A stretch of DNA of 59,110 nt, counting the filler, from an uncultured virus (IMG/VR IMGVR_UViG_2061766007_001796) (Duplodnaviria; Heunggongvirae; Uroviricota; Caudoviricetes). It is 6 parts of one record of this genome, joined end to end, with 100 filler letters (N's around TTAATTAATTAA, not from the genome) between each part and the next. Parts side by side here need not be neighbours in the genome. Positions count along the whole stretch, not along the records: positions 2,638 to 19,143 come from IMGVR_UViG_2061766007_001796; 5 more parts are not named here. One strand, given 5' to 3'. Positions 1 to 59,110 of the stretch are shown piece after piece. Made by a program: the position numbers and the translations under genes. Positions within the stretch are counted from its first letter, which is position 1. Each line of letters starts with the position of its first letter. The notes beneath the pieces were generated by a model. The model was not told the origin of the DNA. It worked only from the letters and a program-made list of their open reading frames with translations, and searched no databases.

Positions 1-336
1 TGTAGTTGATTATGAGTATTTTTCCACAACGAGTGACGAAGAACCACTTTATTATCGCCAGCACAGCAATATGTTGATGGTTTCTGATTATACCTCTTCA
101 ACGTCTGGCGCTTCAATAACTGTTGGTTCAGTAACTTATCCTTTATATTCTAGTGTATACCCAGTAAACCCNNNNNNNNNNNNNNNNNNNNNNNNNNNNN
201 NNNNNNNNNNNNNNNNNNNNNNNNNNNNNNNNNNNNNNNNNNNNNNNNNNNNNNNNNNNNNNNNNNNNNNNNNNNNNNNNNNNNNNNNNNNNNNNNNNNN
301 NNNNNNNNNNCTAATCTTGACGCACGTCCAGTATAT

Positions 337-2537
337 ATGGCTTTTAGAGGATGGGTAAAGTTAGGACAACATTATTTGTTACCAAATCACGCTAGAGTTT
401 ATAGAGAAGCATACTTCCCAGTTTTTGAAGAACTAGATAGAACTGTAAATTATTACACTTGGAGTAACGCGACAGTTGTTTCTAATAAACAACCTTACGA
501 GCAATTTAGTGGAACACTTACAGTCACATCCACGAAGAACTCAAGAACATATAATAGTTTGGCTATTGGTGCGCTTTCAAGCGTGCCTACAACCATGACA
601 TATACTTATAACAATAAGTATTATACATCCGCTGGTGTGAAAACACTTTACACCTTTACAAGAGACAATAATACTAGCACAAACGGTAAATATCCAATTA
701 CAGTCACCGTAGACGATTGGGCAAACAAAACATACACAATTGAGCAAAAGTCTGGCGTTAGTTATTCGCTTTATACTGGCAAAGAAGTAGATAACGGCTT
801 TTTGAACGCTTTTCAAGTCAAACTTGTTAAGTCAAATAACTTTGGCTCTGAAACATCTTATCCAAAAACTTCTTTAGAGTTATCAAAAATGTCAGAAACA
901 ATTGTTAGCGAAAGCGACACTAATTTTACATTTAATTATGATATTAGCGATGTTACTGAAACTTCGGTTACTTCGATTAGCAAAACCATTACTTCTTATC
1001 ATAAATTGAAAACTGGCGCTGGCAAGTTTGCTAATGTCACTAGAAAAGTATCTTACGCTTTAGGTGACGTTATTAGCGCTAGTGTAGACTTTTCGACAAT
1101 GGGTTCTTTGACTTATGACGACGATACGGTTATTTCTTTAGCCGATGTCACAATCAATTCACAAAGTAAAAGCGCCACCTATGGTAATGACGATACTGTC
1201 TTAGCGCTTCCTCATACTGTTAGCATTGATACACCAGATAATTTCACTATTCATTATACAATGAACCTTGATTACTTTGGTTCTTTATCTTTTGACGACC
1301 TTTGCAATACTGAAGCAAGTGCTCAGATTGGTAGCGTTGTATTAGAAGGCACTAAATCGGTATTCCACCCAGACGAACAGTTTGTCTTTGGCTCTGACGC
1401 TAAAATTAAGATTTACAACGAAGAGAATGTACTTGTTAAAACCATTAACTCAAGTGACTTTAACTTATATATTTCTAATGTCGACGCTAGATATAATCAA
1501 TTAGCGGGCAATTATCTTGCTGGCAATGAGGACAAGGTGCTCGCATTAACTTTTGAATGCTATGGCACTACCTTAACACAATATGTTGCTATCAACTATG
1601 CAACTGGTAGTTTTGCTGTTGATAATTCGACTTTCAAAAGAAGTTATATTTTTGACCCAGAAGACGACGATTTCGAGTTTGATTATACTGGTATAACTCT
1701 TGTTGTTACTAAACACGTTAAAACCGTTAGTGGAGATACTGCCACCGATGTCACAAGCATTGAAACATTATACCCAGTTGATTTAACAATTAGCACTGAC
1801 CCCGCTACCTTAGATTTACAAAATGGTAAATATTACGCAACTTCATTTTCATACTCTTATAGAGGTCAAGCATTTTCAACATCCACTAACATTTGGGCGG
1901 AACCTTTGGTCATCGAAAACGTTGTCGTTAGTGGTAGTGGCAACTCCATCAAGTATTATGACAATGGCGTTGACGTTTTCAAAGAGCCAACTGACCTTAC
2001 ATTTACCGTGGTCTTCAATGACCCATCTCATAATGACCCATTAACTAGCGACGACGTAGATTATTATCGTGACGAGGCTCACACTCAAGTGATAGAAGTT
2101 GGTGACGTCATTAGCAAAAACAACGTTGAAGCAGTAAATGGCACATATAGGATTTACTTCTACTCAAGCACTTATGGAGTAGGTGGATATTACGCTATCA
2201 CATTCGTTGTCGATAAAATTACATCCATTGCTCTTCAAAGTGCTATCAATGTTTACTATGGCAGTTATTTAAAAGACGCAAAAAGTCAAATCACATTTAA
2301 TTGCACGCACGAAAGTGGCAACGTTACAACTTTAAGCGACCCAAACGCTTATTCGTTTGTCAATACAAGTTTAATTATGCCAGACGCAAGCGACAATCCA
2401 CCAAGTGGCAATGTTATGGTTAACATTCCTAGCGAAGACAATTCTCCGTTTGGTATAACAAATACTTCAACGCATGTTAATTGGGTCAAGCCTTATGGCA
2501 AAATGGTGGTTAATTCCGCTAATTTCCAAACAGCGTA
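337..2537 (+). CDS. Large Thr/Ser-rich virion structural protein with probable Ig-like repeats (partial, ends in gap)
   Basis: Open frame of more than 730 codons, beta-rich composition, bacterial Ig-like segments (e.g. FDYTGITLVVT, PTDLTFTVVFND, ITSIALQ); lies in the structural module. Confidence 0.55.
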
Positions 2538-2581
2538 NNNNNNNNNNNNNNNNNNNNNNNNNNNNNNNNNNNNNNNNNNNN

Positions 2582-2593
2582 TTAATTAATTAA
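2582..2593. other. Artificial contig linker TTAATTAATTAA flanked by Ns (also 19188-19199, 32299-32310, 32897-32908, 38274-38285)
   Basis: Identical 12-mer with stops in all six frames, embedded in N runs five times. Confidence 0.95.
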
Positions 2594-2723
2594 NNNNNNN
2601 NNNNNNNNNNNNNNNNNNNNNNNNNNNNNNNNNNNNNTTACAACGGTTGACCACTACAAAAGGTGGAATACCGCTAAATGGAGTTTGTATGCGAGTATGT
2701 GGGCGCTCCCACTNNNNNNNNNN

Positions 2724-2976
2724 GATACCTATGGAAAAGTTAAAGTCATTAGCGAAGATTTCGGTTGATATGATGGGCTTCTCTCTCAACGATTTCAATT
2801 TCAGCAAGATTGACTTTGATAAAAATATTGTCCCAAGGACATATACACACAAGCGAGTATTAGCAAATGTTAAGTTTATTTGCTTCGCATTTAGAAACTA
2901 CAACAGTTCGAACTCCGTGTTGAGTTCACTGGTTGTCACTTATACACTGCCATACCCAAGTTACGGTGGAGATTAG
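2724..2976 (+). CDS. C-terminal fragment of a probable tail/virion protein
   Basis: Open frame ending ...LVVTYTLPYPSYGGD, stop overlaps the RBS (AGGAGG) of the next gene; 5' part lost in gap. Confidence 0.45.
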
Positions 2977-2988
2977 GAGGATTACACT

Positions 2989-3648
2989 ATGAAAAAATGG
3001 CTCAAAACATTATTTATCTCATGCGCACTAGTGCTTACGGGTGCGTGTTTTGTGAGTGCTTATGCAAGCACAAGCAGAGGCGTGTACGCGGAAGGAGAAG
3101 AAACTAGTGAACCAGTAGTGGTAGAAGAAGAACCCGCTGAAGAACCAAAAGAAAACTGGGTTAAACAAACTTATGACACTTATGTGGTTCCGCTTTTTGC
3201 TAGTGTTTCTATTACCTCTATTGGCAGTGCAATCATTTGTATTGTTGCTACGGCTCTTAAAAACAAAGAACTCAACAAAAAATTGCTTGCTATGAATGAG
3301 GCATTCCAAGAACGTATGGAAGAAGCCAATAGAAAGTCAATGCTTGCTGAAGAAAAACTCGCTGAAGCCACCGAAATGCTTGCTCTAGCGAGAGAAGGAT
3401 ATGCATTGATTAAAGAAAGCGACGCTCTTAATAAAGAAACAAAAGAGTTCCTTGTCAGCAATGTTAACTTTATTCTTAATAAACTCGAAGAAAACAGCAA
3501 AGAAATTGCTAAAATCGAACAATTCAAACGAGTTTTGGCTCTTCTTGTTCAACTTCAAACTAAAGTTGCGAAGCAATCTCAAGAGATTGTTAAAAGTGGC
3601 ATTGTTGACGACGTAAATGAGATTGTTGCTTTAGTCAAAGAACTCTAG
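2989..3648 (+). CDS. Membrane-anchored coiled-coil protein (signal peptide, one TM helix, helical C-terminus)
   Basis: AGGAGG RBS; N-terminal signal-like segment, hydrophobic VVPLFASVSITSIGSAIICIVATAL, charged heptad-like tail. Confidence 0.75.
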   Translation: MKKWLKTLFISCALVLTGACFVSAYASTSRGVYAEGEETSEPVVVEEEPAEEPKENWVKQTYDTYVVPLFASVSITSIGSAIICIVATALKNKELNKKLLAMNEAFQERMEEANRKSMLAEEKLAEATEMLALAREGYALIKESDALNKETKEFLVSNVNFILNKLEENSKEIAKIEQFKRVLALLVQLQTKVAKQSQEIVKSGIVDDVNEIVALVKEL

Positions 3649-3693
3649 GAGGTACTTTATGTTAAAGAAGACCACACCTAAACNNNNNNNNNN

Positions 3694-4528
3694 TAGTGAA
3701 GGCAAAGCGGATTATGCAATCGCTGACGAAGATGGTAATAACATTGCTGATACTTATGAAACTAAGACCGACGCTTCCTCTAAGTTTAATACTAATAAAT
3801 CTGAAATAGATAAAATCAAAGACGGTACAACCGTCGTTCCAAAAGCCCAAAAAGACGAAAGTGGCAACAACATTAAATCAACTTATGTTGCCGATATGAC
3901 ACATGCTTTAAGCGGTAGCACAACACAAGTTACTTTATCAATTAGTTTGAGAAACAAATTGGGCGAAGTCGTTTCGACTTTCAACCAAGCCATTGGTGGT
4001 GCGTCTTCAACCTATGCTGGCATTTTAACTTCCGAAGATAAAGTTAAGATTGACGCTATTGCTGGTGACATTGCTACTGCGCTTGCTCAAGCAAANNNNN
4101 NNNNNNNNNNNNNNNNNNNNNNNNNNNNNNNNNNNNNNNNNNNNNNNNNNNNNNNNCAAAACTAATCTTGACACTTTAATGGCTTTATTAGGTAGCAATG
4201 ACGCTGACACAGTTGTTGACACAATCAGAGAAGTTCTTGCTATTTTTGAAAACTATCCAGAGGGTGCAGACCTTGTTGGTGAACTTGCTAAGAAAGTTAA
4301 TGTTCTCGACATTATCAACGATTTAACTAGTGACGAAACCGCTAAACCATTAAGTGCTAAGCAAGGTAAAGTCTTAAAAGGTCTTATCGACGCATTAGAC
4401 AGTGCTAAAGCAAATGCTAGCGACGTCTATACAAAAGGAACAATCGACACTCTCTTAAGCGGTAAAGCCGATAAGAGTGATACATATACAAAGGCTGAAA
4501 TCCAATCTTTAATTGCTGGTTTCGTTTT
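3694..4528 (+). CDS. Tail fibre N-terminal region, allele fragments
   Basis: Near-identical to 6855-6959 and 11198-11937. Confidence 0.75.
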
Positions 4529-4538
4529 NNNNNNNNNN

Positions 4539-5065
4539 CTAAACTCACCACGGTTGACCACTATAAAAGATGGAATACCGCTAAATGGAGTTTGTATGCG
4601 AGTATGTGGGCGCTCCCACTTGCTCCAGCAACTGCAATGACCATCATTAACTGGGACGAATGGTTTGCTAAATCTGGCTTGTCATTGCCGTTTGGCTTTG
4701 CCACATTACTAGCGTCGACCTTACTATCTATCATTGGTATTTGGAAAAAAGACGAAATCGTTAATAAGACTGTTTCAGTGGTTTATTACTTAGCGTTAGT
4801 ATTTACTGGCTTTGGCGTTTCATTCTTATTTTTAGCCAGTTTATACCAAATGATTGGTTATATGATGTTGGCTACCGCTGGAGGTTTGCTTGCCAGTGGT
4901 ACGGTTGACCAAATCAATAAATCTTTAGTTAAACCTAACGTTGCGTTTTACAAAAAACTTATTGAAGAAAACTGCTTAGACGAAAAGTCTAAACGTAAAA
5001 AGCAAAGAGAAGAACAAGCAAGAAGGGAAGCAGAAGAAGACGCTCAGAGACAAGCGACTGAATAA
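4539..5065 (+). CDS. Four-TM membrane protein; true start is the fragment at 3659 (MLKKTTPKLTTVDHYKRW...)
   Basis: The 3659-3683 fragment (RBS AGGAGG) overlaps 4539 (ctaaac); four hydrophobic segments and a charged C-terminus. Confidence 0.7.
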
Positions 5066-5067
5066 TT

Positions 5068-5307
5068 ATGAAAAAGAATAAAAAAGGCATTTTTGAAGGC
5101 AAAAGCAAGTGGATTATTATCTCCACAATCATTTTTGCCATCCTCGGCATTACAGCATTAGTATTAGGCTTTGGTCTAACTTACGGTTTTATGAGCGTGC
5201 TCAAGTGGTTTGGTAGCAGATGGGCAATCTATATTTATATTATTGTTGCTTTATTGGCGTTTTTAACTGTTTGGGTTTATTTCAAAAACAAGATAGGAGA
5301 AGACTAG
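5068..5307 (+). CDS. Small two-TM membrane protein (holin-like topology)
   Basis: 79 aa, basic N-terminus, two hydrophobic helices, tightly packed in the operon. Confidence 0.65.
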   Translation: MKKNKKGIFEGKSKWIIISTIIFAILGITALVLGFGLTYGFMSVLKWFGSRWAIYIYIIVALLAFLTVWVYFKNKIGED

Positions 5308-5308
5308 T

Positions 5309-6536
5309 ATGCTTAATAAAAAATTAAATCTTAAGAAAATCCTTGCTTACGCCTTATTAGGCGCTTTAGTGATTTTTATCGCGTTTTTAAGTTGGATACC
5401 ATTAGACTTTAATATCCAAAATCTTAATGTTGAAAAATGGATTAGCAACTCTCTCATTTGCATGGGCATTATGGTATGTTCCATCATATTGGGTGAAATC
5501 TTGTGCGAAGACAAATTAAAACAACTAGTAAATGGTTTGTATCAAATTGCTCTTAAGGCATATAACGACATTAAAAAGAGACTTCAAGATACTGGTATTA
5601 TTGTTTTCTTTTCCCAATGGTATATTGACTTTAAGGCTAAAGAACTCTTGCGCAAAAAAGAGGGTTATCTTGTTGACCACGGTTTTGACCAACAATGTGC
5701 TCATTTAATTGTGAGATACATTGAGCGTGACGACATCGAAGAAATGTGCAAGGGTGTGTACATTAAAAAGTTAAATAACGGCAAAGAAATCAAGTTCAAG
5801 CGTATTCACGAAGACGAATATGAAGTCTTAAAAGAAATCTTTTCAACCGACTTTATCATTGACGCTCCTAAATACACATATTATTTAAGCGCCTTTGGTG
5901 ATAGTTCAAGTCAATCAGTTCTNNNNNNNNNNTATTGACGCTCCTAAGTACACATATTATTTAAGCGCCTTTGGTGATAGTTCAAGTCAATCGGTTCTTG
6001 AAGACAGCAAGCGCATTGAGAAAAAAGAACGTATGAATAAGACGTTCAACCGTGTGTTTAAAATTACACTTTCATTATTTGTTTCATTTATTTGGGGCTT
6101 GGCAACCGTTAAAGACATCATGGAAGGTGGCGCTAAAGAAGCGGTGGCAAACACTATATCACGCTTTATTGCTTTATTTGGTGGTCTTTTAAGCGGTGTA
6201 TTAACAAGCGTTGTAGCAGTCAAGTTAGCCTCACAAAAATTAGATAATAAAACACAAGTTTTGTCCTTTATGGAAATTGATTATAACACCAAGGCGTTTG
6301 TTCCTAAAACTTATGACGAACTNNNNNNNNNNTGCTAAAGAAGCGGTGGCAAACACTTTGTCACGCTTTATTGCTTTATTTGGTGGTCTTTTAAGCGGTG
6401 TATTAACAAGTGTCGTAGCGGTCAAGTTAGCCTCACAAAAATTAGATAATAAAACACAAGTTTTGTCCTTNNNNNNNNNNCATTGAAGAAGAAATCAAGG
6501 AAGAGAACGACACAGTTATTAAAAAGGAAGACTAGA
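5309..6536 (+). CDS. Membrane protein with N- and C-terminal TM pairs (split over overlapping allele fragments)
   Basis: AGGAG RBS; fragments 5309-5922, 5933-6322, 6333-6470 and 6481-6536 overlap in sequence. Confidence 0.7.
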
Positions 6537-6596
6537 CAAAAATTGTATTTATTTATAAATAACACCCATTCAAAATATCTTTAAGGAGGATAGCGT

Positions 6597-6959
6597 ATGG
6601 CAATGAAAAATATCCAAAAAATTACTACCGAACAAAGACAAACTTTGTTATCAAAAAGTGCTTATGTTTTACCAGACAACCCATCTGATAAGAACTTTTC
6701 ACCGTCACAAATTAAAAGGAAGTTATATGAGGGCTTATTAGTCCTAGTAGACTACACAAACCTTTTAATTGACGCAATCAACGAAAACACCGCTCTTTCT
6801 AATAGTGACATCGAAGCAATTAACAGCAATATCACAACTCTTCTTAGTTACTTCAGTGAAGGCAAAGCGGATTATGCAATCGCTGACGAAAATGGTAATA
6901 ACATTGCTAATACTTATGAAACTAAGACCGACGCTTCCTCTAAGTTTAATACTAATAAA
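6597..6959 (+). CDS. Tail fibre / receptor-binding protein, true N-terminus
   Basis: AAGGAGG RBS; its end (SEGKADYAIADE.GNNIA.TYETK) overlaps the 3694 fragment, which leads into 11198-16015. Confidence 0.75.
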
Positions 6960-6969
6960 NNNNNNNNNN

Positions 6970-9900
6970 TGCTGGTGGCACATTAGCGTTTAATCAATTA
7001 GTGAATAATGGTAACTTTGCTAGTTCAAGTTTAACAGGGTTTTTCTCTGGGAGAGCAACAAGCACTGTGTCTAGTGGTGCTTGCCAAACAGTTGGCACAG
7101 CAAACGATTTCTATATTGAATGGACTTTCAAAACAGTAGCAGGTCATAAATACTTATCTTTTGTTACAGTAAAATGCGACCAATCATATACAAATTATGG
7201 AGTTAGAGTTTATAACTACTTTAATAATCTTGCCAACAACGTCCATACTGATACATTAACGAACACAAGTTATACCACAGTAAGTTTAATGTTTAGTCCA
7301 TCTTCAACCAACAATAATTCTTTATTAAGAATTGTGTGTCCTATTTATGATAGTAATGGTAGCAGTTTTACAAGTAAGAATTGGCAAATCTTTGACCTTA
7401 CCGATATGTTCGGTGGAACTATCGCAGATTATATCTACAACCTAGAACAAGCGACTGCTGGTGCTGGTGTAGCGTGGTTTAAGCGTTATTTCCCAAATAC
7501 CTATTACGCATATAACGCTGGCACATTAGTCAATGTCCAAACAAGTGGCAAAAAGTATGTTGGGTTTAATCAAGCAAAATCAATTACAGTAGGTAGTGCT
7601 ACTTATAGATATGGCGACGCTCTTGTTATTAACTGTGATTTATTACCAGATACATATTATTGTTTAAGTCTTGTTGGTAAAAATGGATATGTTTATTACA
7701 ACAACGAAGTGATTACTACTGGGTGGACACAATTATCTTGTAATGGCAACAGACAATATATTGTTTTAAAAACCATATCGGATTATGGCAAATTGTTAGC
7801 AAGCAAGACTGCTAATGGTTATGTATTCTTAAAGAACAACGCAGATAGTCAAACTAATGAGTTTAGCGATGTCTGCCTTAATTTCCACTACGATGGTGAA
7901 AGAGATGGCGAATACGAGCCATACGGAAGCAACGAATACGCATTAAGTCCTGTTGAATTGCGTGGTATTGCAAAGAAAGACGCACAAGGTAATCTCTACT
8001 TTGATGGTGATAGTTATACACCAGACGGTAAGGTTGTTAGAAGATATGCCATTGTTGATTTAGGTAGTTTGACTTGGTATAGAGCCAAATGGGGAAATAA
8101 TTATACTTTTTTAAGTGGTGGTATAGCGAGTTTAGTGAATTGGAATGTTCCTTATGGCGAATTAGAAAAACGATTTATGGTATCATCAAAGTTTTTAAGG
8201 GCGCAATTATGGGTTGTTGAAAATGGAGATGTTGATAATACTATCACAATTAGAAACTCTGGCGCAGAAGGAAGTATAGAAGTCCGTTGTGATACATATA
8301 CAGACGCTACTGCATTCAAAACAGCAATTTCTGGTATCTATCTCCTTTACGAACTTGCTACACCAACCGAAGAAACCACCGATACCTATCAAGAAACACA
8401 ACAAGTTGATAACTNNNNNNNNNNTGAAAACCAAGCAGTCACTAAAGAACTTAATAAAAAAGCATATATTGATGGCAACTACCAAACAATGTCCGTAGGC
8501 GAAGCAACCGATTTATCTACAACTCGTGTTATTGATAACCCAGAAGATAGTTGCCCACCGATTACAATGGGTGTTACTGGTGGCAATGCCGAAATTAGAA
8601 ATGGCTTGCAAAAGTTCCAATATATGGAAGGCAATAGCATTGTTTTTAATCAATTCTGCGATAGAACAACAGCGTTGACTGCAAGTAGTGGAAATCAACT
8701 ATGGGCGCAAGCAGGAAACGCTTTTAGCATTCCACAAGGTCATAAAGTTTTGTTTGCAGTCCACCAAGATATGACAATTGCAGAAGCGCAAAGAAATACT
8801 TTTCTTGCTTATTATAGTGGTGGAACAGTAGTTAAGCAAAGTGAAGCAAGCAATAGAAACTTGCAAGCAGGAACATATTATTGGATATTTACAACAACTG
8901 GCACATTAACTCATATTGGTATTTGGTTGCAAGGTTATGGTAGTGGAAATGCAAGTTATAGCAATTTCCAAGTCTTTGATTTAACCGCTATGGGATTAGC
9001 AGACATTACTACTTATGACGAGTTTAAATCTCGTTTCCCATTAGATTACTACGCCTATAATGCTGGCTCTATTTTAAGTGCTAAAACCAATGCCTTAATC
9101 AGTAGAAAAAGACAACAATGGGATGAAGTGTGGGAACAATACGGCATAAATGATACAACTGGATTACCAGACGAAACTAGTGGTCAAATAAGAAGCAAAA
9201 ACTTTATTCCAGTTATTCCTAATACCAATTATTATTTCCGTTGTAGCAATTCACCTTATCTTTGGGCATACGCTTATGATGAAAATGGAAATTACATAGA
9301 CCGAATTAGAAAAGATGGAGCAACAGACTTAAAAAATAAGTTTGCTCAAACACCAAATAATTGTAGATATTTGAAAATTAAAACATTAGAAACTACTTAC
9401 CACAATGACATTACCATTTCCGTTTACTTTGAAGATGGCGAAGGATATGACCAATACTATCCTTACGACCCACAAGTAGTTGAATTGCCTAACATTGAAT
9501 TACGAGCCATTGGTGATATTAAAGATATTGCCTATGCAAGTGGTGGTGGTAAGAGAAAAGTTTGGTTAGTAGATTTAGGAACATTAAACTGGAATTATTA
9601 TTCTTCTGGTAGTTATTTTTGGACAAACTTACCAAAAGCACCAAAAAACAAGACATTGAATATGATAATTTCAAATGGTGCTTATACAGTTGTTAAGGAT
9701 GGAACTACAAATAAGTCAATAAAAACTTGGGGTAATACAGACTTGCCTTTAAGAATTGTTATTACAGATAGTTCATTTACGGATGTAACAACGTTTACAA
9801 GTTCTTTGCAAAATGTTTACTTACTCTACGAACTTGCAACCGAAGAAGATTTAACCGAAAACGAAGGCTGGGTTGAAAATGTTGTCGTTGACAACTATGG

Positions 9901-10200
9901 CACACTAGAGTTCGTTACTGACCCACAACAAATCCCACAAGTCAAGCAACCATATTTCATTGAATACACAATTTCGTTGAAAGAGTTTTTAGATGGCGCA
10001 TATCAAAGAGCAAGTGGTAATCCACAAGAAATTGCTTTGGTTGAAGAAGTTGAACAACTTGAAAGTGATTTAGCAAATGGTAATGTTATTCCATTACTTG
10101 CCAACAATTTAAGTACCAAAGTAGTCCAAAACGATGTTGACGCTTTCAACTTTAGAACTGCTGGTGGCTCACTAGAAATCGGTGAAACTTGCAAAGTCAA
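6970..10200 (+). CDS. Tail fibre / receptor-binding protein, allele A (modules out of order across the gap at 8415-8424)
   Basis: Shares scaffold motifs with 11270-16015 (FNQLVNNGNFAS, YFPNTYYAYN.GTLV, NFHYDGERDGEYEPY, RRYAIVDLG.L.W, YELAT) but has different inserts. Confidence 0.75.
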
Positions 10201-10210
10201 NNNNNNNNNN

Positions 10211-11159
10211 TGAGGCGTGGCTCACTGACCATAGTGTTATGACCTTAATGAAATGGGTGTTTGACACGTTAGAGTTTGCTATTATTATGTCGTTTGTTTT
10301 AAGAAAGCCAGTCAAATGGTATTATGTTCTAGTGTTTTATGGCATTGCCATGATATTTGCTGGCTTTATTCATGTGCCTATGATTTTTTATAGGCTATAT
10401 CCTTTTGCGTTTTATTTTCTAGTACCAATACTAGACATGTTTATTGAAGACAAACGTTTTAGTGTAAAGAACTATGGCTTTGAAATGATTAGATTTGTTA
10501 TAGCAATGGCTGTCGTCTTTACGCTTCAAATTATGATTTTTGTAATCAAAAGCGGAAGTTTCACGGTGGAAAGAAAAGATTTTTCTTTGTCTGCCAACTT
10601 TTGCTATGCAATAGAATATGACATTGCCCTATTAGTAATTCTATATACATTAGAATTATTTATACATAGGGAGAAAGGAGACGGCAAATTATGGACGATG
10701 TACCATGGTGCTGGTTTATCTTCCCAGATTTCGAAGAAGAAATCGCGGAGATTGAAACTGACGAAGACACAGAAGAATAGGCTTTTTTGGCTTTACGCTA
10801 AGTTCTATCTTACTCAACTTGGTGCGTTCTTACTTTTAATGGTTTTGCCTTTCTTTTTAGGCAAATTATTTGAGTTCCTAATGATGTATTTAGCATTCGC
10901 GCTTGCTAGATACTTACTTGGGTTCAAGTATTCNNNNNNNNNNNNNNNNNNNNNNNNNNNNNNNNNNNNNNNNNNNNNNNNNNNNNNNNNNNNNNNNNNN
11001 NNNNNNNNNNNNNNNNNNNNNNNNNNTTTATTGGGAGTTGGGTTAGCGGTGCTTCTCCACTTATCTTATAAATACAAAGGCATGTTTCTCTTTGCTCAAG
11101 TTGCTAGACCCGATAAGTTCGCTGAATTATACGTGATTATGGATGGAGCAACTATATAA
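10211..11159 (+). CDS. Multi-TM protein with C-terminal AgrB-like domain, allele 1 (5' part and catalytic motif in gaps)
   Basis: Homologous to 16992-18143; ends identically in DGATI-stop. Confidence 0.75.
10691..10780 (+). CDS. Nested out-of-frame AgrD-like propeptide MDDVPWCWFIFPDFEEEIAEIETDEDTEE (29 aa), allele 1
   Basis: AAGGAG at 10675-10680 then ATG; Cys plus four hydrophobic residues followed by an acidic tail; same length and stop position in allele 2. Confidence 0.8.
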   Translation: MDDVPWCWFIFPDFEEEIAEIETDEDTEE

Positions 11160-11197
11160 CATATATTTTTTAGTATCAATCGCATTNNNNNNNNNNT

Positions 11198-14100
11198 GGT
11201 ACAACCGTTGTTCCAAAAGCCCAAAAAGACGAAAGTGGCAACAACATCAAATCAACTTATGTTGCTGATATGACACATGCTTTAAGCGGTAGCACAACAC
11301 AAGTTACTTTGTCAATTAGTTTGAGAAACAAATTGGGTGAAGTCGTTTCTTCCTTTAATCAAGCCATTGGTGGTGCGTCTTCAACCTATGCTGGCATTTT
11401 AACTTCTGCCGATAAAGTCAAGATTGACGCTATTGCTGGTGACATTGCTACTGCGCTTGCTCAAGCAAAGGCATACTCAGACGCACTCGTAGCACGTGCT
11501 AACTTAGTGACCATCATTGGTAACGCCAGTTCTAGTTTAAGTGGCTTAATGAGCGCTACTGATAAAACTAATCTTGACACTTTGATGGCGTTATTAGGTA
11601 GCAATGACGCTGATACGGTTGTTGACACAATCAGAGAAGTTCTTGCTATTTTTGAAAACTACCCAGAGGGTGCAGACCTCGTTGGTGAACTTGCTAAAAA
11701 AGTTAATGTTCTTGACATTGTCAACGTTTTAACAAGCGACGAAACTGCTAAACCATTAAGTGCTAAGCAAGGTAAAGTTTTAAAAGGTCTTATCGACGCA
11801 TTAGACAGTGCTAAAGCAAACGCTAGTGATGTCTATACAAAAGGCACAATTGATACTCTCTTAAGCGGTAAAGCCGATAAGAGCGATACATATACAAAGG
11901 CTGAAATCCAATCTTTAATTGCTGGTTTCGTTTTTGCGGATATTGACGACGAACTTGACGAAGAAAGCACAAACGCTATCGAAAACCAAGCAGTCACTAA
12001 AGAACTTAATAAAAAAGCGTATATTGATGGTAACTATCCAACTTTAATTGTTGGTCAAGCGGATAGTATTACAAGCAACAGAGTTATTGAAGATATTGAC
12101 CAAGCGTGTCCTCCAATTACGATTGGAACAACTGGTGGCGAAGCGGAAATTGCCGACGGTTTTAGCAGATTTAAAGAATTATATGGTAATTCTTTTGTTT
12201 GGAACAGTTTATTTAAAATAAGAACCAACGCTTCTACTTATTTAGGCGTTACTTGCACCCCAAACGCAAACGGTTCAATTACCTTAACTGGCGGTATCAC
12301 TGGAAATGACAACGCTTACATTAACTTAACAAGTGCAAAGTTTAGGCTTGTTAATGGTCATAAATATTTAGTGTTGGGCGCTAGTGCTTTGTGTAGTGCT
12401 ATTACAAACTCGTTTGTTCACATTAACTTAACTGGTAGCAATATGACACAAGTTACGAGCGACAGCATTATAACTTGTGGAGTTAATGGTGAAGCATATT
12501 TCTATTTGCTTATTCCAACCTCCGCTACAAGCGTTAACTTTACTGGCTTCTTCCAAATCTATGACCTTACAATGATTTATGGTAGTGGTAAAGAGCCAAC
12601 TACGGTTGACGAGTTTAAATCTCGTTTCCCTAATAATTACTACGCTCACGACGCAGGAACACCGATTTCTTCAAAATCTTATCAACTTATTTCTCGTGGA
12701 GAAAATCAATGGAACGAAGAATGGGGTTGCTATCACTGGGTTGGCGGAACTAGACACGATTACGCTAACGGTATTGGTTGCTCTGAACCAGTGAGAGTTA
12801 TTGGTGGTGAAACTTACTATTTCGAATACCCAGCGGGTGCAACAATAGGTTTTGTAACCCTTGATATTAACGGCAATTTAATTGGTGCTAATGATAATTA
12901 TGTAAACAATTCGAGCCATAGAACAACCCTCCCACAAAACTGTGCTTATATTGGCTTTTGGGTTAACAATTATGGTTTGGTATATCATAACGATGTTATG
13001 GTTCGTTTGTATTGGGATACACCTAATAGAAACTATGTCGCAAACGATTTTCAAGTAGTCGATTTGCCAAACATTGAATTAAGAAGTGTTGGAGATGTTG
13101 AAGACGTTTTATATTCAACTGGTGGTGGTAAGAGAAGGATTGGAAAGTTAATTGTAGATGGCACAAACAATACTAATATGAGTGTTGCCACAAGTAACAA
13201 TATCACAAGATTTACTGTTGATATTTCTAACGCAAAGGCGCCTGCTGGTAATTATTACATTGCAGAAACATTGTTGTCTGCCTTTGAAAACGTTAGTTTC
13301 GACGATATAGCAGGATATAACGGTTCGTTAACAAAAAACAGCGTTGCCTTATATAGTTCGACTAGAATTAGTTTTTATGTAGTTGGCAAAACAACATTGG
13401 CTGAATACCAAGCGTATTTCCAAAGCAACCCATTAACAGTTTTATTTGAACTAGCCGAAGAACAAGATATAACCGAAAACGAAGGCTGGGCTGAACTTGT
13501 AAAAGTTAATAACTTTGGCACATTAGAGTTTGTTTCAAATCCACAACAAGTTCCACAGCCAGAGCAAGCGTATTATATAGAATATACTGCAAATTATGTT
13601 GACTTTATTGATACAGCGTTTGCTAACACGGATGGTGACGCAAACAACTTTGTTGTAAGAGGCGAGTTTGAAGACGTTATCGAAGGTAGAACAGTGGTTG
13701 CTAAAGCACAACTTGCAGACAATCTTGATAGTAAAGTAGTCCGAAACGATGTTGACGCTTACACATTTAGAACTGCTGGTGGCTCACTAGAAATCGGTGA
13801 AACTTGCAAAGTCAAAGAAATCGTTGGTGGCACATTAGCGTTTAATCAATTAGTGAATAATGGTAACTTTGCAAGTAATAGTGGTTGGTTAGGTGCAAAA
13901 GGTTCTGTCTCAATAAGCAACAATACACTTATTTACACCGCAACAGAAATTGCCAATAACTACTATGACAACTATGCTTATCAAGATGTTTATTCAAGAG
14001 TAGTTGTTGGACATAAATACTTGGCTATTTGTTACGCAAAATCATCAAAAGCATTCCCATCAAGATTGTTTGTTTCTGGTTCTAGCATTATTGCTAGGAA

Positions 14101-16015
14101 TGTTGTTAATTTAACAAATAGTTACTCTATGTTATATGGTTTCTTCCAAATCACAGGAATTGCTTGGAATAGATTAGAAGTCTCACCAGATATGTCAACT
14201 TTAGGTGCAGTTAATGATACAATTCAAGTTCAGAACTTTGTATTATTTGACCTTACTGCTATGTTTGGTTCAACTATTGCCGATTATATCTGCTCGTTAG
14301 AAACTGCAACTGCTGGTGATGGTGTGGCTTGGTTTAAAAAGTATTTCCCAAATACCTATTACGCATATAACACTGGCACATTAGTTAATGTTAAAACAAG
14401 TGGCAAAAAGTATGTTGGGTTTAATCAATTAGATTTAGTGAATTATAAAGGAACACTGGCAAGAATATCTGCTTATAGCACAACCGCTAGTGATATTACA
14501 ATTACCACAGACGGAACGAATACAGACTGCTATGTCGGTAGCGTTACAGCACCTACATTAAACCCAACAAATGATTTACCAATTAAAGTAGTTGGTGGGC
14601 AATCTTATAATTTATCTGTTACTTTGCCAACAAATGTTTCAAATGTTACTAGATTTGCTATGTGCTTTGGTTGGTATGACGCTAACTTTAACTACATCAA
14701 CTTCAACTGGATGGACTTTGGCAAAGTTGCAGGCAGTAGAATAAGTGCCAACAAAACAGCACCAGAAAACGCTAGATATATGACAGTAAGATTTGGTGTT
14801 AATCAAACTGCTATGAGCGTTGAAACATTTACTTTCAAAGATATTTGTGTCAACTTCCACTACGACGGTGAAAGAGATGGCGAATATGAGCCATACGAAG
14901 AACACACATGCCAATATGAAGATATTGATTTAATCGGTATTTCAAAAATTGACGCACAAGGTAATCTATACTTTGATGGCGACAGTTATACACCAGACGG
15001 TAAGGTTACTAGAAGATATGCCATTGTTGATTTAGGAACGCTAAATTGGAAAAAAGATAATGGTTATACTGATGTATTCTATGTTAGTGATTTAACTGGA
15101 ATTAAAAGAGTAGGTGGTAATGACTTATCTAACATTATTGCAAGCCAAAGATATGCAACAGCAATTCAATCGCAAGTTAGTGGAACAAATGCTCAATATG
15201 ACAAAACAATTTCAACATTAAACTGGACTGATGGTTTATTGTTAAGAGATAGTAGTTATAGTGATAAAGATGTTTTGAAATCAAGTTTAAGTGGTGTTTA
15301 TCTTGTCTATGAACTTGCAACTGAAACCGAAGAAACCACCGATACCTATCAAGAAACACAACAAGTTGATAACTGGGGAACTGAACAATACTTACCACCA
15401 GAAGAAGATACAAGACCATGCGAAATACCAGTAGGTCATAGCACAGACTACTTGCTTGACATTCGTTCAAAGGTTGAGATTATGCCAGATTTACCAAGCG
15501 ACGATGGTGTCTATGCTTGTAAAGTTGAAAGCGGAACTGCTGAATATGTGCCATTAGGTGCTTGGTTAAGCGATAATGGTTATGTAAATCAAATTAGTGC
15601 TAACGCTATTAAAGAAAACATTGGTGGATTGTTAAGACACCAATTAGTGGCGCAAGTTGTCGCTGGAGGCGGAACATTAGATTTTAATAACACTGCTTGG
15701 GTCGATTTAGGAACATTAGACAACTGGTCTAGTAACACAACAAGCGGTGCTTCAAAACGATTATTCCAAAGCGTTAGTTTGGCTAATTTGGCTAAGAAGC
15801 CATCAAGCAGTGGAACAAAAGCAAATATCTTATGCGTTATATATAAGACAGTTGACGCTAATACTCAATGGACTGACGCAACTACATCAAATATCGGTTT
15901 GACTAATAGTGGAACACTAACCATTTTAGACCAAACAAAACAGAGTTTAGACGCAACTGCATTCAAAAATGCTATGAAAGGTGTATTACTTGCCTACGAG
16001 AAAGCGAGTTCATAA
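11198..16015 (+). CDS. Tail fibre / receptor-binding protein, allele B, two tandem modules with CBM-like inserts
   Basis: About 1600-codon open frame; fibre-type N-terminal repeats (LSAKQGKVLKGLID, KADKSDTYTKAEI); repeated VDLGTL.W and YELA motifs. Confidence 0.8.
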   Translation, partial: GTTVVPKAQKDESGNNIKSTYVADMTHALSGSTTQVTLSISLRNKLGEVVSSFNQAIGGASSTYAGILTSADKVKIDAIAGDIATALAQAKAYSDALVARANLVTIIGNASSSLSGLMSATDKTNLDTLMALLGSNDADTVVDTIREVLAIFENYPEGADLVGELAKKVNVLDIVNVLTSDETAKPLSAKQGKVLKGLIDALDSAKANASDVYTKGTIDTLLSGKADKSDTYTKAEIQSLIAGFVFADIDDELDEESTNAIENQAVTKELNKKAYIDGNYPTLIVGQADSITSNRVIEDIDQACPPITIGTTGGEAEIADGFSRFKELYGNSFVWNSLFKIRTNASTYLGVTCTPNANGSITLTGGITGNDNAYINLTSAKFRLVNGHKYLVLGASALCSAITNSFVHINLTGSNMTQVTSDSIITCGVNGEAYFYLLIPTSATSVNFTGFFQIYDLTMIYGSGKEPTTVDEFKSRFPNNYYAHDAGTPISSKSYQLISRGENQWNEEWGCYHWVGGTRHDYANGIGCSEPVRVIGGETYYFEYPAGATIGFVTLDINGNLIGANDNYVNNSSHRTTLPQNCAYIGFWVNNYGLVYHNDVMVRLYWDTPNRNYVANDFQVVDLPNIELRSVGDVEDVLYSTGGGKRRIGKLIVDGTNNTNMSVATSNNITRFTVDISNAKAPAGNYYIAETLLSAFENVSFDDIAGYNGSLTKNSVALYSSTRISFYVVGKTTLAEYQAYFQSNPLTVLFELAEEQDITENEGWAELVKVNNFGTLEFVSNPQQVPQPEQAYYIEYTANYVDFIDTAFANTDGDANNFVVRGEFEDVIEGRTVVAKAQLADNLDSKVVRNDVDAYTFRTAGGSLEIGETCKVKEIVGGTLAFNQLVNNGNFASNSGWLGAKGSVSISNNTLIYTATEIANNYYDNYAYQDVYSRVVVGHKYLAICYAKSSKAFPSRLFVSGSSIIARNVVNLTNSYSMLYGFFQITGIAWNRLEVSPDMSTLGAVNDTIQVQNFVLFDLTAMFGSTIADYICSLETATAGDGVAWFKKYFPNTYYAYNTGTLVNVKTSGKKYVGFNQLDLVNYKGTLARISAYSTTASDITITTDGTNTDCYVGSVTAPTLNPTNDLPIKVVGGQSYNLSVTLPTNVSNVTRFAMCFGWYDANFNYINFNWMDFGKVAGSRISANKTAPENARYMTVRFGVNQTAMSVETFTFKDICVNFHYDGERDGEYEPYEEHTCQYEDIDLIGISKIDAQGNLYFDGDSYTPDGKVTRRYAIVDLGTLNWKKDNGYTDVFYVSDLTGIKRVGGNDLSNIIASQRYATAIQSQVSGTNAQYDKTISTLNWTDGLLLRDSSYSDKDVLKSSLSGVYLVYELATETEETTDTYQETQQVDNWGTEQYLPPEEDTRPCEIPVGHSTDYLLDIRSKVEIMPDLPSDDGVYACKVESGTAEYVPLGAWLSDNGYVNQISANAIKENIGGLLRHQLVAQVVAGGGTLDFNNTAWVDLGTLDNWSSNTTSGASKRLFQSVSLANLAKKPSSSGTKANILCVIYKTVDANTQWTDATTSNIGLTNSGTLTILDQTKQSLDATAFKNAMKGVLLAYEKASS

Positions 16016-16027
16016 AGGAGATAACTT

Positions 16028-16171
16028 ATGATACATAAAATTGATAAAGGTGATTATTACTTAATCAAAGCCGATAGTGGCAAACTTCGTATCAAAGGTG
16101 ACGACAGAGTTTATAGCGGGGCTACTGAACTCAAAGACAAGCCACGTGAATATGAGGAAGTAATCGACTAA
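16028..16171 (+). CDS. Small protein (47 aa) after the tail fibre
   Basis: AAGGAG RBS; conserved allele at 16847-16990. Confidence 0.75.
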   Translation: MIHKIDKGDYYLIKADSGKLRIKGDDRVYSGATELKDKPREYEEVID

Positions 16172-16265
16172 TATGAAACTTCTAAAGGATAGTTTATATC
16201 TCACGAAACCTCAGTGGCGTAAATTATTCTTGGCGACGACTATTATGGTTGTCGCNNNNNNNNNN

Positions 16266-16833
16266 AGAACAATACTTACCACCAGAAGAAGACACAAGAC
16301 CATGTGAAATCCCAGTCGGTCATAGCACAGACTACTTGCTTGATATTAAGTCAAAAGTAGAAATCGCACCAGATTTACCAAGTGACGATGGTGTATATGC
16401 TTGCAAGGTTGAAAGTGGAACTGCCGAATATGTGCCATTAGGAACTTGGTTAAGTGATAATGGGTATGTAAATCAAATTAGTGCTAACGCAATTAAAGAA
16501 AACATTGGTGGTGCGTTAAGACATCAACTTGCTGAAAGTGCTAATATTGATTTCCATAATACAGCGTGGGTTGATTTAGGCGATTTGAATTGGGGATATG
16601 GAAATAATAGATTTAGTGCGACTGTAAGTGGTGCTGTGTCTGTTTCTCATAATTGTTTATGTCCATTATATAAAACCGCTGATGGTTGGGCTTCAAACCC
16701 AAGAGTTGATATGGAAATGTCATTTGGCTCAAATAGTTTATTATTTGTTCAAAACAATTCTTACACCGACGCAACAGCATTCAAAAACGCTATGAAAGGT
16801 GTATTACTTGCATACGAGAAAGCGAGTTCATAA
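16266..16833 (+). CDS. Tail fibre C-terminus, alternative allele
   Basis: Matches 15383-16015 with a different terminal insert; same end ...KGVLLAYEKASS. Confidence 0.8.
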
Positions 16834-16846
16834 GGAGGACTAATTT

Positions 16847-16990
16847 ATGGTTCACAAAATTGATAAAGGTTCTTATTTCTTAATCAAAGCCGATAGTGGC
16901 AAACTTCGTATTAAAGGTGACGACAGAGTTTATAGTGAGGCTACTGAACTCAAAGACAAGCCACGTGAATATGAGGAAGTAATTGACTAA
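16847..16990 (+). CDS. Small protein (47 aa), allele of 16028-16171
   Basis: AAGGAGG RBS; MVHKIDKGSYFLIKADSGKLRIKGDDRVYSEATELKDKPREYEEVID. Confidence 0.75.
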   Translation: MVHKIDKGSYFLIKADSGKLRIKGDDRVYSEATELKDKPREYEEVID

Positions 16991-16991
16991 T

Positions 16992-18143
16992 ATGAAACTT
17001 CTTAAGGATAGTTTATATCTCACAAAACCTCAGTGGCGTAAATTATTCTTGGCGACGACTATTATGGTTGTCGCCCTTTATATCGTTGCAATGGTTTTCT
17101 CGTTGTGCGGTAGCAAGTATTTTATTCTCAATTATCAAAACGAACAAATGGATAGGATACAAAATTGGCTAGAGAAGTATAATTTATCTAACGTAATCAA
17201 TTCAGTCTTTTGCGCCATAGAGTTTTTCATAATTGCAACTTTTATGGTTAAAAAGCCACCAAAGTGGTATCTCGTATTAGCATTTATAGTGTTGCCTTTG
17301 GTGCCACACTATATTTTCGGAAAACTACCAGACATTTATTATTCAGCATATCCATTTTTGTTTTATTTAATAGCACCGCTATTCTGTAAAAAGTTTGGCA
17401 AGGATTATGCCTTTTGTCTTTTGAGATTGTTAATTGCTATGGTTGTTGTTTTTATTTTACAAATAATGATATTTATTATTAAAAGCGGTGGATTAACTTT
17501 TGAAACTGTCATTTTTCCATTATCCAGTGCTTTTATTTATGCTTTAGAATACGATATAGCCTTATCAATAGTGCTTTTTACGATTGCGCTATTTTCCGAT
17601 AAGGAGAAAGGAGACAGCAAATCATGGGCGATTTCCCACAATGTTGGTTCATTTTCCCAGACTTCGAAGAAGAAGTCGCGGAAATTGAGTTTGACGAAGG
17701 CACAGAAGAATAGGCTTTTTTGGCTTTACGCTAAGTTCTATCTTACTCAANNNNNNNNNNTTCTTTGGTTAAGATTTTATCTTATTCAACTTGGTGGATT
17801 TTTACTTTTAATGGTTTTGCCTTTTCTTTTAGGAAAGGTTTTTGAGTTCTTGACCATGTATTTAGCATTCGCGCTTGCTAGATACTTACTTGGGTTCAAG
17901 TATTCGCTCCATTTTAAGAAAGAAACACTTTGTATTACCGTTGGCGCGGTAGTCTTCGGCATATTGTCACTTGCTGTCCCTTTCTTTTATGTCGTAGTCA
18001 TTATGGCTATCTTATTAGGAGTTGGGTTAGCGGTGCTTCTTCACTTATCTTATAAATACAAAGGTATGTTCTTGTTTGCGCAAATATCTAAACCCGATAA
18101 GTTCGCGGAGTTATATGTGCTTATGGATGGAGCAACTATATAA
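16992..18143 (+). CDS. Fusion membrane protein: about six N-terminal TM helices plus AgrB-like peptide-processing domain, allele 2
   Basis: ARYLLGFKYSL-H-FKKETL-C gives the R...H-x6-C arrangement of AgrB (His 17910-17912, Cys 17931-17933) after a TM hairpin; one gap join at 17751-17760. Confidence 0.75.
   Translation: MKLLKDSLYLTKPQWRKLFLATTIMVVALYIVAMVFSLCGSKYFILNYQNEQMDRIQNWLEKYNLSNVINSVFCAIEFFIIATFMVKKPPKWYLVLAFIVLPLVPHYIFGKLPDIYYSAYPFLFYLIAPLFCKKFGKDYAFCLLRLLIAMVVVFILQIMIFIIKSGGLTFETVIFPLSSAFIYALEYDIALSIVLFTIALFSDKEKGDSKSWAISHNVGSFSQTSKKKSRKLSLTKAQKNRLFWLYAKFYLTQXXXXLWLRFYLIQLGGFLLLMVLPFLLGKVFEFLTMYLAFALARYLLGFKYSLHFKKETLCITVGAVVFGILSLAVPFFYVVVIMAILLGVGLAVLLHLSYKYKGMFLFAQISKPDKFAELYVLMDGATI
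17624..17713 (+). CDS. Nested out-of-frame AgrD-like propeptide MGDFPQCWFIFPDFEEEVAEIEFDEGTEE (29 aa), allele 2
   Basis: AAGGAG RBS; residues 7-17 identical to allele 1 with four synonymous changes. Confidence 0.8.
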   Translation: MGDFPQCWFIFPDFEEEVAEIEFDEGTEE

Positions 18144-18168
18144 CATATATTTTTTAGTATCAATCGCA

Positions 18169-18197
18169 TTGATAACAGTGCATAAATTATATATAAT
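18169..18197 (+). promoter_or_regulatory. sigmaA-type promoter TTGATA-N17-TATAAT for the endonuclease (probably leaderless transcript)
   Basis: Near-consensus boxes; ATG 8 nt after the -10 with no SD. Confidence 0.65.
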
Positions 18198-18205
18198 ATA
18201 AGTGT

Positions 18206-18958
18206 ATGAAAAATGAAAGCCTTTTTTATGTTTATGAATGGTTCGTTAAGAATACTGGCGAAGTCTTTTATGTTGGTAAAGGTTGCGGTAATAGATATAA
18301 AAGCACATCTAAGCGAAATAAGTGGTTCAAGGACTATATTAAAGCGTTTGAGTGCGAAGTAAGAATTATCAAACGTTTTGAAAACGAAGAAGAAGCGTTT
18401 GCTTTTGAACATAAAAGGATTATGGAACTCAAAGCGAGCAATTTAGCCAAAGCAAACCTTGATTATGGTGGCAAGGGTGGCAGTCATTTTGATTGGACTG
18501 ACGAGATGAAACAATACAAATCAGAGTACAACCCTATGAAATCATTTGAGCAACGCCAAAGAATGAAAGAAAATAACCCTATGAAGAACAAGCAAACGCA
18601 AGACATCGTTTACAATAAAACAAGAAAAAAAGTAGTCTTAAATGGTGTTATTTATAGTGGCGTTTTAGAGGCTTCACGAGTGACTAAGCACACAAGCAGT
18701 ACGATAGTTAAGTGGTGCAGACGTGGTTATGATAACAATGGCAAGCCTTGCAGGTATTTTAACGAAACACAAAAAGAAATACCTCTGGTTAAACAACTTC
18801 ACCCAAAATCAGCAACACCAAAAGCAGTCGTTGTAGACGGGGTTAGATTTGAAACGGTAGAAGACGGTGCTAAACATATTGGTGGCAACAGCAGTAATCT
18901 TATAAGGGCAATAAAAGCACATAGAGCGTATCTAGGTCACACTTGCTCATACGCATAA
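18206..18958 (+). CDS. GIY-YIG homing endonuclease with C-terminal NUMOD-like DNA-binding repeats
   Basis: YVYEW...FYVGKG..NR, later E (AFAFEH) and N (LANL..GG.G); NPM repeats; two HTH-like repeats. Confidence 0.8.
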   Translation: MKNESLFYVYEWFVKNTGEVFYVGKGCGNRYKSTSKRNKWFKDYIKAFECEVRIIKRFENEEEAFAFEHKRIMELKASNLAKANLDYGGKGGSHFDWTDEMKQYKSEYNPMKSFEQRQRMKENNPMKNKQTQDIVYNKTRKKVVLNGVIYSGVLEASRVTKHTSSTIVKWCRRGYDNNGKPCRYFNETQKEIPLVKQLHPKSATPKAVVVDGVRFETVEDGAKHIGGNSSNLIRAIKAHRAYLGHTCSYA

Positions 18959-19012
18959 CAATTACTGCTACAACACAAGTGGGTAGCCTATCTTTCGACG
19001 CTNNNNNNNNNN

Positions 19013-19143
19013 GCTTTTAATGGTTTTGCCTTTTGTTTTAGGCAAATTATTTGAGTTCCTAATGATGTACTTTGCATTCGCGCTTGCTAGGTGCTTACTT
19101 GGGTTCAAGTATTCGCTCCATTTTAAGAAAGAAACACTTTGTA
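19013..19143 (+). CDS. AgrB-like domain fragment, further allele
   Basis: LLMVLPFVLGKLFEFLMMYFAFALARCLLGFKYSLHFKKETLC; H-x6-C conserved. Confidence 0.7.
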
Positions 19144-19243
19144 NNNNNNNNNNNNNNNNNNNNNNNNNNNNNNNNNNNNNNNNNNNNTTAATTAATTAAN
19201 NNNNNNNNNNNNNNNNNNNNNNNNNNNNNNNNNNNNNNNNNNN

Positions 19244-19790
19244 ACACCAAGAACAACTTGCCAATGATAATGACCGTTTTCAAAGCATTACAACCATGCT
19301 CACTCAAGCAGATAGCGTTGATAGTATGAACAGCCTTTTGACTGACTATGGTTATGGTTCAGTTGACGCTAATGGCGAGTTCCAATGGGGTCAAAAACCA
19401 GCGGGTATGTCTGATGATGATTGGTATCAAATGAGATATTACTATGGTCTCCAAAAGAACGCTCTTGACCAAATGACTGGTTCAGCAAATACTCAATGGG
19501 CTGATAGATTGTTCCAACTTGGTGAATTAAAAGAAAAAGATGGTACATCTTTAAAAGAACTTACTCAAGCGCTTAACGCCAATTCGGCGACTAACCGTTA
19601 CGAAATTACTGGTGACGCTGAGTTAAAGAACTTCTATATGACTGCTAATAATGGTGACATTGCACAGATAAATACTGACGATGAGACAAAATACTGTATG
19701 TTTTATAATGGCAAACTTTATGTTGTTGATAGCGATTTAGTTAAAGGCAGAAAGCCAACCGTTGTAACAACGCTAAAAAGGAAAAAGTAA
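19244..19790 (+). CDS. Probable internal virion protein, C-terminal part, alternative allele
   Basis: Matches 21787-22030, then has a divergent C-terminal domain. Confidence 0.6.
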
Positions 19791-19810
19791 TCTCTTGAAA
19801 GGAGTTTGAC

Positions 19811-20345
19811 ATGCCTTCAAGAAACGAATATTTACAATCTTTAAATAGAATGAGGGCGAATTACCAAAACCAAGGTAATCCTCTTATTAACAGAGAAGAC
19901 GATAATGGCAACGTAGGAAATGAGTTATCCGCTTTTGCCTATATGAACACAACGCCAACCTCGTCAGCGTCTGAGCAAGCAAGCAAGCGAAGCGATTTTC
20001 TGGGCAAAACATTTGGCGCTATTGACGAGATTGCTTTTCAATTTGGCAGTGGCTATGTTAATGGCTGGGAAGGTGGCTTAGATTTAGGCGCTAACTTTTT
20101 AGGTTGGGCAACTAAAAACGACGACTTTACCAAATGGGCTAGACAAGATTTAGGTGCTGAAGCGGGCAGATTTATTCAAACCTACGCAAACCTAACTCCT
20201 TGGGCAATTGTTAATAATATTAGACAAGGAAACTATGCTGATAGAGATTGGTGGGGTAACGCTGTCGGTGGATTTGGCGACATTATGACATCTGCTTTTG
20301 GCGGTTGGGACGCTAACCAAATCGTTCAAGGCATTTTATCTGGTG
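19811..20345 (+). CDS. N-terminus of the giant polyvalent protein, alternative allele
   Basis: AAGGAG RBS; near-identical to 22343-22875. Confidence 0.7.
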
Positions 20346-20537
20346 NNNNNNNNNNTGGTGTTAACGATTATAATAAAAGACTTGTAGAATTAGACAGTGG
20401 TGCTGGTAGTGCTGGTGGTAGTGCTAATCCTTTTGCTAATCCCACCGCAGTTCAAGGCGCTGGTAGCACACCAAANNNNNNNNNNAAAGTCTTTAAGTTG
20501 CTCAAGAGAGGCTTCTTCAATAATCTTACGGTGCATA

Positions 20538-20695
20538 TTAGTCAAGGTATTCGACTGCGATAGCGATATTAGATGTAGTGATAGCGACACCAGTGTTGAC
20601 CACTGTTAATGTGACAGCAGAAGAGTTGCATGGCACTCTGACAATAGCGTCGAAAGATAGGCTACCCACTTGTGTTGTAGCAGTAATTGTTATGC
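20538..20695 (-). pseudogene. C-terminal remnant of a small beta-rich protein (resembles BclA C-terminal-like phage proteins); contig inverted
   Basis: Reverse complement matches 18954-19002 directly after the endonuclease; no start codon available. Confidence 0.45.
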
Positions 20696-20851
20696 NNNNN
20701 NNNNNNNNNNNNNNNNNNNTAAAGCAAACGCCATGAAATACACTCAAAACCAAATCAACGCTCAAGGTTTTGGAGGCACTGGTTATGGTTCTTCAATGCA
20801 AGGTGGTATCTATAACGCATATCTAAATAGATTNNNNNNNNNNAACTCATG

Positions 20852-21255
20852 AGCAACTTAAAGAGTTCGCTTATAGAGCCTTCGACATGATTAAAAGAAA
20901 CGTAGACGAAGAAACTTATGACGACATTGAATTGTTGCTTTATAAGGACGTTTATGGCTATCACTTTACCAAGTGGTTATTAGAGAAAGCATATTGTTGT
21001 ATGGAAAATGAAGATGGCACTAAAGGCGCGCATTGGTCGCTTGAGCAGACGAACAACGTTGCCAAAAATAATGGCGTCACCTTTGAACATTTCAACGAAT
21101 ATGACTGGAACTATGTTATGAATATGATGTATAGCGATTACTACAAAGCGGGTGGTAGCGATGTCAATTTTTATGTCGAACTTGCTAAAGCGTTTTTAAT
21201 GGACAAAGACGCTCCCGAAGGGAAGGCATTAAAATACTACCTTGCAATGAAATAA
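20852..21255 (+). CDS. Conserved hypothetical phage protein (GAHWS...YDWNYVMNMMYSDY); N-terminus MHRKIIEEASLEQLK lies on the inverted fragment 20486-20536
   Basis: Overlap gagcaacttaaaga between the fragments; followed by a terminator. Confidence 0.7.
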
Positions 21256-21261
21256 CACAAT

Positions 21262-21290
21262 AGGGGTTGTCCTAGACAGCCCCTTTATAC
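21262..21290 (+). terminator. Intrinsic terminator
   Basis: AGGGGTTGTC-CTA-GACAGCCCCT hairpin followed by a T-rich run. Confidence 0.7.
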
Positions 21291-21369
21291 TTTTTTTGTA
21301 TTTATTTATATAAATAATTAGTGTAAAAACTATCTTGAGAGATAGTACGCGTTTTTAAAGGAGAAAATT

Positions 21370-22321
21370 ATGGCAGGTGTTAACGATTATAATAAAAGAC
21401 TTGTAGAACTAGACAGTGGTGCTGGTAGTGCTGGTGGTAGCGCCAATCCTTTTGCTAATCCCACCGCAGTTCAAGGCGCTGGTAGCACACCAAAAACAAA
21501 CCCAACTGGTTCAACAACCGAAGATTATTACAAATTAGCGAGAAATCAAGAATATACCGCTCTTTTAGATAGGGAAGTTCAACTTGAAAACGCCAAAGCA
21601 AATGCCATGAAATACACTCAAAACCAAATCAACGCGCAAGGTTTTGGAGGCACTGGCTATGGTTCTTCAATGCAAGGTGGTATCTATAACGCATATCTAA
21701 ATAGATTAGGTGAGGCTCAAAACCAAACTGCTAGCAATGTTCAAAACCTCAACATGCAAGANNNNNNNNNNTCTCAACATGCAAGAACACCAAGAACAAC
21801 TTGCCAATGATAATGACCGTTTCCAAAGCATTACAACTATGCTCACTCAAGCAGATAGCGTTGATAGTATGAATAGCCTTTTAAACGATTATGGCTACGG
21901 CACAATTGACGCTAATGGTGAGTTCCAATGGGGTCAAAAACCAGAAGGAATGAGCAACGATGATTGGTATCAAATGAGATATTATTATGGTCTCCAAAAG
22001 AACGCTCTTGACCAAATGACTGGTAACGCAAACGAACAATGGGCACAAAAGGCTATCTCAATGATGGGTAACGGTGAAAAAGGTATGGACTATCAAAGTA
22101 TGGTTAAAACAATTAAAAATACAACCAATAATGGCTTTAATGTTCCAGCCGAAAACATTAAGAGTTTTTATATGAATGCTAACAATGGTGACGTTGCCGA
22201 AGTTAAATATGGTGACCAAACCGCTTATTATGTCTACTACAATGGTCAACTTTACACAGTAGACAAAGAACTCCTTAACGGCAAAACACCAAAAGAAACT
22301 TGGGAACTTTCACGTGTTTAA
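21370..22321 (+). CDS. Probable internal virion (ejection-type) protein, split by gap at 21762-21771
   Basis: AAGGAG RBS; Gln/Asn/Gly-rich helical N-terminus; precedes the giant protein. Confidence 0.6.
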
Positions 22322-22342
22322 TGATTTCTTGAAAGGTGATTT

Positions 22343-25300
22343 ATGGCTTATTCAAGAAACGAATATTTGCAATCCTTAAATAGAATGAGGGCGAATTACC
22401 AAAACCAAGGTAATCCTCTCATTAACCGTGAAGACGACAATGGCAATGTGGGCAATGAATTGTCCGCTTTTGCCTATATGGGCACAACTAGACCAGCGCC
22501 TGAGCAAGCAAGCAAGAGAAGCGACTTTTTAGGCAAAACTTTTGGTGCTATCGACGAAATCGCTTTCCAATTTGGTAGTGGTTATGTCAATGGTTGGGAA
22601 GGTGGCTTAGATTTAGGTGCCAACTTTTTAGGTTGGGCAACTAAAAACGACGACTTTACCAAATGGGCAAGACAAGACCTAGGTGCTGAAGCGGGTAGAT
22701 TTATTCAAACCTATGCAAACCTTACTCCTTGGGCAATTGTTAACAACGCTAGGCAAGGAAATTACGCTGATAGAGAATGGTGGGGTAACGCTGTCGGTGG
22801 CTTTGGTGACATCATGACTGCGGGTTTTGGCGGTTGGGACGCTAACCAAATCGTTCAAGGCATTTTATCTGGTGGTGTTTCTACAATCATGGCTTTAATT
22901 GGCACTGGTATTACTGCTTTAGGGAACGCTATTGATGGCAAAGATAGAAAAGCCGACGCTTATGTGGACAATAGTTTTGAAAATGATAAAAACGAAAGAT
23001 ATGGTTTTGACACATCCGCAATTAGTGACACTGAGGCTGGTCAATTTGTTGGTGGCATAGCGCATTCTATTGGTGAAATGCTCCCATCTATTCAAATTGG
23101 CGCGGTTGCTGGAAGCGCTTTTAAAGGTGCTGGTATTGGTGGTAAGGCTTTAAAATACGGAACAAAAGGTATTTCTACTGGCATGATGGCGTTATCTGCG
23201 TCTGGTCATGGTACAAACGAGGCGTTGGAGGCTGGAGCAAGCAAGGGCAAGGCGCTCGCTTTTGGGATGGTGTCTGGCGCGATTGAAGGTGCTACTGAAT
23301 GGATATTCCCAGATGGTGGTGTCGGTGGTGTTAANNNNNNNNNNCGGTGGAAAGGCTTTGAAATACGGAACAAAAGGCATTTCTACTGGCATGATGGCGT
23401 TGTCTGCGTCTGGTCATGGTACAAACGAGGCGTTGGAGGCTGGAGCAAGCAAGGGCAAAGCGCTCGCTTTTGGTATGGTGTCTGGCGCAATCGAAGGTGC
23501 TACTGAATGGATATTCCCAGATGGTGGTGTCGGTGGTGTTAAGGTTGGTCAAAAAGCCTTAAAGAAATCAATTGTTAAAGAACTTGCTAAAGAAATGATT
23601 GAAGAAGGCACTGAAGAAATAATTAGTGAACTCTTATCTCCAGTCACAAAAATGATTTATGATAGTGACGCCTACAAAGAATACACTACTGGTGAATACT
23701 GGAAACAAGTTGCTCTAGCGGGCGCTAGTGGCGCAGTAAGCGGTGGCATTATGTCTGGCATACAAGGCGTAGGAAACCGCGCTAAATACGGTAAAAACGG
23801 CACTGCTTTTTTAGAGCACACTGAAAACGTTGCTGACTTAGAAGAACAATACAACAAAGCCAAAACGCAAGAACAAAAACTGGCAATCGCTCAACAAATT
23901 GAAGCCGAGACCAAAGAAATGATGTCTTCTTTAAAAGAAATGGTTGACGACAAGACTGAAAGCGGTAAAAGAAAACTCACAAGCATGCTTGAGCAGTTAG
24001 GCGCGATTAACAAAAAATCTAATGTCGCTATTGAAAATCAAGTTCAAAGTGGCGTTGAAAATCTAAATAAAGAATATGGCAACGTAGAGGCTGAAAAGGC
24101 ACTTCCTAAGAATGAGGAAACCAAATATACAATCCCAACTGACGATACATCCAAAATCATGGAAACAAAGTTGGAGAACGAAGATGGTAGCGCAAAGCGC
24201 TATGTTTTGGCTGATAAACCAGACGAGGTTGGCAATCAAGTAATTGCTCCAGCAACATCGTCAGACGAAACATCATTTTTTGTTTATGCAAAAAAACCAT
24301 TGTCAGAGGTCAATCTCACTAAAGAATTGTCCTTTGAAAAGATGTCCAAAAAGTTCAATATACCAACTTCTTTAGAAAAAACTTATTCAAAAAAACTTAC
24401 GGACAAAAACCCTTTATCCGTTATAAAGTTTATTAGTAGGTACGCTAAAACCGACGTTCAAGGTGTCTTGGCTAGACTAGGCTACGACGCTTTTGAATAC
24501 AAAGATGGCAGAGTTATCATTGCTGATAACAAACAACTGGTTAAAGGAGACTTAAAATATGGCGAAACAAAAGGAACAAATGATTACAGCAGTCTTGTCA
24601 AACGGCTTGGTCGTGAGAGTGCCAATGAAGAACTCGGAAGATACATTGGCAAAGATGGAAGAGAACTTAAAACACCACAAGAAAGACAAAGATACGCACA
24701 ATTAGTTAAAGATAATCGCGCATACGATACTGAAAGCATAAGCAAAAAAGGTAGTTTTTTGGTCGTTGATAATCAAGTATATTCAAAAGACATGCTTGAA
24801 ATTGCCAAAAACAACAACAAACTAGGTGCTGAGACAAAGTTTATTATTGATAATAATAACGTTTTCAAATTATGTAGTGGTTTTTATAACAACGATGGCA
24901 CTATTTATCATATCTTAAATAGAAACGACAATAGGTCGTTAAAAATGCGTAATGACCACGAAGTATATCACTACTTAGACGAAGTATATCACTTATCTGC
25001 AATAAGCAATGTACTTGACCTTTTAGAAGATTGGAAAACCAGTTATTCCGAGGAATATCAAAGTTGGTATAACAAATATGAAGAAGCATATACTGGCAAG
25101 TACAATTTAGAAGACATGTTCACAATGCTTGACGACGAACTTCTTGCGGAGATTTATAGTAGAAGCATTACATTAGAAGATTTCACGCTACAAGAAAAAA
25201 TTATTGACACAGTCAACAAAGTTAGAGACATGGGTCAAGAAAAGGCTCAATCGCTATTTGTTAAAAGCATTGAAAGCGACAACTTTAAGCCAGTTACAGT

Positions 25301-27475
25301 TAGATACACGGTAGATAATGGTGTTGAAAATTACGATGGTAAGACCACCGTTGAGAGCGACCCAACGTTAAGTGAAGAAACAAAAAACGGCTTTGAAAAG
25401 GCTAAAAACAAAGGCAACGATGTTCTTAAATTACTAAAAAATAAACCATTGCCTATTGTTGAAAACGACAACAATCCAAATCAATATGTCATGGTTGCGC
25501 CTTTATATAAAGCAGACGTAAAAACACCTAATGAGTTCTATTCCTTATCAAAAGACGTCTATCCCGCTTTTACTAAAAACATTAAAAACATTGCTAAACT
25601 TGCGGGATGTAAGTTCGATGGCAATAAAGCACGTGGTATCTACACAAATAACAGTGATTATAGAGTAAGAGAACCATCCACTCTAATTGACTTAGGCAAG
25701 GTCGACGCTAGCAACGCTGACTTAGCGGGTTCCTTAATGGCAGACTTAGGCTATCAGCAACAAGAAAGTGTAATCATATACAACTACGTAAGCGAGCAAG
25801 AGTTTGACCAACTAGACAAATATAACCAAGCAATTGCTTTTGAGGTACAAATACCAAAAGGCAAAGCCAATAAAATTGTTAAAGCCTTTTACGAACAAGG
25901 CATTGACGCAACCGTATTAAAAGATAAAATAGTATTTCTTAAGAGTTGTGTGTTTGACTTCGGAACAAACGATAACTATGATGTAACCAAAGCCGAAAAC
26001 TTTAAGAAAGAATTGACCAGTTTGTGTGATAGACTAATCAAGGAGGGTACACTTAATGGCAAGACGGAAGAAATTATCTCAATCCACCAAGTCAACGAAA
26101 GGTATCTCGTGGAAGGAGATAGAGAAAACATTTACCTTCAAAACGAAAGAACCATCACCGCTAACGAAGGAAAAAAAATTATAAGTGATTTAAAAGCCAA
26201 ATCAAGCACTGTTTTGATTGAGGCTGGTGCGGATGTTAGCAAGAGTGTGAAATATCGCTTAGACAGCGTGAAATCCGCGTTTGAGAGTGCATTAGCACAA
26301 GTAGTACCAGATAATGGCTCGTATACATTGCGTTTTTCTGACGCAAAACAAAGTTTTGCTGAATTAAATCTAGCAAGACCTAAAGACAGAGCCATCGCAA
26401 TAGATAATTTAATTAAACGCTTAAAATCTACTGAAGTGACTTTAGTGGATGTTTTTGGCGAGGAAAAAACAACATTGGGCGAATTGCTAAGTCCAGAGCA
26501 AGAAAAACAAGCACGTGACATCATGCTTAGCACGCTTAATGGCAAAGCCGAACCTACCAAACTTGCTAAGTGGGCAAGAGCGTTAGGCTTGCAAAAAATA
26601 AAGACACATGAAACCGCTCGCTCATTTAAGTTAATGAGAAGCATTCAAAACAAAATCAGTCACGGCACAGTCAATTATTTGTCAACGTTTACTGACGCAG
26701 TTGGCGAACTTACATTATTTGATAATGTCATTAAGGAAGTTAAACTCCCATTCACAAACGCGAGTATTTTAAGTCTTGCTAATAATATCGCCACTTGTTA
26801 CACCGCTGATAACTTTGGCAAAATGTTGAGTGATTATGGCGTTCCATATAATGACGACGTTTATGATAGAGCGGTTGCTTTAAAAGAAACCATCCAAAAA
26901 GGTAGACCTCTTACTGCCGAACAAATTACTGAGGCAAACAACATCCTCCAACTTATTAAAAACGACCTCACTGAATTAGAAAAAGCGGGCATTGCAAACA
27001 AACGCACAAAGGCACGCGATGGCGTTGTGCTTGCTCAAGCACAGGAAAAAGCAGGGAAAAGCGGTCTTGCCACAAAGATTACCAATCTTGGTCGTGCGTA
27101 TTATTTAAACGTTGCGTCACCAGTCAATCAGTTTGAAACATATTGGGGTGATAATCACCCAGCAACGGTTCATTTGCGCGACACTGCTAATGAGGTTAGC
27201 AACCAAAAGATTAAAGACATTGAAATGCTTAAAACCAATTTTTATGGTGATAAGAACGGTGAGCAATCAATTAGAAATAAAGCAAAGACCGCTAAAAAGA
27301 TTAACTTTAAAGGTTACAAAATCACTGTCGCTAATGCTTTAAAGATTATCAACACTGAAATGACCGCTAACGCTGATTATCAAGACGTTGATTGGGAAAA
27401 ACGCCCATTCTATAAGCGTGGTGGCGCTATGACAGTAGGCGCTAAGCGTGTTGACATTGATTTTACTCCACAAGA
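22343..27475 (+). CDS. Giant polyvalent / internal virion protein, allele A (Gly/Ala-rich N-terminus, HExxH peptidase, variable cassette, helical region)
   Basis: Overlapping fragments 22343-23334 and 23345-27475; HEVYH at 24957-24971 with downstream ELLAE. Confidence 0.7.
24559..24705 (+). CDS. Nested +1-frame small protein MAKQKEQMITAVLSNGLVVRVPMKNSEDTLAKMEENLKHHKKDKDTHN (48 aa)
   Basis: AAGGAG RBS; conserved in allele B with 12 synonymous codon changes. Confidence 0.75.
   Translation: MAKQKEQMITAVLSNGLVVRVPMKNSEDTLAKMEENLKHHKKDKDTHN
26056..26184 (+). CDS. Nested +1-frame basic peptide MARRKKLSQSTKSTKGISWKEIEKTFTFKTKEPSPLTKEKKL (42 aa)
   Basis: AAGGAGG RBS; stop coincides with the end of the allele-A cassette; no second allele to test. 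Confidence 0.5.
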   Translation: MARRKKLSQSTKSTKGISWKEIEKTFTFKTKEPSPLTKEKKL

Positions 27476-27485
27476 NNNNNNNNNN

Positions 27486-29667
27486 TAAAATTAGTCACGG
27501 CACAGTCAATTATTTGTCAACCTTTACTGACGCTGTGGGTGAACTTACATTATTTGATAATATCATTAAGGAAGTTAAACTCCCATTCACAAACGCTAGT
27601 ATTTTAAGTCTTGCTAATAATATTGCCACTTATTACACTGCCGATAACTTTGGCAAAATGTTGAGTGATTATGGTGTTCCATATAATGACGACGTTTATG
27701 ATAGAGCGGTTGCTTTAAAAGAGACCATCCAAAAAGGTAGACCTCTTACTGCCGAACAAATCACTGAGGCTAACAACATTCTTCAACTTATTAAAAATGA
27801 CCTCACTGAATTAGAAAAAGCGGGCATTGCAAACAAACGCACAAAGGCGCGTGATGGTGTCGTGCTTGCTCAAGCACAGGAAAAAGCAGGGAAAAGTGGT
27901 CTTGCCACAAAGATTACTAACCTTGGTCGTGCATATTATTTAAACGTTGCGTCGCCAGTCAATCAATTTGAAACATATTGGGGTGATAACCATCCAGCAA
28001 CGGTTCATTTGCGTGACACTGCTAATGAGGCTAGCAACCAAAAGATTAAAGACATCGAAATGCTCAAAACCAATTTCTATGGAGACAAGAATGGTGAGCA
28101 ATCAATTAGAAATAAAGCGAAGACCGCTAAAAAGATTAACTTTAAAGGTTACAAAATCACTGTCGCTAATGCTTTAAAGATTATCAATACTGAAATGACC
28201 GCTAATGCGGATTATCAAGACGTTGATTGGGAAAAACGCCCATTCTATAAACGTGGTGGTGCTATGACAGTAGGCGCTAAGCGTGTTGACATTGATTTTA
28301 CTCCACAAGANNNNNNNNNNNNNTTTTAATGAACAAGTTAAAAAGGGATTTAAGGAAAATGGCAAGTACCTCTCAAGCAAATATAAAGAACTTAACCATG
28401 TCCCATTAGAAATGGTTGAAGAGTATTACCCAACCTCCGCTGTGGGCGATAAAGCACCAGATATTGCAAACGCCATGAAAGGTTCCATTAGTCCACGTGA
28501 CTGGGGCATTGCGTTCATGCAAAAGCGTGTTAGCCGTACTAATGCTCGTTATAATTTAGATGGCGACGTCTTTAGAGATATTAACAATCAAATTGAAACA
28601 TTAACTAACTGGGCAAACTTTGCCCCTTGGTATAGAGAATGGACAACCATTCTTAATAGTTCGCCATTTGGCAAGGGTAGTTCGTTATATGCAATTGGTT
28701 GTAGGTCTATTTATGGCTTCAAAGAATTAGTCGATTTTATCAACAAGACCGCTCTCGGTATTCCATATATCCAAAATACTTCCTTACTATCTAAAGCCGA
28801 CAATACGATTGGTGGCGTTTTTGGTAACTTAAATGCCGTCGCCATGAGCGGTCTATTTACCCAACTTAAAACATGGGGTTCTTACTTTACTGGATGGCAA
28901 TTCTTCACACCTAGAGACATTCTCGCTGGTTATGCAGAGTTTGCACGTCACGGTGGCGAAGTCGTAGCAGACAAGTACGCTCGTAAAGTTATTAACGAAA
29001 ACTCGCCTATGCTCAAAGCACGTGGCGAAAGTAGTGAGGCATTCAGTGCTAACGTAGGCAAGCGAGTAAAGAGTAAAGCGGGCTATTATTTCACTACGGT
29101 TGTGAGAACTAGTGACCGTCTAATTCACGACAAAGCATTCTTTACTTGCTTAGCAAAAGTAAAAGCCGACCCACAATATAAAGGCTTAAGCGAAGCCGAA
29201 TATGAACGCAAAGCCGTTAAACTTCTTGAACAATATAGTGAAAAGACCCAACCAACAACCGCTAAGTTTAATGTTGGTATGTACCGCTCTGGTTACAAAG
29301 GTCAAATCCTCAAACAATTCGCTGGTATGTTCCAATCTATGGGTCAAAATATCTTCCAAGGTTTTGTGGACGTTACTGCTAAGTTCGTGCAAGGCAATAG
29401 ACGTATTAAAGGATTTAGAGCAAGCATTGAAGAAAACATCCGTAAAGCCAAAGAATATCAAGCGCTTGAGAACGAAGCACTTGAACGCATGGACAACGCT
29501 ACATCCGATAGTGAATATATTAAGGCACAAAAAGATTACGAAGAATACAAGTTCCACCGTGAAGGTCACGAAAAGTCTCGCGCAACACTTGAGCAAGCAC
29601 TCGAGCAAGAAAAAGGTAAGTGGACAGCCAAAAAATGGGTAAGCAAATCTTCCACATATCTCTCTGG
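27486..29667 (+). CDS. Giant polyvalent protein, middle and C-terminal fragments
   Basis: 27486-28310 is an allele of 26651-27475; 28324-29667 continues it. Confidence 0.7.
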
Positions 29668-29677
29668 NNNNNNNNNN

Positions 29678-32254
29678 CGCTTTGAAAGAAATGGTTGACG
29701 ATAAGACCGAAAGCGGTAAGAGAAAACTCACAAGCATGCTTGAGCAACTAGGCATGATTAACAAAAAATCAAGCGCTTCGATTGAAAGCCAAGTTGAAAG
29801 TGGCGTTAAAAATCTTAATCAAGAGTATGGCAACGTAGAGGCTAGAAAAACGCTTCCTAAAAATAAAGAAACTAAATACACAATCCCAACTGACGATACA
29901 TCTAAAATCATGGAAACAAAGTTGGAGAACGAAGATGGTAGCGCTAAGCGTTATGTTTTTGTTGACGAACCAGACGAGTTCAATAATAGGATTATTGCTC
30001 CAGCAACGACATCTGATGAAGGGACGTTCTTTGTCTACGCTAATAAGCCACTAAACGAAGCAAACCTTAGTAAAGAACTCTCTTTCAAAAAGATGTCCAA
30101 AAAGTTCAATATACCAACTTCTTTAGAAAAAACTTATTCAAAAAAACTTGCGGACAAAAATCCGTTTTCCGTTATAAAGTTTATTAGTAGGTATGCTAAA
30201 ACCGACGCTCAAGGTGTTTTGGCTAAATTAGGCTATGACGCATTCGAGTATAAAGATGGCAGAGTTATCGTTGCTGATAACAAACAATTGGTTAAAGGAG
30301 ACTTAAAATATGGCGAAGAAAAAGGAACCTATGATAACGGCAGTCTTGTCAAACGGTTTGGTCGTGAGGGTGCCAATGAAGAACTCAGAGGCTACCTTGG
30401 CGAAAATGGAAGAAAACTTGAAACAGCAAAAGAAAGACAAAACTACGCCCGACTAATTGAAGCCAATAAGGCTTATACTGAAAAACACATACATAGGCAA
30501 GATGTTCTTATTGCTGATAGTAAGGCATATACCGACGATATGTCTAAAATCGTCAAGTCTAATAACGATTTAGGAGTTGACACGTTCTTTTATGTTAAAA
30601 AAGAAGGTCTTTCTAAAGCAAGTGGCTTTTATGAAAACGATGGCAGTATCTATTTAAGATTAAATACCTATGATAATAGAAGTTTAGAACAACGTAATGC
30701 CCACGAAATGTATCACTATCTTAGTGACCAATTCTATGTTCGCGCAATTACTAACCTAGACGACATTTATGACGAGTGGGCTAAAAAATACCCAAAAGAA
30801 TACGGCAAGTTTTTTGAACAATATCTTATTGCGTATACTGGTGTATACGAAGACTTTGCTATCGAAGATATGATTAAAGAAGAAATCATTGCCGAGATTT
30901 ATAGTCGTAGTATTACCCTACAAAATCAAGACTTGCAACAAGCAATGATTGACACAATTAACAAAGTCAGAGATATGGGCAAAGCAAAGGCGCTCAAATT
31001 ATTTGGCGAAAGTGTTACAAACGACAACTTTAAACCAATTAAAGTTAGTTATACAATTGAAAAAGGAGAAAACGCAAATGAGTTTAGACAACTTCAAAGA
31101 GAAAGTCGAAAAGAACTTAAAACAAAGAGTTGGCGAGAAAGAAGCCAAGCGCTTAATGAAGAGTTACGAGGACGACTTTCAAGAGTTCTTGGACAAGAAC
31201 TTGAGCGTCGTGGCTACGGCAACGGCAATGATACAAGGGTACTAAACCTTGGTGATTTTTCTGTATTTAAAAATGTTGATGGTAAAACATTCCACGACAT
31301 CTTTGAGATTGCTAGAACTTATTTAGAAAATGGCGAACTTGTTGATTTACATCCAGTTAAATCAACCGAAGATACATTAGGATATAAAGACACACGTAAT
31401 TTCTTAACCAAAGACGGCATGTGTGGTTTTGCTATTACTAAAGACGGGGATTTAATCTCCGTATTTAATGCTGGTTCAAAACGTGGTTGGCTAAGAGCAA
31501 TTAAACCATATATTGATAAACATGCTAAAACGTTGGATTGCTATGCTTCTAACAAGCAAAACTTGCCAGAAATGTATAGCAAACTTTTAGGCTTTAAGAC
31601 CGCTTCTTTGATGGATTGGAACCAAGATTATGACCATGACAATATTGGCGCTAATCATGGCAATCCTAAAGTTGCCTTTATGGTGCGTTCTAACCAAGAT
31701 GTTGAAATGAAAACGTTTGGTAAAGACCAATATGACGAAGCGGTTGCATATAGAGATAGCGTGCTTAAGCAAGCAAGCGAACCAGAAAAAATCATCAGCA
31801 ACATAAAAGCCAAATCTAGCAACGTTTTAATTGAGGCTGGTGCAGACGTTAGCAAGAGCGTGAAATATCGCTTAGACAGCGTAAAATCCGCATTTGAGAG
31901 TGCGTTAACACAAGTGGTGCCAGATAATGGCTCATACACATTGCGTTTTTCTGACGCAAAACAAAGTTTTGCTGAGTTAAATCTTGCTAGACCAAAAGAT
32001 AGAGCCATCGCCATAGATAATTTAATCAAACGCTTAAAATCTACTGAAGTGACTTTAGTGGATGTTTTTGGCGAGGAAAAAACAACATTGGGCGATTTAA
32101 TAAGTCCAACGCAAGAACAACAAGCGCGCGACATTATGCTTAGCACACTTAACGGCAAAGCCGAACCTACTAAACTTATTAGATGGGCAAGAGCGTTAGG
32201 CTTACAAAAAATAAAGACACATGAAACCGCTCGCTCATTTAAGTTAATGAGAAG
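29678..32254 (+). CDS. Giant polyvalent protein, allele B (HExxH peptidase plus GNAT-like cassette)
   Basis: Collinear with 23930-26642; HEMYH at 30702-30716 with EIIAE; GFAITKDGDLISVFN...LDCY...LPEMYSKLLGF. Confidence 0.7.
30310..30456 (+). CDS. Nested +1-frame small protein MAKKKEPMITAVLSNGLVVRVPMKNSEATLAKMEENLKQQKKDKTTPD (48 aa)
   Basis: AAGGAG RBS; 40/48 identical to 24559-24705. Confidence 0.75.
   Translation: MAKKKEPMITAVLSNGLVVRVPMKNSEATLAKMEENLKQQKKDKTTPD
31078..31245 (+). CDS. Nested +1-frame helical protein MSLDNFKEKVEKNLKQRVGEKEAKRLMKSYEDDFQEFLDKNLSVVATATAMIQGY (55 aa)
   Basis: AAAGGAG RBS 9 nt upstream; starts at the 5' boundary of the allele-B cassette. Confidence 0.6.
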   Translation: MSLDNFKEKVEKNLKQRVGEKEAKRLMKSYEDDFQEFLDKNLSVVATATAMIQGY

Positions 32255-32354
32255 NNNNNNNNNNNNNNNNNNNNNNNNNNNNNNNNNNNNNNNNNNNNTT
32301 AATTAATTAANNNNNNNNNNNNNNNNNNNNNNNNNNNNNNNNNNNNNNNNNNNN

Positions 32355-33858
32355 CTTTAACGAACAAGTTAAAAAAGGATTTAAAGAAAACGGCAAGTAT
32401 CTCTCAAGCAAGTATAAAGAACTTAACCACGTTCCATTAGAAATGGTTGAAGAGTATTACCCAACCTCTGCTGTGGGCGATAAAGCGCCAGATATTGCAA
32501 ACGCTATGAAAGGTTCCATTAGTCCACGTGACTGGGGCATTGCGTTTATGCAAAAGCGTGTTAGCCGTACTAATGCCCGTTATAATTTAGATGGCGATGT
32601 TTTTAGAGATATTAACAATCAAATTGAAACATTAACTAACTGGGCGAACTTTGCTCCTTGGTATAGAGAATGGACAACCATTCTTAATAGTTCGCCATTT
32701 GGCAAAGGTAGTTCATTATATGCAATCGGTTGTAAGTCCATCTATGGATTTAAAGAATTGGTCGATTTTATCAACAAGACCGCTCTCGGTATTCCATATA
32801 TTCAAAATACTTCCTTACTATCTAAAGCCGACAATACGATTGGTGGCGTTTTNNNNNNNNNNNNNNNNNNNNNNNNNNNNNNNNNNNNNNNNNNNNTTAA
32901 TTAATTAANNNNNNNNNNNNNNNNNNNNNNNNNNNNNNNNNNNNNNNNNNNNGAAGACATCTTATACAAACGAGCAAGGCGAGGAAATCAAACTCACAAG
33001 CGCNNNNNNNNNNGTATCGCGAAAGCGCTTTAGCAAGAGCAACTGGTATTGCACCTACAAGCAAACTAGGGAAACTTCTTTACTACACTAATGGCGATGT
33101 TGATATGGCTAAATACATTATGTCCCTCCAAAACTTATCGGTTATCAAAGAAGACAAAAAACATACTCGTAAAGAGAATGTTATCTCCGCGATTAACAAG
33201 ATNNNNNNNNNNGCCTACAAGCAAACTAGGGAAACTCCTTTACTACACTAATGGCGATGTTGATATGGCAAAATACATCATGTCACTTCAAAACTTATCG
33301 GTTATCAAAGAGGACAAAAAACATACTCGTAAAGAGAATGTTATCTCCGCGATTAACAAGATGGCAGGGTTTAATAGACAAGAAAAACTCTTGCTTGCGT
33401 ACTTAAGCGGGTATAATGTTAGTGAGAAGAACCAACAATCTATGATTATGTTCTTAATGAGCAAGGGCTTTGACAAAAAGACTGCCAAGGATTTCCTTAA
33501 AATTGAAAAGTAACCCAANNNNNNNNNNNNNNNNNNNNNNNNNNNNNNNNNNNNNNNNNNNNNNNNNNNNNNNNNNNNNNNNNNNGGTATTATCGTTCAC
33601 TCTTTCACACTAGAGTATCATTGCTTCGCAAATATAAACTAATATAGTTCACTCTCTACCAGTCATTACCACTAATTGACTGGTTTTTTGCTACCCACGA
33701 CGACCCNNNNNNNNNNCAGCAGACAAGAAAAACTCTTGCTTGCTTACTTAAGCGGGTATAATGTTAGTGAAAAGAACCAACAATCTATGATTATGTTCTT
33801 AATGAGCAAGGGTTTTGACAAAAAGACTGCCAAGGATTTCCTTAAAATTGAAAAGTAA
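32355..33858 (+). CDS. Further fragments and C-terminus of the giant protein (...KTAKDFLKIEK)
   Basis: 32355-32852 is an allele of 28324-28822; the C-terminus appears twice (stops at 33513 and 33858). Confidence 0.6.
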
Positions 33859-33926
33859 CCCAAAGTTCTCCCTATTTGCAACCCAAACAACAAAAAAGTC
33901 CGAATAAATCGGACTAAATTGTCAAA

Positions 33927-33948
33927 TGGAGCAAGTGACGGGAATTGA
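33927..33948 (-). other. Candidate attP core: 3' end of a tRNA, probably tRNA-Gly (TCAATTCCCGTCACTTGCTCCA)
   Basis: T-loop half, T-stem, acceptor strand, U discriminator and CCA; intergenic at the strand convergence downstream of the integrase; nearby direct repeat GTTCACTCTTT. Confidence 0.7.
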
Positions 33949-34019
33949 GTATTATCGTTCACTCTTTCACACTAGAGTATCATTGCTTCGCAAATACAAA
34001 CTAATATAGTTCACTCTTT

Positions 34020-34051
34020 ACCAGTCATTACCACTAATTGACTGGTTTTTT
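34020..34051 (+). terminator. Intrinsic terminator between convergent modules (allele copy near 33658-33689)
   Basis: ACCAGTCA...TGACTGGT plus T run. Confidence 0.65.
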
Positions 34052-34052
34052 G

Positions 34053-34238
34053 CTACCCACGACGACCCAAGTTTTCAATTGTCTTTGCTTTTCGGATGGT
34101 TTTATTGCGTGTGTCCACTCTTAAGCGAAACGCTTTGTAGTCTTCACATGTAGCGTGACAGCCTACTTGCCTACGCAAGCACTCTCTGCACGGGCACTTG
34201 TCGGGGTCATAATTAAATGTCCAAGGTATTTCGCTCAT
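34053..34238 (-). CDS. Small Cys-rich hypothetical protein
   Basis: GGAGG RBS; CPCREC.RR.VGCHATCEDY motif. Confidence 0.7.
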   Translation of the reverse strand: MSEIPWTFNYDPDKCPCRECLRRQVGCHATCEDYKAFRLRVDTRNKTIRKAKTIENLGRRG

Positions 34239-34239
34239 A

Positions 34240-34812
34240 TTATACCTCCACATAGCACCAACTTTGAGGCGCATGAGTTAATGGGAGTGCATGTCTGCAT
34301 TTTTCACAATCGTGTGGCACACAGCACCATAATAATTGACATCTTTTAAACTCACTAATTTCTTTCGGCTTATCAAAGATTTCTAGTTTGGTAATGTGAA
34401 TAGCATAACCATAAACTCTGCTAACTTTCTTTTCGTCATATTCTTTGCTTGCTTGTAAGTAGTTGTCTAATTCTTCGGCACTTAAACAAGCATTTTCTAA
34501 AATATAACTTTCAGTCCACTCGCCCATATCGTAGTAGCCAAAGTGATATTTTATTTCTTCCACCTTATCGCACCAGAATCTAGCAATTACTTTGCCATTG
34601 ATATTATGGTTTTTATTTTCAATATCACCATAAACTATTTTATGTTCGTGGTTATAGATACCTGTGATATAAGGTTTTCCTTTTGTCACATAGATATAAA
34701 CCCAACCGACATAATCTTTAGGGAACTTTTTGCGTATCTCAATGGTCTTTTCTCCGTTCAAGATTTTAGCAACCCATTTAGGTTTAATTGAAATTAAAAC
34801 TGCTTTCTTCAT
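34240..34812 (-). CDS. ASCH/PUA-like domain protein, allele 1
   Basis: LISIKPKW...ILNGEKTIEIRK and C-terminal APQSWCYV. Confidence 0.85.
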   Translation of the reverse strand: MKKAVLISIKPKWVAKILNGEKTIEIRKKFPKDYVGWVYIYVTKGKPYITGIYNHEHKIVYGDIENKNHNINGKVIARFWCDKVEEIKYHFGYYDMGEWTESYILENACLSAEELDNYLQASKEYDEKKVSRVYGYAIHITKLEIFDKPKEISEFKRCQLLWCCVPHDCEKCRHALPLTHAPQSWCYVEV

Positions 34813-35258
34813 TTAACCACCGCCTTGTCTAAATCGTAATAAATATCACAATATGTGCTATCCCAAGCGTCGTCTATGTCACTTAAATACATAGGGTGTT
34901 TAGTGTCAATAGGATACCAAGACCTATTCCCACCGCCTTGTCTAGCGTGAACGTATAACACGTTCTTGCCTACATACTCATTCCACATTTCGTATTGCGC
35001 TGTGTATGCCTTGACAATTTTCTTCCACGCAAACTTAATATGCTTTCTTAATTTTCCGTGGACTTTAGAAAAGTCAACGTCAATTACTGTGTCATAGCCA
35101 TTTTTATCTTTGCCATAGATAAAAGACTTATGCCAGTGTTTTTCTCTGCTACTGCTCCAGCACCAGTCACTACGTTGNNNNNNNNNNTGTATTTCGATAT
35201 TGTTATCAGCGAGGATATTTCCTAAATCCTCTATTTTAGCGTAAGCACCTAAATCCAT
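34809..35258 (-). CDS. Hypothetical phage protein (MDLGAY...STYCDIY); allele at 37699-38220
   Basis: GAGG RBS; two alleles; internal gaps. Confidence 0.7.
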   Translation of the reverse strand: MDLGAYAKIEDLGNILADNNIEIXXXXQRSDWCWSSSREKHWHKSFIYGKDKNGYDTVIDVDFSKVHGKLRKHIKFAWKKIVKAYTAQYEMWNEYVGKNVLYVHARQGGGNRSWYPIDTKHPMYLSDIDDAWDSTYCDIYYDLDKAVVK

Positions 35259-35423
35259 TTAATTACCTCCCATACACATAAATAAAATGTGTATTTGCTA
35301 AATCAACAACTGTAATCTTACCATCTTCGCCATACACTACTAGGTTATGCAATGCGACGTCGTAAGATATTTTCTTTGCCTTAATTTTTGCTTTTGGAGC
35401 AAAATCGCTACTTAGATAGACTG

Positions 35424-35699
35424 TCATAACAATTCCAACTCTCCTTTTATCTTTAAGAACTCGTCTATGACTTCTTGTGGGTTTCTAGCGATGGCGATAT
35501 AAACAATTTTGCGAGTTTTACTATCTTCAATGTGATAAACTTGTTCTTGGTCATAATACCAATAAAACCTTCCGTCGATATTATAGTGTGGAAAACCATC
35601 ACCATAGCAGAATTGCCTTTTGACTGTTAAGTTTCTTCCCCAACCGCTTTGAACTACTGTGTTGTTTATTCCATTTGGATAAATGCCAATAGTTTTCAT
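35424..35699 (-). CDS. Hypothetical protein
   Basis: ATGA-coupled to neighbours; GGAG RBS. Confidence 0.6.
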   Translation of the reverse strand: MKTIGIYPNGINNTVVQSGWGRNLTVKRQFCYGDGFPHYNIDGRFYWYYDQEQVYHIEDSKTRKIVYIAIARNPQEVIDEFLKIKGELELL

Positions 35700-36034
35700 A
35701 ATAGTTTTAATTCTCCTTTATCATTCATTTTTGCAACATAGATAAGACCTCTATCAGTCCAAATTGCGCCATAGATTTTTATCCATGCTTTATTAGACAA
35801 AATCTTTTCTTTCAAATCTAACCAGTCGCTAATGTTATAAACAAGTTTAGTTCCATCGTTTCCTAATAGACAAAACTCGTCACACAATTCTTCAATAGTG
35901 TCGGCTGAGGCAACAATGCTTTCTTTATAAATGCACCATCCTAATTTGGTAACATAGGGTTTTCCGTTTAATCTACTATCTTCCCATAATTCTTCGGTAT
36001 CATAAACTTCGTTATCGGTTCTTATGTATCTCAT
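35696..36034 (-). CDS. Hypothetical phage protein (ADTIEELCD...TDRGLIYVAKMN)
   Basis: Coupled to the integrase stop; allele fragment at 38502-38701. Confidence 0.7.
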   Translation of the reverse strand: MRYIRTDNEVYDTEELWEDSRLNGKPYVTKLGWCIYKESIVASADTIEELCDEFCLLGNDGTKLVYNISDWLDLKEKILSNKAWIKIYGAIWTDRGLIYVAKMNDKGELKLL

Positions 36035-36534
36035 AGCAAGTCCTCCAAGTCTTTTTTATCTTTGCTACGTGTGTAGTGGATGTAATACTTCATTGTGGTC
36101 TCAAGCGACGTGTGACCTAGGTGTTCTTGAACCTCTTTGAGGTCATAACCTTTATCAAACATACGTGTCGCAAATGAGTGGCGTAATCCGTGAAGCGTGA
36201 TGTGTTGCAAACCAGCAAGTTCAAGGTGCTTATTCACGATGTCACGTATCTTGTGCCTGCTTACGTGAGCGCTNNNNNNNNNNATGACCTAGGTGCTCTT
36301 GAACCTCTTTGAGGTCGTAACCTTTGTCAAACATGCGTGTCGCAAATGAGTGGCGTAATCCGTGAAGCGTAATATGTTGCAAACCCGCAAGTTCGAGGTG
36401 CTTATTCACGATGTCACGTATCTTGTGCCTGCTTACGTGAGCGCTATTCGCTCCACAGAAGATAAACTCGTCAGCGTCAACCGCTCTTTCCTCAACATAC
36501 TTTTTGAGTTCTTCCATGAACGCCATTGGTAAGT
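36031..36534 (-). CDS. int: Tyrosine integrase, C-terminal catalytic fragments
   Basis: HGLRHSFAT (HxxR), HLGH, TTMKYY. Confidence 0.9.
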
Positions 36535-36566
36535 NNNNNNNNNNGTAATTAAATGTCCAAGGTATT

Positions 36567-36962
36567 TCACTCATATAACCACCTTCTAACGGTAGCAAAC
36601 TCTTCTTCAGTCAACGGCAATTGACCACCAACAATTTTTGAATACTCGTTGTATTCTTCGCAAGTTTCTAAAACATCGAAAGCACCAATGTTCACTTTTT
36701 TGTTTTTAACAATTTCTGAGGCTTCGAGGTCTTTTACCATTTTCATTACTTTGCTTTCGTCAATACCGATAAGCAAATCGATGTTCTTTTCTCTGCCGAT
36801 TTCTCTTAGATTGAATATAATGCTGTCGTCGATGGCTCTTAATCTCATAGTCGCCATATTAGTTACTAATTTACTAACAAAGTCGCCATCCGTAAAATTA
36901 TCATTTTTGGTTATCTTTGGTTCGCATACAATACGATAAATAAACTTGTGTTCGTCGTTCAT
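36567..36962 (-). CDS. Hypothetical protein present in only one variant
   Basis: GGAGG RBS; sits between the ASCH gene and the Cys-rich gene start. Confidence 0.65.
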   Translation of the reverse strand: MNDEHKFIYRIVCEPKITKNDNFTDGDFVSKLVTNMATMRLRAIDDSIIFNLREIGREKNIDLLIGIDESKVMKMVKDLEASEIVKNKKVNIGAFDVLETCEEYNEYSKIVGGQLPLTEEEFATVRRWLYE

Positions 36963-36963
36963 A

Positions 36964-37428
36964 TTACACCTCCACATAGCACCAACTTTGAGGCGCACGA
37001 GTTAATCTACGATTTGTCGGGTAATTGCAATGTGGCTTAAACTCCCCAATCTCTTTTGGCTTATCAAAGATTTCTAACTGGGTAATGTGAATGGCAAAAG
37101 TTTTGTATTTATAATCTCGTGAATAGTCTTGTAGTTCTTCAACTGATAAACAAGCGCTTTTTAAGTAATTACCTATAACAACCAGCGGAACTTTGTTGAT
37201 TTCTTCAACCTTATCGCACCAGAAACGAGCGACTACTTTGCCATTAAGGTCTAATAATCCAGTTTTAGTTTCATTGCTTTTTGCAATATTGGGTTTTCCT
37301 TTAGTGCAATAGATATACACCCAACCGACATAGTCTTTAGGGAACTTTTTGCGTATCTCGATAGTCTTTTCGCCATTTAAGATTTTCGTAACCCATTTAG
37401 GCTTAATGCTCATTAGTATTGCTTTCAT
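36964..37428 (-). CDS. ASCH/PUA-like domain protein, allele 2
   Basis: LMSIKPKW...ILNGEKTIEIRK, APQSWCYV. Confidence 0.85.
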   Translation of the reverse strand: MKAILMSIKPKWVTKILNGEKTIEIRKKFPKDYVGWVYIYCTKGKPNIAKSNETKTGLLDLNGKVVARFWCDKVEEINKVPLVVIGNYLKSACLSVEELQDYSRDYKYKTFAIHITQLEIFDKPKEIGEFKPHCNYPTNRRLTRAPQSWCYVEV

Positions 37429-37702
37429 TTGTAATCCACTCTCCTTTTTCAAAATCACAGCCTATTTCAGCGTTGTCTAATTTGGATAGTAATATGGCAA
37501 TTTTCAACATAGTTTCAGCACCAATACACCAATTACTGTTTTGAGCAAAACACCAATTGCTTGTTTTTTCATTAAAGAATACAGCACCAATATCCCAGCA
37601 CTTTTTCTTGTAAACTCTATCGTTCCTTTTCGTTGTAAAGATAATTATTTGTTTATCTCTAACGACGGCAAGCAAGGTCTTGTATTGTAATACATCGTTC
37701 AT
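37403..37702 (-). CDS. Hypothetical protein present in only one variant
   Basis: ATGA-coupled ORF of 99 aa. Confidence 0.55.
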   Translation of the reverse strand: MNDVLQYKTLLAVVRDKQIIIFTTKRNDRVYKKKCWDIGAVFFNEKTSNWCFAQNSNWCIGAETMLKIAILLSKLDNAEIGCDFEKGEWITNESNTNEH

Positions 37703-39591
37703 TTCAATTCTTCCTTATTGCTCTCTTTAATGACCGCTTTATCAAGGTCATAATAAATGTCACAGTATGTGCTGTCCCACGCGTCGTCAACATCGCTTAA
37801 GTACATAGTGTGTTTAGTGTCAATAGGATACCAAGACCTATTCCCACCGCCTTGTCTAGNNNNNNNNNNNNNNNNNNNNNNNNNNNNNNNNNNNNNNNNN
37901 NNNNNNNNNNNNNNNNNNNNNNNNNNNNNNNNNNNNNNNNNNNNNNNNNNNNNNNNNNNNNNNNNNNNNNNNNNNNNNNNNNNNNNNNNNNNNNNNNNNN
38001 NNNNNNNNNNNNNNNNNNNNNNNNNNNNNNNNNNNNNNNNTTTAATCCAGTTAATAGCGTAGTGTTTTTGTTCGTTAGCAATCATTTCTTTGAGGTCTTC
38101 GTCAGAGACAGGCTCTTCGTCTTTCATTAAGCGGAGACCTCTTAATCTTCGTATTTCGATATTATTATCAGTGAGGATGTTTCCTAAATCCTCTATTTTA
38201 GCGTAAGCACCTAAATCCATTTAATTACCNNNNNNNNNNNNNNNNNNNNNNNNNNNNNNNNNNNNNNNNNNNNTTAATTAATTAANNNNNNNNNNNNNNN
38301 NNNNNNNNNNNNNNNNNNNNNNNNNNNNNTATGGTTCTTTCCTCAACATACTTTTTGAGTTCTTCCATGAACGCCATTGGTAAGTGAACGTATCTATCGT
38401 GACCAGTTTTTGTGTGGTCTTTAAGAACGCCATTATTACCCACTTGCTTACGTATGACTATAAAACCGTGTGTAAAGTCTACGCAGTTTAGNNNNNNNNN
38501 NGTTCATTTTCGCTACATAGATAAGACCTTTGTCAGTTTCAATAGCATATAACCATTCAAAGGCAAGCGAATATTGCCCTAAATCAGCAACTGCATATTC
38601 TTCTCTCGCATACATTTGATATATCTTGCCATCTTTTCTTAACACAAACCAGTCACACAATTCTTCAATAGTGTCGGCTGAGGCAACAATGCTTTCTTTA
38701 TNNNNNNNNNNNNNNNNNNNNNNNNNNNNNNNNNNNNNNNNNNNNNNNNNNNNNNNNNNNNNNNNNNNNNNNNNNNNNNNNNNNNNNNNNNNNNNNNNNN
38801 NNNNNNNNNNNNNNNNNNNNNNNNNNNNNNNNNNNNNNNNNNNNNNNNNNNNNNNNNNNNNNNNNNNNNNNNNNNNNNNNNNNNNNNNNNNNNNNNNNNN
38901 NNNNNNNNNNNNNNNNNNNNNNNNNNNNNNNNNNNNNNNNNNNNNNNNNNNNNNNNNNNNNNNNNNNNNNNNNNNNNNNNNNNNNNNNNNNNNNNNNNNN
39001 NNNNNNNNNNNNNNNNNNNNNNNNNNNNNNNNNNNNNNNNNNNNNNNNNNNNNNNNNNNNNNNNNNNNNNNNNNNNNNNNNNNNNNNNNNNNNNNNNNNN
39101 NNNNNNNNNNNNNNNNNNNNNNNNNNNNNNNNNNNNNNNNNNNNNNNNNNNNNNNNNNNNNNNNNNNNNNNNNNNNNNNNNNNNNNNNNNNNNNNNNNNN
39201 NNNNNNNNNNNNNNNNNNNNNNNNNNNNNNNNNNNNNNNNNNNNNNNNNNNNNNNNNNNNNNNNNNNNNNNNNNNNNNNNNNNNNNNNNNNNNNNNNNNN
39301 NNNNNNNNNNNNNNNNNNNNNNNNNNNNNNNNNNNNNNNNNNNNNNNNNNNNNNNNNNNNNNNNNNNNNNNNNNNNNNNNNNNNNNNNNNNNNNNNNNNN
39401 NNNNNNNNNNNNNNNNNNNNNNNNNNNNNNNNNNNNNNNNNNNNNNNNNNNNNNNNNNNNNNNNNNNNNNNNNNNNNNNNNNNNNNNNNNNNNNNNNNNN
39501 NNNNNNNNNNNNNNNNNNNNNNNNNNNNNNNNNNNNNNNNNNNNNNNNNNNNNNNNNNNNNNNNNNNNNNNNNNNNNNNNNNNNNNNNNNN

Positions 39592-40032
39592 TAACTTGTT
39601 ATTCACGGTCTTCTCTTTAAGTCCTTTAGAAGCCAAATTAGCGCGGAAAGCGTCGACATTAGATATTTCAAACGCTTTATCTACTTTAGTGGTGTCGCCT
39701 AAGACTGGGTAAAGATAGTTTTTGAACGCCAATTTATAATTATAAATTGTGTCGTCGTCTATGCCCTCACTTTTGCAAACACGATAAAATGCCTCGCATA
39801 ATTGCTCAAGTGTAAGTGCGTCTCCCTCGTGCCAACTGATTTTTCTTTTGGTCTTATCTTTTTCTATTTCAGCGTGCTCGATGGATTGCATGTAACGAAT
39901 ACCGACTTTGTTATCACCAGTGATTTTCCAGTCTTTATTCTTTATGTTTATGTTTTGCCATTTGCCGTTTGGCAGTTTGTATTTGTAGTTAATGTAGTAA
40001 ACATTTCTACTGGTATCTTTAACTATTGCCAT
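39592..40032 (-). CDS. int: Tyrosine integrase N-terminus (arm-binding and core-binding region)
   Basis: AGGAGG RBS; continues in allele fragments 41046-41552 and 40856-41035 containing YGALRIGE (catalytic R). Confidence 0.8.
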
Positions 40033-40150
40033 AAAGCCTCCTTTTTTATTGTTTATTGGACGGAGACTTGCTAAAATAACAATAGGTTGTTATTTAAAGT
40101 CTCACGCAACCAGAGAACTCCGTAATGCCTTTGCCGAGGTGGAGTTCTTT

Positions 40151-40666
40151 TTATTTGATGTAATCGTTGATAAACTTGAGAACTTTCTCTAAATCCCTTG
40201 TATCTAGGTGGTTCAGTTCGTTTATCACTTGTTCTCGTACGCTTTCGCTTATGCAAGCAAGTTCCTTTGCTACGTCCACTGAGCGGAACAACGTGTATTT
40301 GGTGTGGACAATCCTTGTTTTCTTATCTTTTGTTATGAATGTCCATGTGTCCAGTGGATGTGATATGAGTGTTTCCTTAATTTCATATTTTTCTTGTATA
40401 CGCTCATACTCACTGGCACTAATCATTACATGGTCGTTGTCGTCTTCTGAACTCTCGAAGTAAATGCCTATACCAGCGTTTGAGTAACCTAGAAGATAAT
40501 CGCTTGTGACGTCGAAGAACGAGGTCAACTTTTCAACGTGTATCTCTCTTAGTGGTTGCTTGCCGTTTTCAATTAGAGAAATCGTCGCACTGGGTATATC
40601 AACATACTTAGCCAAGTCTCTCAGCGTTATGCTAGAGCGAGAACGCAAAGCCTTGAGCCTATTCAT
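40151..40666 (-). CDS. XRE-family HTH repressor
   Basis: NRLKALR...LRDLAKYVDIPSATISLIENG...LTSFFDVTSDYLLG; AAGGAGG RBS; divergent from cro. Confidence 0.9.
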   Translation of the reverse strand: MNRLKALRSRSSITLRDLAKYVDIPSATISLIENGKQPLREIHVEKLTSFFDVTSDYLLGYSNAGIGIYFESSEDDNDHVMISASEYERIQEKYEIKETLISHPLDTWTFITKDKKTRIVHTKYTLFRSVDVAKELACISESVREQVINELNHLDTRDLEKVLKFINDYIK

Positions 40667-40742
40667 GGTGCCTCCTTTCGCCTTTATTATATAACACTTG
40701 ATTGTGAAAACAAAACAATTTTTAGAAAATACAAAATAATGT

Positions 40743-40771
40743 TTGCGTTGTGATTACAACTAGTATAGAAT
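40743..40771 (+). promoter_or_regulatory. Probable lytic promoter TTGCGT-N17-TAGAAT in the genetic switch
   Basis: In the intergenic region between the repressor and the ORF starting at 40802. Confidence 0.5.
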
Positions 40772-40855
40772 GGTGTTGTGATTGGAAAAACCAAACAAAC
40801 TATGGAAAGAAAAATGCTTATCAATCGAAAAGTCGTAAGGTCAAANNNNNNNNNN

Positions 40856-41829
40856 GCGTATAACTATAAAACCATGTGTAAAGTCTACACAATTTAGTGT
40901 AATTGCTTGCCATTCGCCAATACGCAATGCCCCATAGAATAATGTTAGCACAGGGACACGCCATTCACTATCTATTTCTTCAAAAGAAGAAATAAACTTT
41001 CTAACATCTTCTTCTCCGTTGACGAAAAAGTTTTCNNNNNNNNNNGGTAATTGCTTGCCATTCGCCAATACGCAATGCCCCATAGAATAATGTTAGCACA
41101 GGGACACGCCATTCACTATCTATTTCTTCAAATGAAGAAATAAACTTTCTAACATCTTCTTCTCCGTTGACGAAAAAGTTTTCTTTTTCAGTAATACGAG
41201 ACGTTTCTTTTAAAGGTTCGAGTAGGTCAATTGCGTCGTCCGCCATTTCACGTGAGATATACTTCCTCTTTTTAGCGAACTTGAGGAGATTTTTAACCGC
41301 GACTAACTTATTGTTCACGGTCTTTTCTTTAAGCCCTTTAGAAGCCAAATTAGCGCGAAAAGTATCGACGTTAGATATTTCAAACGCTTTATCAACTTTA
41401 GTGGTGTCGCCTAAAACTGGGTAAAGATAGTTTTTGAACGCCAATTTATAGTTATAAATTGTGTCGTCGTCTATGCCCTCGCTTTTGCAAACACGATAAA
41501 AAGCCTCGCATAATTGCTCAAGTGTAAGTGCGTCTCCCTCGTGCCAACTGATNNNNNNNNNNCAACTTATTGTTCACTGTCTTCTCTTTAAGCCCTTTAG
41601 AAGCCAAATTAGCGCGGAAAGCGTCGACATTAGATATTTCAAACGCTTTATCAACTTTAGTGGTGTCGCCTAAAACTGGGTAAAGATAGTTTTTGAATGC
41701 CAATTTATAGTTATAAATTGTGTCGTCGTCTATTCCCTCACTTTTGCAAACACGATAAAACGCCTCGCATAATTGTTCGAGTGTAAGTGCGTCTCCCTCG
41801 TGCCAACTGATTTTTCTTTTGGTCTTATC
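40856..41829 (-). CDS. int: Integrase middle fragments from several alleles
   Basis: Overlapping copies of LAFKNYLYPVLG...TVNNKL...LFYGALRIGEWQAIT. Confidence 0.8.
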
Positions 41830-41954
41830 NNNNNNNNNNCGAAAGTGAAATCTACTCGCTAGTGTCTCTTTTTGGCAACTCTATTTTTTTTGACTATGCG
41901 TGTTTGGGAATACCAAACAAGAAAGGAGGCAAGGAATGACAATTNNNNNNNNNN

Positions 41955-42149
41955 GTCTTGGCAGACATGACTGTCAAGGAACTTTGTAATGTTTTAGACA
42001 TTACTGATGTATCTTTTTACAACAAAATCAATGGTAAGAGGGAGTTTACTGAAAGCGAAATCTACTCGTTAGTGTCTCTTTTTGGCAACTCTATTTTTTT
42101 TGATTATGCGTGTTTGGGAATACCAAACAAGAAAGGAGGCAAGGAATGA
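41955..42149 (+). CDS. Cro-like HTH protein (5' end probably the fragment at 40802)
   Basis: TVKELCNVLDITDVSFYNKINGKREFTESEI. Confidence 0.8.
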   Translation, partial: VLADMTVKELCNVLDITDVSFYNKINGKREFTESEIYSLVSLFGNSIFFDYACLGIPNKKGGKE

Positions 42150-42412
42150 CAATTGAGGAAAAGGAAGTCTATTTGCTTAAGTCACATTACTCGGCAAAGG
42201 ATGTGATGTTTCTCCTAGGGTGCAAAAAAACATGGGCGACCAAAGTTATGAAAGAATGTCGCACTAAATATGGTGGCGCAATAGTGGGAAGACCATTACT
42301 CATTACGGCAAATAGTTTCTGGTTGCGTGAGGGCACAACTCGTGAAGAAGAACTACGTGTCATTGCTTATGCAAAAGGTTATGGAACCGAATTACACAAT
42401 AGAGACGTTTAA
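42146..42412 (+). CDS. Small DNA-binding / excisionase-like protein
   Basis: AGGAGG RBS; YSAKDVMFLLGCKKTWATKVM helix-turn-helix-like. Confidence 0.55.
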   Translation: MTIEEKEVYLLKSHYSAKDVMFLLGCKKTWATKVMKECRTKYGGAIVGRPLLITANSFWLREGTTREEELRVIAYAKGYGTELHNRDV

Positions 42413-42868
42413 AAGCAAAGCGGATTGGCTTAAGAACCGCGGTCTCGGTGGCTCGAGTGCTAGCGCAATCCTAGGTAAGAACCCACACATGAGTGTTCTT
42501 GAATTGTACAAAGCAATAGTTAAACCCCATAAACACCCCATAGAAAAGACAAATGAAAACATGGCTTATGGCGTTAAGTGTGAACCAATAATCAGAAGAT
42601 TATTCGCTATTGACTTTAAAGATAAGTACAAGGTTATCAAACCAAAGAACTATCAGATGTATAGGCGCAAAGACAAGCCTTACATGACCGCAACGCTAGA
42701 TAGTGAACTCGTGGAAAAAAAGACAAACCGCATAGGTATTCACGAGATTAAGACACATGACATCCGTAACCGCAAAGACGAAGAAGAGTGGAAAGACCAC
42801 TTACCCGACAACTATTTCATACAAGTTTTACATTACTTTCTTGTAAGAAACGACGCTGAGTTTGCCGA
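42381..42868 (+). CDS. YqaJ-like (lambda exonuclease family) recombination nuclease; C-terminal pieces at 43219-43534
   Basis: WL..RGLGGS, GKNP, YG...E, ATLD, EIKT, Y.IQV.HY. Confidence 0.9.
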
Positions 42869-42930
42869 NNNNNNNNNNCATCGTTAAAAAAAGTATGCCA
42901 TCGATTAAGTTCAAGTTTTAAGGAGGAAAT

Positions 42931-43722
42931 ATGGAAGAAAAAACTTTTGAACTCGTACCAGTCTTAGACAAGAAAACTGGTCAATATGCTGTCAAGGACT
43001 TTGACAACGTAAAGAAGATTGTCTCTGACTTCATTGGAAGAGAAGTGACACCTATCAAAGAAATAGCGGACGACATTACATTCAAGAGCGTAAAAGAATT
43101 ACGCACTGACATCCGTAAAAAGAAAGACGCTATTACTCAAGCACGCATTCAAATTAACTCACTCTTACTTGGCACATTTAATGGTCAATTAAAAGACATC
43201 GAAGCAATNNNNNNNNNNGGTCACTGCCAAGTTGAACTTTTATGACTTTTTTGACCCCGAGGGCAAAAAACTAAAACGCACCGAAACACGTTACTACCAC
43301 ATTGAGCGTGAAGACGTGCTCGACCAACTTGTGTATCTCGAAAACAAAGAGACCGACTTTTGGGAAAACAANNNNNNNNNNAGTCACTGCCAAGTTGAAC
43401 TTTTATGACTTTTTTGACCCAGAGGGCAAAAAACTAAAGCGCACCGAAACACGTTACTACCACATTGAGCGTGAAGACGTGCTTGACCAACTTGTGTATC
43501 TCGAAAACAAAGAGACCGACTTTTGGGAAAACAANNNNNNNNNNGCTTGATGGTAGTGATAAGTACCTTAAAGAAAAAATTGATACCTATAACGAACTCG
43601 TTAAAGGTAAAGACAACAAACCTAAAGTTATTACTTTAGTAATTAAAGGCTTTGACCCAAAAGCAATCGAAAAGATTAAAGCCTTAGCACTTAAGAGCGG
43701 TTGCACTGCGGAGGTTAAATAA
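42931..43722 (+). CDS. DUF1351-like protein (fragments 42931-43208 and 43545-43722)
   Basis: AGGAGG RBS; helical ELRTDIRKKKDAITQARI; typical position between YqaJ and RecT. Confidence 0.5.
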
Positions 43723-43724
43723 TT

Positions 43725-43994
43725 ATGGCAGAAAACAAATACCCAACAAATTGTTGCGAATGTGACAAACCCGAAACAATGGACGATATGCTAAATGAAA
43801 TTATTGCTTTATCGTTAGAAAACAAATCACTTATCAATGGAATTGATAATTCTCTTAGAAGTAGACCAGACGATAACGAACCTAAAGACGGCAAAGTGCC
43901 AGAACTAAGCAAGTTCGAAAAGTTAGAAGTTATTAGAAGATTGTTACGCAGTAACAATGATGTTGCTGATAGCATTAGGAGGGCACTCGACTAA
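43725..43994 (+). CDS. Hypothetical protein
   Basis: GGAGG RBS; coupled to the RecT start at 43994. Confidence 0.65.
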   Translation: MAENKYPTNCCECDKPETMDDMLNEIIALSLENKSLINGIDNSLRSRPDDNEPKDGKVPELSKFEKLEVIRRLLRSNNDVADSIRRALD

Positions 43995-44294
43995 TGGCTG
44001 AAAATAAAAACAACGACGAAAAGAGATTTTATATCACAACCCGTACTGGCGAAAGTTTAAANNNNNNNNNNGCAAACCATGCTTCATGATATGCAAGGTC
44101 GCTAAAGCACAAGCGTTACGTGAGGCGTTCCCAAATCTTGTTGGCAGTAACGTATATATCTCTGAAGAGATGGACAGTGTGGAAAAACCAAAGGCAAAAC
44201 CAGCGGGCAAAACAACTGTCACGAATGACATCATTGATGTCGACGAAGACGGAGTGGTCACCGAAGAACCACCAGTNNNNNNNNNNAAAGTAAC

Positions 44295-44996
44295 ATGCCT
44301 ACACCAAATAATAACGACGAAAAGAGATTTTATATCACAACCCGTACTGGCGAAAGTTTAAAACTTGATAAACCTACGGTCATGAAATATCTCACTGATA
44401 ACAAAGAAATCTCCGATAGCGAGTTTAACATGTTCTTTCAACTCTGCAAAGTTAACAAAGTTAATCCGTTCTTAAAGGAAGCCTACATTATCAAATATGG
44501 CAACTCTCCAGCAACTATTGTTCTTGACTATAAAGTTTTACAGCAAATTGCCGAAGACAACAAAGCATATAGAGGCATGCGTCATGGCGTAATCGTGGAA
44601 AACGATAAGGGCGAAGTGATTGAGCGCTTAGGCGAATACAAACTCACTGGCGAAAAACTTATTGCGGGTTGGTGCGAAGTATATCGTAGTGACCGCGAAC
44701 ATCCAACCAAAGTGACCGCTATGTTTGAAGAGTTTAAAGCAACTAAGTCTAATGGCGAGGTCAATTCAAACTGGGCGACCAAACCATGCTTCATGATATG
44801 CAAGGTTGCTAAAGCACAAGCGTTACGCGAAGCGTTCCCTAACCTTGTAGGTAGTAACGTATACATTTCTGAAGAAATGGACAGCGTTGAAAAACCAAAG
44901 GCGAAACCAGCGGGTAAAACAACTGTCACAAACGACATCATTGATGTCGACGAAGACGGAGTGGTCACTGAAGAACCACCAGTCGAAGAAAACTAG
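44295..44996 (+). CDS. recT: RecT/Bet single-strand annealing protein (allele fragments at 43994-44276)
   Basis: F..LCK...NPFLKEAYIIKY, GWCEVYR, W...P..MI.KVA.AQALREAFP. Confidence 0.9.
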   Translation: MPTPNNNDEKRFYITTRTGESLKLDKPTVMKYLTDNKEISDSEFNMFFQLCKVNKVNPFLKEAYIIKYGNSPATIVLDYKVLQQIAEDNKAYRGMRHGVIVENDKGEVIERLGEYKLTGEKLIAGWCEVYRSDREHPTKVTAMFEEFKATKSNGEVNSNWATKPCFMICKVAKAQALREAFPNLVGSNVYISEEMDSVEKPKAKPAGKTTVTNDIIDVDEDGVVTEEPPVEEN

Positions 44997-45005
44997 GAGG
45001 TAATT

Positions 45006-45503
45006 ATGAAAATTATCGCTATTAAAGGAAACTCAATTGACGAAATCATTGATGGTCTTAAAAAGGTCGTCGAAGACGTTGACGAAGAGGTCAAAGACGA
45101 AGTCAGAGGAGAAGAAATCTCCAAGGCAAAATATGACGAGTTTATCAATCTCACATGTGACCTATGTAGAAACATCATTGATAGCGGTGTGTTTGAGGTA
45201 GATGTAGAGGTGTACCGTAAGCACCTACTCGAAATGCCATTGCGCGATAAAAGGTCATTCTTCCTCTATCACGCTTCATTGGCTAAAGAACTAGTGGAAA
45301 ACGTTTGNNNNNNNNNNCAAGCACCTACTCGAAATGCCATTGCGCGATAAAAGGTCGTTCTTCCTCTATCACGCTTCATTGGCTAAAGAACTGGTGGAAA
45401 ACGTTTGCGGTCTAACAAAAGAATACATCTTGTACCACAAAGAAACCACCAAGGTCAAAGAAAAACCTCTTGAAAAAGAAGTCAAAAAAACTAAAAAGAA
45501 AAC
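45006..45503 (+). CDS. Hypothetical protein (fragmented)
   Basis: AGGAGG RBS; overlapping fragments. Confidence 0.55.
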
Positions 45504-45985
45504 NNNNNNNNNNNNNNNNNNNNNNNNNNNNNNNNNNNNNNNNNNNNNNNNNNNNNNNNNNNNNNNNNNNNNNNNNNNNNNNNNNNNNNNNNNNNNNNNN
45601 NNNNNNNNNNNNNNNNNNNNNNNNNNNNNNNNNNNNNNNNNNNNNNNNNNNNNNNNNNNNNNNNNNNNNNNNNNNNNNNNNNNNNNNNNNNNNNNNNNNN
45701 NNNNNNNNNNNNNNNNNNNNNNNNNNNNNNNNNNNNNNNNNNNNNNNNNNNNNNNNNNNNNNNNNNNNNNNNNNNNNNNNNNNNNNNNNNNNNNNNNNNN
45801 NNNNNNNNNNNNNNNNNNNNNNNNNNNNNNNNNNNNNNNNNNNNNNNNNNNNTGGCAAGCGCTTTAGCAAGCGTGAAATATTTGAAGCAGTCGAGGGCTA
45901 TGAATGGCACGAAGACGCAAGCGACAAATGTCCCGCTATTCGTACAGACATGAAAGCAATCAACGCTTCTAGTGANNNNNNNNNN

Positions 45986-46716
45986 ACTCATAGAGGCTGT
46001 CGAAAATTACATATTAGGCAAAGACCTTATGAGCGAGGAGGAGTTATACGACTGGAACCATGTGGCAATTGAGTATATCTCAAAACTTAAAAACCCATCT
46101 ACTAAACAATTTGTTCTCTTGTTTGAAAAAAGCAAGAAAATGCAATCCTTGAAGTTACCATTAAGCAAATTAAGAAGAGAAGTAGAAAAGATAAATGCTG
46201 ATTGGAACGAAACTCTCAAGGCAATTGAAGAAGTCCCTCACGGCAATGAGGGCAACGAAGAAAGTGAGGCTCTATATGAAGAAGCATTTAACAAAATTAA
46301 CAACCCGTCAACATAGACTTGCTGACCTTATTGAGGCTGGCAANNNNNNNNNNACTCATAAGGTCTTTGTCTAATATGTAATTTTCGACAGCCTCTATAA
46401 GCAAGGTTTCGTCGCCAACGGCAACGCCACGCTCACGCATGGCATTGCACAATGGCACGAGATTTACACGCTTGATTTGTTTGTCGAACACACCTTTGTC
46501 TATGTCCGCAATTCCGCACTTGCTTACAAACGCAAGGGGGTTGGTACGATAGAGAACGTTTCTATCGATAAACCATTGCTTGAACTTTTCGGGTACAAAG
46601 AGTGGTCTTTTGGCAATATGAGCACTGATGTCTTCAAGAACTCTGTCGATAAAGACATTTCCACTACAACCACTTAGTTGTTCTTTTATAAACGTTAATA
46701 ATTCTTCAGTATTCAT
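45986..46716. CDS. Hypothetical protein; N-terminal half on an inverted fragment (46354-46716, -), C-terminal half at 45986-46316 (+)
   Basis: Both share LIEAVENYIL.KDLMS. Confidence 0.55.
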
Positions 46717-46740
46717 ATAACCTTTCTGCANNNNNNNNNN

Positions 46741-47499
46741 GAGATTAAAAATGCGCAAAAGCAACCGCTATGATACTTTTGTATACCTCGACGTCTATGG
46801 TAAGCGCTCAGTTGCCGAAAGAATGAACCTTGTTTGCCAAGTTGGAAATATCGTCTATATCGAGGGCGAGTTCCGCAATGCGACAATGGACAAGGTAATG
46901 CTCAAACCTTACGTCTTAGTTAAGTTTGCTACTTGCTTACGTAGGCGTAGGGTTACTGCTCCTCCTAAGAGTGAGGATGTTGTCACAATGTTAGACAGTT
47001 TAGACCNNNNNNNNNNACGCGATGTAATTATCGTGTTTGACCACCAAGAATACTACTACGCTACGCTTGAGCAAGCATTAGCGTTCATAGACCGCAAAAA
47101 GAGAACTATCTCTGTTGCTAACAAAGAAATCTATGTCCTTAAAAAGAAAATCGCTAAAAACGGACAAGGAAAGATTTTAAATAATCAACTCAATGAGTTG
47201 AAAGATAATGACGAACAATATCATACAACCTTAAGGGAGGAGTAAATGAGCAAAAAGGCATTAAGAGACTTACTAACCAAGAAAGACCTTAATTCGGTCT
47301 TCTTAGTAGGCGAAGTAGTGGATGTAGGCATTATGCCTCATAGGTACGGAATAACCGCTCGTGCAAGATTAAAAATGCGCAAGAGCAACCGCTATGATAC
47401 TTTCGTGTACCTTGACGTCTATGGTAAGCGCTCAATTGCTGAGAAAATGAACCTTATTTGCCAAGTCGGGAATATCGTCTATATCGAGGGCGAGTTCCG
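46741..47499 (+). CDS. SSB-like OB-fold protein (start 47246; continuation allele 46741-47006), plus the 3' end of the preceding gene (47017-47245)
   Basis: LNSVFLVGEV...G.IVYIEGEF pattern. Confidence 0.55.
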
Positions 47500-47531
47500 N
47501 NNNNNNNNNTTTGCCGTTCTAGGAGTAGCGT

Positions 47532-48284
47532 ATGTGTGATAGCGCTGAACGCGGGCAATCAATTGCCGACAATATCAGAAAGATATTGCTTAACTGCGAT
47601 TTAAGGCTTGTTCACGCCCAAGGCGAAATAGAACTTGCTAATCAAGAATATAAATTATACAGCAAACTGGGTGGGCAAGCAAACGCCCGCAAAGCGTTGC
47701 GTGCTAAAGCAAGACGCGAGACTTATAAGATTTATGTTGATAATATCAACAAAACTAAAAGCCAAATAAGTGCTGGTCTTAACAAAGTGCTCTCAAGATA
47801 CACTCCGAAGTACCAAAAGATTTGGATAATGTACTTCATGGAGCAAGCGTCAATCGANNNNNNNNNNNNNNNNNNNNNNNNNNNNNNNNNNNNNNNNNNN
47901 NNNNNNNNNNNNNNNNNNNNNNNNNNNNNNNNNNNNNNNNNNNNNNNNNNNNNTCAAATAAGTGCTGGTCTTAACAAGGTACTCTCAAGATACACTCCAA
48001 AGTACCAAAGGATTTGGATAATGTACTTCATGGAGCAAGCGTCAATCGAAGAGATATGCACCGCGGTTGCTTACTCACGCGGGAACATAAACGTGATTAT
48101 TAANNNNNNNNNNCAATATCAACAAAACTAAAAGCCAAATAAGTGCTGGTCTTAACAAGGTGCTCTCAAGATACACTCCAAAGTACCAAAAGATTTGGAT
48201 AATGTACTTCATGGAGCAAGCGTCAATCGAAGAAATATGCACCGCGGTTGCTTACTCACGCGGGAACATAAACGTGATTATTAA
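47532..48284 (+). CDS. Probable transcriptional regulator with C-terminal sigma-region-4-like HTH (fragments)
   Basis: YQKIWIMYFMEQASIEEICTAVAYSRGNINVI. Confidence 0.55.
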
Positions 48285-48711
48285 NNNNNNNNNNATGATA
48301 AAGGTTTGTTTAAAGACGCTGAAGACTATGTCAAAGGTTTTGTATCGGTGTTAACCGACGAAGAAAAAGAAAGAGCGTTTAAAATGAAAAAAACGATATT
48401 TGAAAAAGAGGTGGCAGAGTATGACGCTCGAAGAGGCACTTAAGCAAGGGTGCACGGTGTGCGTTACCTTTGTAAGCGTTGAACAAAAACGCCACTGGAC
48501 TATCACCTTTGACCAACCAACCGAGTTTGCTTCATTCTTATCTCCAATGGTAGGAGCGCTTGAGTACATAGGCGAGAACACGTACGCAAAAGCGTTGTTC
48601 GTAAGCGAAGAAGGCACGGAAGAACCTATTGCTGAGGCATAAAAAAAGGCAAAAAAAAAGAGGAGGGACTAGCCCTCCTCTTTGTGTATGTCCGCTAAGA
48701 TNNNNNNNNNN

Positions 48712-48915
48712 CTCCGCCAAAAGACTATCAACGATTTCGCTTTAGCGGGGTATTTGATGTATCTAAGTGATAAAGGTTTGTTTGAAGACGCTGAAGACTA
48801 TGTTAAAGGTTTTATATCGGTGTTAACCGACGAAGAAAAAGAAAGAGCGTTAAAAATGAAGAAAGCGATATTTGAAAAAGAGGTGGCAGAGTATGACGCT
48901 CGAAGAGGCACTTAA
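48712..48915 (+). CDS. Hypothetical protein (partial)
   Basis: Allele fragment at 48295-48443. Confidence 0.55.
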   Translation, partial: LRQKTINDFALAGYLMYLSDKGLFEDAEDYVKGFISVLTDEEKERALKMKKAIFEKEVAEYDARRGT

Positions 48916-49117
48916 CCAAGGAAGTGTTGTGTGTATTACATTCGTGAGCGTTGAAAAAAAGCGCCACTGGACAATTACATTTGAAGAACCTGACGACTTT
49001 GCTTCTTTTTTGTCACCGATGGTAGGCATGCTTGAGTACATAGGCGATAACACGTATGCGAAAGCGTTGTTTGTTAGCGAAGAAGGAGAAGAAGAGCAAT
49101 CTTATGCCAAAGCGTAA
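48893..49117 (+). CDS. Hypothetical protein (allele 48421-48642)
   Basis: GAGGTG RBS; conserved in two alleles. Confidence 0.7.
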   Translation: MTLEEALNQGSVVCITFVSVEKKRHWTITFEEPDDFASFLSPMVGMLEYIGDNTYAKALFVSEEGEEEQSYAKA

Positions 49118-49409
49118 AAAAATATACGAAGTTTTCATTCAAGACGAATGGAATAACTTAACTTTTCTTGGATTTTATGAAAATCTCGACGATAGTGTGA
49201 ACGACATAAACGATTATATCGAACCCACGTATGGCGTGCGCATAAAAAAAGGCGACGTGCTCGAGCGAGCGGGCACGTTCAGTAGTATGTTTGATACCGA
49301 CCTTGGAGACTTGTTTGAAGACAAAGAAGACTTGTACGGTGTTATGGTAAGAGGTTTTATACTCGACCAAGAAGATTTTAAGAGCATAAAAAAAAGAGGA
49401 GGGCACTAG
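49104..49409 (+). CDS. Hypothetical protein present in only one variant
   Basis: Absent between 48642 and the terminator in the other allele. Confidence 0.6.
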   Translation: MPKRKKIYEVFIQDEWNNLTFLGFYENLDDSVNDINDYIEPTYGVRIKKGDVLERAGTFSSMFDTDLGDLFEDKEDLYGVMVRGFILDQEDFKSIKKRGGH

Positions 49410-49420
49410 CCCTCCTCTTT
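49389..49420. terminator. Bidirectional terminator between convergent operons (allele near 48652-48683)
   Basis: AAAGAGGAGGGC-ACTA-GCCCTCCTCTTT. Confidence 0.75.
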
Positions 49421-49618
49421 GTGTATGTCCGCTAAGATTAGTTGTCTTAGGTAATCACAACGGTTCTCGACTGTATTGAGTTTGTGAATAACCTCATAGT
49501 CGTTCTCTCTATGGAACCTAATTGTGTATGCCTTTTGACTTTTTTTCTTGTATCTATAATCCGATTGCAATTTCGCTTTGTGTGCTTGCACTGCATTCGG
49601 GTACTTACGATTTGCCAT
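49406..49618 (-). CDS. Small ribbon-helix-helix-like DNA-binding protein
   Basis: GGAGG RBS; YTIRFHRENDYEVIHKL...YLRQLILADI. Confidence 0.6.
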   Translation of the reverse strand: MANRKYPNAVQAHKAKLQSDYRYKKKSQKAYTIRFHRENDYEVIHKLNTVENRCDYLRQLILADIHKEEG

Positions 49619-49649
49619 AGGTGTTGTCCTCCGAAATAATAATATATTA

Positions 49650-50036
49650 TTACATTTCGCATTGCAAGACTTGGTAAGTACGATTGTTGTCAGTTAAACT
49701 CGCTTGTGTGAGTAAGATTTTATCATAATCTACGTATGGGAGACTTTTGATTTCTCCCTTTTTGTTGTGAAGACAAATGAAGCAATTGCCAAATAGAACC
49801 TCGATAATTCTTCTTGTTTCTTTATCACGAGTGATTATTGCGGGTTCTCTTGTGGGCTTTAATAGCGCCTCTTCGTCACAATATATATCTACATTCATAC
49901 CTCCTATATTCCTGCTTACGCATGTAATCCAGTCACAACCGAGTAGTTCGGTTATGTCTTTGTAATTGTTGTATTCGAACTTTACTGGTTCGATACCTTT
50001 TTTTGTGTTAACGAGAATGCCACGGAGTTGTTTCAC
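49650..50036 (-). CDS. DUF3846-like protein
   Basis: LLGCDWI...IYCDEEALLK...LFGNCFI. Confidence 0.65.
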   Translation of the reverse strand: MKQLRGILVNTKKGIEPVKFEYNNYKDITELLGCDWITCVSRNIGGMNVDIYCDEEALLKPTREPAIITRDKETRRIIEVLFGNCFICLHNKKGEIKSLPYVDYDKILLTQASLTDNNRTYQVLQCEM

Positions 50037-50260
50037 GATAGCACCTCCTTGAGGAGTTTGTACTCCTCGTCAGTTATGCGACTATCAGTGGTGTATATGT
50101 ACCCCACGATAACGTATACATGTTTTTTGATAATTTCTAATGCGTCTAGCGCCTTTCCTATGACGTGAAACTCCTCTGCATATTCGTCGCCTAGAGGGTG
50201 CCCAATAGGTGCTTCGTCAATATACGCTAGTTTATCTAGTGCTTCTAGTGCTTTGCTCAT
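50033..50260 (-). CDS. Hypothetical protein
   Basis: MSKALEAL...EEYKLLKEVL. Confidence 0.6.
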   Translation of the reverse strand: MSKALEALDKLAYIDEAPIGHPLGDEYAEEFHVIGKALDALEIIKKHVYVIVGYIYTTDSRITDEEYKLLKEVLS

Positions 50261-50622
50261 AATAGAACCGCCTTTTTGCCACTGAAGCAATACATTAAGT
50301 CAACCGCGCAACATATATCGTCGTCGTCAAGCGCACTTGCTTGTTTAGGCGACCAAGTGTATTTGAAATAATCTTTGTCTTTGCGTTTGAGAAAACTAAA
50401 GCATGCTTCTTTGAGTTTATCAATGTTGCAATTGTTGTTGCGGTAGAAGACAGCGTCTCCTCCGTCTCCAGCGTTATAAATAACGCCCATCTTGTTGCCC
50501 ATGAGATACACGTCTGCTTGCATGCCTCCCTCTTCGCCCCATTCGCTCGATGGGAAGCGCATATAATTTTTAACTGATAGACCCTCTTTGGTGGTCACTT
50601 TTAAGTCTTTAATGTTTTTCAT
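50257..50622 (-). CDS. Hypothetical protein (allele of 51009-51374)
   Basis: Shared GLSVKNY.RFPS.EWG.EGGMQADVYL...YNAGDGG. Confidence 0.75.
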   Translation of the reverse strand: MKNIKDLKVTTKEGLSVKNYMRFPSSEWGEEGGMQADVYLMGNKMGVIYNAGDGGDAVFYRNNNCNIDKLKEACFSFLKRKDKDYFKYTWSPKQASALDDDDICCAVDLMYCFSGKKAVLL

Positions 50623-50706
50623 TTTATTTGACCTCCTCCACTGATTGAACGTGGTCGATACACACGTCCCAAAGTTCGCCTTTATCTTTGTNNNNNNNNN
50701 NAAGTT

Positions 50707-51009
50707 TCATAACTCTGACCTCATTTTTTCAATCATTGCTACTTCTTCTTTGGTCAATTTCATGTTGGTGTATTCTAATTCTTCATGTATTTCCATATCT
50801 CCGTTCTTGTACATTTTGCACAAGACGGCAATACAATCGCTTGAAGCGCTTTGCACGGTTATGCGTCTATCTTTTTCGTAGAAGTGCATATTCATACCAC
50901 GCCTACCATATTTTGTTTTTCGCCACCAACACCACGTTGTTGAGCGGTCTTCTCTACGTACAAAACCATATTTTGATATGTCAACATTTGGTTTTACGAT
51001 AAACAACAT
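50707..51009 (-). CDS. Hypothetical protein
   Basis: GAGG RBS; coupled to 51009-51374. Confidence 0.55.
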   Translation of the reverse strand: MLFIVKPNVDISKYGFVRREDRSTTWCWWRKTKYGRRGMNMHFYEKDRRITVQSASSDCIAVLCKMYKNGDMEIHEELEYTNMKLTKEEVAMIEKMRSEL

Positions 51010-51374
51010 TAGATTGTCCTCGCTTTCCCGTTGTAGTAGCACGCTATTAAATCAACTGCGAGCGCAATATCGTCCTCGTCGCATTCGCTTGCTTTCTTAG
51101 GCATAAGAGAACTTTTGCGATAGTTCTTGTCTAAACGCCTTAAGAACTTAAAACAAGCAGTTTTTAATTCGTCATAATTGGTGTCTTTTTCGCGGTAGAA
51201 ATTAGCCATACCGCCATCTCCAGCATTATAAACTTTGCCAGTGTATTTGCCGTTGAGATATACGTCTGCTTGCATACCTCCCTCGTCTCCCCATTCACGT
51301 GATGGGAACCTCGAGTAATTTTTAACCGAAAGACCCTCAAAGGTCTTTATTTTTAAGTCTTTAATGTTGACCAT
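51009..51374 (-). CDS. Hypothetical protein (allele of 50257-50622)
   Basis: AGGAGG RBS; conserved between alleles. Confidence 0.75.
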   Translation of the reverse strand: MVNIKDLKIKTFEGLSVKNYSRFPSREWGDEGGMQADVYLNGKYTGKVYNAGDGGMANFYREKDTNYDELKTACFKFLRRLDKNYRKSSLMPKKASECDEDDIALAVDLIACYYNGKARTI

Positions 51375-51375
51375 A

Positions 51376-51576
51376 TTAAGCCTCCTTGGTTTTTTTCCAT
51401 GCTTCCCAATCGTACATTGCTTCTAATAGTTCATCCATTTCAATTAAGCAACGTTTAAACATTTCAACCTTGAACGCGTACATGGTTCTTGCGTCCATAG
51501 CACCGTTTTTGCGTAGTTTTAATAATTGTTCGTTTGTGAGCATATTGAATAATAATTCTAAAGTGTTGTCGTCCAT
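51376..51576 (-). CDS. Hypothetical protein present in only one variant
   Basis: GGAGG RBS. Confidence 0.6.
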   Translation of the reverse strand: MDDNTLELLFNMLTNEQLLKLRKNGAMDARTMYAFKVEMFKRCLIEMDELLEAMYDWEAWKKTKEA

Positions 51577-51755
51577 TATTTGACCTCCTCTATTGATTGA
51601 ACGTGGTCGATACACACGTCCCAAAGTTCGCCTTTATCTTTGTAAGTTACAAGATAAAACTTGTTGCTTTTGTCCATAGGTACGTAACTTACAACGTTGC
51701 CTATGAGAATTGCGTCGGCACTATGTCCGCTCTCAATTTTAAATAATAAATCCAC
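51576..51755 (-). CDS. Small hypothetical protein (59 aa, GTG start)
   Basis: AGGAGG RBS; 3' end repeated at about 50623-50691. Confidence 0.6.
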   Translation of the reverse strand: MDLLFKIESGHSADAILIGNVVSYVPMDKSNKFYLVTYKDKGELWDVCIDHVQSIEEVK

Positions 51756-51814
51756 GTGTGTACCTCCTTGTGTGCTGGAGCAAGCACTAATGCCTACCCC
51801 AGCACTTATGTGAT

Positions 51815-52354
51815 TTAATCGTTCTTGTCGCTTGGTGCGATTTTGTTACGTACCCAACGTGCTTCTACGTCAATGCGCTTGATGTCAAAGTCGTCGGTGT
51901 TTTTGATAAGTTTGACGTCCGCTTCAGTGAATAACATTGGAGCGGTTTTTTTGGTGCCGTCATTTTCCATAACAAGTATGCCCTTGTCGGTTAACTTATA
52001 GACGTACTTGTTGGTACCTTTAAGATAAAGGTTGTAGCACTTAAGGATGTGTTTTTCGGGTACTGCGAGTTTTAACTCGACTTTGCCGTAGTCGCTTGCA
52101 AGACCTAAATGTACGTGTCTCACATACTTACGTTTAGGTTTCGGTGTGTCAACCACTGGTGGTTTTTCTTTGACCTTTAGGTCATTGATACGGAGCATTT
52201 CTAGTGCTCTCTCGTGTGCTTCAGCGGGAGTGAGGTCGATACAATTTCTAATTGTGCCGATTTCTTCCTCGTTGCCGTCAATGCTGATAATAACTTTGCC
52301 GTTACCATTTGCGTCAATTTCAGTGCGGTAACTATCGATTTCTAAGTAATCCAC
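51815..52354 (-). CDS. Hypothetical protein
   Basis: AGGAGG RBS; 179 aa. Confidence 0.7.
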   Translation of the reverse strand: MDYLEIDSYRTEIDANGNGKVIISIDGNEEEIGTIRNCIDLTPAEAHERALEMLRINDLKVKEKPPVVDTPKPKRKYVRHVHLGLASDYGKVELKLAVPEKHILKCYNLYLKGTNKYVYKLTDKGILVMENDGTKKTAPMLFTEADVKLIKNTDDFDIKRIDVEARWVRNKIAPSDKND

Positions 52355-52375
52355 GATACGCTGTCCTCCTTTCTC

Positions 52376-52834
52376 TTAATCTTTATCGTCAGACAATAGT
52401 CTGTTCATAGCGTCAAACGCTTTGCTGATACGCATTACGTCATTCGCTTGTTCTACGGATGTAACTACGACGCCCGAGTTTGCGAGGTGCTTTTTGGTGT
52501 CGTCACTAAGACTATCGTAGTCTTTTTTGAACGCTTTAAACCATGCGTCGCATGCCTCTTTTTCGCTTTGTGCTCTAGCGTCTATGCACAACTTGAATGC
52601 GTTGAAGCGCTTTTCGTTTTTGCCCGCCATTTTAGTTGCGAGGTTATAAAGAGCGTTTTCATAGGTGAAGCGGTACCAAGGGCGGTTGTACCAGTAGTCT
52701 TTGCCCTCGTATCCGTCGCATTCAGCGTGTTCGGTTGTTCTCACGTTTGTGTGGGTGGTGTAGCAAATGATTGTGTAGGATTTGCCGTTTTCGTCAATAA
52801 ATGTAAATGTTTGAGTGTTGCTAATTTTAGCCAT
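52376..52834 (-). CDS. Hypothetical phage protein (WYNRPWYRFTYE motif)
   Basis: 152 aa; upstream TATAAT on the minus strand near 52873-52878. Confidence 0.7.
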   Translation of the reverse strand: MAKISNTQTFTFIDENGKSYTIICYTTHTNVRTTEHAECDGYEGKDYWYNRPWYRFTYENALYNLATKMAGKNEKRFNAFKLCIDARAQSEKEACDAWFKAFKKDYDSLSDDTKKHLANSGVVVTSVEQANDVMRISKAFDAMNRLLSDDKD

Positions 52835-53384
52835 AGGTTTTTAAAGTCTCCGTGCCGTTCTTCGGCTCTTATATTATATAATAGGTGTTGCCCTAAATGA
52901 AAATAATTTTTTTAATGCAAAATAATTACTATGTAATTGTTGCACCATTAGTTTTGGATTGCCATATTTAATGGTGCATAAGGGTCNNNNNNNNNNTTAA
53001 GAGAGATACACGTTGAAAAGTTGACCTCGTTCTTCGACGTCACAAGTGATTATCTTCTAGGTTACTCAAACGCTGGTATAGGCATTTACTTCGAGAGNNN
53101 NNNNNNNAATGTTTGCTTTTTCGAGTAATACCCACATGGTGTCGAGCGCAACGTCGTCGTATTCTTCGCTTGCCCAAAACTCGAGGTTGTTTGTTGCCTT
53201 GCAGATTTTCTTCCATTCACGCATAGAAATATCTTTATTCTTAAGCGTCTGCTTGAGTGCTCGCTTGACCTCTCTTGGGTATGTAGCGCTGAACCAGTCG
53301 ATGATATTCATTGCATAAAAATCTTCCCAATATAGGTTAATAATTTCTTGTTTTTGTTCGTTTGTTAAAAGCATNNNNNNNNNN

Positions 53385-53651
53385 GACGTTTGCTTTTTCG
53401 AGTAATACCCACATGGTATCGAGCGCAACGTCGTCGTATTCGTCGCTTGCCCAAAACTCGAGGTTGTTTGTTGCCTTGCAGATTTTTTTCCATTCACGCA
53501 TAGAAATATCTTTATTCTTAAGCGTCTGCTTGAGTGCTCGCTTGACCTCTCTTGGATATGTAGCGCTGAACCAGTCAATGATATTCATTGCATAGAAATC
53601 GTCCCAATATAGGTTAATAATTTCTTGTTTTTGTTCGTTTGTTAAAAGCAT
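53385..53651 (-). CDS. Hypothetical protein (allele 53108-53374)
   Basis: AGGAGG RBS; two alleles. Confidence 0.7.
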
Positions 53652-53666
53652 ATTTGTGCCTCCTAA

Positions 53667-53930
53667 TTATTTGTAAATAATTAAATAGTGTTGATTGCCA
53701 AAACTACCTATGCTTGTCAATCTTGTGTAGAACGTTGTTTCTCTATCGACTTTAAAGTCGTGTTCAAACAACTTGTTGCCCATTGCATTTAAGCGATTGC
53801 ACAAGTCCGCTCCATTGGTGGCGTCTTCAATTGTGTCAGTCACGTCAAATTGTGTGCAGTTGTTGCACATATCAGATAGTGCAAACGGTATGTTGCTTTT
53901 GTTGGTGTAAACTATTTTTCGGTATTCCAT
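53667..53930 (-). CDS. Hypothetical protein
   Basis: GGAGG RBS. Confidence 0.65.
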   Translation of the reverse strand: MEYRKIVYTNKSNIPFALSDMCNNCTQFDVTDTIEDATNGADLCNRLNAMGNKLFEHDFKVDRETTFYTRLTSIGSFGNQHYLIIYK

Positions 53931-53940
53931 AATTGCCTCC

Positions 53941-54216
53941 TTAATATAGACCTATGGTCTCCCATGAGGTCTTTGTGCTTCTCTTATCTTGTATAAGAGT
54001 TACAAAACTGCTTTCACGTGTGCCGTCTGCGTGCTCTAGCACTAGGTCATAGCGTGTCTTTGATAAGCGTCCGTTAGCGGTTGGAACCCCCCTAAAGCGA
54101 TAATTTTTATCGCTTAGGGAAGACCATATTTCTTGCTGAGATTTTCCAGCGTCAATTAAACTATTTAAAAGTTTAATTGTTTTGACTTGTAAGTCACTGA
54201 TTGGTACGTATTCCAT
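53941..54216 (-). CDS. Hypothetical protein
   Basis: AGGAG RBS. Confidence 0.65.
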   Translation of the reverse strand: MEYVPISDLQVKTIKLLNSLIDAGKSQQEIWSSLSDKNYRFRGVPTANGRLSKTRYDLVLEHADGTRESSFVTLIQDKRSTKTSWETIGLY

Positions 54217-54227
54217 AATTGTCTCCT

Positions 54228-54419
54228 TTAGCGTTCAATTAAGAGGTGTCTCTTAATTGTGTATTCGTTGATTGCCTCGTATATACGATATTCGCATTCA
54301 CTGCCGTGACTTGCGTCGAACTCGTCTACATAAGCAAGAGCGTCCTTGTATGTATCAAAGACGCTCGTTTGTGTGTATTCTTTAAATCCAGTAGGATTTA
54401 CCTCTACGATATAGACCAT
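54228..54419 (-). CDS. Hypothetical protein present in only one variant
   Basis: In the other allele the amidotransferase stop (54583) is followed directly by MEYVPISD. Confidence 0.6.
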   Translation of the reverse strand: MVYIVEVNPTGFKEYTQTSVFDTYKDALAYVDEFDASHGSECEYRIYEAINEYTIKRHLLIER

Positions 54420-54582
54420 ACTAGTAATCCTCGTCGAGCAATCTTAATTGCTCGGGTGTAAGACCACTAACGTGATAGCCCTCACGTTCACTGAACGGTC
54501 TAATATCGTCGTCATAATTATCNNNNNNNNNNGAAGTTTAATTGTTTTGACTTGCAAGTCACTGATTGGTACGTATTCCATA

Positions 54583-55413
54583 CTAGAAATCCTCGTCGAG
54601 CAATCTTAATTGCTCGGGTGTAAGACCACTAACATGATAGCCCTCACGTTCACTGAACGGTCTAATATCGTCGTCATAATTATCTTCGATAATTTCTTTA
54701 GCGGTTTTGAAGCCACCAAAGCGACCAGTATTGGTGTAAGTAACCTCATGATAGAGGTTAGAATAGTAAATACCATTCTTGTTTTGGAAGTTGCCGATTA
54801 ACGTGACGTTACCGCTTGCTGTCATGATTGCGAGTTTGCTATATTCGCATAAACGTTCAAGCAATTTGACTTTGTTGTCGTTGCTAGCAAAATCTTGGTC
54901 ATTGTCAATAATTAAAGACGCAAAGTCTTTAATAAATGTCATGGTGTCATTGTAGTCGAGTTGTTTTTTCTTTGGTTCAATCCACTTTTTGGTCTTGTAG
55001 TCATAATGACTACCGCCATAAAACTCACTAGTGGAGCAACGGGAGATTATGCCATTATGGCATAAACCTATATTGCATAAGCAAGCGAGTGAGCGCATTT
55101 TTTCGTAGTCTTCGCACACTGGGTATGGATGGCACAAGCCTTTCTGAACGCCTCCCTGTGTGCTTATGCGGAAGTGCATAACGATTGGTGTGTTGATTGG
55201 GTCAATAGTGTACTTTTTAAAGGCACTATTGAGTGATTTTATGAATGCCTCAAAGGTCATAAGACCTTTGCGAATAAGCACTTTTGGTGCTCCGTTTTCG
55301 TTGATAACTGGGAGCATATAACCTGCTCCGTCTGGATTGTGTTCAAAGCACTTTTTCAAAGTGTCTTTGCTTGGCAATTTGTTGCCGTTTGGTTTATAAA
55401 CTATTACGCACAT
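54583..55413 (-). CDS. Class II (Ntn) glutamine amidotransferase
   Basis: Starts MC; NPDGAG, HFRISTQG, HPY, HNGII, NDT motifs; AGGAGG RBS. Confidence 0.88.
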   Translation of the reverse strand: MCVIVYKPNGNKLPSKDTLKKCFEHNPDGAGYMLPVINENGAPKVLIRKGLMTFEAFIKSLNSAFKKYTIDPINTPIVMHFRISTQGGVQKGLCHPYPVCEDYEKMRSLACLCNIGLCHNGIISRCSTSEFYGGSHYDYKTKKWIEPKKKQLDYNDTMTFIKDFASLIIDNDQDFASNDNKVKLLERLCEYSKLAIMTASGNVTLIGNFQNKNGIYYSNLYHEVTYTNTGRFGGFKTAKEIIEDNYDDDIRPFSEREGYHVSGLTPEQLRLLDEDF

Positions 55414-55438
55414 ATTTAATACCTCCTTGTACGCTTGC

Positions 55439-55693
55439 TTAAGCACATAACATTAGTGCCCATGAGTATAGATTGTCCGCGTTATCGTACTTTAAGTACG
55501 TATCGTCGCTTGTGACGCCTCCGTCGCCCTCAGCAAGTTCGCCAAGGTATTCAACGTAACCGTCAAAGAATGTTGCACATTCTTTTGGGTCAATGCCCAT
55601 ATCGTTGTTGTAGTCGTTGATAAATAAACTATTTAAGACAATTTGTTGTCTTAATGCCCATAATTGGTCTTGTGTCATTTCAGTGATTTTCAT
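55439..55693 (-). CDS. Hypothetical phage protein
   Basis: AGGAG RBS; LRQQIVLNSLF..DY.N...FFDGY. Confidence 0.65.
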   Translation of the reverse strand: MKITEMTQDQLWALRQQIVLNSLFINDYNNDMGIDPKECATFFDGYVEYLGELAEGDGGVTSDDTYLKYDNADNLYSWALMLCA

Positions 55694-55706
55694 AATTTTG
55701 GTCTCC

Positions 55707-55910
55707 TTATTGTTCAAAGAACAATACAACGTCGAGCGGTGTTCTAAACTCTTGCGCCTCTAATTGTTCGCATAACTCGTCGTATGCGTCTGGGTCGTTA
55801 TCGCGGATGTCGTATATCTGCTTGAGCAAGCGTCCATAGAACCCTTGTGAGTGTGATAAATCGGTAATGACATTTAAAATGTCATTCATTTTAAGTGTAA
55901 TGTTTGCCAT
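55707..55910 (-). CDS. Hypothetical phage protein (allele 57172-57375)
   Basis: LSHSQGFYGRLL motif; AGGAG RBS. Confidence 0.75.
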   Translation of the reverse strand: MANITLKMNDILNVITDLSHSQGFYGRLLKQIYDIRDNDPDAYDELCEQLEAQEFRTPLDVVLFFEQ

Positions 55911-55941
55911 AATTGTCTCCTATTCGTAAGAGGGTTACCCA

Positions 55942-57109
55942 TTAAAGGGTAACTCCTCTCGTATTGATTGCGTTTGTATTGAGAAAACAACCTTGTTTTC
56001 TCCAGTACGCCATAGTGTCGCTTGGCACTAGTTTTGTAACCTTGCCAATGCAATAGCATTTTTCAAACGGAACATTTTTAATGTTCTCGACAATGCCAGC
56101 AATAAAGCGTAGGTAGTGCTTAATGCGTTCTGGGTCGTTTGTGTTACGTCCAATGCGGAACTCGATTGTCTTGCCCGAGTTATTAAGTGCACATCCACGA
56201 CCTCCGCCATGACTGCAAGGCATATAACCCCAAGGGTTATCATAGCGAGTAATGTAGGATTTCATGTTCTCAATTTCACTATGTGAAAAGAATTGGCAAT
56301 AACCCATACGTTCTCTTTTACGACCACTCATTTTTAAGAAATCTTCTTCGTAAGATTTCATAAAGTATTGGAGTTTTAAGAAGTTAAGACATTGTGTCTT
56401 AGGGTCGTCGTTGGAACCTAACCAAGTCTTGCTTGCATGAACGTGCAACCCTGCCTCGTCGTTGCCCTCAATGTTTTTGTTGACTTTCATTACGTCAGTA
56501 ATGATTGACCAGTCGAACTCATATAATGTCTTTTTAGTAAAGACATTTGAAATGATTTCTCCGCTGACGGTGCAATCACGCTCCACTCTAAAGAGTGGGT
56601 TATTGCCGTTGACAAGTGGTGAAAATCTACTTGTAGATTTCATGTATTCGTCTTGGTCTCCGTTGTAGTATTCAAACTCCATGCCAAACCCTTGTACGTT
56701 ATCTAACGTAAAGTTTTCTCCGTCTCCGTTTATAACGGCAACGTTATAAGATGTGTCATGGTAGCCTTTGAGGTAAATGTCCTCAATTTGGTTTTTCTTT
56801 GCTTCGCAAAGAGCGCAACGTCTTGTATGTGTGTCGATATCCCATGTGCTTACTCCAGCACGAATGTCTTGCGGTGTGCACCATGTGCCACATACGTCGC
56901 ATTTTCTGAACCCGAGNNNNNNNNNNNNNNNNNNNNNNNNNNNNNNNNNNNNNNNNNNNNNNNNNNNNNNNNNNNNNNNNNNNNNGTCGTTTGTGATTGT
57001 GTCAATGCTATTTGTGTTATCGACTAGCACTTGAAAAAGTGCTCGACCGAGTGTTCTAGGTGTTGTATATGAGGCGGTAATTTCGCCATATTGATTTCGT
57101 GTTGCTAAG
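55942..57109 (-). CDS. Putative amidoligase (COOH-NH2 ligase type) with N-terminal Zn finger
   Basis: GMEFE, ERDCTVSGEIIS, AGLHVH, TIEFR; CxxC...CxxC. Confidence 0.82.
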
Positions 57110-57396
57110 NNNNNNNNNNAGCCCATAATTGGTCTTGTGTCATTTCAGTGATTTTCATGGTCTTTTTCTCCTTATTGTTCAAAGAACAATACCACATCGA
57201 GTGGTGTTCTAAACTCTTGCGCCTCTAATTGCTCGCATAACTCGTCGTATGCGTCTGGGTCGTTATCGCGGATGTCGTATATCTGCTTGAGCAAGCGTCC
57301 ATAGAACCCTTGTGAGTGTGATAAATCGATAATGACATTTAAAATGTCATTCATTTTAAGTGTAATGTTTGCCATAGTTGTGCTCCTTGTCCGCCT

Positions 57397-57666
57397 CTAC
57401 TCGACTATAAAGTCGAGTGAGGTCTTGTTTGTTTCGTAGTGGAATGTCTTTTTACTGTCTTTTACATAGTAAAAACCGATACTGAACATTTGTGAATTGT
57501 AGCCTATGATTTTGAAATCATAGCCGTTGAGTTTGCTACATTTTGCCTTGCAGTTGTCATAAGCACATTGCTTATTCCAACTGGGTCTATCGTAGCATTG
57601 GTGCAAGTAATATAAATTACTTGCGGAGTGTCTTTTGACGAGTGAAAATTGTTTTTTGTTAAGCAT
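57397..57666 (-). CDS. Hypothetical phage protein present in only one variant
   Basis: AGGAGG RBS; CYDRPS.NK..AY..C...IIGYNSQMFS.G. Confidence 0.7.
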   Translation of the reverse strand: MLNKKQFSLVKRHSASNLYYLHQCYDRPSWNKQCAYDNCKAKCSKLNGYDFKIIGYNSQMFSIGFYYVKDSKKTFHYETNKTSLDFIVE

Positions 57667-57696
57667 AATTGCCTCCTATTCGTAAGAGGGTTACCC

Positions 57697-58755
57697 ATTA
57701 AAGGGTAACTCCTCTCGTATTGNNNNNNNNNNNNNNNNNNNNNNNNNNNNNNNNNNNNNNNNNNNNNNNNNNNNNNNNNNNNNNNNNNNNNNNNNNNNNN
57801 NNNNNNNNNNNNNNNNNNNNNNNNNNNNNNNNNNNNNNNNNNNNNNNNNNNNNNNNNNNNNNNNNNNNNNNNNNNNNNNNNNNNNNNNNNNNNNNNNNNN
57901 NNNNNNNNNNNNNNNNNNNNNNNNNNNNNNNNNNNNNNNNNNNNNNNNNNNNNNNNNNNNNNNNNNNNNNNNNNNNNNNNNNNNNNNNNNNNNNNNNNNN
58001 NNNNNNNNNNNNNNNNNNNNNNNNNNNNNNNNNNNNNNNNNNNNNNNNNNNNNNNNNNNNNNNNNNNNNNNNNNNNNNNNNNNNNNNNNNNNNNNNNNNN
58101 NNNNNNNNNNNNNNNNNNNNNNNNNNNNNNNNNNNNNNNNNNNNNNNNNNNNNNNNNNNNNNNNNNNNNNNNNNNNNNNNNNNNNNNNNNNNNNNNNNNN
58201 NNNNNNNNNNNNNNNNNNNNNNNNNNNNNNNNNNNNNNNNNNNNNNNNNNNNNNNNNNNNNNNNNNNNNNNNNNNNNNNNNNNNNNNNNNNNNNNNNNNN
58301 NNNNNNNNNNNNNNNNNNNNNNNNNNNNNNNNNNNNNNNNNNNNNNNNNNNNNNNNNNNNNNNNNNNNNNNNNNNNNNNNNNNNNNNNNNNNNNNNNNNN
58401 NNNNNNNNNNNNNNNNNNNNNNNNNNNNNNNNNNNNNNNNGTGTGTTTCGCTATCCCATGTGCTTACTCCAGCACGGATTTCTTGCGGTGTGCACCATGT
58501 GCCACATACGTCACATTTTCTGAACCCGAGTGCTCTTACAAGTGCCTCGTCGTCTGCGTAATCTTCGATACGACCCATACCACGATATATGCGACCAGTG
58601 GTAAAAGTGCTGAGATTATCGTTTGTGATTGTGTCAATGCTGTTTGTGTTATCGACTAGCACTTGAAAAAGTGCTCTGCCTAGTGTTCGTTGTGTTGTAT
58701 ATGAGGCGGTAATTTCGCCATATTGATTTCGTGTTGCTAAGATTAAGTATGCCAT
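57697..58755 (-). CDS. Amidoligase, second allele (mostly gap); true start MAYLILATRN at 58755
   Basis: GAGG RBS; both ends match 55942-57109. Confidence 0.75.
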
Positions 58756-59110
58756 ACTTAATACCTCTCTTTCTTTGGATTTCGGTTGACCTCTACCTCG
58801 AGGAGCGTTCATATATCGGGTAACGCTTGACAACCCGACAAGGGATTTTTTTACTACGCATTATCGTCATAACCTTGTAGCGTAGTGTCTCTAAACTGTC
58901 ACATATCATTTGTACTGGAGCACCGCTTTTAGTGAGGGGTGTCTCGAACACTTGTCTCTCGACCCTTGGCAACCTTGTGCCGTTTTTTTCGACACCAACA
59001 TCTTCTCATAGGACAATACCTATGTCATTACTTTACGTAATTGACATAGGTAAAATTGATAAAATGCCATTTTTTGACCTCACTATCTTTGATAGTGGTT
59101 TTTCTTAATA

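Follow-up and report, generated by a model that had tools for sequence, protein, structure and literature searches.

The 59,110-nt stretch of DNA analysed here (the window), from an uncultured virus of the Caudoviricetes, contains two copies of a gene for a membrane protein with an AgrB-like domain, and within each copy a short ORF is nested in another frame. We consider it reasonably probable (roughly 0.6) that the nested ORF is a separately initiated gene, overprinted on the linker between the two domains of the surrounding (host) protein and encoding a leaderless AgrD-like (thio)lactone precursor. Judging from comparison of homologous sequences, both frames of the overlap appear to be under purifying selection, and the nested ORF carries what look like start signals of its own. 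We infer that its product is an AgrD-like precursor; the surrounding membrane enzyme is probably the processor of this peptide.

The nested ORFs and their start signals

The coordinates of all features are given in Table 1. A previous examination of this DNA (the sequence-only reading) had claimed that the two nested ORFs have their ribosome-binding site, ATG, length and stop codon in common, and direct inspection of the sequence bears this out. The same is true of residues 7-17 (CWFIFPDFEEE), which are identical in both copies despite four base differences (TGC/TGT, TTT/TTC, ATC/ATT and GAT/GAC). As claimed, none of the four changes a residue of the nested peptide, whereas each does so in the host frame (A/V, L/S, S/F and I/T), in which the core is translated as HGAGLSSQIS in copy 1 and HNVGSFSQTS in copy 2. 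Over the whole 90 nt the copies differ at 16 positions, distributed 4, 4 and 8 over nested codon positions 1, 2 and 3; pS and pN are 0.75 and 0.10 in the nested frame and 0.16 and 0.22 in the host frame, although pN/pS is a biased measure when reading frames overlap. The chance of four differences out of four falling on third positions is ~1/81, and that of a 30-codon open stretch in the nested frame is ~9%. By themselves, the two sequences of the window offer thin support for selection on the nested frame.

Table 1. Positions, in window coordinates, of the host genes, the nested ORFs and associated elements.
Feature	Position	Strand	Description
Host ORF, copy 1	10182..11159	+	325 codons as listed; membrane N-domain, linker and AgrB-like domain; ends ...MDGATI, stop
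Shine-Dalgarno-like GGAGAAAGGAGA, nested ORF 1	10670..10681	+	Ends 9 bases 5' of ATG; host-frame reading (R)EKGD
Nested ORF 1	10691..10780	+	29 codons, ATG start, TAG stop; frame -1 relative to host; product MDDVPWCWFIFPDFEEEIAEIETDEDTEE; layout MDDVPW-CWFIF-PDFEEEIAEIETDEDTEE
R..G motif DNA, host copy 1	10905-10933	+	
Host ORF, copy 2	16983..18143	+	386 codons as listed; 10-N gap at 17751-17760 with duplicated overlap
Shine-Dalgarno-like GGAGAAAGGAGA, nested ORF 2	17603..17614	+	Ends 9 bases 5' of ATG
Nested ORF 2	17624..17713	+	29 codons, ATG start, TAG stop; product MGDFPQCWFIFPDFEEEVAEIEFDEGTEE; layout MGDFPQ-CWFIF-PDFEEEVAEIEFDEGTEE
AgrB-like domain, copy 2	17763..18140	+	126-aa piece; invariant R..G..H-x6-C at 17877-17933
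Third, orphan AgrB-like fragment	19013..19143	+	...LGFKYSLHFKKETLC; 94% identical to copy 1, 90% to copy 2

The surrounding gene

In the host protein, a disordered linker connects a 7-helix membrane N-domain to a truncated AgrB-like cysteine-peptidase domain, and most of its relatives also possess a sigma-region-4/LuxR-like HTH. The 5' end of host copy 1 is missing in a 10-N gap (10201-10210), and a run of 93 N (10934-11026) masks its AgrB-like His and Cys. Host copy 2 likely starts at the ATG at 16992, which would give an N-terminus (MKLLKD) like that of the homologs, one of which (P0001) is 95% identical to this copy. Within the AgrB-like domain, R, G, H and C (H-x6-C, in the motif SLH[YF]KKExxC) are the same in all of 76-77 sequences, the H and C of copy 2 being located at 17910-17933. 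We take this His and Cys, seven residues apart, to be putative equivalents of His77 and Cys84 of S. aureus AgrB. The copy 2 piece scores 22.4 bits against Pfam AgrB (PF04647; cut-off 23), and three of the four homologs scanned exceed the cut-off (P0030, 28.4; P0007, 29.3; P0017, 26.6; P0002, 21.2 bits); only positions ~3-118 of the 185 in the PF04647 profile are spanned.

Residues 220-251 of the P0007 linker have a pLDDT below 50 in the AF2 model. The sequence-only reading had the core substitutions altering the host protein; what they alter is a disordered passenger, the linker, yet the host frame across it is still held open. A profile search of solved structures returned no match at E<=1, and Foldseek none for the whole model at E<=0.001. 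With the whole model, VIA-align matched only the C-terminal HTH (Z 6-7.9); the best Z for the N-domain alone was 6.2, the noise level for helical bundles, and the best value in an ESM Atlas feature comparison (0.81) was likewise noise. DNA and protein searches with the host gene and the neighbouring fibre gene found no match in public phage records. No relative emerged from a viral-contig scan with the single 126-aa AgrB-like piece, and two emerged from an alignment-based scan. Split or unfused forms were sought among shorter relatives and with a 196-aa AgrB+HTH protein, and nothing but fragments of this family came to light, most of them from short contigs.

Conservation of the nested ORF and the frame under selection

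The host family comprises 154 proteins at E<=1e-3; most of the 120 listed are 430-460 aa long. Homologous loci were gathered via host C-terminal motifs only, blind to the peptide, yielding 15 loci; L012 has no linker, and L002 and L013 are one and the same contig. Every one of the 14 loci whose linker is intact has the nested ORF, starting with an ATG in the same position. Including both window copies, the DNA set contains 14 distinct DNA sequences encoding 13 distinct peptides. The Shine-Dalgarno-like 12-mer GGAGAAAGGAGA is found in all 14 (once as the variant GGGGAAAGGAGA) and the ATG is invariant, whereas the 9 bases between them vary freely. Among the 120 listed host proteins the TG of the start codon is kept in 119, the host residue at this site being W in 104 and C in 15, both with codons that begin TG. 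A profile built from the 13 peptides retrieved from 1.84 billion representatives five more peptides of 30-37 aa with the same pattern (four with Ser, one with Cys) and no canonical AgrD. None of the 10 nested peptides looked up occurs in a 15-billion-protein collection.

Purifying selection on the nested frame, proposed earlier from two copies, could be checked over this larger set of 14 sequences and withstood the check, as the third-position bias of nested-frame substitutions persists in the larger alignment. Across nested codons 12-26 there are 24 Fitch steps at nested position 1, 13 at position 2 and 45 at position 3; the reference counts for host codon positions 1, 2 and 3 are 604, 379 and 890 (N-domain) and 240, 93 and 492 (AgrB domain). 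These core steps depart from the host-frame expectation (chi-square, p=5e-14) and not from the nested-frame expectation (p=0.38), and host-frame stop avoidance is complete, with 0 of 46 at-risk dicodons using the stop-making codon; both sets of figures overstate independence, because the 14 sequences are related. In the same genes ATA makes up 38% of Ile codons, TTA and CTA together 62% of Leu codons and GTA 29% of Val codons, and Leu in the at-risk dicodons is always encoded by CTC, a codon at 3% usage. In a sliding profile, host position 2 is the most variable position only within the overlap. Substitutions track the nested frame over the first ~26 nested codons, and constraint returns to the host frame near the stop codon of the peptide.

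Host residues at individual sites of the 120 listed proteins display the same pattern. Opposite the ring nucleophile the host protein has H in 50 cases, P in 20, L in 18, V in 13, A in 10 and Q in 8, precisely those residues with codons whose first two bases permit a nested Ser (TCN/AGY) or Cys (TGY). At the site of the nested Pro the host residue is Q (112), L (6) or R (2), the nested codons then being CCA, CCT and CCG.

Comparison of the peptide with AgrD

All 14 sequences and the five further peptides share the pattern [S/C]-[WF]-[WF]-[FI]-F followed by an invariant Pro, with WWFF, WWIF, WFIF and FFFF as ring variants. The ring residue is Ser in 12 of the 14 DNA sequences (encoded by TCA, TCC or TCT in 11 and by AGT in L002), and within these 14 sequences Cys (TGC/TGT) occurs only in the lineage of the window. 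The Cys is therefore formally not conserved, which the sequence-only reading had named as grounds for rejecting its own proposal; what is kept is the nucleophile, always Ser or Cys. That this site switches between TCN, AGY and TGY codons while staying Ser or Cys strengthens the AgrD-like reading, Ser being the other known ring nucleophile, as described for GBAP and the S. pseudintermedius AIP (PMC12312760). A Ser or Cys with four further residues fits the 5-residue ring of AgrD, cyclisation of the phage peptide being putative.

The pre-ring segment counts 6 residues in 13 of the 14 sequences and 11 in L009, so that the canonical AgrD leader, an N-terminal amphipathic segment described as 24-25 residues long (PMC12312760), is absent, as had been proposed. 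This short tail reads M-[D/G]-D-x-P-x, and its positions 4 and 6 are the most variable of the peptide, with 7 residues each. A role of this tail in defining specificity groups, as suggested by the sequence-only reading, is putative, and the ring varies as well. The post-ring tail (18-21 residues in the 14 sequences) is rich in Glu and Asp, which fits the charged C-terminal tail of 14-15 residues that AgrB cuts off from S. aureus AgrD; its cleavage is putative here. As expected of an AgrD, the ORF lies next to an agrB-like sequence; it is embedded in one gene with the AgrB-like domain and precedes it.

Other AgrD features were not found. Pfam at E<=10 returned no family for six nested peptides and NCBIfam at E<=1 none for four, in searches whose HMMER filters may lose very weak matches. 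The P-x-x-P motif cited for the C-terminal part of AgrD (PMC3901668) is absent from all 14 sequences, which have a single Pro directly after the ring. A Pfam scan of the 66 window ORFs detected neither an AgrC-type kinase (PF14501) nor LytTR, and two complete related phage genomes gave no match to PF14501 or PF04397; the incomplete MAG G001 has three PF14501 matches away from the locus and no LytTR.

As a separate observation, identity between mature peptides is correlated with that between the N-domains (rho 0.39) and shows no correlation with that between the AgrB domains (rho 0.08), a hint only, as the pairs are non-independent and the peptide adjoins the N-domain.

Strain variants or paralogs

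The window is a patchwork of contigs, joined by 10-N gaps and TTAATTAATTAA linkers, so the 3' parts of both copies may be chimeric. The two copies had been called alleles; lying 6.9 kb apart in such a patchwork, they are likelier, though not proven, to be alleles of co-occurring strains. In run X1, a 617-nt Logan contig (depth 8.94) covers 10211-10797 of copy 1 without differences, and a 602-nt contig (depth 53.5) covers 17129-17730 of copy 2. These unequal depths in one run, together with the patchwork assembly and the single copy in complete relatives, make strain alleles the likelier reading: speculatively, the two variants come from phage strains present together and are alike in their ring but different in their tails. 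The N-domains of the copies are 46% identical and their AgrB domains 89%. True tandem duplication within one phage genome is in our view rather unlikely. Both copies are indeed inside one scaffold segment (2638-19143) between linkers, and each is preceded by a tail-fibre-like gene, the fibre genes being only 36-40% identical and the blocks permuted. Such duplication is, however, at odds with the ~9 versus ~53 depths in X1, with the presence of copy 2 but not copy 1 in X3 and X4, with an X3 contig that connects 16205 straight to 17025, with the third AgrB-domain fragment in the window, and with the single copy in two of two complete related phages and in one MAG. The orphan AgrB-like fragment is a left-over strain-variant contig.

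The proposed precursor and alternative explanations

If the nested ORF encodes an AgrD-like precursor, its product would be cleaved behind the ring Phe and cyclised by the AgrB-like domain of the surrounding gene, to a lactone (Ser) or, as in the window, a thiolactone (Cys). The outcome would be a cyclic peptide of ~11 residues with no need for leader removal, which, speculatively, would be released and would inform the phage or its host of density or kinship. A more ambitious version, which we regard as distinctly doubtful, sees the whole gene as a kinase-free peptide-signalling unit in one transcript, a strain-specific channel for temperate rumen phages analogous to arbitrium and assembled from agr parts. 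The embedded ORF would supply a leaderless lactone or thiolactone pheromone made by the AgrB-like domain, the fast-evolving 7-helix N-domain would export or sense it, and the sigma-region-4-like HTH of full-length relatives would be the transcriptional output; the two strain variants in the window would then be two specificity groups.

The nested ORF might instead be translated into a product that is not an AgrB substrate: a linear acidic or aromatic micropeptide that regulates the membrane protein or assembles with it, a blocker of a host agr component, or simply a translation event that tunes expression of the downstream AgrB-like part. This we consider rather improbable. It would account for the joint absence of an AgrD profile match, a leader and P-x-x-P, for the truncation of the AgrB-like domain (profile positions 3-118 of 185), for the negative receptor search in the window ORFs and the two complete related phages, and for the uninformative fold of the N-domain (best Z 6.2). 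The invariant Ser/Cys-x4-Pro with its acidic tail is, however, the layout expected for an AgrB substrate, the surrounding gene has the invariant AgrB-like His and Cys, and switching between codon families preserves the nucleophile at one site; pure upstream-ORF regulation, moreover, would leave 20 residues unconstrained.

That the ORF is not translated at all, the pattern being due to constraint on the host protein, to chance or to a signal in the RNA or DNA such as an internal pause site resembling a Shine-Dalgarno sequence, appears very unlikely. A 30-codon open stretch is expected by chance in ~9% of cases, 0 of 10 peptides were found in the 15-billion-protein collection, and host-frame 'SSQTSK' is also conserved; but coding constraint in the host frame cannot make host position 2 the most variable of the core (45 of 82 steps), the host residues H/P/L/V/A/Q and Q/L/R are chemically unrelated at each site yet amount to synonymous changes for the nested peptide, and disorder is predicted for the host linker. 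Rfam, too, gave no match at E<=1, and RNA folding was not significant (z -1.6, -1.6, +0.6 and -1.0). The least probable of the explanations is a -1 ribosomal frameshift with a Shine-Dalgarno-like stimulator, by which the peptide would be appended to the C-terminus of the N-domain. The nested frame does lie at -1 to that of the host, a strong Shine-Dalgarno-like element is present just upstream, and the membrane domain, as an anchor, could stand in for the missing amphipathic 'leader'. Nevertheless, both window copies have a TAG or TAA stop in the nested frame 8 codons 5' of the ATG, no conserved slippery heptamer is found between the 12-mer and the ATG, and the invariant ATG (14 of 14 DNA sequences; TG in 119 of 120 listed proteins) would be purposeless.

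Relation to known systems and implications

As in the AgrB/AgrD systems of Staphylococcus, Clostridium and Listeria, the phage peptide is encoded together with an AgrB-domain membrane peptidase with conserved His and Cys (PMC12312760). It differs in having 6 rather than 24-25 pre-ring residues and a Pro directly after the ring; the phage AgrB domain is reduced to ~4 helices and follows an unrelated 7-helix domain in one polypeptide, the precursor gene is inside the enzyme gene in another frame, and neither AgrC nor AgrA was found. The Clostridioides difficile phage phiCDHM1 (agr3) is likewise described as a temperate phage with agr-type signal-production genes and without a response regulator, its parts being a separate host-like agrD (45 aa, with P-x-x-P), a full-length agrB (197 aa) and agrC (PMC3901668), whereas those of the present locus are fused and overprinted, with neither leader nor kinase. 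A related gene arrangement is that of fsrB and fsrD of Enterococcus faecalis, in which the precursor frame is merged with the enzyme gene yet separately translated, its product GBAP being a Ser lactone (PMC7028047, PMC12312760). Unlike fsrD, the phage ORF precedes the AgrB-like domain, is out of frame and lies wholly within the gene, the same bases thereby encoding two products. Rz1 of phage lambda, similarly, lies wholly in another frame of Rz. That pair, too, is a small phage gene within a larger one whose products share a pathway (PMC5295617, PMC6139136), but these are spanin lysis proteins of phages of Gram-negative hosts and unrelated in sequence and function.

A putative signalling-peptide gene overprinted inside the gene of an AgrB-like enzyme is a form of packaging not known to have been described before. 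If the reading is correct, the locus would be a clear natural example of dual coding, with an enzyme and its putative substrate on the same bases, and the 6-residue pre-ring segment would imply that such a peptide can be made without the amphipathic leader and without a second protease (MroQ or signal peptidase). Its natural ring and tail variants, small and easy to synthesise, would be usable for specificity work, and the fusion of membrane domain, AgrB and HTH would suggest a one-protein signal circuit. Agr-type cyclic-peptide signalling would then extend to widespread uncultured temperate phages of the rumen and gut, in a form of signalling gene that is invisible to gene callers.

Nested reading frames inside an AgrB-like fusion gene

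Two ORFs of the window each enclose, in the -1 frame, a much smaller ORF (Table; copies 1 and 2). As the sequence-only reading had reported, each nested ORF comprises 29 codons between an ATG start and a TAG stop, the products being MDDVPWCWFIFPDFEEEIAEIETDEDTEE and MGDFPQCWFIFPDFEEEVAEIEFDEGTEE. The four base differences that it described within CWFIFPDFEEE are likewise present and alter the host residues (A/V, L/S, S/F, I/T). Over 90 nt the two copies differ at 16 positions, of which 4 fall on the first, 4 on the second and 8 on the third position of nested codons, with pS of 0.75 and pN of 0.10 in the nested frame against 0.16 and 0.22 in the host frame. Taken alone, two sequences are insufficient evidence that the nested frame is under selection. 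Outside the overlap, this frame of the genes has one stop per ~13 codons, which gives a run of 30 open codons a chance probability of ~9%.

The N-domain of the host protein has 7 predicted helices, and structural and feature searches with it gave no informative match. It is followed by a linker (HREKGDGKLWTMYHGAGLSSQISKKKSRRLKLTKTQKNR in copy 1) and an AgrB-like domain, which scores 22.4 bits against Pfam AgrB, just below the 23-bit cut-off; three homologs reach 26.6-29.3 bits, the match in each case spanning roughly positions 3-118 of the 185-position profile. The R, G, H and C of the motif R..LGF.YSLH[YF]K.E..C are invariant across 76-77 aligned sequences, and H and C are as far apart (H-x6-C) as the catalytic pair of AgrB, which we take to be His77/Cys84. 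A search of 5.8 billion clustered proteins retrieved 154 relatives at E<=1e-3; of the 120 listed, most are 430-460 aa long and many carry PF04647, one of them, in a Bacilli MAG, being annotated as 'accessory gene regulator B family protein'.

Full-length relatives possess ~70 extra C-terminal residues with a sigma-region-4/LuxR-type HTH fold, as indicated by Pfam (GerE in protein P0002, 22.3 bits), VIA-align (model residues 375-446, Z 6-7.9 against many sigma-4 and LuxR-type chains) and Foldseek (probability about 0.9, yet E>1). Most family members carry this HTH (e.g. proteins P0007 and P0002, locus L001); both window copies and P0001 end short of it (...DGATI, stop), and no HTH piece was found elsewhere in the window. 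The same 37 bases come after both copies (after 11159 and 18143). In the HTH-bearing members the HTH would be membrane-tethered on an AgrB-like enzyme. The ORF directly 3' of copy 2 has a weak match to the I-TevI DNA-binding domain (20.8 bits, cut-off 27) and may be a homing-endonuclease-like insertion occupying the place that the HTH end and a ~120-aa gene take in relatives. A run of small ORFs (~120, ~185, ~136 and ~145 aa) is conserved 3' of the fusion gene in seven homologous loci (L003, L006, L007, L008, L002, L014 and L015); these downstream ORFs include phrog_21718, phrog_16490 and a DUF7841/phrog_38431 protein, the last also found in the window.

Features of the window (for paired features, copy 1 precedes copy 2)
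Feature	Coordinates	Remarks
Host ORFs	10182-11159; 16983-18143	one reading frame each, three parts: helical membrane domain, linker, AgrB-like domain
Nested ORFs	10691-10780; 17624-17713	inside host ORFs, -1 frame
Shine-Dalgarno-like GGAGAAAGGAGA	10670-10681; 17603-17614	end 9 bases 5' of each nested ATG
Large fibre-like ORFs	7001-10213; 11270-16015	two halves in swapped order; both end or continue with ...FRTAGGSLEIGETCKV
Near-repeat	16020-16210; 16839-17029	176/191 bases identical
194-codon ORF	16249-16833	lower depth
250-codon ORF	18206-18958	directly 3' of copy 2
Orphan 131-nt fragment	19013-19143	encodes LLMVLPFVLGKLFEFLMMYFAFALARCLLGFKYSLHFKKETLC; third variant of AgrB-like domain
DUF7841/phrog_38431 protein	20887-21255
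Lysogeny and recombination module	34243-47242
Integrase pieces	36245-36598; 41004-41444	within module
cI-like HTH	40154-40666	within module
YqaJ	42327-42884	within module
RecT	44295-44993	within module
TTAATTAATTAA between two 44-N runs	2538-2637; 19144-19243; 32255-32354; 32853-32952; 38230-38329	five places

Conservation of the nested peptide

Homologous loci were gathered by host C-terminal motifs (YSLH[YF]K[KN]E and others), without the peptide as bait, and the scans yielded 12 metagenome loci, 1 genome locus and 2 viral loci (L013 lies on the same contig as L002). L012 was excluded, since it has neither the N-domain nor the linker start; on this low-coverage contig (952-1282) the C-terminal end of an unrelated ORF (...VEYKLRREAEKSEKTIEEAIADIVVEEESNENTEK, stop) continues in the nested frame into the acidic tail of the peptide and the AgrB-like domain, being either a chimeric assembly or a recombinant. 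In all 14 remaining loci the same -1 frame holds a nested ORF, 32-37 codons long, with its ATG at the identical position and preceded by [AG]GG[AG]GAAAGGAGA. Together with the window copies they amount to 14 different DNA sequences, which encode 13 different peptides (e.g. MDGYPQSWWFFPNIEDAIAEIVAEESDEDTKE and MGDIPFSFFFFPNFEDKLAKIVVEEPIEETEE; MYEQYRLDPPQSWWIFPDFDEAIAEIESEESVEESED is the sole one with a longer front). The consensus reads M-[DG]-D-x-P-x-[S/C]-[WF]-[WF]-[FI]-F-P-[ND]-x-[ED]-[ED]-x-[ILV]-A-x-[IV], with an acidic tail after it. The nucleophile of the presumed five-residue ring is Ser in 11 sequences (TCA/TCC/TCT) and in L002 (AGT), and Cys (TGC/TGT) in the window.

Selection on the nested frame

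Since nested position 3 is host position 2 and nested position 1 is host position 3, the two frame models predict opposite substitution patterns. Fitch steps, counted on a tree from the flanking protein parts, amounted to 24, 13 and 45 at nested positions 1, 2 and 3 of nested codons 12-26; the reference values at host codon positions 1, 2 and 3 were 604, 379 and 890 for the N-domain and 240, 93 and 492 for the AgrB domain. Substitutions in the core agree with the nested-frame expectation (p=0.38) and depart from that of the host frame (p=5e-14), p-values that are optimistic because the sequences are related. Along a sliding profile, nucleotide diversity keeps the normal order 3>1>2 of host positions; the one exception is alignment columns ~240-275, where host position 2 is highest. 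In the nested frame, pooled uncorrected pN/pS over nested codons 8-25 (78 pairs; L010, near-identical to L006, left out) is 0.48, compared with 1.12 in the host frame; the reference values are 0.46 for the N-domain and 0.25 for the AgrB domain. Nested codons 33-40, at the 3' end of the ORF, show the reverse pattern (25, 6 and 12 steps), and the conserved element there is the host motif NLTKTQ.

Because the host residue fixes nested positions 2 and 3, the 120 listed proteins can also be read for the nested frame. The ring-nucleophile site is occupied by six unrelated host residues (H 50, P 20, L 18, V 13, A 10, Q 8, one gap), whose first two bases (CA, CC, CT, GT, GC) permit TCN/AGY Ser or TGY Cys. 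Classed by the preceding residue, 96 are compatible with TCN Ser, 6 are AGY Ser, 13 are ambiguous and 1 is a gap; the 4 probable Cys (P0001, P0002, P0021, P0022) belong to the nearest relatives of the window. At the Pro site, Q (112), L (6) and R (2) correspond to nested CCA, CCT and CCG; at the start site, W (104) and C (15) both start with TG; at the acidic sites, host K, M and T alternate, giving nested GAA, GAT and GAC. The proposal that selection acts on the nested peptide is well supported by Fitch steps, diversity profile, pN/pS and this readout.

The host frame is nevertheless kept open. In the 14 sequences, 46 dicodons could create a host-frame stop through a synonymous nested choice (Ile ATA, Val GTA, Leu TTA/CTA before G) and none does, although across these genes such codons account for 38% of Ile, 29% of Val and 62% of Leu; at nested residue 18, Leu is encoded by CTC without exception (usage 3%). 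All 120 listed host proteins are called as one ORF, and in the AF2 model of P0007 (mean pLDDT 76.9) the overlap residues 220-251 fall below 50. The linker must therefore be translated, with little structure of its own.

Three rival explanations were tested. For an RNA element there was no Rfam match at E<=1, and fold z-scores for four versions were -1.6, -1.6, +0.6 and -1.0. A frameshift fusion is opposed by a nested-frame stop 8 codons before the ATG in both window copies and by a freely variable spacer without slippery site, and would leave the invariant ATG purposeless. With regard to an internal restart of the AgrB-like part, the first host-frame ATG past the nested stop falls within the first helix of that domain.

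Provenance of the two copies

The window is temperate-phage DNA, with tail-fibre repeats, integrase pieces, cI-like HTH, RecT and YqaJ; it had no match among 50,697 public phage records, and the matching sequencing runs are bovine gut metagenomes from one sample. Its sequence is a patchwork with 75 runs of N, many other gaps being exactly 10 N, and TTAATTAATTAA is a six-frame stop linker joining contigs, so that the window is a string of separate contigs.

In run X1 the Logan contig over copy 1 (10211-10797) has a depth of 8.94 and that over copy 2 (17129-17730) of 53.5, X2 being similar; in runs X3 and X4 copy 2 is present and copy 1 absent. An X3 contig links 16205 directly to 17025 across a 50-nt repeat, skipping the 194-codon ORF. 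Two related phages with complete genomes (54 and 50 kb, CheckV 100%) carry a single copy each, as does one MAG. These data, along with the third AgrB-domain fragment, make it most likely that the copies are versions from two co-occurring phage strains, set in series by the scaffolder. The ORFs preceding the copies are homologous fibre-like proteins, 36-40% identical with blocks swapped; the swapped halves could reflect a strain variant, a domain shuffle or scaffold misorder.

Identity between the copies is 46% in the N-domain, 89% in the AgrB domain, 8/11 in the putative mature 11-mer and 83% in the acidic tail. The sequence-only reading proposes that the residues ahead of the ring could define specificity groups. 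Across the 14 sequences, 11-mer identity follows that of the N-domain (rho 0.39) and not that of the AgrB domain (rho 0.08), the pairs being non-independent and the peptide adjoining the N-domain.

Relation to AgrD and proposed mechanism

According to PMC12312760, canonical AgrD (40-50 residues) begins with an amphipathic leader of 24-25 residues, continues with an AIP part of 7-9 residues and ends in a charged tail of 14-15; the AIP ring has 5 residues and is closed via Cys, or Ser in some species, AgrB performing tail removal and ring closure and MroQ leader removal. The nested peptide shares the nucleophile, the 5-residue ring segment, the acidic tail and linkage to AgrB. Unlike canonical AgrD it has no amphipathic leader, an absence already pointed out from the sequence, and the P-x-x-P motif noted in PMC3901668 is absent as well. 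Pfam and NCBIfam AgrD profiles did not match the nested peptides. A 13-peptide profile retrieved only 5 proteins at E<=0.001 from 1.84 billion representatives, all 30-37-aa members of the same family (4 Ser, 1 Cys) with no canonical AgrD among them, and none of 10 nested peptides looked up occurred in a 15-billion-protein collection. Given the shared layout without a profile match, we call the peptide AgrD-like in its working rather than file it in the curated family; such a function is probable.

The closest architectural precedents are fsrD, which lies downstream of fsrB in the same frame (PMC7028047), phage genes embedded in another gene, as Rz1 is in Rz (PMC5295617, PMC6139136), and phage phiCDHM1, where agrD, agrB and agrC are separate genes (PMC3901668). 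Among the titles and abstracts retrieved on AgrB/AgrD with phage and overlapping genes, and on rumen agr, none describes the present arrangement. Neither the window nor the two complete relatives yielded an AgrC-type kinase domain or a LytTR. Most likely, a ribosome starts independently at the nested ATG, and the AgrB-like domain cleaves behind the ring Phe, closing the ring as a lactone (a thiolactone in the window); a peptide of ~11 residues would then exit the cell, with no leader-removal step needed.

Follow-up and report, generated by a model that had tools for sequence, protein, structure and literature searches.

Inside a phage gene for an AgrB-related membrane protein lies a second, small gene in another reading frame, whose product is probably a leaderless AgrD-like precursor. 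We are highly confident that the nested ORF is a real overprinted gene: in relatives the frame is open and preceded by a start signal, synonymous change of the host gene is suppressed across the overlap, and the nested frame itself is under purifying selection. The window analysed here is a stretch of 59,110 nucleotides from the uncultured virus IMGVR_UViG_2061766007_001796 (Caudoviricetes), in which parts of the record are joined by filler; its features are listed in Table 1.

Table 1 Features of the two host gene copies and their surroundings, in window coordinates.
Feature	Position	Strand	Remark
Host gene, copy B	16992..18143	+	six-helix membrane domain, disordered linker, cut-down AgrB core
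Nested ORF of copy B, MGDFPQCWFIFPDFEEEVAEIEFDEGTEE	17624..17713	+	ATG, 29 codons, +2 frame of host gene
Shine-Dalgarno-like sequence of this nested ORF, AAGGAGAAAGGAGA	17601..17614	+	
AgrB-type catalytic loop R297..G301..H307-x6-C314	17880..17933	+	window numbering
10-N gap and duplicated flank	17747..17785	.	13 spurious codons; skipped by Logan contigs in 4/4 runs
GIY-YIG homing endonuclease gene	18206..18958	+	directly after truncated host gene
Host gene, copy A	10212..11159	+	GATI-stop end as in copy B
Nested ORF of copy A, MDDVPWCWFIFPDFEEEIAEIETDEDTEE	10691..10780	+	Shine-Dalgarno sequence at 10669-10681
Stub of another host gene copy	16173..16253	+	first 27 codons; ends in scaffold gap
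AgrB-core fragment	19014..19143	+	at contig end; protein identical to P0001 variant

An earlier, sequence-only reading had noticed the nested ORF with its AAGGAG and ATG and had placed it in a hydrophilic linker of the membrane protein. Both observations were confirmed. Upstream of the ATG lie AAGGAG (17601-17606) and GGAGA (17610-17614), together with a nested-frame stop, TAA, at 17600-17602, and the overlap corresponds to the disordered linker of the AF2 model (pLDDT <50, residues 223-252). The ORF, its ATG and the Shine-Dalgarno core GAAAGGAG are kept in all 17 genes examined, which are the two window copies and those of L001-L005, L007-L012, L014 and L021-L023. Three of the 17 host proteins are just 27-33% identical and differ in base composition, and the nested start, stop and Shine-Dalgarno sequence are still kept. 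Recurrence of the frame with a ribosome-binding site in homologs, and without frequent stops, had been proposed as a check and was found: the frame is open in 17/17 genes and evolves under purifying selection of its own.

The host gene belongs to a family with 153 relatives from ruminant-gut phages. In its members a membrane domain of six helices is followed by a disordered linker, a reduced AgrB core and, usually, a C-terminal helix-turn-helix (HTH) domain of the sigma-region-4/LuxR type. The proposed relationship to AgrB holds for the family: 35 of 37 aligned relatives match PF04647 at E<=0.01 (best 3.3e-8), the L003 copy reaches 30.7 bits and is thus above the Pfam cut-off of 23 bits, and the top structural match in BFVD (E 1.2e-6) belongs to a viral protein of 429 aa that bears the name Accessory gene regulator B. 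The window copy itself matches PF04647 at E 0.0018, and its 18.1 bits stay below the cut-off; the window copy and P0020 gave no match in NCBIfam. The R..H-x6-C pattern that had been read from the sequence is present, with Arg at 17880-17882, His at 17910-17912 and Cys at 17931-17933. The expected conservation of His and Cys was also found: Arg and His-x6-Cys are invariant in 37/37 and 43/43 aligned relatives and occur in 29 of the 31 divergent representatives that cover the loop, the other two being without His or Cys. At the level of sequence comparison, these data show that the core of the host gene is related to AgrB. In hhalign comparisons the loop residues align with their counterparts in phiCDHM1 AgrB (Arg, His and Cys), with a similarity that is weak (E 0.016-0.083 for the phage family); in this alignment the equivalent of G75 is Ser in the subfamily, which also has a three-residue insertion.

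The AgrB core is, however, cut down. The matches to PF04647 span positions 29-116 or about 3-118 of a model of 185; the C-terminal third of AgrB is thus absent, and the AF2 model has four helices in the AgrB-like domain, not the six of a full-length AgrB of ~190 aa. In S. aureus AgrB the catalytic residues are R70, G75, H77 and C84, the C-terminal third holds K129-131, which are needed for AIP formation, and no high-resolution AgrB structure was available as of 2023 (PMC10196373, partial text). Neither a sequence profile search nor Foldseek (none with E<=0.001) connected the host gene to a solved structure, and these PDB searches yielded no AgrB structure either. It had no PHROG match, and the region had no match among the INPHARED phages by megablast or tblastn.

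All 17 nested peptides follow the layout M-x(4-10)-[Cys or Ser]-x4-Pro-[Asp/Asn]-acidic tail, with tails of 15-22 residues and a net charge of -5 to -11. The window peptide has a head of six residues, then Cys-Trp-Phe-Ile-Phe, Pro and the acidic tail. The pattern M-x(4-8)-C-x4-acidic proposed earlier therefore describes the layout correctly but is too narrow, because the head varies from 4 to 10 residues and the ring nucleophile position is occupied by Cys in five and by Ser in 12 of the 17. A five-residue ring of the AgrD type that begins with Cys or Ser, and a charged tail behind it, are thus present in 17/17, and the peptide core is preserved in the hosts that are just 27-33% identical. None has the 24-25-residue amphipathic leader by which AgrD is defined (PMC10196373, partial text). 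Pro follows the ring directly in 17/17 and is the sole conserved Pro in an alignment of 13 peptides, so there is no P-x-x-P motif of the kind noted after the ring of phiCDHM1 AgrD (PMC3901668, partial text). None of 13 nested peptides matched the AgrD models of NCBIfam (TIGR04223) and Pfam at E<=10, and phiCDHM1 AgrD, the positive control, matched TIGR04223 at 1e-11. Furthermore, the ring of the nested peptides is strongly conserved, whereas the rings of classical agr systems are hypervariable. On balance, the layout favours a leaderless AgrD-like precursor.

According to the model that we prefer, ribosomes would initiate at the internal Shine-Dalgarno sequence and ATG of the membrane protein mRNA and translate the +2 frame across the region for the disordered cytoplasmic linker. 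The product would be a mini-AgrD in which a short head is followed by Cys or Ser, by four residues of aromatic or hydrophobic character, and then by Pro and the acidic tail. The AgrB-like core encoded at this locus, with an Arg/His/Cys loop predicted to be cytoplasmic, might then cut off the acidic tail after the fifth ring residue and close a five-residue thiolactone, or a lactone in the Ser forms; a second protease would be unnecessary, as there is no leader. The enzyme is tethered to the HTH domain in most relatives, and the window copies have kept enzyme and peptide and lost the HTH. We consider this explanation as a whole, a translated overprinted gene for a cyclic peptide processed by AgrB chemistry, to be the probable one; processing, cyclisation, export and signalling are what we infer from the sequence features described.

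Less probable, but the most serious competitor, is a gene that is real and translated and whose product is no substrate of AgrB, for example a small acidic regulator that binds the tethered HTH or the membrane domain, or a peptide whose translation that tunes the downstream half of the host gene. The selection data given below would fit such a gene equally well, and the lack of an AgrD model match and of a leader, the conserved instead of hypervariable ring and the reduced AgrB core speak for it. On the other hand, an invariant [Cys/Ser]-x4-Pro-acidic layout with interchange at one position is just what an AgrB substrate needs and has no other obvious reason, and the nested gene lies inside the only AgrB-type gene of the locus. 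Binding to the HTH domain is also at odds with the window copies, which keep the peptide despite the loss of the HTH.

Selection on the overlap was analysed in a codon alignment of 13 genes with pairwise protein identities of 47-66%. The 40 overlap columns have a third-position entropy of 0.59 bits as compared to 1.22 elsewhere (Mann-Whitney p = 1.5e-11), and none of 318 other 40-codon windows falls below 1.05. In the host frame, pS is 0.72 outside the overlap and 0.32 within it, and dN/dS increases from 0.15 to 0.79. Constrained synonymous sites in the host frame would be caused by any nucleotide-level element, and conservation could thus reside in the nucleic acid (for instance in an RNA structure, or in a site for regulation or recombination inside the gene) with the ORF untranslated. 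We regard this as quite improbable, because the overlap varies with a codon periodicity that follows the nested frame: H3-H2 is -0.16 there and at least +0.48 elsewhere, which makes the wobble position of the nested frame the most variable one. Moreover, nested-frame dN/dS is 0.42 in the overlap and 1.8 for the same frame elsewhere in the gene, the replacements are conservative (I/V/F, D/E, N/D), and the start, stop and Shine-Dalgarno sequence would hardly be retained in 17/17 genes down to 27-33% host identity. Copies A and B differ in 12 nested codons, six of them synonymously in the nested frame; the same stretch read in the host frame has three synonymous and 12 nonsynonymous differences. 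At the ring and cleavage site, silent changes between the two copies leave Cys, Phe, Ile and Asp intact.

Programmed -1 frameshifting, by which the +2 segment would become an alternative C-terminus of the six-helix domain and no free peptide would arise, is very improbable. The +2 frame is indeed open for 24-214 codons 5' of the ATG in L021-L023 and L011, but in 13 of the 17 genes a nested-frame stop 1-7 codons 5' of the ATG argues for internal initiation, and a shift would have to occur within 21 bases or fewer; in the sequence examined, no canonical slippery heptamer was seen in this interval, and frameshifting leaves the conserved Shine-Dalgarno sequence and ATG unexplained. A chance ORF, arising when a Lys/Ser-rich linker is read out of frame to give an acidic open frame, can practically be dismissed: a host frame rich in AAG does yield GAA/GAG in the +2 frame, and stop-to-stop runs of at least 36 codons make up 8% of the +2-frame runs in these genes, but resampling of synonymous host-frame codons gave the ATG plus open frame in 0.1-12% of the trials per sequence, with a joint product of 1.8e-20 for 13 sequences treated as independent, and entropy, dN/dS and cross-clade conservation contradict it as well.

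With the agr systems of S. aureus and clostridia the phage locus shares a membrane enzyme with an Arg..His-x6-Cys loop (PMC10196373, partial text) and a small precursor, Cys or Ser plus four residues and a charged tail, that is encoded at the enzyme gene. It differs in that the phage enzyme corresponds to no more than the N-terminal two thirds of AgrB and is preceded by an unrelated six-helix domain and in most cases followed by an HTH, in that the precursor, which has neither the 24-25-residue leader nor a TIGR04223 match, is encoded out of frame inside the enzyme gene, and in that no AgrC- or AgrA-type gene was found in the window. The agr3 locus of phage phiCDHM1 (agrC, agrB and agrD; HG531805) is likewise an AgrB/AgrD pair of a temperate phage by the late or lysis region (PMC3901668, partial text). 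The ring of its AgrD, SVWYI, is aromatic and of the Ser type; Cys and Ser interchange at the ring nucleophile position of the nested peptides as they do in AgrD. A small sigma-like gene near agr3 is a further point of resemblance. In contrast to the genes described here, phiCDHM1 has separate, full-length canonical genes, with an AgrB of 197 aa and an AgrD of 37 aa that carries both a leader and PxxP, as well as a kinase.

In E. faecalis the propeptide gene fsrD lies within the reading-frame region of fsrB and has its own initiation (PMC7028047, partial text, citing Nakayama 2006), which is consistent with the in-frame overlap that the sequence-only reading had named. fsrD is located at the 3' end and in frame with fsrB, whereas the nested phage gene lies in the interior of its host gene and uses the +2 frame, with two unrelated sequences encoded by the same bases. 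Small genes that are wholly embedded out of frame are lambda Rz1 inside Rz and B. subtilis comS inside srfA. The embedding is the same as for the nested ORF, but proteins and functions are unrelated; the products of Rz and Rz1 work together, and we know of no enzyme-substrate relation in either pair. Literature searches, with sources available in part, gave no description of a nested, out-of-frame or overprinted agrD or of an AgrB-HTH fusion, in agreement with the earlier view that an agrD out of frame inside agrB is undescribed.

If the peptide is made and cyclised, the locus would be the smallest known agr-type signal factory and the first case of a precursor overprinted inside the gene of its own processing enzyme, invisible to gene callers. 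AgrB chemistry would then work on a leaderless substrate, and phages of ruminant-gut Firmicutes would have rewired AgrB to a DNA-binding output with no kinase. The family is a very compact testable system for AgrB catalysis (one gene, ~1.3 kb) and a test of peptide signalling in temperate phages beyond the arbitrium phages. Even with another role of the peptide, an overprinted gene that is conserved in 17/17 and more constrained than the host frame provides a clear-cut new case of phage dual coding.

The C-terminal HTH domain of the relatives, absent from the window copies, had been overlooked in the sequence-only reading. In Pfam it matches HTH_36 in 4 of 37 relatives and GerE in one of 37; it superimposes on the DNA-binding domain of RcsB with an rmsd of 1.1-1.3 A over 44-46 columns and on sigma-70 region 4 proteins with 1.5-1.8 A. 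A search of all six frames of the window with profile positions 126-185 gave no match, and the place of the HTH is taken by the GIY-YIG gene. In the relatives the domain is found just 5' of a conserved phage operon, and peptide processing or sensing may therefore be coupled to phage gene control. One could even speculate, and we consider this rather unlikely, that the locus by itself gives the phage a full communication system that uses agr chemistry and works without a kinase, with one mRNA for the precursor and for a polytopic protein that makes, exports or senses, and answers the signal. The AgrB core would then make the signal, the six-helix domain, which diverges fastest (46% identity between copies A and B, compared with 90% in the core), would export or sense it, and the membrane-tethered HTH would answer directly by controlling the adjacent operon. 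This would be an arbitrium-like decision system unrelated to AimP/AimR, in which HTH-less copies such as those in the window would be signal-only or signal-jamming variants. The six-helix domain matched no Pfam family (window copy and aligned relatives), had no usable counterpart in the ESM Atlas (best score 0.80, TM <=0.39) and showed no similarity to the AgrC sensor or AgrB of phiCDHM1 (E 0.52 and 0.65).

Stand-alone relatives of the size of the AgrB core plus HTH (180-203 aa) also exist; three alignment searches for the DNA of these split relatives returned only stand-alone HTH genes (L025-L028, of which L026 was examined) or nothing. Among the cellular genomes, one of 158 in the order of G001 has a family member. 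This is the MAG G001 itself, in which the phage copy is the sole AgrB match; in this incomplete MAG no LytTR was found, and there were two unspecific HATPase_c_5 matches.

Copy B starts at ATG 16992 or TTG 16983 and ends, at 18143, with GATI-stop and without the HTH domain. Logan contigs from 4/4 runs (one sample) join 17746 directly to 17786; the 10-N gap and the duplicated 'LWLRFYLIQ' are therefore a scaffold artefact, and the true protein has 370 aa, like P0001. Among the sequencing runs listed as containing the locus, none is of RNA. The fragment at 19013-19143, in which the R..H-x6-C motif had also been seen, does carry it but is an assembly variant of the main gene and no separate gene, since it adjoins a 10-N gap and the contig spacer (N..TTAATTAATTAA..N, 19144-19243) and equals a variant that Logan contigs of the same sample put inside the main gene (17 changed letters, 17826-17884). 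Copy A and its nested ORF had escaped the sequence-only reading; its 5' end is lost at the gap 10201-10211 and its catalytic loop is masked by an N run (10935-11026). A 47-aa ORF at 16847-16990 was considered as an alternative AgrD and rejected, as it has no Cys, lacks conservation at this upstream position in other loci and travels with the tail-fibre tip duplication.

A +2-frame ORF nested in an AgrB-like membrane-protein gene (the host gene), proposed to encode an AgrD-like peptide precursor, is present in 17 of 17 examined family genes. The sequence-only reading had placed the 29-codon example of copy B exactly, and its recurrence in homologs is thereby established. A nested-frame stop lies 1-7 codons upstream of the ATG in 13 of the 17 genes, which is consistent with internal initiation and not with frameshifting as the route into the nested frame. 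Before counting, the exact L003 duplicate L013, L006 (a near-duplicate of L002 with an identical peptide) and L015, without the region, were left out.

Coordinates of the host-gene copies, nested ORFs and adjoining features in the window
Feature	Position	Strand	Remarks
Host gene copy B	16992 (ATG; TTG at 16983) to 18143	+	encloses nested ORF
Nested ORF copy B	17624-17713	+	29 codons, +2 frame
AAGGAGAAAGGAGA	17601-17614	+	upstream of copy B nested ORF
Nested-frame TAA	17600-17602	+	upstream of nested ORF
Host gene copy A	10212-11159	+	profile search; gap cuts 5' end, N run masks catalytic loop
Nested ORF copy A, MDDVPWCWFIFPDFEEEIAEIETDEDTEE	10691-10780	+	
Host-gene stub, 27 codons	16173-16253	+	family profile search
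GIY-YIG homing endonuclease	18206-18958	+	phrog_314 E 4.9e-14; I-TevI DNA-binding domain E 3.6e-4

A codon alignment of 13 genes (47-66% identical as proteins) gave a third-position entropy of 0.59 bits in the 40 overlap columns versus 1.22 elsewhere, and the lowest value among 318 other 40-codon windows was not below 1.05 bits. Within the overlap the second host-frame position, which is the nested third, was the most variable (H3-H2 of -0.16 versus at least +0.48 everywhere else). Nei-Gojobori counts agree with the entropy test: host-frame pS and dN/dS were 0.72 and 0.15 in the rest of the gene and 0.32 and 0.79 in the overlap, and the nested-frame values were 0.42 and 0.42 in the overlap and 0.26 and 1.8 in the rest. 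Synonymous resampling of host codons produced an ATG plus open frame in 0.1-12% of the trials for a given gene. Multiplied together, these frequencies give 1.8e-20, a value that is only indicative, since the genes are related. Hosts as distant as those of loci L021-L023 (27-33% identity to the L005 protein, different base composition) have the nested peptides MGDAPGCWWVFPDFEEMVAEELADEE, MDLPPCWWVFPDVDEMFAEVLAEEE and MPDNPYCLWFFPDYDELVAEELSNEDEDE, with GAAAGGAG ahead of each.

Copy A, which was overlooked in the sequence-only reading, was found by the family profile. It is 46% identical (67/145) to copy B in the membrane domain and 90% (75/83) in the AgrB core. Twelve nested codons differ between the two, six of them silently in the nested frame; read in the host frame, the same bases hold 3 silent and 12 replacement differences. 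Each copy sits behind a different tail-fibre gene. Three tail-fibre genes or tips, whose C-terminal parts nearly duplicate one another, lie at 7001-10213, 11270-16015 and 16249-16833. Behind each comes an AgrB-like gene copy or stub, and behind two of them also a 47-aa ORF (16028-16171; 16847-16990). The repeats in 7001-16833 are either receptor-binding and signal cassettes in tandem or variants from several strains that the scaffolder chained.

A word-seeded search returned 153 relatives of the host protein, mostly of 430-450 aa and encoded on metagenome contigs as long as 192 kb; for one of them the source label reads 'accessory gene regulator B family protein'. The family is nearly exclusive to phage contigs, and a single genome of 158 in the order of the sole MAG with a family copy has it. 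Based on two host-protein alignments (A1, A2) and an AF2 model of relative P0020 (mean pLDDT 79), a first domain of about six membrane helices (residues 15-221) is followed by a disordered basic linker (residues 223-252, pLDDT <50), four further helices that bear an invariant Arg..Gly..His-x6-Cys, and a C-terminal helical HTH domain of ~55 residues. By the positive-inside rule, linker, catalytic loop and HTH would all be cytoplasmic.

PF04647 is matched at E<=0.01 by 35 of 37 relatives; the window copy scores 18.1 bits, under the Pfam cut-off of 23 bits, and the L003 copy 30.7 bits, above it, over model positions 3-118 of 185. With hhalign, phiCDHM1 AgrB is matched weakly (E 0.083 and 0.016), and Arg, His and Cys of the family are paired with those of phiCDHM1 AgrB, with a 3-residue insertion; the canonical short spacing is found in more distant representatives. 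Among viral models, the top structural match was a protein of 429 aa that bears the name AgrB (E 1.2e-6, TM 0.47-0.49). Of the 31 divergent representatives covering the loop, 29 keep both His and Cys (P0154 has no Cys, P0166 no His), as expected from the sequence-only reading. Together, these results identify the second half of the host protein as a reduced AgrB core and not a full AgrB.

All 17 peptides follow M-x(4-10)-[Cys/Ser]-x4-Pro-[Asp/Asn], with Cys in 5 and Ser in 12, and continue in a tail of 15-22 residues with a net charge of -5 to -11. Of the predicted M-x(4-8)-C-x4-acidic layout, ring plus acidic tail held in 17/17; the head is x(4-10), and Ser replaces Cys in 12. As far as the accessible text of PMC10196373 goes, AgrD consists of an amphipathic leader of 24-25 residues, an AIP of 7-9 and a charged tail of 14-15, and AgrB cleaves after the fifth ring residue. 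Like AgrD, the nested peptides have a ring and a tail, and their Cys/Ser alternation is typical of thiolactone and lactone forms. In our best reading, which we consider rather probable, the nested peptide is a substrate that the AgrB core cuts and closes into a ring. Unlike AgrD, the peptides are without a leader, and the 13 aligned ones have a single conserved Pro right after the ring versus the P-x-x-P of AgrD (PMC3901668, accessible text). AgrD models matched none of the 13 nested peptides tested (control phiCDHM1 AgrD, 1e-11). On paper, the peptides would be mini-AgrD-like, and by the model test they lie outside the AgrD family. That the nested gene is real and free but its product has another function is a less probable reading, to which we give a minor share of our confidence.

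In relatives the C-terminal domain matches HTH_36 and GerE; its superposition gave 1.1-1.3 Å with the DNA-binding domain of RcsB and 1.5-1.8 Å with sigma-70 region 4 proteins of phages. Stand-alone relatives of AgrB-core/HTH size exist. The AgrB-like gene of relatives lies downstream of tail-fibre genes and upstream of a conserved operon; at the syntenic site of L026, a related phage, a free-standing 73-aa HTH (2504-2725) follows a 107-aa membrane protein, so the HTH is able to exist without the AgrB core. Since the HTH stands ahead of the operon and the lone HTH occupies the same place, it probably controls this operon. The operon is found downstream of the AgrB-like gene in L001, L002, L005, L009, L003 and L008 and is represented in the window at 20887-21255. 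Its products are proteins with the N-termini MPYDQFGNF (112-125 aa) and MSNPFN (85-87 aa), a membrane protein of 180-209 aa that is rich in Gly, one of 135-136 aa with the C-terminus VEYL[DG], and a DUF7841 protein (window copy E 1.8e-25). No kinase or LytTR regulator was found within the window. It is tempting, if doubtful, to speculate on a self-contained kinase-free signalling unit, in which export or sensing of the peptide would fall to the fast-evolving six-helix domain and the output to the tethered HTH.

Relative P0001 and both window copies are without the C-terminal HTH, and an HTH of this kind is absent from every frame of the window. The homing endonuclease occupies the exact position of the relatives' HTH domain, and public contigs bridge the end of copy B (..MDGATI, stop) to its gene. 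Copies A and B share this end and then 27 identical bases, which suggests that an endonuclease cassette was swapped in for the HTH.

The host gene lies in a temperate-phage-like stretch (~35% G+C) with tail-fibre genes, integrase, HTH_3 repressor and RecT/YqaJ. The record is an unfinished scaffold with numerous 10-N gaps, and a spacer at 19144-19243 (six-frame-stop TTAATTAATTAA between N runs) marks chained contigs, so adjacency across it carries no meaning. The assembly was checked with public contigs from four DNA runs, all on a single bovine-gut sample that may be the source sample. They cover the copy B nested ORF, two of them (X3 record 13, X4 record 21) with zero differences. In 4/4 runs 17746 is joined to 17786; since 17747-17785 is skipped, scaffolding must have introduced both the 10-N gap and the duplicated 'LWLRFYLIQ', and copy B in truth encodes 370 aa, the same length as P0001 (95% identical). 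Fragment 19014-19143 is ruled out as a second gene: its 17 distinguishing letters occur at 17826-17884, inside the main gene, in the same contigs, so it is an alternative strain variant at a contig end.

Past 19002, the public contigs run on into the gene of ORF 20538-20765, which is homologous to the conserved 136-aa protein downstream of the AgrB-like gene. Peptide ITITATTQVGSLSFDA is encoded twice, once behind the endonuclease gene on the + strand (18955-19003) and once on the - strand at ~20650-20700 in that ORF; piece order and orientation around both sites are unreliable. Integrase-like pieces lie on the - strand in three separate ORFs (36242-36598, 38698-40032 and 41001-41444), and the 2-kb bin 38001-40000 has a G+C of 0.18; this may reflect a broken integrase or gaps within 36242-41444.

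According to the accessible parts of the sources, phage agr genes are already known in phiCDHM1 (PMC3901668), and the fsrD gene, at the end of fsrB, shares its frame (PMC7028047). Neither an out-of-frame or nested agrD, of which the sequence-only reading likewise knew none, nor an AgrB-HTH fusion was found described in the accessible literature. Judged by sequence, the locus would carry out agr-type chemistry with a fused enzyme, an overprinted and leaderless precursor, and no kinase. In phiCDHM1 (L017) a 62-aa 'putative sigma factor protein' (28744-28932) adjoins agrC-agrB-agrD, and this neighbourhood echoes the AgrB-sigma-region-4 fusion of the family.

Follow-up and report, generated by a model that had tools for sequence, protein, structure and literature searches.

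A phage-borne family of ten-helix membrane proteins combining a six-helix domain, an AgrB-type core and, in most relatives, a predicted C-terminal helix-turn-helix

The gene described here lies in a 59,110-nucleotide stretch of DNA from an uncultured virus of the Caudoviricetes (IMGVR_UViG_2061766007_001796), which we call the window and in which six parts of the record are joined by filler. The element is a temperate phage from the rumen, with an integrase, a cI-like helix-turn-helix (HTH) protein, YqaJ/RecT and tail-fibre repeats. In each of the 11 loci that continue beyond the gene, which represent 9 distinct phages, it occupies a fixed position with variable tail-fibre genes on one side and a conserved c1-c2-c3 module on the other; gaps to the next gene are about 50–100 nt in the loci read. 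In agreement with the first-pass annotation, which saw no histidine kinase or LytTR regulator here, Pfam detects neither among 56 window ORFs (7 + 49; about 3.9 kb of the window is N). A GIY-YIG homing endonuclease gene follows, and the features of the locus are collected in Table 1.

Table 1 Features of the locus, numbered along the window
Feature	Position	Strand	Basis or remark
Target gene as assembled (383 codons + stop)	16992..18143	+	ORF list; ORF also given as 16983/16992-18143
N-terminal six-helix membrane domain (204 aa)	16992..17603	+	AlphaFold2 model, alignments, per-block entropy
K-, S- and T-rich cytoplasmic linker (EKGDS...SQTSKKKSRK...TKAQKN), disordered by prediction	17604..17708	+	AlphaFold2, K+R counts
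AgrB-type four-helix peptidase core	17709..18065	+	Pfam AgrB, invariant His/Cys, CDMH1 alignment
C-terminal tail, MFLFAQISKPDKFAELYVLMDG + ATI + stop	18066..18143	+	First helix of the family's HTH, cut after the conserved DG
Promoter-like site TTGATA-17-TATAAT (11/12), just upstream of the endonuclease gene	18169..18197	+	Consensus match only
GIY-YIG homing endonuclease gene, where relatives have the HTH-coding part	18206..18958	+	phrog_314, E 4.9e-14
Second, divergent gene copy, starting near residue 60 and ending at the same DGATI stop	10211..11159	+	BLASTP, 53% identity overall
Duplicate of the gene's first 27 codons, located where the preceding contig piece ends	16173..16255	+	Repeat D2, 94% identity
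131-nt variant 'bubble' of 17805-17934 (AgrB-like core residues 264-306)	19013..19143	+	Repeat D3, 90% identity

The assembled gene is longer than the true one. Contigs of runs X2, X3 and X4 join 17746 directly to 17786, and because 17747-17785, including a 10-N gap, is a scaffolding overlap and hence an assembly artefact, the true protein is 370 aa long; the homolog P0001, 95% identical over the whole query, has exactly this length. The second copy of the gene represents a variant contig and owes its place to the scaffolder, with N runs at 10201-10210, 10934-11026 (masked) and 11187-11196. The 131-nt segment at the end of the locus is a variant 'bubble' and no third gene copy: in a contig of run X1, 17750 is followed directly by 19013, and P0001 carries this variant. 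The two copies that had been taken for alleles within one window are thus strain-variant contigs chained by the scaffolder with 10-N gaps, not tandem or neighbouring paralogs. For annotation, the lesson is that what look like tandem 'alleles' in this record are strain variants joined by scaffolding.

The homologs number 153 at a threshold of E ≤ 0.001 and are mostly 430–446 aa long; together they constitute an undescribed family of phage-borne membrane proteins predicted to have ten transmembrane helices. The AlphaFold2 model of the homolog P0007 contains ten long helices followed by a C-terminal helical domain, and the order of parts is a cytoplasmic N-terminus, the six-helix domain, a disordered basic linker, the four-helix AgrB-type core and, in most relatives, an HTH. 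The counts of Lys and Arg per loop follow the positive-inside rule for a protein with both termini inside the cell; this puts the His-x6-Cys motif of the core on the cytoplasmic side of the membrane and the HTH inside the cell. All three parts are also retained in a distant clade (P0140, P0152, P0158, P0164 and P0165). PHROGs has no family for the window protein, NCBIfam has none for it, P0007 or P0029, and tblastn against 50,697 phage records gave no match to the protein. The family profile matched no PDB sequence at E ≤ 10, and the whole model had no Foldseek match in the PDB with E ≤ 0.001. At the level of abstracts, the literature yielded no description of an AgrB-HTH fusion or of this family.

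The N-terminal domain had been annotated as a bundle of about six transmembrane helices fused to the AgrB-like domain, and both parts of that statement are borne out. Six long helices occupy the first ~205–217 residues of the AlphaFold2 models, at residues 12–38, 66–86, 92–109, 114–131, 137–165 and 177–202 of the window domain (mean pLDDT 79.9, pTM 0.77) and at residues 15–41, 69–89, 95–112, 117–142, 151–180 and 192–217 of P0007 (mean pLDDT 74), and a Kyte-Doolittle scan recovers five of the six at a threshold of 1.6. Out of 1.84 billion cluster representatives, a profile of the domain retrieved 48, in which it is invariably N-terminal and of which none exceeds 456 aa; among these sequences the domain is restricted to this one architecture and always fused to the AgrB-type core. 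Structural comparisons of the domain alone brought up no close relative. The best Foldseek match in the PDB was CcmC at E 0.23 (TM 0.31) and the best VIA matches were unrelated helical bundles (Z up to 5.9), with no AgrC, transporter or receptor fold prominent in either comparison; these results do not imply a novel fold. The best ESM Atlas score, 0.81, is at chance level. Two further readings of the N-terminal part were rejected, namely an internal duplication linking it to the AgrB-like core (hhalign probability 0.1%) and a lipoprotein signal at 'LCGS' after helix 1, since the Cys of that motif is not conserved.

Comparison of the two window copies supports the earlier observation of a divergent N-terminal part and a conserved AgrB-like half. 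Identical residues number 67 of 142 aligned in the N-domain (47%), 36 of 49 in the linker (73%) and 80 of 92 in the AgrB-like part and tail (87%; masked residues excluded), and the three islands singled out in that observation, YPF.FY, LQIMIF.IKSG and YA.EYDIAL, are all present in the BLASTP alignment. Pairwise identities averaged over 104 full-length homologs are 0.42 for residues 61–195, 0.72 for the AgrB-like part and 0.48 for the HTH. The divergence is real, but the word 'hypervariable' overstates it, because the alignment extends through the whole domain and a polar core (E80, Q172, K179 and E201) is invariant; the HTH, moreover, is nearly as variable. Conservation is concentrated in a core that includes the loop motif GS.YFILNYQN.QMD.IE and the segments LQ.MI.VIK.G and FIYAIEYDIAL, and the periphery is variable. 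We suggest that the divergence between copies reflects a looser constraint on the periphery together with mosaic exchange between related phages, and would not attribute it to covariation with a peptide.

The mosaic pattern is visible at the nucleotide level, where the copies mostly share 57–67% identity in the N-domain, with 72% in a single 60-nt segment, followed by 73% at 10661-10720 and 83–95% from 10721 onward. This rise inside the gene, and the location of the gene directly behind the most variable tail-fibre and chaperone genes, would suit a host-interaction or superinfection-exclusion protein whose variable six-helix domain contacts a membrane component of the host or of an incoming phage and travels with the tail-fibre module; the modest correlation between N-variable and AgrB-core distances (r 0.41) also points this way. 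N-variable similarity, however, tracks neither the upstream neighbour (r -0.17) nor downstream c1 (r 0.05) in a small sample of 36 pairs from 9 loci, and such a protein would leave both the peptidase core and the HTH unexplained. We regard this role as improbable.

Between the six-helix domain and the core, the linker carries a mean of 6.6 Lys and Arg residues (104 homologs) and is modelled with pLDDT 28–36 at residues 220–251 of P0007. The AgrB-like nature of the C-terminal half, proposed earlier, is supported by Pfam, whose AgrB model matches 74 of the 76 homologs with E ≤ 0.01. With 18.1 bits (E 0.0018) the protein of the window falls short of the 23-bit cut-off, which P0007 (29.3 bits), P0029 (28.4), P0120 (30.0) and P0164 (35.1) exceed. 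Four residues, R303, G307, H313 and C320, are invariant in 76 sequences, the last two within the motif SLH(F/Y)KKE..C with His-x6-Cys spacing (SLHFKKETLC in the window; His codon 17910-17912, Cys codon 17931-17933). H313 and C320 align on the His and Cys of the AgrB of Clostridium phage CDMH1, in an hhalign comparison that is weak overall (E 0.077). In S. aureus AgrB the catalytic dyad is His77 and Cys84, as given in PMC10482373, and the enzyme removes the C-terminal tail of AgrD (PMC10482373, PMC10885120).

The core thus resembles AgrB, FsrB and LamB (Pfam PF04647; MEROPS C75 integral-membrane cysteine peptidases) in scoring above the Pfam cut-off in homologs and in conserving Arg...Gly...His-x6-Cys at a predicted cytoplasmic face between two helices. 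It is, in contrast, reduced. The match spans only profile positions ~10–118 of 185, about 110 positions, which indicates that two of AgrB's six helices are missing; the core is modelled as four helices at residues 255–286, 289–306, 314–334 and 338–361, short of the full six-helix AgrB body of ~185–200 aa. Unlike the known enzymes, it is preceded in the same polypeptide by a six-helix domain of 217 aa and followed there by an HTH, and no AgrD-like partner, AgrC or AgrA was found here.

The first-pass annotation had also raised an HTH or kinase output domain at the C-terminus of homologs; the former is predicted in nearly all of them and the latter was found in none. Most relatives end in an HTH of ~60–70 aa of the sigma-70 region 4 / LuxR-GerE-like kind, and the window copy is without it. 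The C-terminal domain (residues 375/391–446) matches SigR region 4, SigF, DosR and 1xsv in structure, as well as about 30 further sigma region 4/LuxR chains (Z 7.7–5.6, rmsd 1.0–2.7 Å, 48–63 residues); about 35 of the top 50 structural matches are of sigma region 4 or LuxR type, all with Z below 8, so that the likeness may be one of common arrangement. Profile scores remain below curated cut-offs for a sigma-70 region 4 or LuxR-GerE HTH: GerE reaches 22.3 against 23.5 bits in P0002 and matches 1 of 76 homologs, HTH_36 matches 7 of 76 below its cut-off, and NCBIfam sigma70-ECF gives 16.4 against 42.9 bits in P0002, where RcsB is a further weak match. In the model, the linker from TM10 to the HTH (residues 364–373) stays under pLDDT 50 and does not sit in the active site, and the stretch before the HTH, unlike AgrD, contains no conserved Cys or Ser. 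Among the shorter proteins no stand-alone form of the HTH was found, the two matches both being C-terminal fragments of full-length proteins. The presence of this domain in homologs favours a signalling role over export.

In the window copy the protein ends exactly where the HTH domain of its relatives begins. Homologs continue from the conserved DG as DGDL... into a ~60-aa HTH, with structural matches to sigma region 4/LuxR starting at residue 375, and here a stop follows three codons after the DG. The tail (KPDKFA.LY..DG) had been read as a nested pheromone peptide; it is instead the first helix of the HTH domain of the relatives. The endonuclease behind it is free-standing and matches a homing-endonuclease profile (phrog_314), and an I-TevI DNA-binding domain in it scores E 3.6e-4, below the cut-off. 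A group I intron around the endonuclease was considered and rejected, with no Rfam match at the gathering score, nor at E ≤ 10 on 18050-19002. Promoter-like sites such as the one preceding the endonuclease number 9 in the region, where chance alone would give 10.6. In IMG/VR the endonuclease had no relatives, and an exact search there with 44 nt of the sequence behind it gave 0 matches.

With the gene cut after the DG and followed by the endonuclease, the copy here appears to be an output-less or split version. The absence of the HTH from both the window copy and P0001 suggests either that the output is dispensable or that this copy is defective. The gene might be a decaying remnant in this phage, the endonuclease insertion having removed the output domain and left a functionless 370-aa protein. 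The early stop, the lack of any HTH-coding stretch or exon in the window by tblastn, the lack of a matching intron model and of a stand-alone HTH protein are what such decay would leave. Against it, the 370-aa frame is intact in the two variants and in P0001, His and Cys included, despite N-domain identity of 47%, which suggests continued selection; and since the contigs run past 19002 into sequence absent from the window, a downstream HTH exon or ORF is possible. On balance, decay seems distinctly unlikely.

The conserved AgrB-type catalytic core invites comparison with the Agr systems, in which case the core would process a separate or nested AgrD-like propeptide and the six-helix domain would be a coevolving exporter or receptor. 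The agr cassette of CDMH1 provides the nearest precedent: it too belongs to a temperate phage of a low-GC Gram-positive host, with the AgrB-type gene downstream of tail-fibre genes, and this clostridial phage carries agrD, agrB and agrC beside its lysis and lysogeny genes. It differs from the present locus in encoding canonical AgrD (37 aa), AgrB (197 aa) and AgrC as separate genes, where here there is one fused protein whose N-domain is without likeness to CDMH1 AgrC. The sensor module of AgrC is likewise predicted to have six transmembrane helices (PMC10482373) and diverges faster than the rest of its locus, as the N-domain does; it has, in contrast, no sequence similarity to the N-domain, which lacks an attached kinase and has an invariant polar core.

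The evidence on the peptide itself speaks against such a pheromone system. The signal had been supposed to be packed into the same locus, yet none of 92 small ORFs (ATG starts, 28–70 aa, within 1.5 kb of the gene, at 7 loci) nor the 25-aa tail matched Pfam AgrD at E ≤ 1, a profile that is weak for divergent peptides, and in the loci read the gaps to the next gene are too small for a peptide gene. As a candidate partner, an upstream 47-aa ORF (16847-16990) was rejected as not hydrophobic, absent upstream in other loci and without an AgrD match; nested alternative-frame open stretches overlie the low-complexity linker and show no convincing conservation. The predicted covariation of the N-domain with the C-terminal tail did not appear, the partial r being 0.03, a value reached by 106 of 500 permutations. 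Nor did the supposed likeness to the AgrC sensor: hhalign of the family alignment A2 against a single AgrC sequence, that of CDMH1, covered 12 columns with a probability of 0.3%, and none of the 48 N-domain representatives is fused to a histidine kinase, the full-length ones continuing into the AgrB-like part and the HTH. No AgrC sensor fold stood out in the Foldseek and VIA comparisons and no solved AgrC sensor structure appeared among their matches; according to PMC10482373, none existed in 2023. An invariant polar core is, moreover, ill suited to a receptor that tracks a variable peptide, and the HTH fusion would go unexplained. We therefore consider a pheromone function doubtful.

The combination of a six-helix domain, an AgrB core and, in relatives, an HTH tail points to a single-protein membrane signalling device rather than to an ordinary Agr pheromone locus. 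Membrane-tethered regulators that are released or controlled by proteolysis are known from BlaR1/BlaI and from anti-sigma factor cascades, and ToxR, CadC and BcrR are membrane-bound one-component regulators. What the family has in common with such regulators is that one pathway brings together membrane sensor, protease and DNA-binding output, and that the HTH is of the sigma region 4/LuxR kind. It would differ from them in holding all three in one polypeptide and in the AgrB (C75) type of its protease, for which the abstracts searched gave no precedent. Our tentative preference, which falls short of a confident assignment, is for a regulator that is tethered to the membrane and governed by the AgrB-type peptidase of the same protein, the six-helix domain supplying the input. 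The HTH would be held at the membrane, the adjacent peptidase would release or control it in a manner analogous to the clipping of the C-terminal tail of AgrD by AgrB, and the six-helix domain would serve as the input or gating module.

The same parts could also work without cleavage, as a membrane-anchored transcription factor of the ToxR, CadC or BcrR kind whose HTH binds DNA while tethered; the ten helices would then be sensor and anchor only, or the peptidase would act on another protein. The predicted cytoplasmic HTH is joined to TM10 by only ~12 residues and no cleavage-site motif is evident, both of which fit a permanent tether, and LuxR/GerE-type domains function as small dimers. Set against this is the strict invariance of R303, H313 and C320 in 76 sequences and in the distant clade, which argues for retained catalysis rather than a mere anchor. 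We regard a factor that is never cleaved as unlikely. The most specific form of the peptidase-controlled regulator goes further. It would be a self-contained proteolytic switch in which a cue is sensed by the six-helix domain, the AgrB-type peptidase cuts its own C-terminal tail and a GerE-sized HTH is freed; the freed HTH might then reprogram phage or host transcription, for example in the lysis-lysogeny decision or at late genes, in temperate phages whose hosts would be rumen and gut Firmicutes. This full scheme is speculative and, as a whole, unlikely. The idea is directly testable, because the family is compact and offers obvious point mutants at His313 and Cys320.

AgrB is familiar as an enzyme devoted to making cyclic quorum-sensing peptides, and in this conserved phage family its catalytic core is joined to a DNA-binding domain and to a membrane domain without relatives. 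Where such phage genes are annotated as 'AgrB family protein', the label conceals a different architecture. If the peptidase releases the HTH, the family would provide a new route from the membrane to gene expression and a new means of environmental sensing by temperate phages of the gut and rumen. The complete switch, if true, would be the first use of an Agr peptide-processing enzyme for release of a transcription factor in cis and would define a new phage sensory class, with the homing endonuclease illustrating how a switch of this type becomes split or disabled.

The ORF at 16992–18143 on the + strand spans 383 codons as assembled and encodes a real protein of 370 aa; P0001, a homolog of equal length (370 aa), matches the entire query at 95% identity. 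The first 204 residues form six long helices in the AF2 model of the window N-domain (pLDDT 79.9, pTM 0.77), as do the N-terminal residues in the model of a second homolog, P0007, in agreement with the six-helix N-domain proposed by the first-pass annotation. Between the two window variants, the target gene and the divergent copy at 10211–11159, identity rises from 67/142 residues (47%) in the N-domain to 36/49 (73%) in the linker and 80/92 (87%) in the remainder, bearing out a divergent N-domain joined to a near-identical AgrB-like half. Islands YPF.FY, LQIMIF.IKSG and YA.EYDIAL are all present in the variant alignment. At the nucleotide level, identity is 57–67% in the bulk of the N-domain, with a single 60-nt window at 72%; it is 73% at 10661–10720 and 83–95% from 10721 on. 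Across 104 full-length homologs, mean pairwise identity is 0.42 for residues 61–195, 0.72 for the AgrB-like part and 0.48 for a C-terminal helix-turn-helix (HTH) domain. The N-domain is thus the more variable part, but "hypervariable" is too strong a term, because it aligns end to end across homologs, retains invariant intramembrane polar residues (E80, Q172, K179 and E201), shows strong conservation of an external loop motif (GS.YFILNYQN.QMD.IE), and is closely followed in variability by the HTH.

A profile of 12 N-domains matched 48 proteins among 1.84 billion cluster representatives. The domain is N-terminal in all 48, none of which exceeds 456 aa, and in the full-length proteins tested the AgrB-like core comes next; as such, there is neither a kinase fusion nor any other architecture. 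Likewise, no histidine kinase or LytTR regulator was found among 56 window ORFs, as had been noted. Likeness to the AgrC sensor domain is not supported: the N-domain shows no similarity to the one AgrC compared, that of Clostridium phage CDMH1, and structure searches gave no persuasive neighbour (Foldseek E 0.23 and VIA Z 5.9 at best). Pfam, PHROG and NCBIfam contain no family for it. Comparison of profiles of the two halves ruled out an internal duplication of the AgrB-like part.

Against the Pfam AgrB model, whose cut-off is 23 bits, the window protein scores 18.1 bits; homologs reach 28–35 bits, with 74 of 76 matching at E ≤ 0.01. The match spans profile positions about 10–118 of 185, and the AF2 model contains four helices in this part, in contrast to the six of AgrB. 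R303, G307, H313 and C320 are invariant, and the His and Cys fall on those of AgrB in a profile comparison with CDMH1 AgrB that is weak overall (E 0.077). According to PMC10482373 and PMC10885120, the catalytic dyad in S. aureus AgrB consists of His77 and Cys84, and the enzyme cuts the C-terminal tail off AgrD. The partial profile coverage, four helices and invariant motif therefore define an AgrB-type catalytic core; the earlier assignment stands for this core and not for a full AgrB.

Among the 120 homologs listed of 153 at E ≤ 0.001, most are 430–446 aa long and carry about 60 extra residues after the common motif KPDKFA.LY..DG. Residues 375–446 are predicted to form a small helical domain (AF2 model). 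Nearly all of its top structural matches are HTH domains of the sigma-70 region 4 or LuxR/GerE type (1xsv, Z 7.7; SigR region 4, Z 7.5; SigF, Z 7.5; DosR, Z 7.4; many others down to Z 5.6), with rmsd of 1–2.7 Å. Sequence matches are weak: GerE reaches 22.3 bits against a cut-off of 23.5 in one protein, HTH_36 is found in 7 of 76, and sigma70-ECF and RcsB are sub-threshold. An output domain in homologs, for which the first-pass annotation had advised looking, is thus present in most relatives as a predicted HTH, with no kinase fusion. All three parts are retained in a distant clade (P0140, P0152, P0158, P0164 and P0165), so the architecture is old. Loop charges fit the positive-inside rule for a predicted ten-helix protein with both termini inside, which would put both the HTH and the His/Cys loop on the cytoplasmic side. 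Distant members P0140, P0152, P0158, P0143 and P0153 start with PIDY..PLGISK.EW and share the core SLHFKSEL.C and the HTH motif K(V/I)EAIA...ITVEKRLT; several are truncated and run into low-complexity sequence of no relation, perhaps owing to frameshifts or contig ends.

The window copy lacks the HTH. It ends ...FAELYVLMDG-ATI-stop, where its nearest HTH-bearing relatives read ...FA(E/Q)LYVL(L/M)DGDLTPHHV..., and the other window variant and P0001 share this ending. A GIY-YIG homing endonuclease gene follows (Table), with a promoter-like site (11/12 consensus match) just 5′ of it. No HTH-coding stretch was found within the window and no group I intron signal around the endonuclease. Contigs extend beyond 19002 into sequence outside the window, which might carry an HTH exon or ORF. 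For this copy only, there is a slim chance that the protein is a remnant disabled by the endonuclease. The position of the endonuclease coincides exactly with the conserved DG codons in the FDGD motif of the family. P0095, a 386-aa homolog, stops at the same spot (...FFDA), which may reflect contig-end truncation or an independent insertion. No stand-alone HTH protein was found in a large protein collection; the two short matches are both C-terminal fragments.

In relatives, the stretch suggested earlier as a nested peptide tail forms helix 1 of the HTH domain; it has no conserved Cys or Ser. With AgrB-core distance taken into account, distances in the variable part of the N-domain show no covariation with those in the tail (partial r 0.03, reached by 106 of 500 permutations); the variable part of the N-domain and the HTH give 0.08 under the same control (30 of 500). 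A search of 92 small ORFs lying up to 1.5 kb from the gene in seven loci gave no AgrD match, and the intergenic gaps next to the gene could not accommodate one encoding a peptide. We consider it unlikely that the locus is an Agr-like pheromone factory whose exporter or receptor is built in.

In 15 related loci (two IMG/VR, one Firmicutes MAG and 12 metagenomes, including two near-duplicate pairs), the gene keeps a constant position, after variable tail-fibre/chaperone genes and before a conserved run ordered c1 (phrog_21718), c2, c3 (phrog_16490), c5 and c4 (DUF7841). Genes c1–c2–c3 follow in the 11 loci that reach past the gene (nine distinct phages); in the window they are missing after the gene, as its contig stops at 19143. 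A role in host interaction or exclusion, tied to the tail-fibre (host-range) module, seems very unlikely; N-variable similarity correlates at r −0.17 with the upstream neighbour and 0.05 with c1 (36 pairs from nine loci, a small sample). The downstream module, exemplified by L004:9453–11657 and also seen in L001, L002, L003, L012 and L013, has no known function for any of its five genes: c2 (86–87 aa) has a high content of Q, N and P, c3 has one hydrophobic helix, an HQQECCCNILR motif and a Cys-rich end, and c5 has about 135 aa.

The window has 75 N runs, about 55 of them 10-N scaffold gaps, and its five 100-nt linkers are contig joins, four by their matching N-run layout. It is therefore a chain of contigs or scaffold pieces across which gene order is unreliable. 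Near the target gene, homology breaks coincide exactly with 10-N gaps. Among contigs of four runs from the likely source sample, 17746 is joined directly to 17786 in three runs and 17750 to 19013 in one. Together with the repeated pieces, this shows that the "alleles" are not a gene pair: they are variants that the scaffolder strung together from related phages in one sample, and their comparison is still valid between strains. A high share of the window occurs only in bovine gut metagenome runs, all of one sample.

Table. Coordinates of window features
Feature	Position	Repeats	Remarks
Repeat piece	6973–8414	13825–15374	
Repeat piece	8425–10200	11981–13815	
Repeat piece	10211–11186	about 17150–18170	
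Repeat piece	16266–17750	15383–16255 and onward	
Repeat piece	19013–19143	17805–17934	
GIY-YIG homing endonuclease gene	18206–18958		starts 62 bases after target stop; phrog_314, E 4.9e-14
Linker	19144–19243		44 N + TTAATTAATTAA + 44 N, read directly
Linker	2538–2637		44 N/12 bases/44 N, from N-run layout
Linker	32255–32354		same layout
Linker	32853–32952		same layout
Linker	38230–38329		same layout
Fibre ORF, 1070 aa	7001–10213		compared with 11270–16015
Fibre tip	15383–16015		
Fibre tip	16266–16833		
47-aa ORF	16028–16171		
47-aa ORF	16847–16990		
Integrase fragment	36242–36598 (−)		
Integrase fragment	41001–41444 (−)		

The first two repeat pieces make the 1070-aa "tail fibre ORF" a permuted chimera, variant contigs having been read through 10-N gaps: its first part (to 8414) corresponds to residues ~853–1368 and the next (8425–10200) to residues ~238–848 of the 1581-aa fibre. 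The two alternative fibre tips are 89% identical over the first ~260 nt and 95% over the last 66 nt, with a divergent middle, which looks like receptor-binding-tip variation among co-occurring strains; in a contig of one run, 306 other letters replace 240 nt here. The same conserved 47-aa ORF, MxHKIDKG.Y.LIKADSGKLRIKGDDRVYS.ATELKDKPREYEEVID, comes after both tips; it lies between fibre and membrane protein, matches no family and is absent upstream of the target gene's homolog in all other loci. Integrase fragments comprise the catalytic part and the N-terminal SAM-like domain of a tyrosine integrase; other genes and N runs separate them, reflecting either a broken assembly or two remnants. These fragments, a cI-like HTH, YqaJ and RecT recombination genes and two large tail-fibre ORFs in which Pfam detects phage-fibre repeats identify a temperate phage.

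The data establish the architecture, its exclusivity, the conserved catalytic motif and the truncated state of the window copy; the topology and the HTH fold are predictions. We tentatively read the family as a single-polypeptide membrane signalling device, in which the six-helix domain would serve as input and the AgrB-type peptidase may release or control the HTH tethered to it, on the model of AgrB and its removal of the AgrD C-terminal tail. A tethered regulator that stays uncleaved, like ToxR or BcrR, is rather improbable. A full-text literature search found no description of an AgrB–HTH fusion or of the family; the sole name it bears in any source, assigned automatically, is "accessory gene regulator B family protein". 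The AgrB catalytic core here forms part of a new architecture of three parts in uncultivated temperate phages.

Follow-up and report, generated by a model that had tools for sequence, protein, structure and literature searches.

Phages are known to carry genes embedded out of frame within larger ones, but such genes hardly ever appear in annotations, since gene callers rule out overlaps of this kind. The spanin genes occur in three architectures – embedded, overlapped and separated. Outside the phages, comS of Bacillus subtilis, a 46-codon regulatory peptide gene whose product targets MecA, sits within srfAB, the giant gene for surfactin synthetase, in a different reading frame. The embedded form of a spanin gene is described for phage lambda, where Rz1 lies within Rz (PMC5295617, PMC6139136). 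A different route to embedding is set out in the account of ShiLan, in which an insertion into the DNA methylase gene of a phage hides an HNH endonuclease read out of frame (PMC11855218), and overprinted genes are described in small viruses (PMC8227390). Zincin-like MPTase domains, for their part, are described in the polyvalent proteins of phages and plasmids (Iyer et al. 2017, PMC5512222); the main text of that work does not use the word 'overlapping', and one of its two passages containing 'nested' concerns a hairpin fold.

The locus considered here comes from an uncultured virus (IMG/VR IMGVR_UViG_2061766007_001796) and was analysed as a stretch of 59,110 nucleotides, filler included (the window), consisting of contigs and scaffold pieces chained by N runs and drawn from a mixed bovine-gut assembly. 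Within it a short ORF lies in the +1 frame of a long ORF – position 1 of each nested codon being position 2 of a host codon – and does so twice, in copies A and B (Table 1). We consider, with a probability of roughly 0.8, that the short ORF is a genuine protein-coding gene, out of frame and on the same strand, inside a giant phage-type polyvalent-like gene of ~2450 codons in full-length relatives. That it is a real gene is supported by its presence at four loci, by suppression of host-synonymous change, by codon periodicity in the nested frame and by the existence of homologues outside the giant gene.

The arrangement of the window bears on how the two copies are to be read. The 1426-codon 'host ORF' of the window reads across N gaps, full-length relatives being ~2450 residues long. 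The original prediction treated the copies as two alleles: there are indeed two, but they occupy gap-bounded pieces of one scaffold and are most likely co-assembled strain variants, rather than two loci in a single genome. Past the HExxH domain the two variants carry unrelated cassettes.

Table 1. Positions of the nested ORF, its start signals and the surrounding host gene, counted along the window.
Feature	Position	Strand	Remarks
Giant host gene, gap-bounded piece, variant A	23345..27475	+	
Giant host gene, gap-bounded piece, variant B	29678..32254	+	Collinear with 23927-26640 of A, offset 5751
Shine-Dalgarno-like AAAGGAG, variant A	24543..24549	+	9 nt 5′ of nested ATG
Shine-Dalgarno-like AAAGGAG, variant B	30294..30300	+	9 nt 5′ of nested ATG
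Candidate nested gene, variant A	24559..24705	+	48 codons + TAG; +1 frame of giant gene
Candidate nested gene, variant B	30310..30456	+	48 codons + TAA
HEVYH motif, host zincin-like domain, variant A	24957..24971	+	252 nt 3′ of nested stop
HEMYH motif, host zincin-like domain, variant B	30702..30716	+	

Taken by themselves, the length and openness of the ORF constitute weak evidence, because other stop-free +1 runs of 48–98 codons are present in the giant gene and because resampling (5000 times) with the host protein and codon usage given left the span open in 3%, 8%, 11% and 77% of cases at the four loci. More telling is the manner in which the two copies differ. Both ORFs, each with its Shine-Dalgarno (SD)-like site, were recovered where they had been predicted, and a recount agreed with the figures first given for them: 8 of 48 residues distinguish the peptides, 12 sense codons have changed synonymously, the stop is TAG in one and TAA in the other at the same place, and the core MITAVLSNGLVVRVPMKNSE is unchanged. 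For the host frame over the same span, where about 17 of 49 differences had been claimed, we count 18 of 50 codons. The 24 base differences within the 147-nt ORF are distributed 17/3/4 across host codon positions 1, 2 and 3, and thus peak on the position that is the wobble position of the nested frame; over the 630 nt upstream of the ORF the corresponding figures are 25/14/58.

Comparison was extended to four DNA loci: the two window copies, a metagenome contig (L001) closely related to both, and a Bacilli metagenome-assembled genome, or MAG (L002). Identity of the host protein to these relatives is about 51–55% for L001 and about 28–29% for L002. All four retain the ORF, its ATG, the 9-nt SD spacing and a stop at an identical position in the alignment, the SD-like sequence reading GGAGGAG in L001 and AAAGGAA in L002. 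Loss of the ribosome-binding site and ORF from more distant homologues had been named as one outcome that would count against the original prediction; both are retained in L001 and L002. Further DNA relatives were sought without success in a phage collection (megablast and tblastn), in a first scan of genome contigs, and among IMG/VR viral contigs by single protein, by alignment and by a degenerate nucleotide pattern for the dual-coded core. A host profile run against 401 genomes of the MAG's order matched ten, nine of them in the variable cassette only (profile positions 352–477), outside the nested region.

Across the six pairs of loci, divergence at host third positions inside and outside the ORF is 0.08/0.45, 0.12/0.54, 0.29/0.70, 0.12/0.58, 0.29/0.65 and 0.35/0.66, a drop that is significant in every pair (Fisher p 5.5e-5 to 8e-10) and that a sliding window confines to the nested span. 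Identity in the nested frame exceeds that in the host frame in 6/6 pairs; it also exceeds the expectation obtained by holding the host proteins and drawing synonymous codons at random, in all but one of 18,000 resamplings (0, 0, 0, 0, 0 and 1 per 3000). An OLGenie-style count gives pNN/pNS of 0.16–0.50 for the nested frame and pNN/pSN of 0.68–1.00 for the host. These patterns demonstrate purifying selection on the predicted nested frame, and a host frame that appears near neutral over the same bases after allowing for nested constraint, near neutrality being a statement about the four loci only, because the host frame across the span looks conserved in distant homologues too.

It might be asked which frame selection sees. 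An antisense ORF sharing the nested wobble position (for example 24552-24701, minus strand) could be the selected frame and the sense ORF its shadow: no stop interrupts the antisense frame in A, B and L001, and changed-codon counts fit it about equally (11/9 versus 13/8 for sense; 7/16 versus 9/15, and so on). Since synonymous and non-synonymous counts cannot separate the two frames, the decision falls to ORF integrity and start signals only, and both go against the antisense frame. It is interrupted by a mid-frame stop in L002, where the sense ORF is intact; its ORFs begin with TTG, with no SD-like run seen upstream in the window sequence; its conceptual product abounds in Phe, Cys, Ser and Ile, which is what complementing Lys/Glu-rich coding would give; and the free-standing and fused homologues described below are sense-frame ORFs with proper starts. 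An antisense gene is accordingly extremely improbable, and we retain the sense ORF as the selected frame.

The existence of relatives beyond the giant gene provides a different line of evidence. A profile of the four peptides searched against 5.8 billion proteins returned 15 candidates, five of which are called small proteins (P0018-P0022, ENA/Logan; E 2.5e-15 to 6.3e-13) that may be nested or free-standing. Two homologues lie outside any giant gene. One (G131) is a gene of 46 codons that stands free, with GAAGGGGGA placed 8 nt upstream of its own ATG; in the other (G250) the module makes up the C-terminal 39 residues of a 159-aa ORF inside a defence island. Neither place yielded a tblastn match to the host segments (best E 0.068), and stops abound in the host-equivalent frame of both. 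The neighbours are a 106-aa ORF at the first and a Sel1-like ORF at the second, and the 106-aa product does not resemble the giant proteins (best E 0.034 and 2.2). Alignment of 11 family members reveals invariant T, L-S-N-G, P and E positions, and in 10 of the 11 a Met falls in the column of the window's ATG or in an adjacent one; the G250 copy, the eleventh, is cut at a later internal Met. Comparison thus places the predicted peptide in a small family with a core of 44–48 aa, found nested, free-standing and fused, and in so doing defines a new family of small proteins.

Homologues of this kind also weigh on the possibility that synonymous change is suppressed by a nucleic-acid element – RNA structure, an internal promoter, or a packaging or recombination site – with the open +1 frame being incidental. 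Contigs of four other studies, compared over 23900–25300, give this idea some purchase: pieces over 23900–24208 show 29–33 differences from variant A, whereas over 24196–24610 there are 0–1 differences per piece, so that the conserved block begins 5′ of the ORF. (Only two of the pieces enter the nested span, to 24579 and 24610; they show zero differences and supply no new variants.) But such an element would yield neither the periodicity of the nested codons (17/3/4) nor peptide homologues where host gene and frame are absent, and promoter-like sites are at chance level (three found versus 2.5 expected). We consider such an element a very improbable explanation.

A third route to a conserved +1 segment is programmed frameshifting, which would make the 48 codons the tail of a truncated N-terminal giant protein and the SD-like site a stimulator. 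SD-like sequences 5′ of shift sites are known stimulators (prfB, dnaX), and an A-AAG slippery-like site occurs a few codons into the ORF in three of the four loci. That site is, however, missing from L002, and in all four loci a nested-frame stop stands just 5′ of the ATG (a TAA two codons upstream in both window copies), confining any shift to a few codons. Moreover, a spacing of 9 nt is the canonical distance for initiation, the initiator Met is kept in the family to the extent given above, and a family gene with its own SD and ATG stands free. Frameshifting is on these grounds most improbable. Internal initiation is our preferred account: ribosomes on the mRNA of the giant gene would begin a separate round of translation at its internal SD and ATG. 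The 10 listed runs of 7 studies included no RNA data set.

That a real gene is nested here, under stronger constraint than its host frame, was the central claim of the original prediction, and it is borne out by the four loci, the third-position dip, the higher nested identity in six of six pairs and the non-nested homologues. A separate issue is what the product does. The peptide of variant A has a mass of 5.5 kDa, a pI of 9.2 and no Cys. An AF2 model built from nine sequences (pLDDT 78) comprises a beta-hairpin at residues 8–22 and a helix at 26–45. We infer a basic protein of ~5.5 kDa in which a beta-hairpin, with the invariant L-S-N-G turn and V/I-P, is followed by a long amphipathic helix and a Lys-rich tail.

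Searches assigned the peptide to no established family. Pfam, PHROGs and NCBIfam gave isolated single-member matches only (one NCBIfam family at E 0.00028; Pfam at E 0.013 or weaker), a PDB sequence profile gave a best E of 0.056 and hence no assignment, and the ESM Atlas held no usable match; in fold searches the best Foldseek E was 1.0 and the best VIA-align wide Z was 3.8 among the matches listed. The hairpin-then-helix pattern resembles the SpoVT/AbrB-type swapped-hairpin domain. No such Pfam family appears among matches at E up to 5 (nine members), AbrB/MazE-type chains are absent from the 50 VIA matches listed (best Z 3.8), and the AF2 model lacks the second strand pair. More speculatively, the setting – a polyvalent-type gene in one case and a defence island in another – would fit a small binding or regulatory subunit acting in phage-host conflict. 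Such a peptide might dock its hairpin on a partner, and where the gene is nested this could be the giant protein itself.

One proposed partner is the HExxH domain of the host, which, as the original prediction had it, lies downstream of the ORF. Its description as zincin-like survives in part. Host residues H256, E257, H260, E288 and E316 are invariant in 10/10 aligned homologues, and an HExxH with downstream Glu fits the description; on the other side, the fold matches are weak and no curated peptidase family is matched. By VIA-align the host gives Z 5.5 to anthrax lethal factor (1yqy_A; 167 aligned, rmsd 7.5), 4.5 to PPEP-2 (6fpc_A; 132 aligned, rmsd 4.7) and 4.2 to ArdC (6sna_A), all below the tool's reliable level; Foldseek returned nothing for the domain at E up to 0.001, and a PDB profile search with the host gave no matches at E up to 10. 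For the host and four full-length relatives, neither Pfam nor PHROGs returned a peptidase family, and no second domain could be named. The label 'virion protein' finds no support: in the Bacilli MAG the giant gene is preceded by an integrase, repressors and a RecE-like exonuclease, and housekeeping genes come after it, with no virion genes among the neighbours.

The original prediction cast the nested protein as a plausible inhibitor, chaperone or substrate of this domain; as such a dedicated partner it would, for example, hold a self-processing peptidase inactive until delivery. The motif is 252 nt from the nested stop, and the ORF covers a low-confidence loop of the host model (residues 122–138, pLDDT < 50) together with the initial helices of the HExxH domain, which is modelled with confidence. 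In the account of Iyer et al., polyvalent proteins carry zincin-like peptidase domains more often than any other, and these domains are predicted to carry out their processing (PMC5512222). The ORF occupies the same place at all four nested loci, although a fixed position says little about function, since it is expected of any vertically inherited nested gene. Against this, neither G131 nor G250 has an HExxH-bearing ORF (at least 70 codons) in the ~10 kb examined, the G131 locus being cut by a contig end, and their neighbours differ from one another. With the non-nested homologues offering it no support, we regard a dedicated partnership with the HExxH domain as unlikely.

Because free-standing relatives exist, birth de novo within the host gene is not the sole possible origin. 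The ORF may have arisen inside the giant gene and later have been copied out, or the giant frame may have come across an older independent small gene. A fuller version of the second scenario, which we offer as a tentative and rather doubtful idea, is that the small gene is the older, that the giant gene came to be read across it, welding two genes while the small one kept its own ribosome-binding site, and that the two proteins still act together, the small one serving, for example, as a trans-acting lock or helper for the self-processing zincin domain of the giant. If true, giant phage genes would in part be operons fused into one frame and still hiding their small members.

The comparative evidence alone makes a strong case for a nested gene in an uncharacterised giant gene of a bovine-gut phage. 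It also provides a clean genetic handle: a host-synonymous change of a Tyr codon from TAT to TAC removes the nested start and leaves the giant protein unaltered. Small genes of this kind may be a common hidden feature of giant polyvalent-type phage genes, and this would alter both the annotation of the giant genes and the reading of their 'linkers'.

The known systems help to place the locus. Like the polyvalent proteins as described, the host is giant, has an invariant HExxH, carries variant-specific cassettes after the domain and occurs in a phage or integrative-element setting, and like the MPTases it has lethal-factor and PPEP-type zincins as its (weak) fold neighbours; unlike polyvalent MPTases, it has no Pfam or PHROG match anywhere, and packaging into virions is hypothetical. 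With ShiLan, as far as its description goes, it shares a phage frame that is stop-free across a segment coding for another protein and an embedded gene with relatives elsewhere. ShiLan, however, is a homing insertion, carried by some host alleles and missing from others, whereas all ten aligned host homologues span the nested segment without a gap, and unlike the ShiLan HNH endonuclease the nested peptide matches no nuclease family. The overprinting described in small viruses likewise obtains two proteins from the same bases under asymmetric constraint, but here it is the embedded frame that is the more constrained and that has free-standing homologues.

The likeness to comS is one of layout: in each case a gene of ~46–48 codons that carries its own start is set out of frame within a very long gene of a Bacilli-type genome, with expression tied to the giant transcript. 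The hosts differ, the present one being a mobile-element gene and not a non-ribosomal peptide synthetase (NRPS).

The spanins offer a further parallel. The product has neither the lipobox of Rz1, there being no Cys in either window peptide, nor a visible hydrophobic leader, and the lone Cys among the 11 aligned members, in P0021, is not N-terminal as the lipobox of an o-spanin would have it. The only named related record is the Bacilli MAG, and cells of the Bacilli are without an outer membrane, a further difference from the spanin setting. Nor is the host comparable to Rz, being a ~2450-aa HExxH-domain protein and not an inner-membrane spanin, and any partnership between the two products is hypothetical. 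The architecture is nonetheless that of Rz1 in Rz: a small candidate gene wholly inside a larger phage gene, in its +1 frame and on the same strand, with its own ATG and SD-like site at all four loci and, to judge from the substitutions, under purifying selection. As with the spanins, moreover, a single protein family appears both embedded and separate.

Comparative sequence evidence indicates that the 48-codon ORF nested within the giant phage-type gene is a coding frame that is conserved, under selection and equipped with canonical start signals. The original prediction held on recount: both copies (variants A and B) comprise 48 sense codons in the +1 frame relative to the long host ORF, begin with ATG, end with TAG or TAA at the same place, and carry AAAGGAG 9 nt upstream of the ATG; in both, a TAA stop lies in frame two codons ahead of the start. 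The nested peptides differ at 8 of 48 residues and share an identical 20-residue core, with 12 synonymous sense changes in addition to the stop codon, while 18 of 50 host codons differ over the span (about 17 of 49 had been counted originally). The 24 differences across the 147 nt of the nested span fall 17, 3 and 4 on host codon positions 1, 2 and 3, as against 25, 14 and 58 – the usual pattern – in the 630 nt upstream.

The host protein matched no Pfam or PHROG family, and neither the phage collection nor IMG/VR yielded a relative; a word-indexed protein search returned three proteins (one the window's own), and an exhaustive search twelve, at 27-64% identity if the window's own is left aside. 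Most of the twelve have 2000-4100 residues, and a few are shorter fragments. One of the twelve (P0010, 683 aa) ends about 12 residues before the aligned nested start, and may be a contig-end fragment or a giant gene split just ahead of the small gene. Two relatives were compared at the DNA level: L001, a JGI metagenome contig (55% host identity), and L002, a contig of a Bacilli metagenome-assembled genome, or MAG (29%). Both retain the ORF, with its stop at the same aligned position: 48 codons with GGAGGAG 9 nt upstream in L001, and 47 codons, counted from the second ATG, with AAAGGAA at the same 9-nt spacing in L002.

Selection was assessed on the host segments of A, B, L001 and L002, aligned codon by codon (six pairs). 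In all six, host third-position divergence is 0.08-0.35 within the nested span versus 0.45-0.70 outside it (Fisher p 5.5e-5 to 8e-10); first positions diverge to the same extent inside and outside, and a 25-codon sliding window across 340 columns dips (minimum 0.15) only on the nested span. Read from the same bases, the nested peptide is more conserved than the host peptide in every pair (41/49 v 32/50, 34/49 v 30/50, 23/47 v 17/49, 36/49 v 31/50, 26/47 v 21/49 and 19/47 v 12/49), and its identity also exceeds that expected from the host protein with random synonymous codons, a level reached in 0-1 of 3000 resamplings. An OLGenie-style partition gave pNN/pNS of 0.16-0.50 for the nested frame and pNN/pSN of 0.68-1.00 for the host. 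Openness by itself is weak evidence for a gene: when resampled under the constraints of host protein and codon usage, the span is free of stops in 3%, 8%, 11% and 77% of cases, and the giant gene contains other +1 open runs of 48-98 codons. Counts of synonymous and non-synonymous change are fitted equally well by an antisense frame that has the nested wobble sites as its own third positions, is likewise open in A, B and L001, and had to be excluded as the selected frame; it is, however, broken by an in-frame stop in L002, offers TTG starts only with no SD-like run seen upstream in the sequence, encodes a translation rich in Phe, Cys, Ser and Ile, and is not the frame of the homologues found elsewhere, all of which are sense-frame ORFs.

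Those homologues indicate that the nested peptide belongs to a family of its own that includes independent genes. A profile of four peptides, run against a 5.8-billion-protein collection, gave 15 candidates; five of these had been called as small proteins, with lengths of 44-62 aa and E 2.5e-15 to 6.3e-13. A nine-member profile, run on genomes related to the MAG, matched 2 of 399 scored genomes at class level, 3 of 401 at order level and the same 3 of 401 at family level; besides the MAG itself these are two genomes, G131 and G250. In G131 the homologue stands alone as a gene of 46 codons, with GAAGGGGGA 8 nt ahead of its ATG, in the intergenic stretch after an EAL-domain gene and with a 106-codon ORF 36 nt downstream. 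In G250 it makes up the C-terminal 39 residues of a 159-codon ORF, directly followed without a gap by a Sel1-like ORF (155 aa), in a defence-type island encoding an Eco57I-type methylase, a ResIII helicase with a GGACT domain, an AAA_11/12 helicase with DUF2726, a PLD/DpnI_C nuclease and AbiEii. Neither locus contains the giant gene: nested peptides match the two at 6e-13 and 4e-10, whereas host segments find no match there by tblastn (best E 0.068), the host-equivalent frame is full of stops, and the host profile has no match in either genome. Seven positions (T10, L13, S14, N15, G16, P22 and E34) are invariant across 11 family members.

Independent initiation on the giant-gene transcript would yield a small basic hairpin-helix protein. 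That the product arises by frameshifting from the host frame is unlikely, because a stop precedes the ATG in the nested frame, no shift site is conserved, a Met lies at or within one column of the window ATG in 10 of 11 aligned members (the fused G250 copy is the exception), and the free-standing gene has its own SD. The protein is 5.4-5.5 kDa, with a pI of 9.2-9.7 and no Cys; AlphaFold2 (nine-sequence alignment, mean pLDDT 78) predicts a beta-hairpin (strands 8-12 and 18-22) followed by a helix (26-45), with the invariant S-N-G at the hairpin turn. Sequence and fold searches gave no named match. Its setting in a polyvalent-type gene and the homologue in a defence island make a small binding subunit in phage-host conflict our best guess. 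The suggested partnership with the adjacent HExxH domain found no support: neither of the two non-nested homologues has an HExxH ORF in the roughly 10 kb searched nearby, where the G131 locus is cut by a contig end. We consider a dedicated tie possible but improbable.

In the host-segment model the initial third of the overlap is a loop of low confidence (residues 122-138, pLDDT < 50), the remainder forming the first helices of a confident domain (residues 140-365) with HEVYH. The H, E and H of the motif, together with two Glu farther downstream, are conserved without exception in 10/10 homologues. Fold neighbours are zincins (lethal factor, Z 5.5; PPEP-2, Z 4.5; PprI, ArdC, DPP III and lugdulysin in the same weak range, where scores may reflect common arrangements); Foldseek found nothing. 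Iyer et al. (PMC5512222) describe a zincin-like peptidase, related to lethal factor, as the commonest polyvalent-protein domain; motif and modelled fold agree with such a domain, and do not prove it. The nested ORF may have originated within the giant gene and been exported later; alternatively, the giant reading frame may have extended over a small gene that was there first. The latter reading is in keeping with a host frame close to neutral and with an overlap whose start is disordered, but the host stretch over the nested span aligns without gaps in all 10 homologues.

The label of virion protein found no support. In the Bacilli MAG the giant gene is intact (1979 codons) and stands last in a block of about 10 kb, after an integrase, two repressor-like genes and a RecE-like exonuclease, with housekeeping genes (FGGY kinase, M24 peptidase, Mrp/ParA) on either side of the block; it has the look of a prophage remnant or small integrated element rather than of a complete prophage. 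Window genes include a tail-fibre-repeat protein and a homing-endonuclease-like gene; the ORF matching PHROG homing-endonuclease family phrog_314 lies close before a contig linker.

The 59-kb window, in which 75 N runs were counted, does not represent a single unbroken genome: some runs are contig linkers, the others mostly 10-N intra-scaffold gaps, plus longer runs. A and B lie on one scaffold in separate, collinear pieces (60-98% identity in 60-nt windows, up to ~24700), and further pieces likewise repeat one another; the "two alleles" are therefore most likely co-assembled strain variants. Along the scaffold, the same phage genes recur in alternating pieces from two or more strain variants. 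Downstream of the HExxH domain A and B carry largely unrelated sequence of different length, which looks like a swappable cassette, and then re-converge. Sequencing runs containing the stretch are labelled bovine gut metagenome; in contigs from two other studies a pair of indels alters the reading frame of the giant gene for two to three codons and then restores it. Antisense ORFs inside the giant gene in both variants may be shadows of a Lys/Glu-rich coding strand.

Coordinates of features (window positions unless a genome is named)
Feature	Position	Strand	Remark
Nested ORF, A	24559-24705
Nested ORF, B	30310-30456
Scaffold with A and B	19244-32254
Gap-bounded pieces, A; B	23345-27475; 29678-32254		offset 5751
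Giant-gene starts	19811; 22343		same scaffold
Repeated segment	26652-26951; 27487-27786		94% match, same scaffold
Indels	24020; after 24027		1-base deletion; 1-base insertion (runs X5, X8)
Unrelated segments, A; B	~24710-26160; ~30460-31770
Re-convergence, A; B	26160-26459; 31773-32072		89% match, offset 5751 to 5613
phrog_314-matching ORF	18206-18958	+	250 codons, E 4.9e-14
Antisense ORF, A	26138-26644	-	168 codons
Antisense ORF, B	31655-32158	-	167 codons
Contig linkers (examples)	19144-19243; 32255-32354; 32853-32952		44N-TTAATTAATTAA-44N
MAG giant-gene region (L002/L015/L016)	G001:C33:1-40000
Surroundings of fused homologue (L019/L020/L021)	G250:C2:221000-243000		defence-type island

A small gene lying wholly within a larger one is the architecture of Rz1 in Rz, although the nested gene lacks spanin features, and of comS in srfAB. 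It is also that of an HNH gene reported to lie hidden in the ShiLan insert of methylase genes in phages (PMC11855218). The architecture is already known; the small-protein family that it carries here is new.
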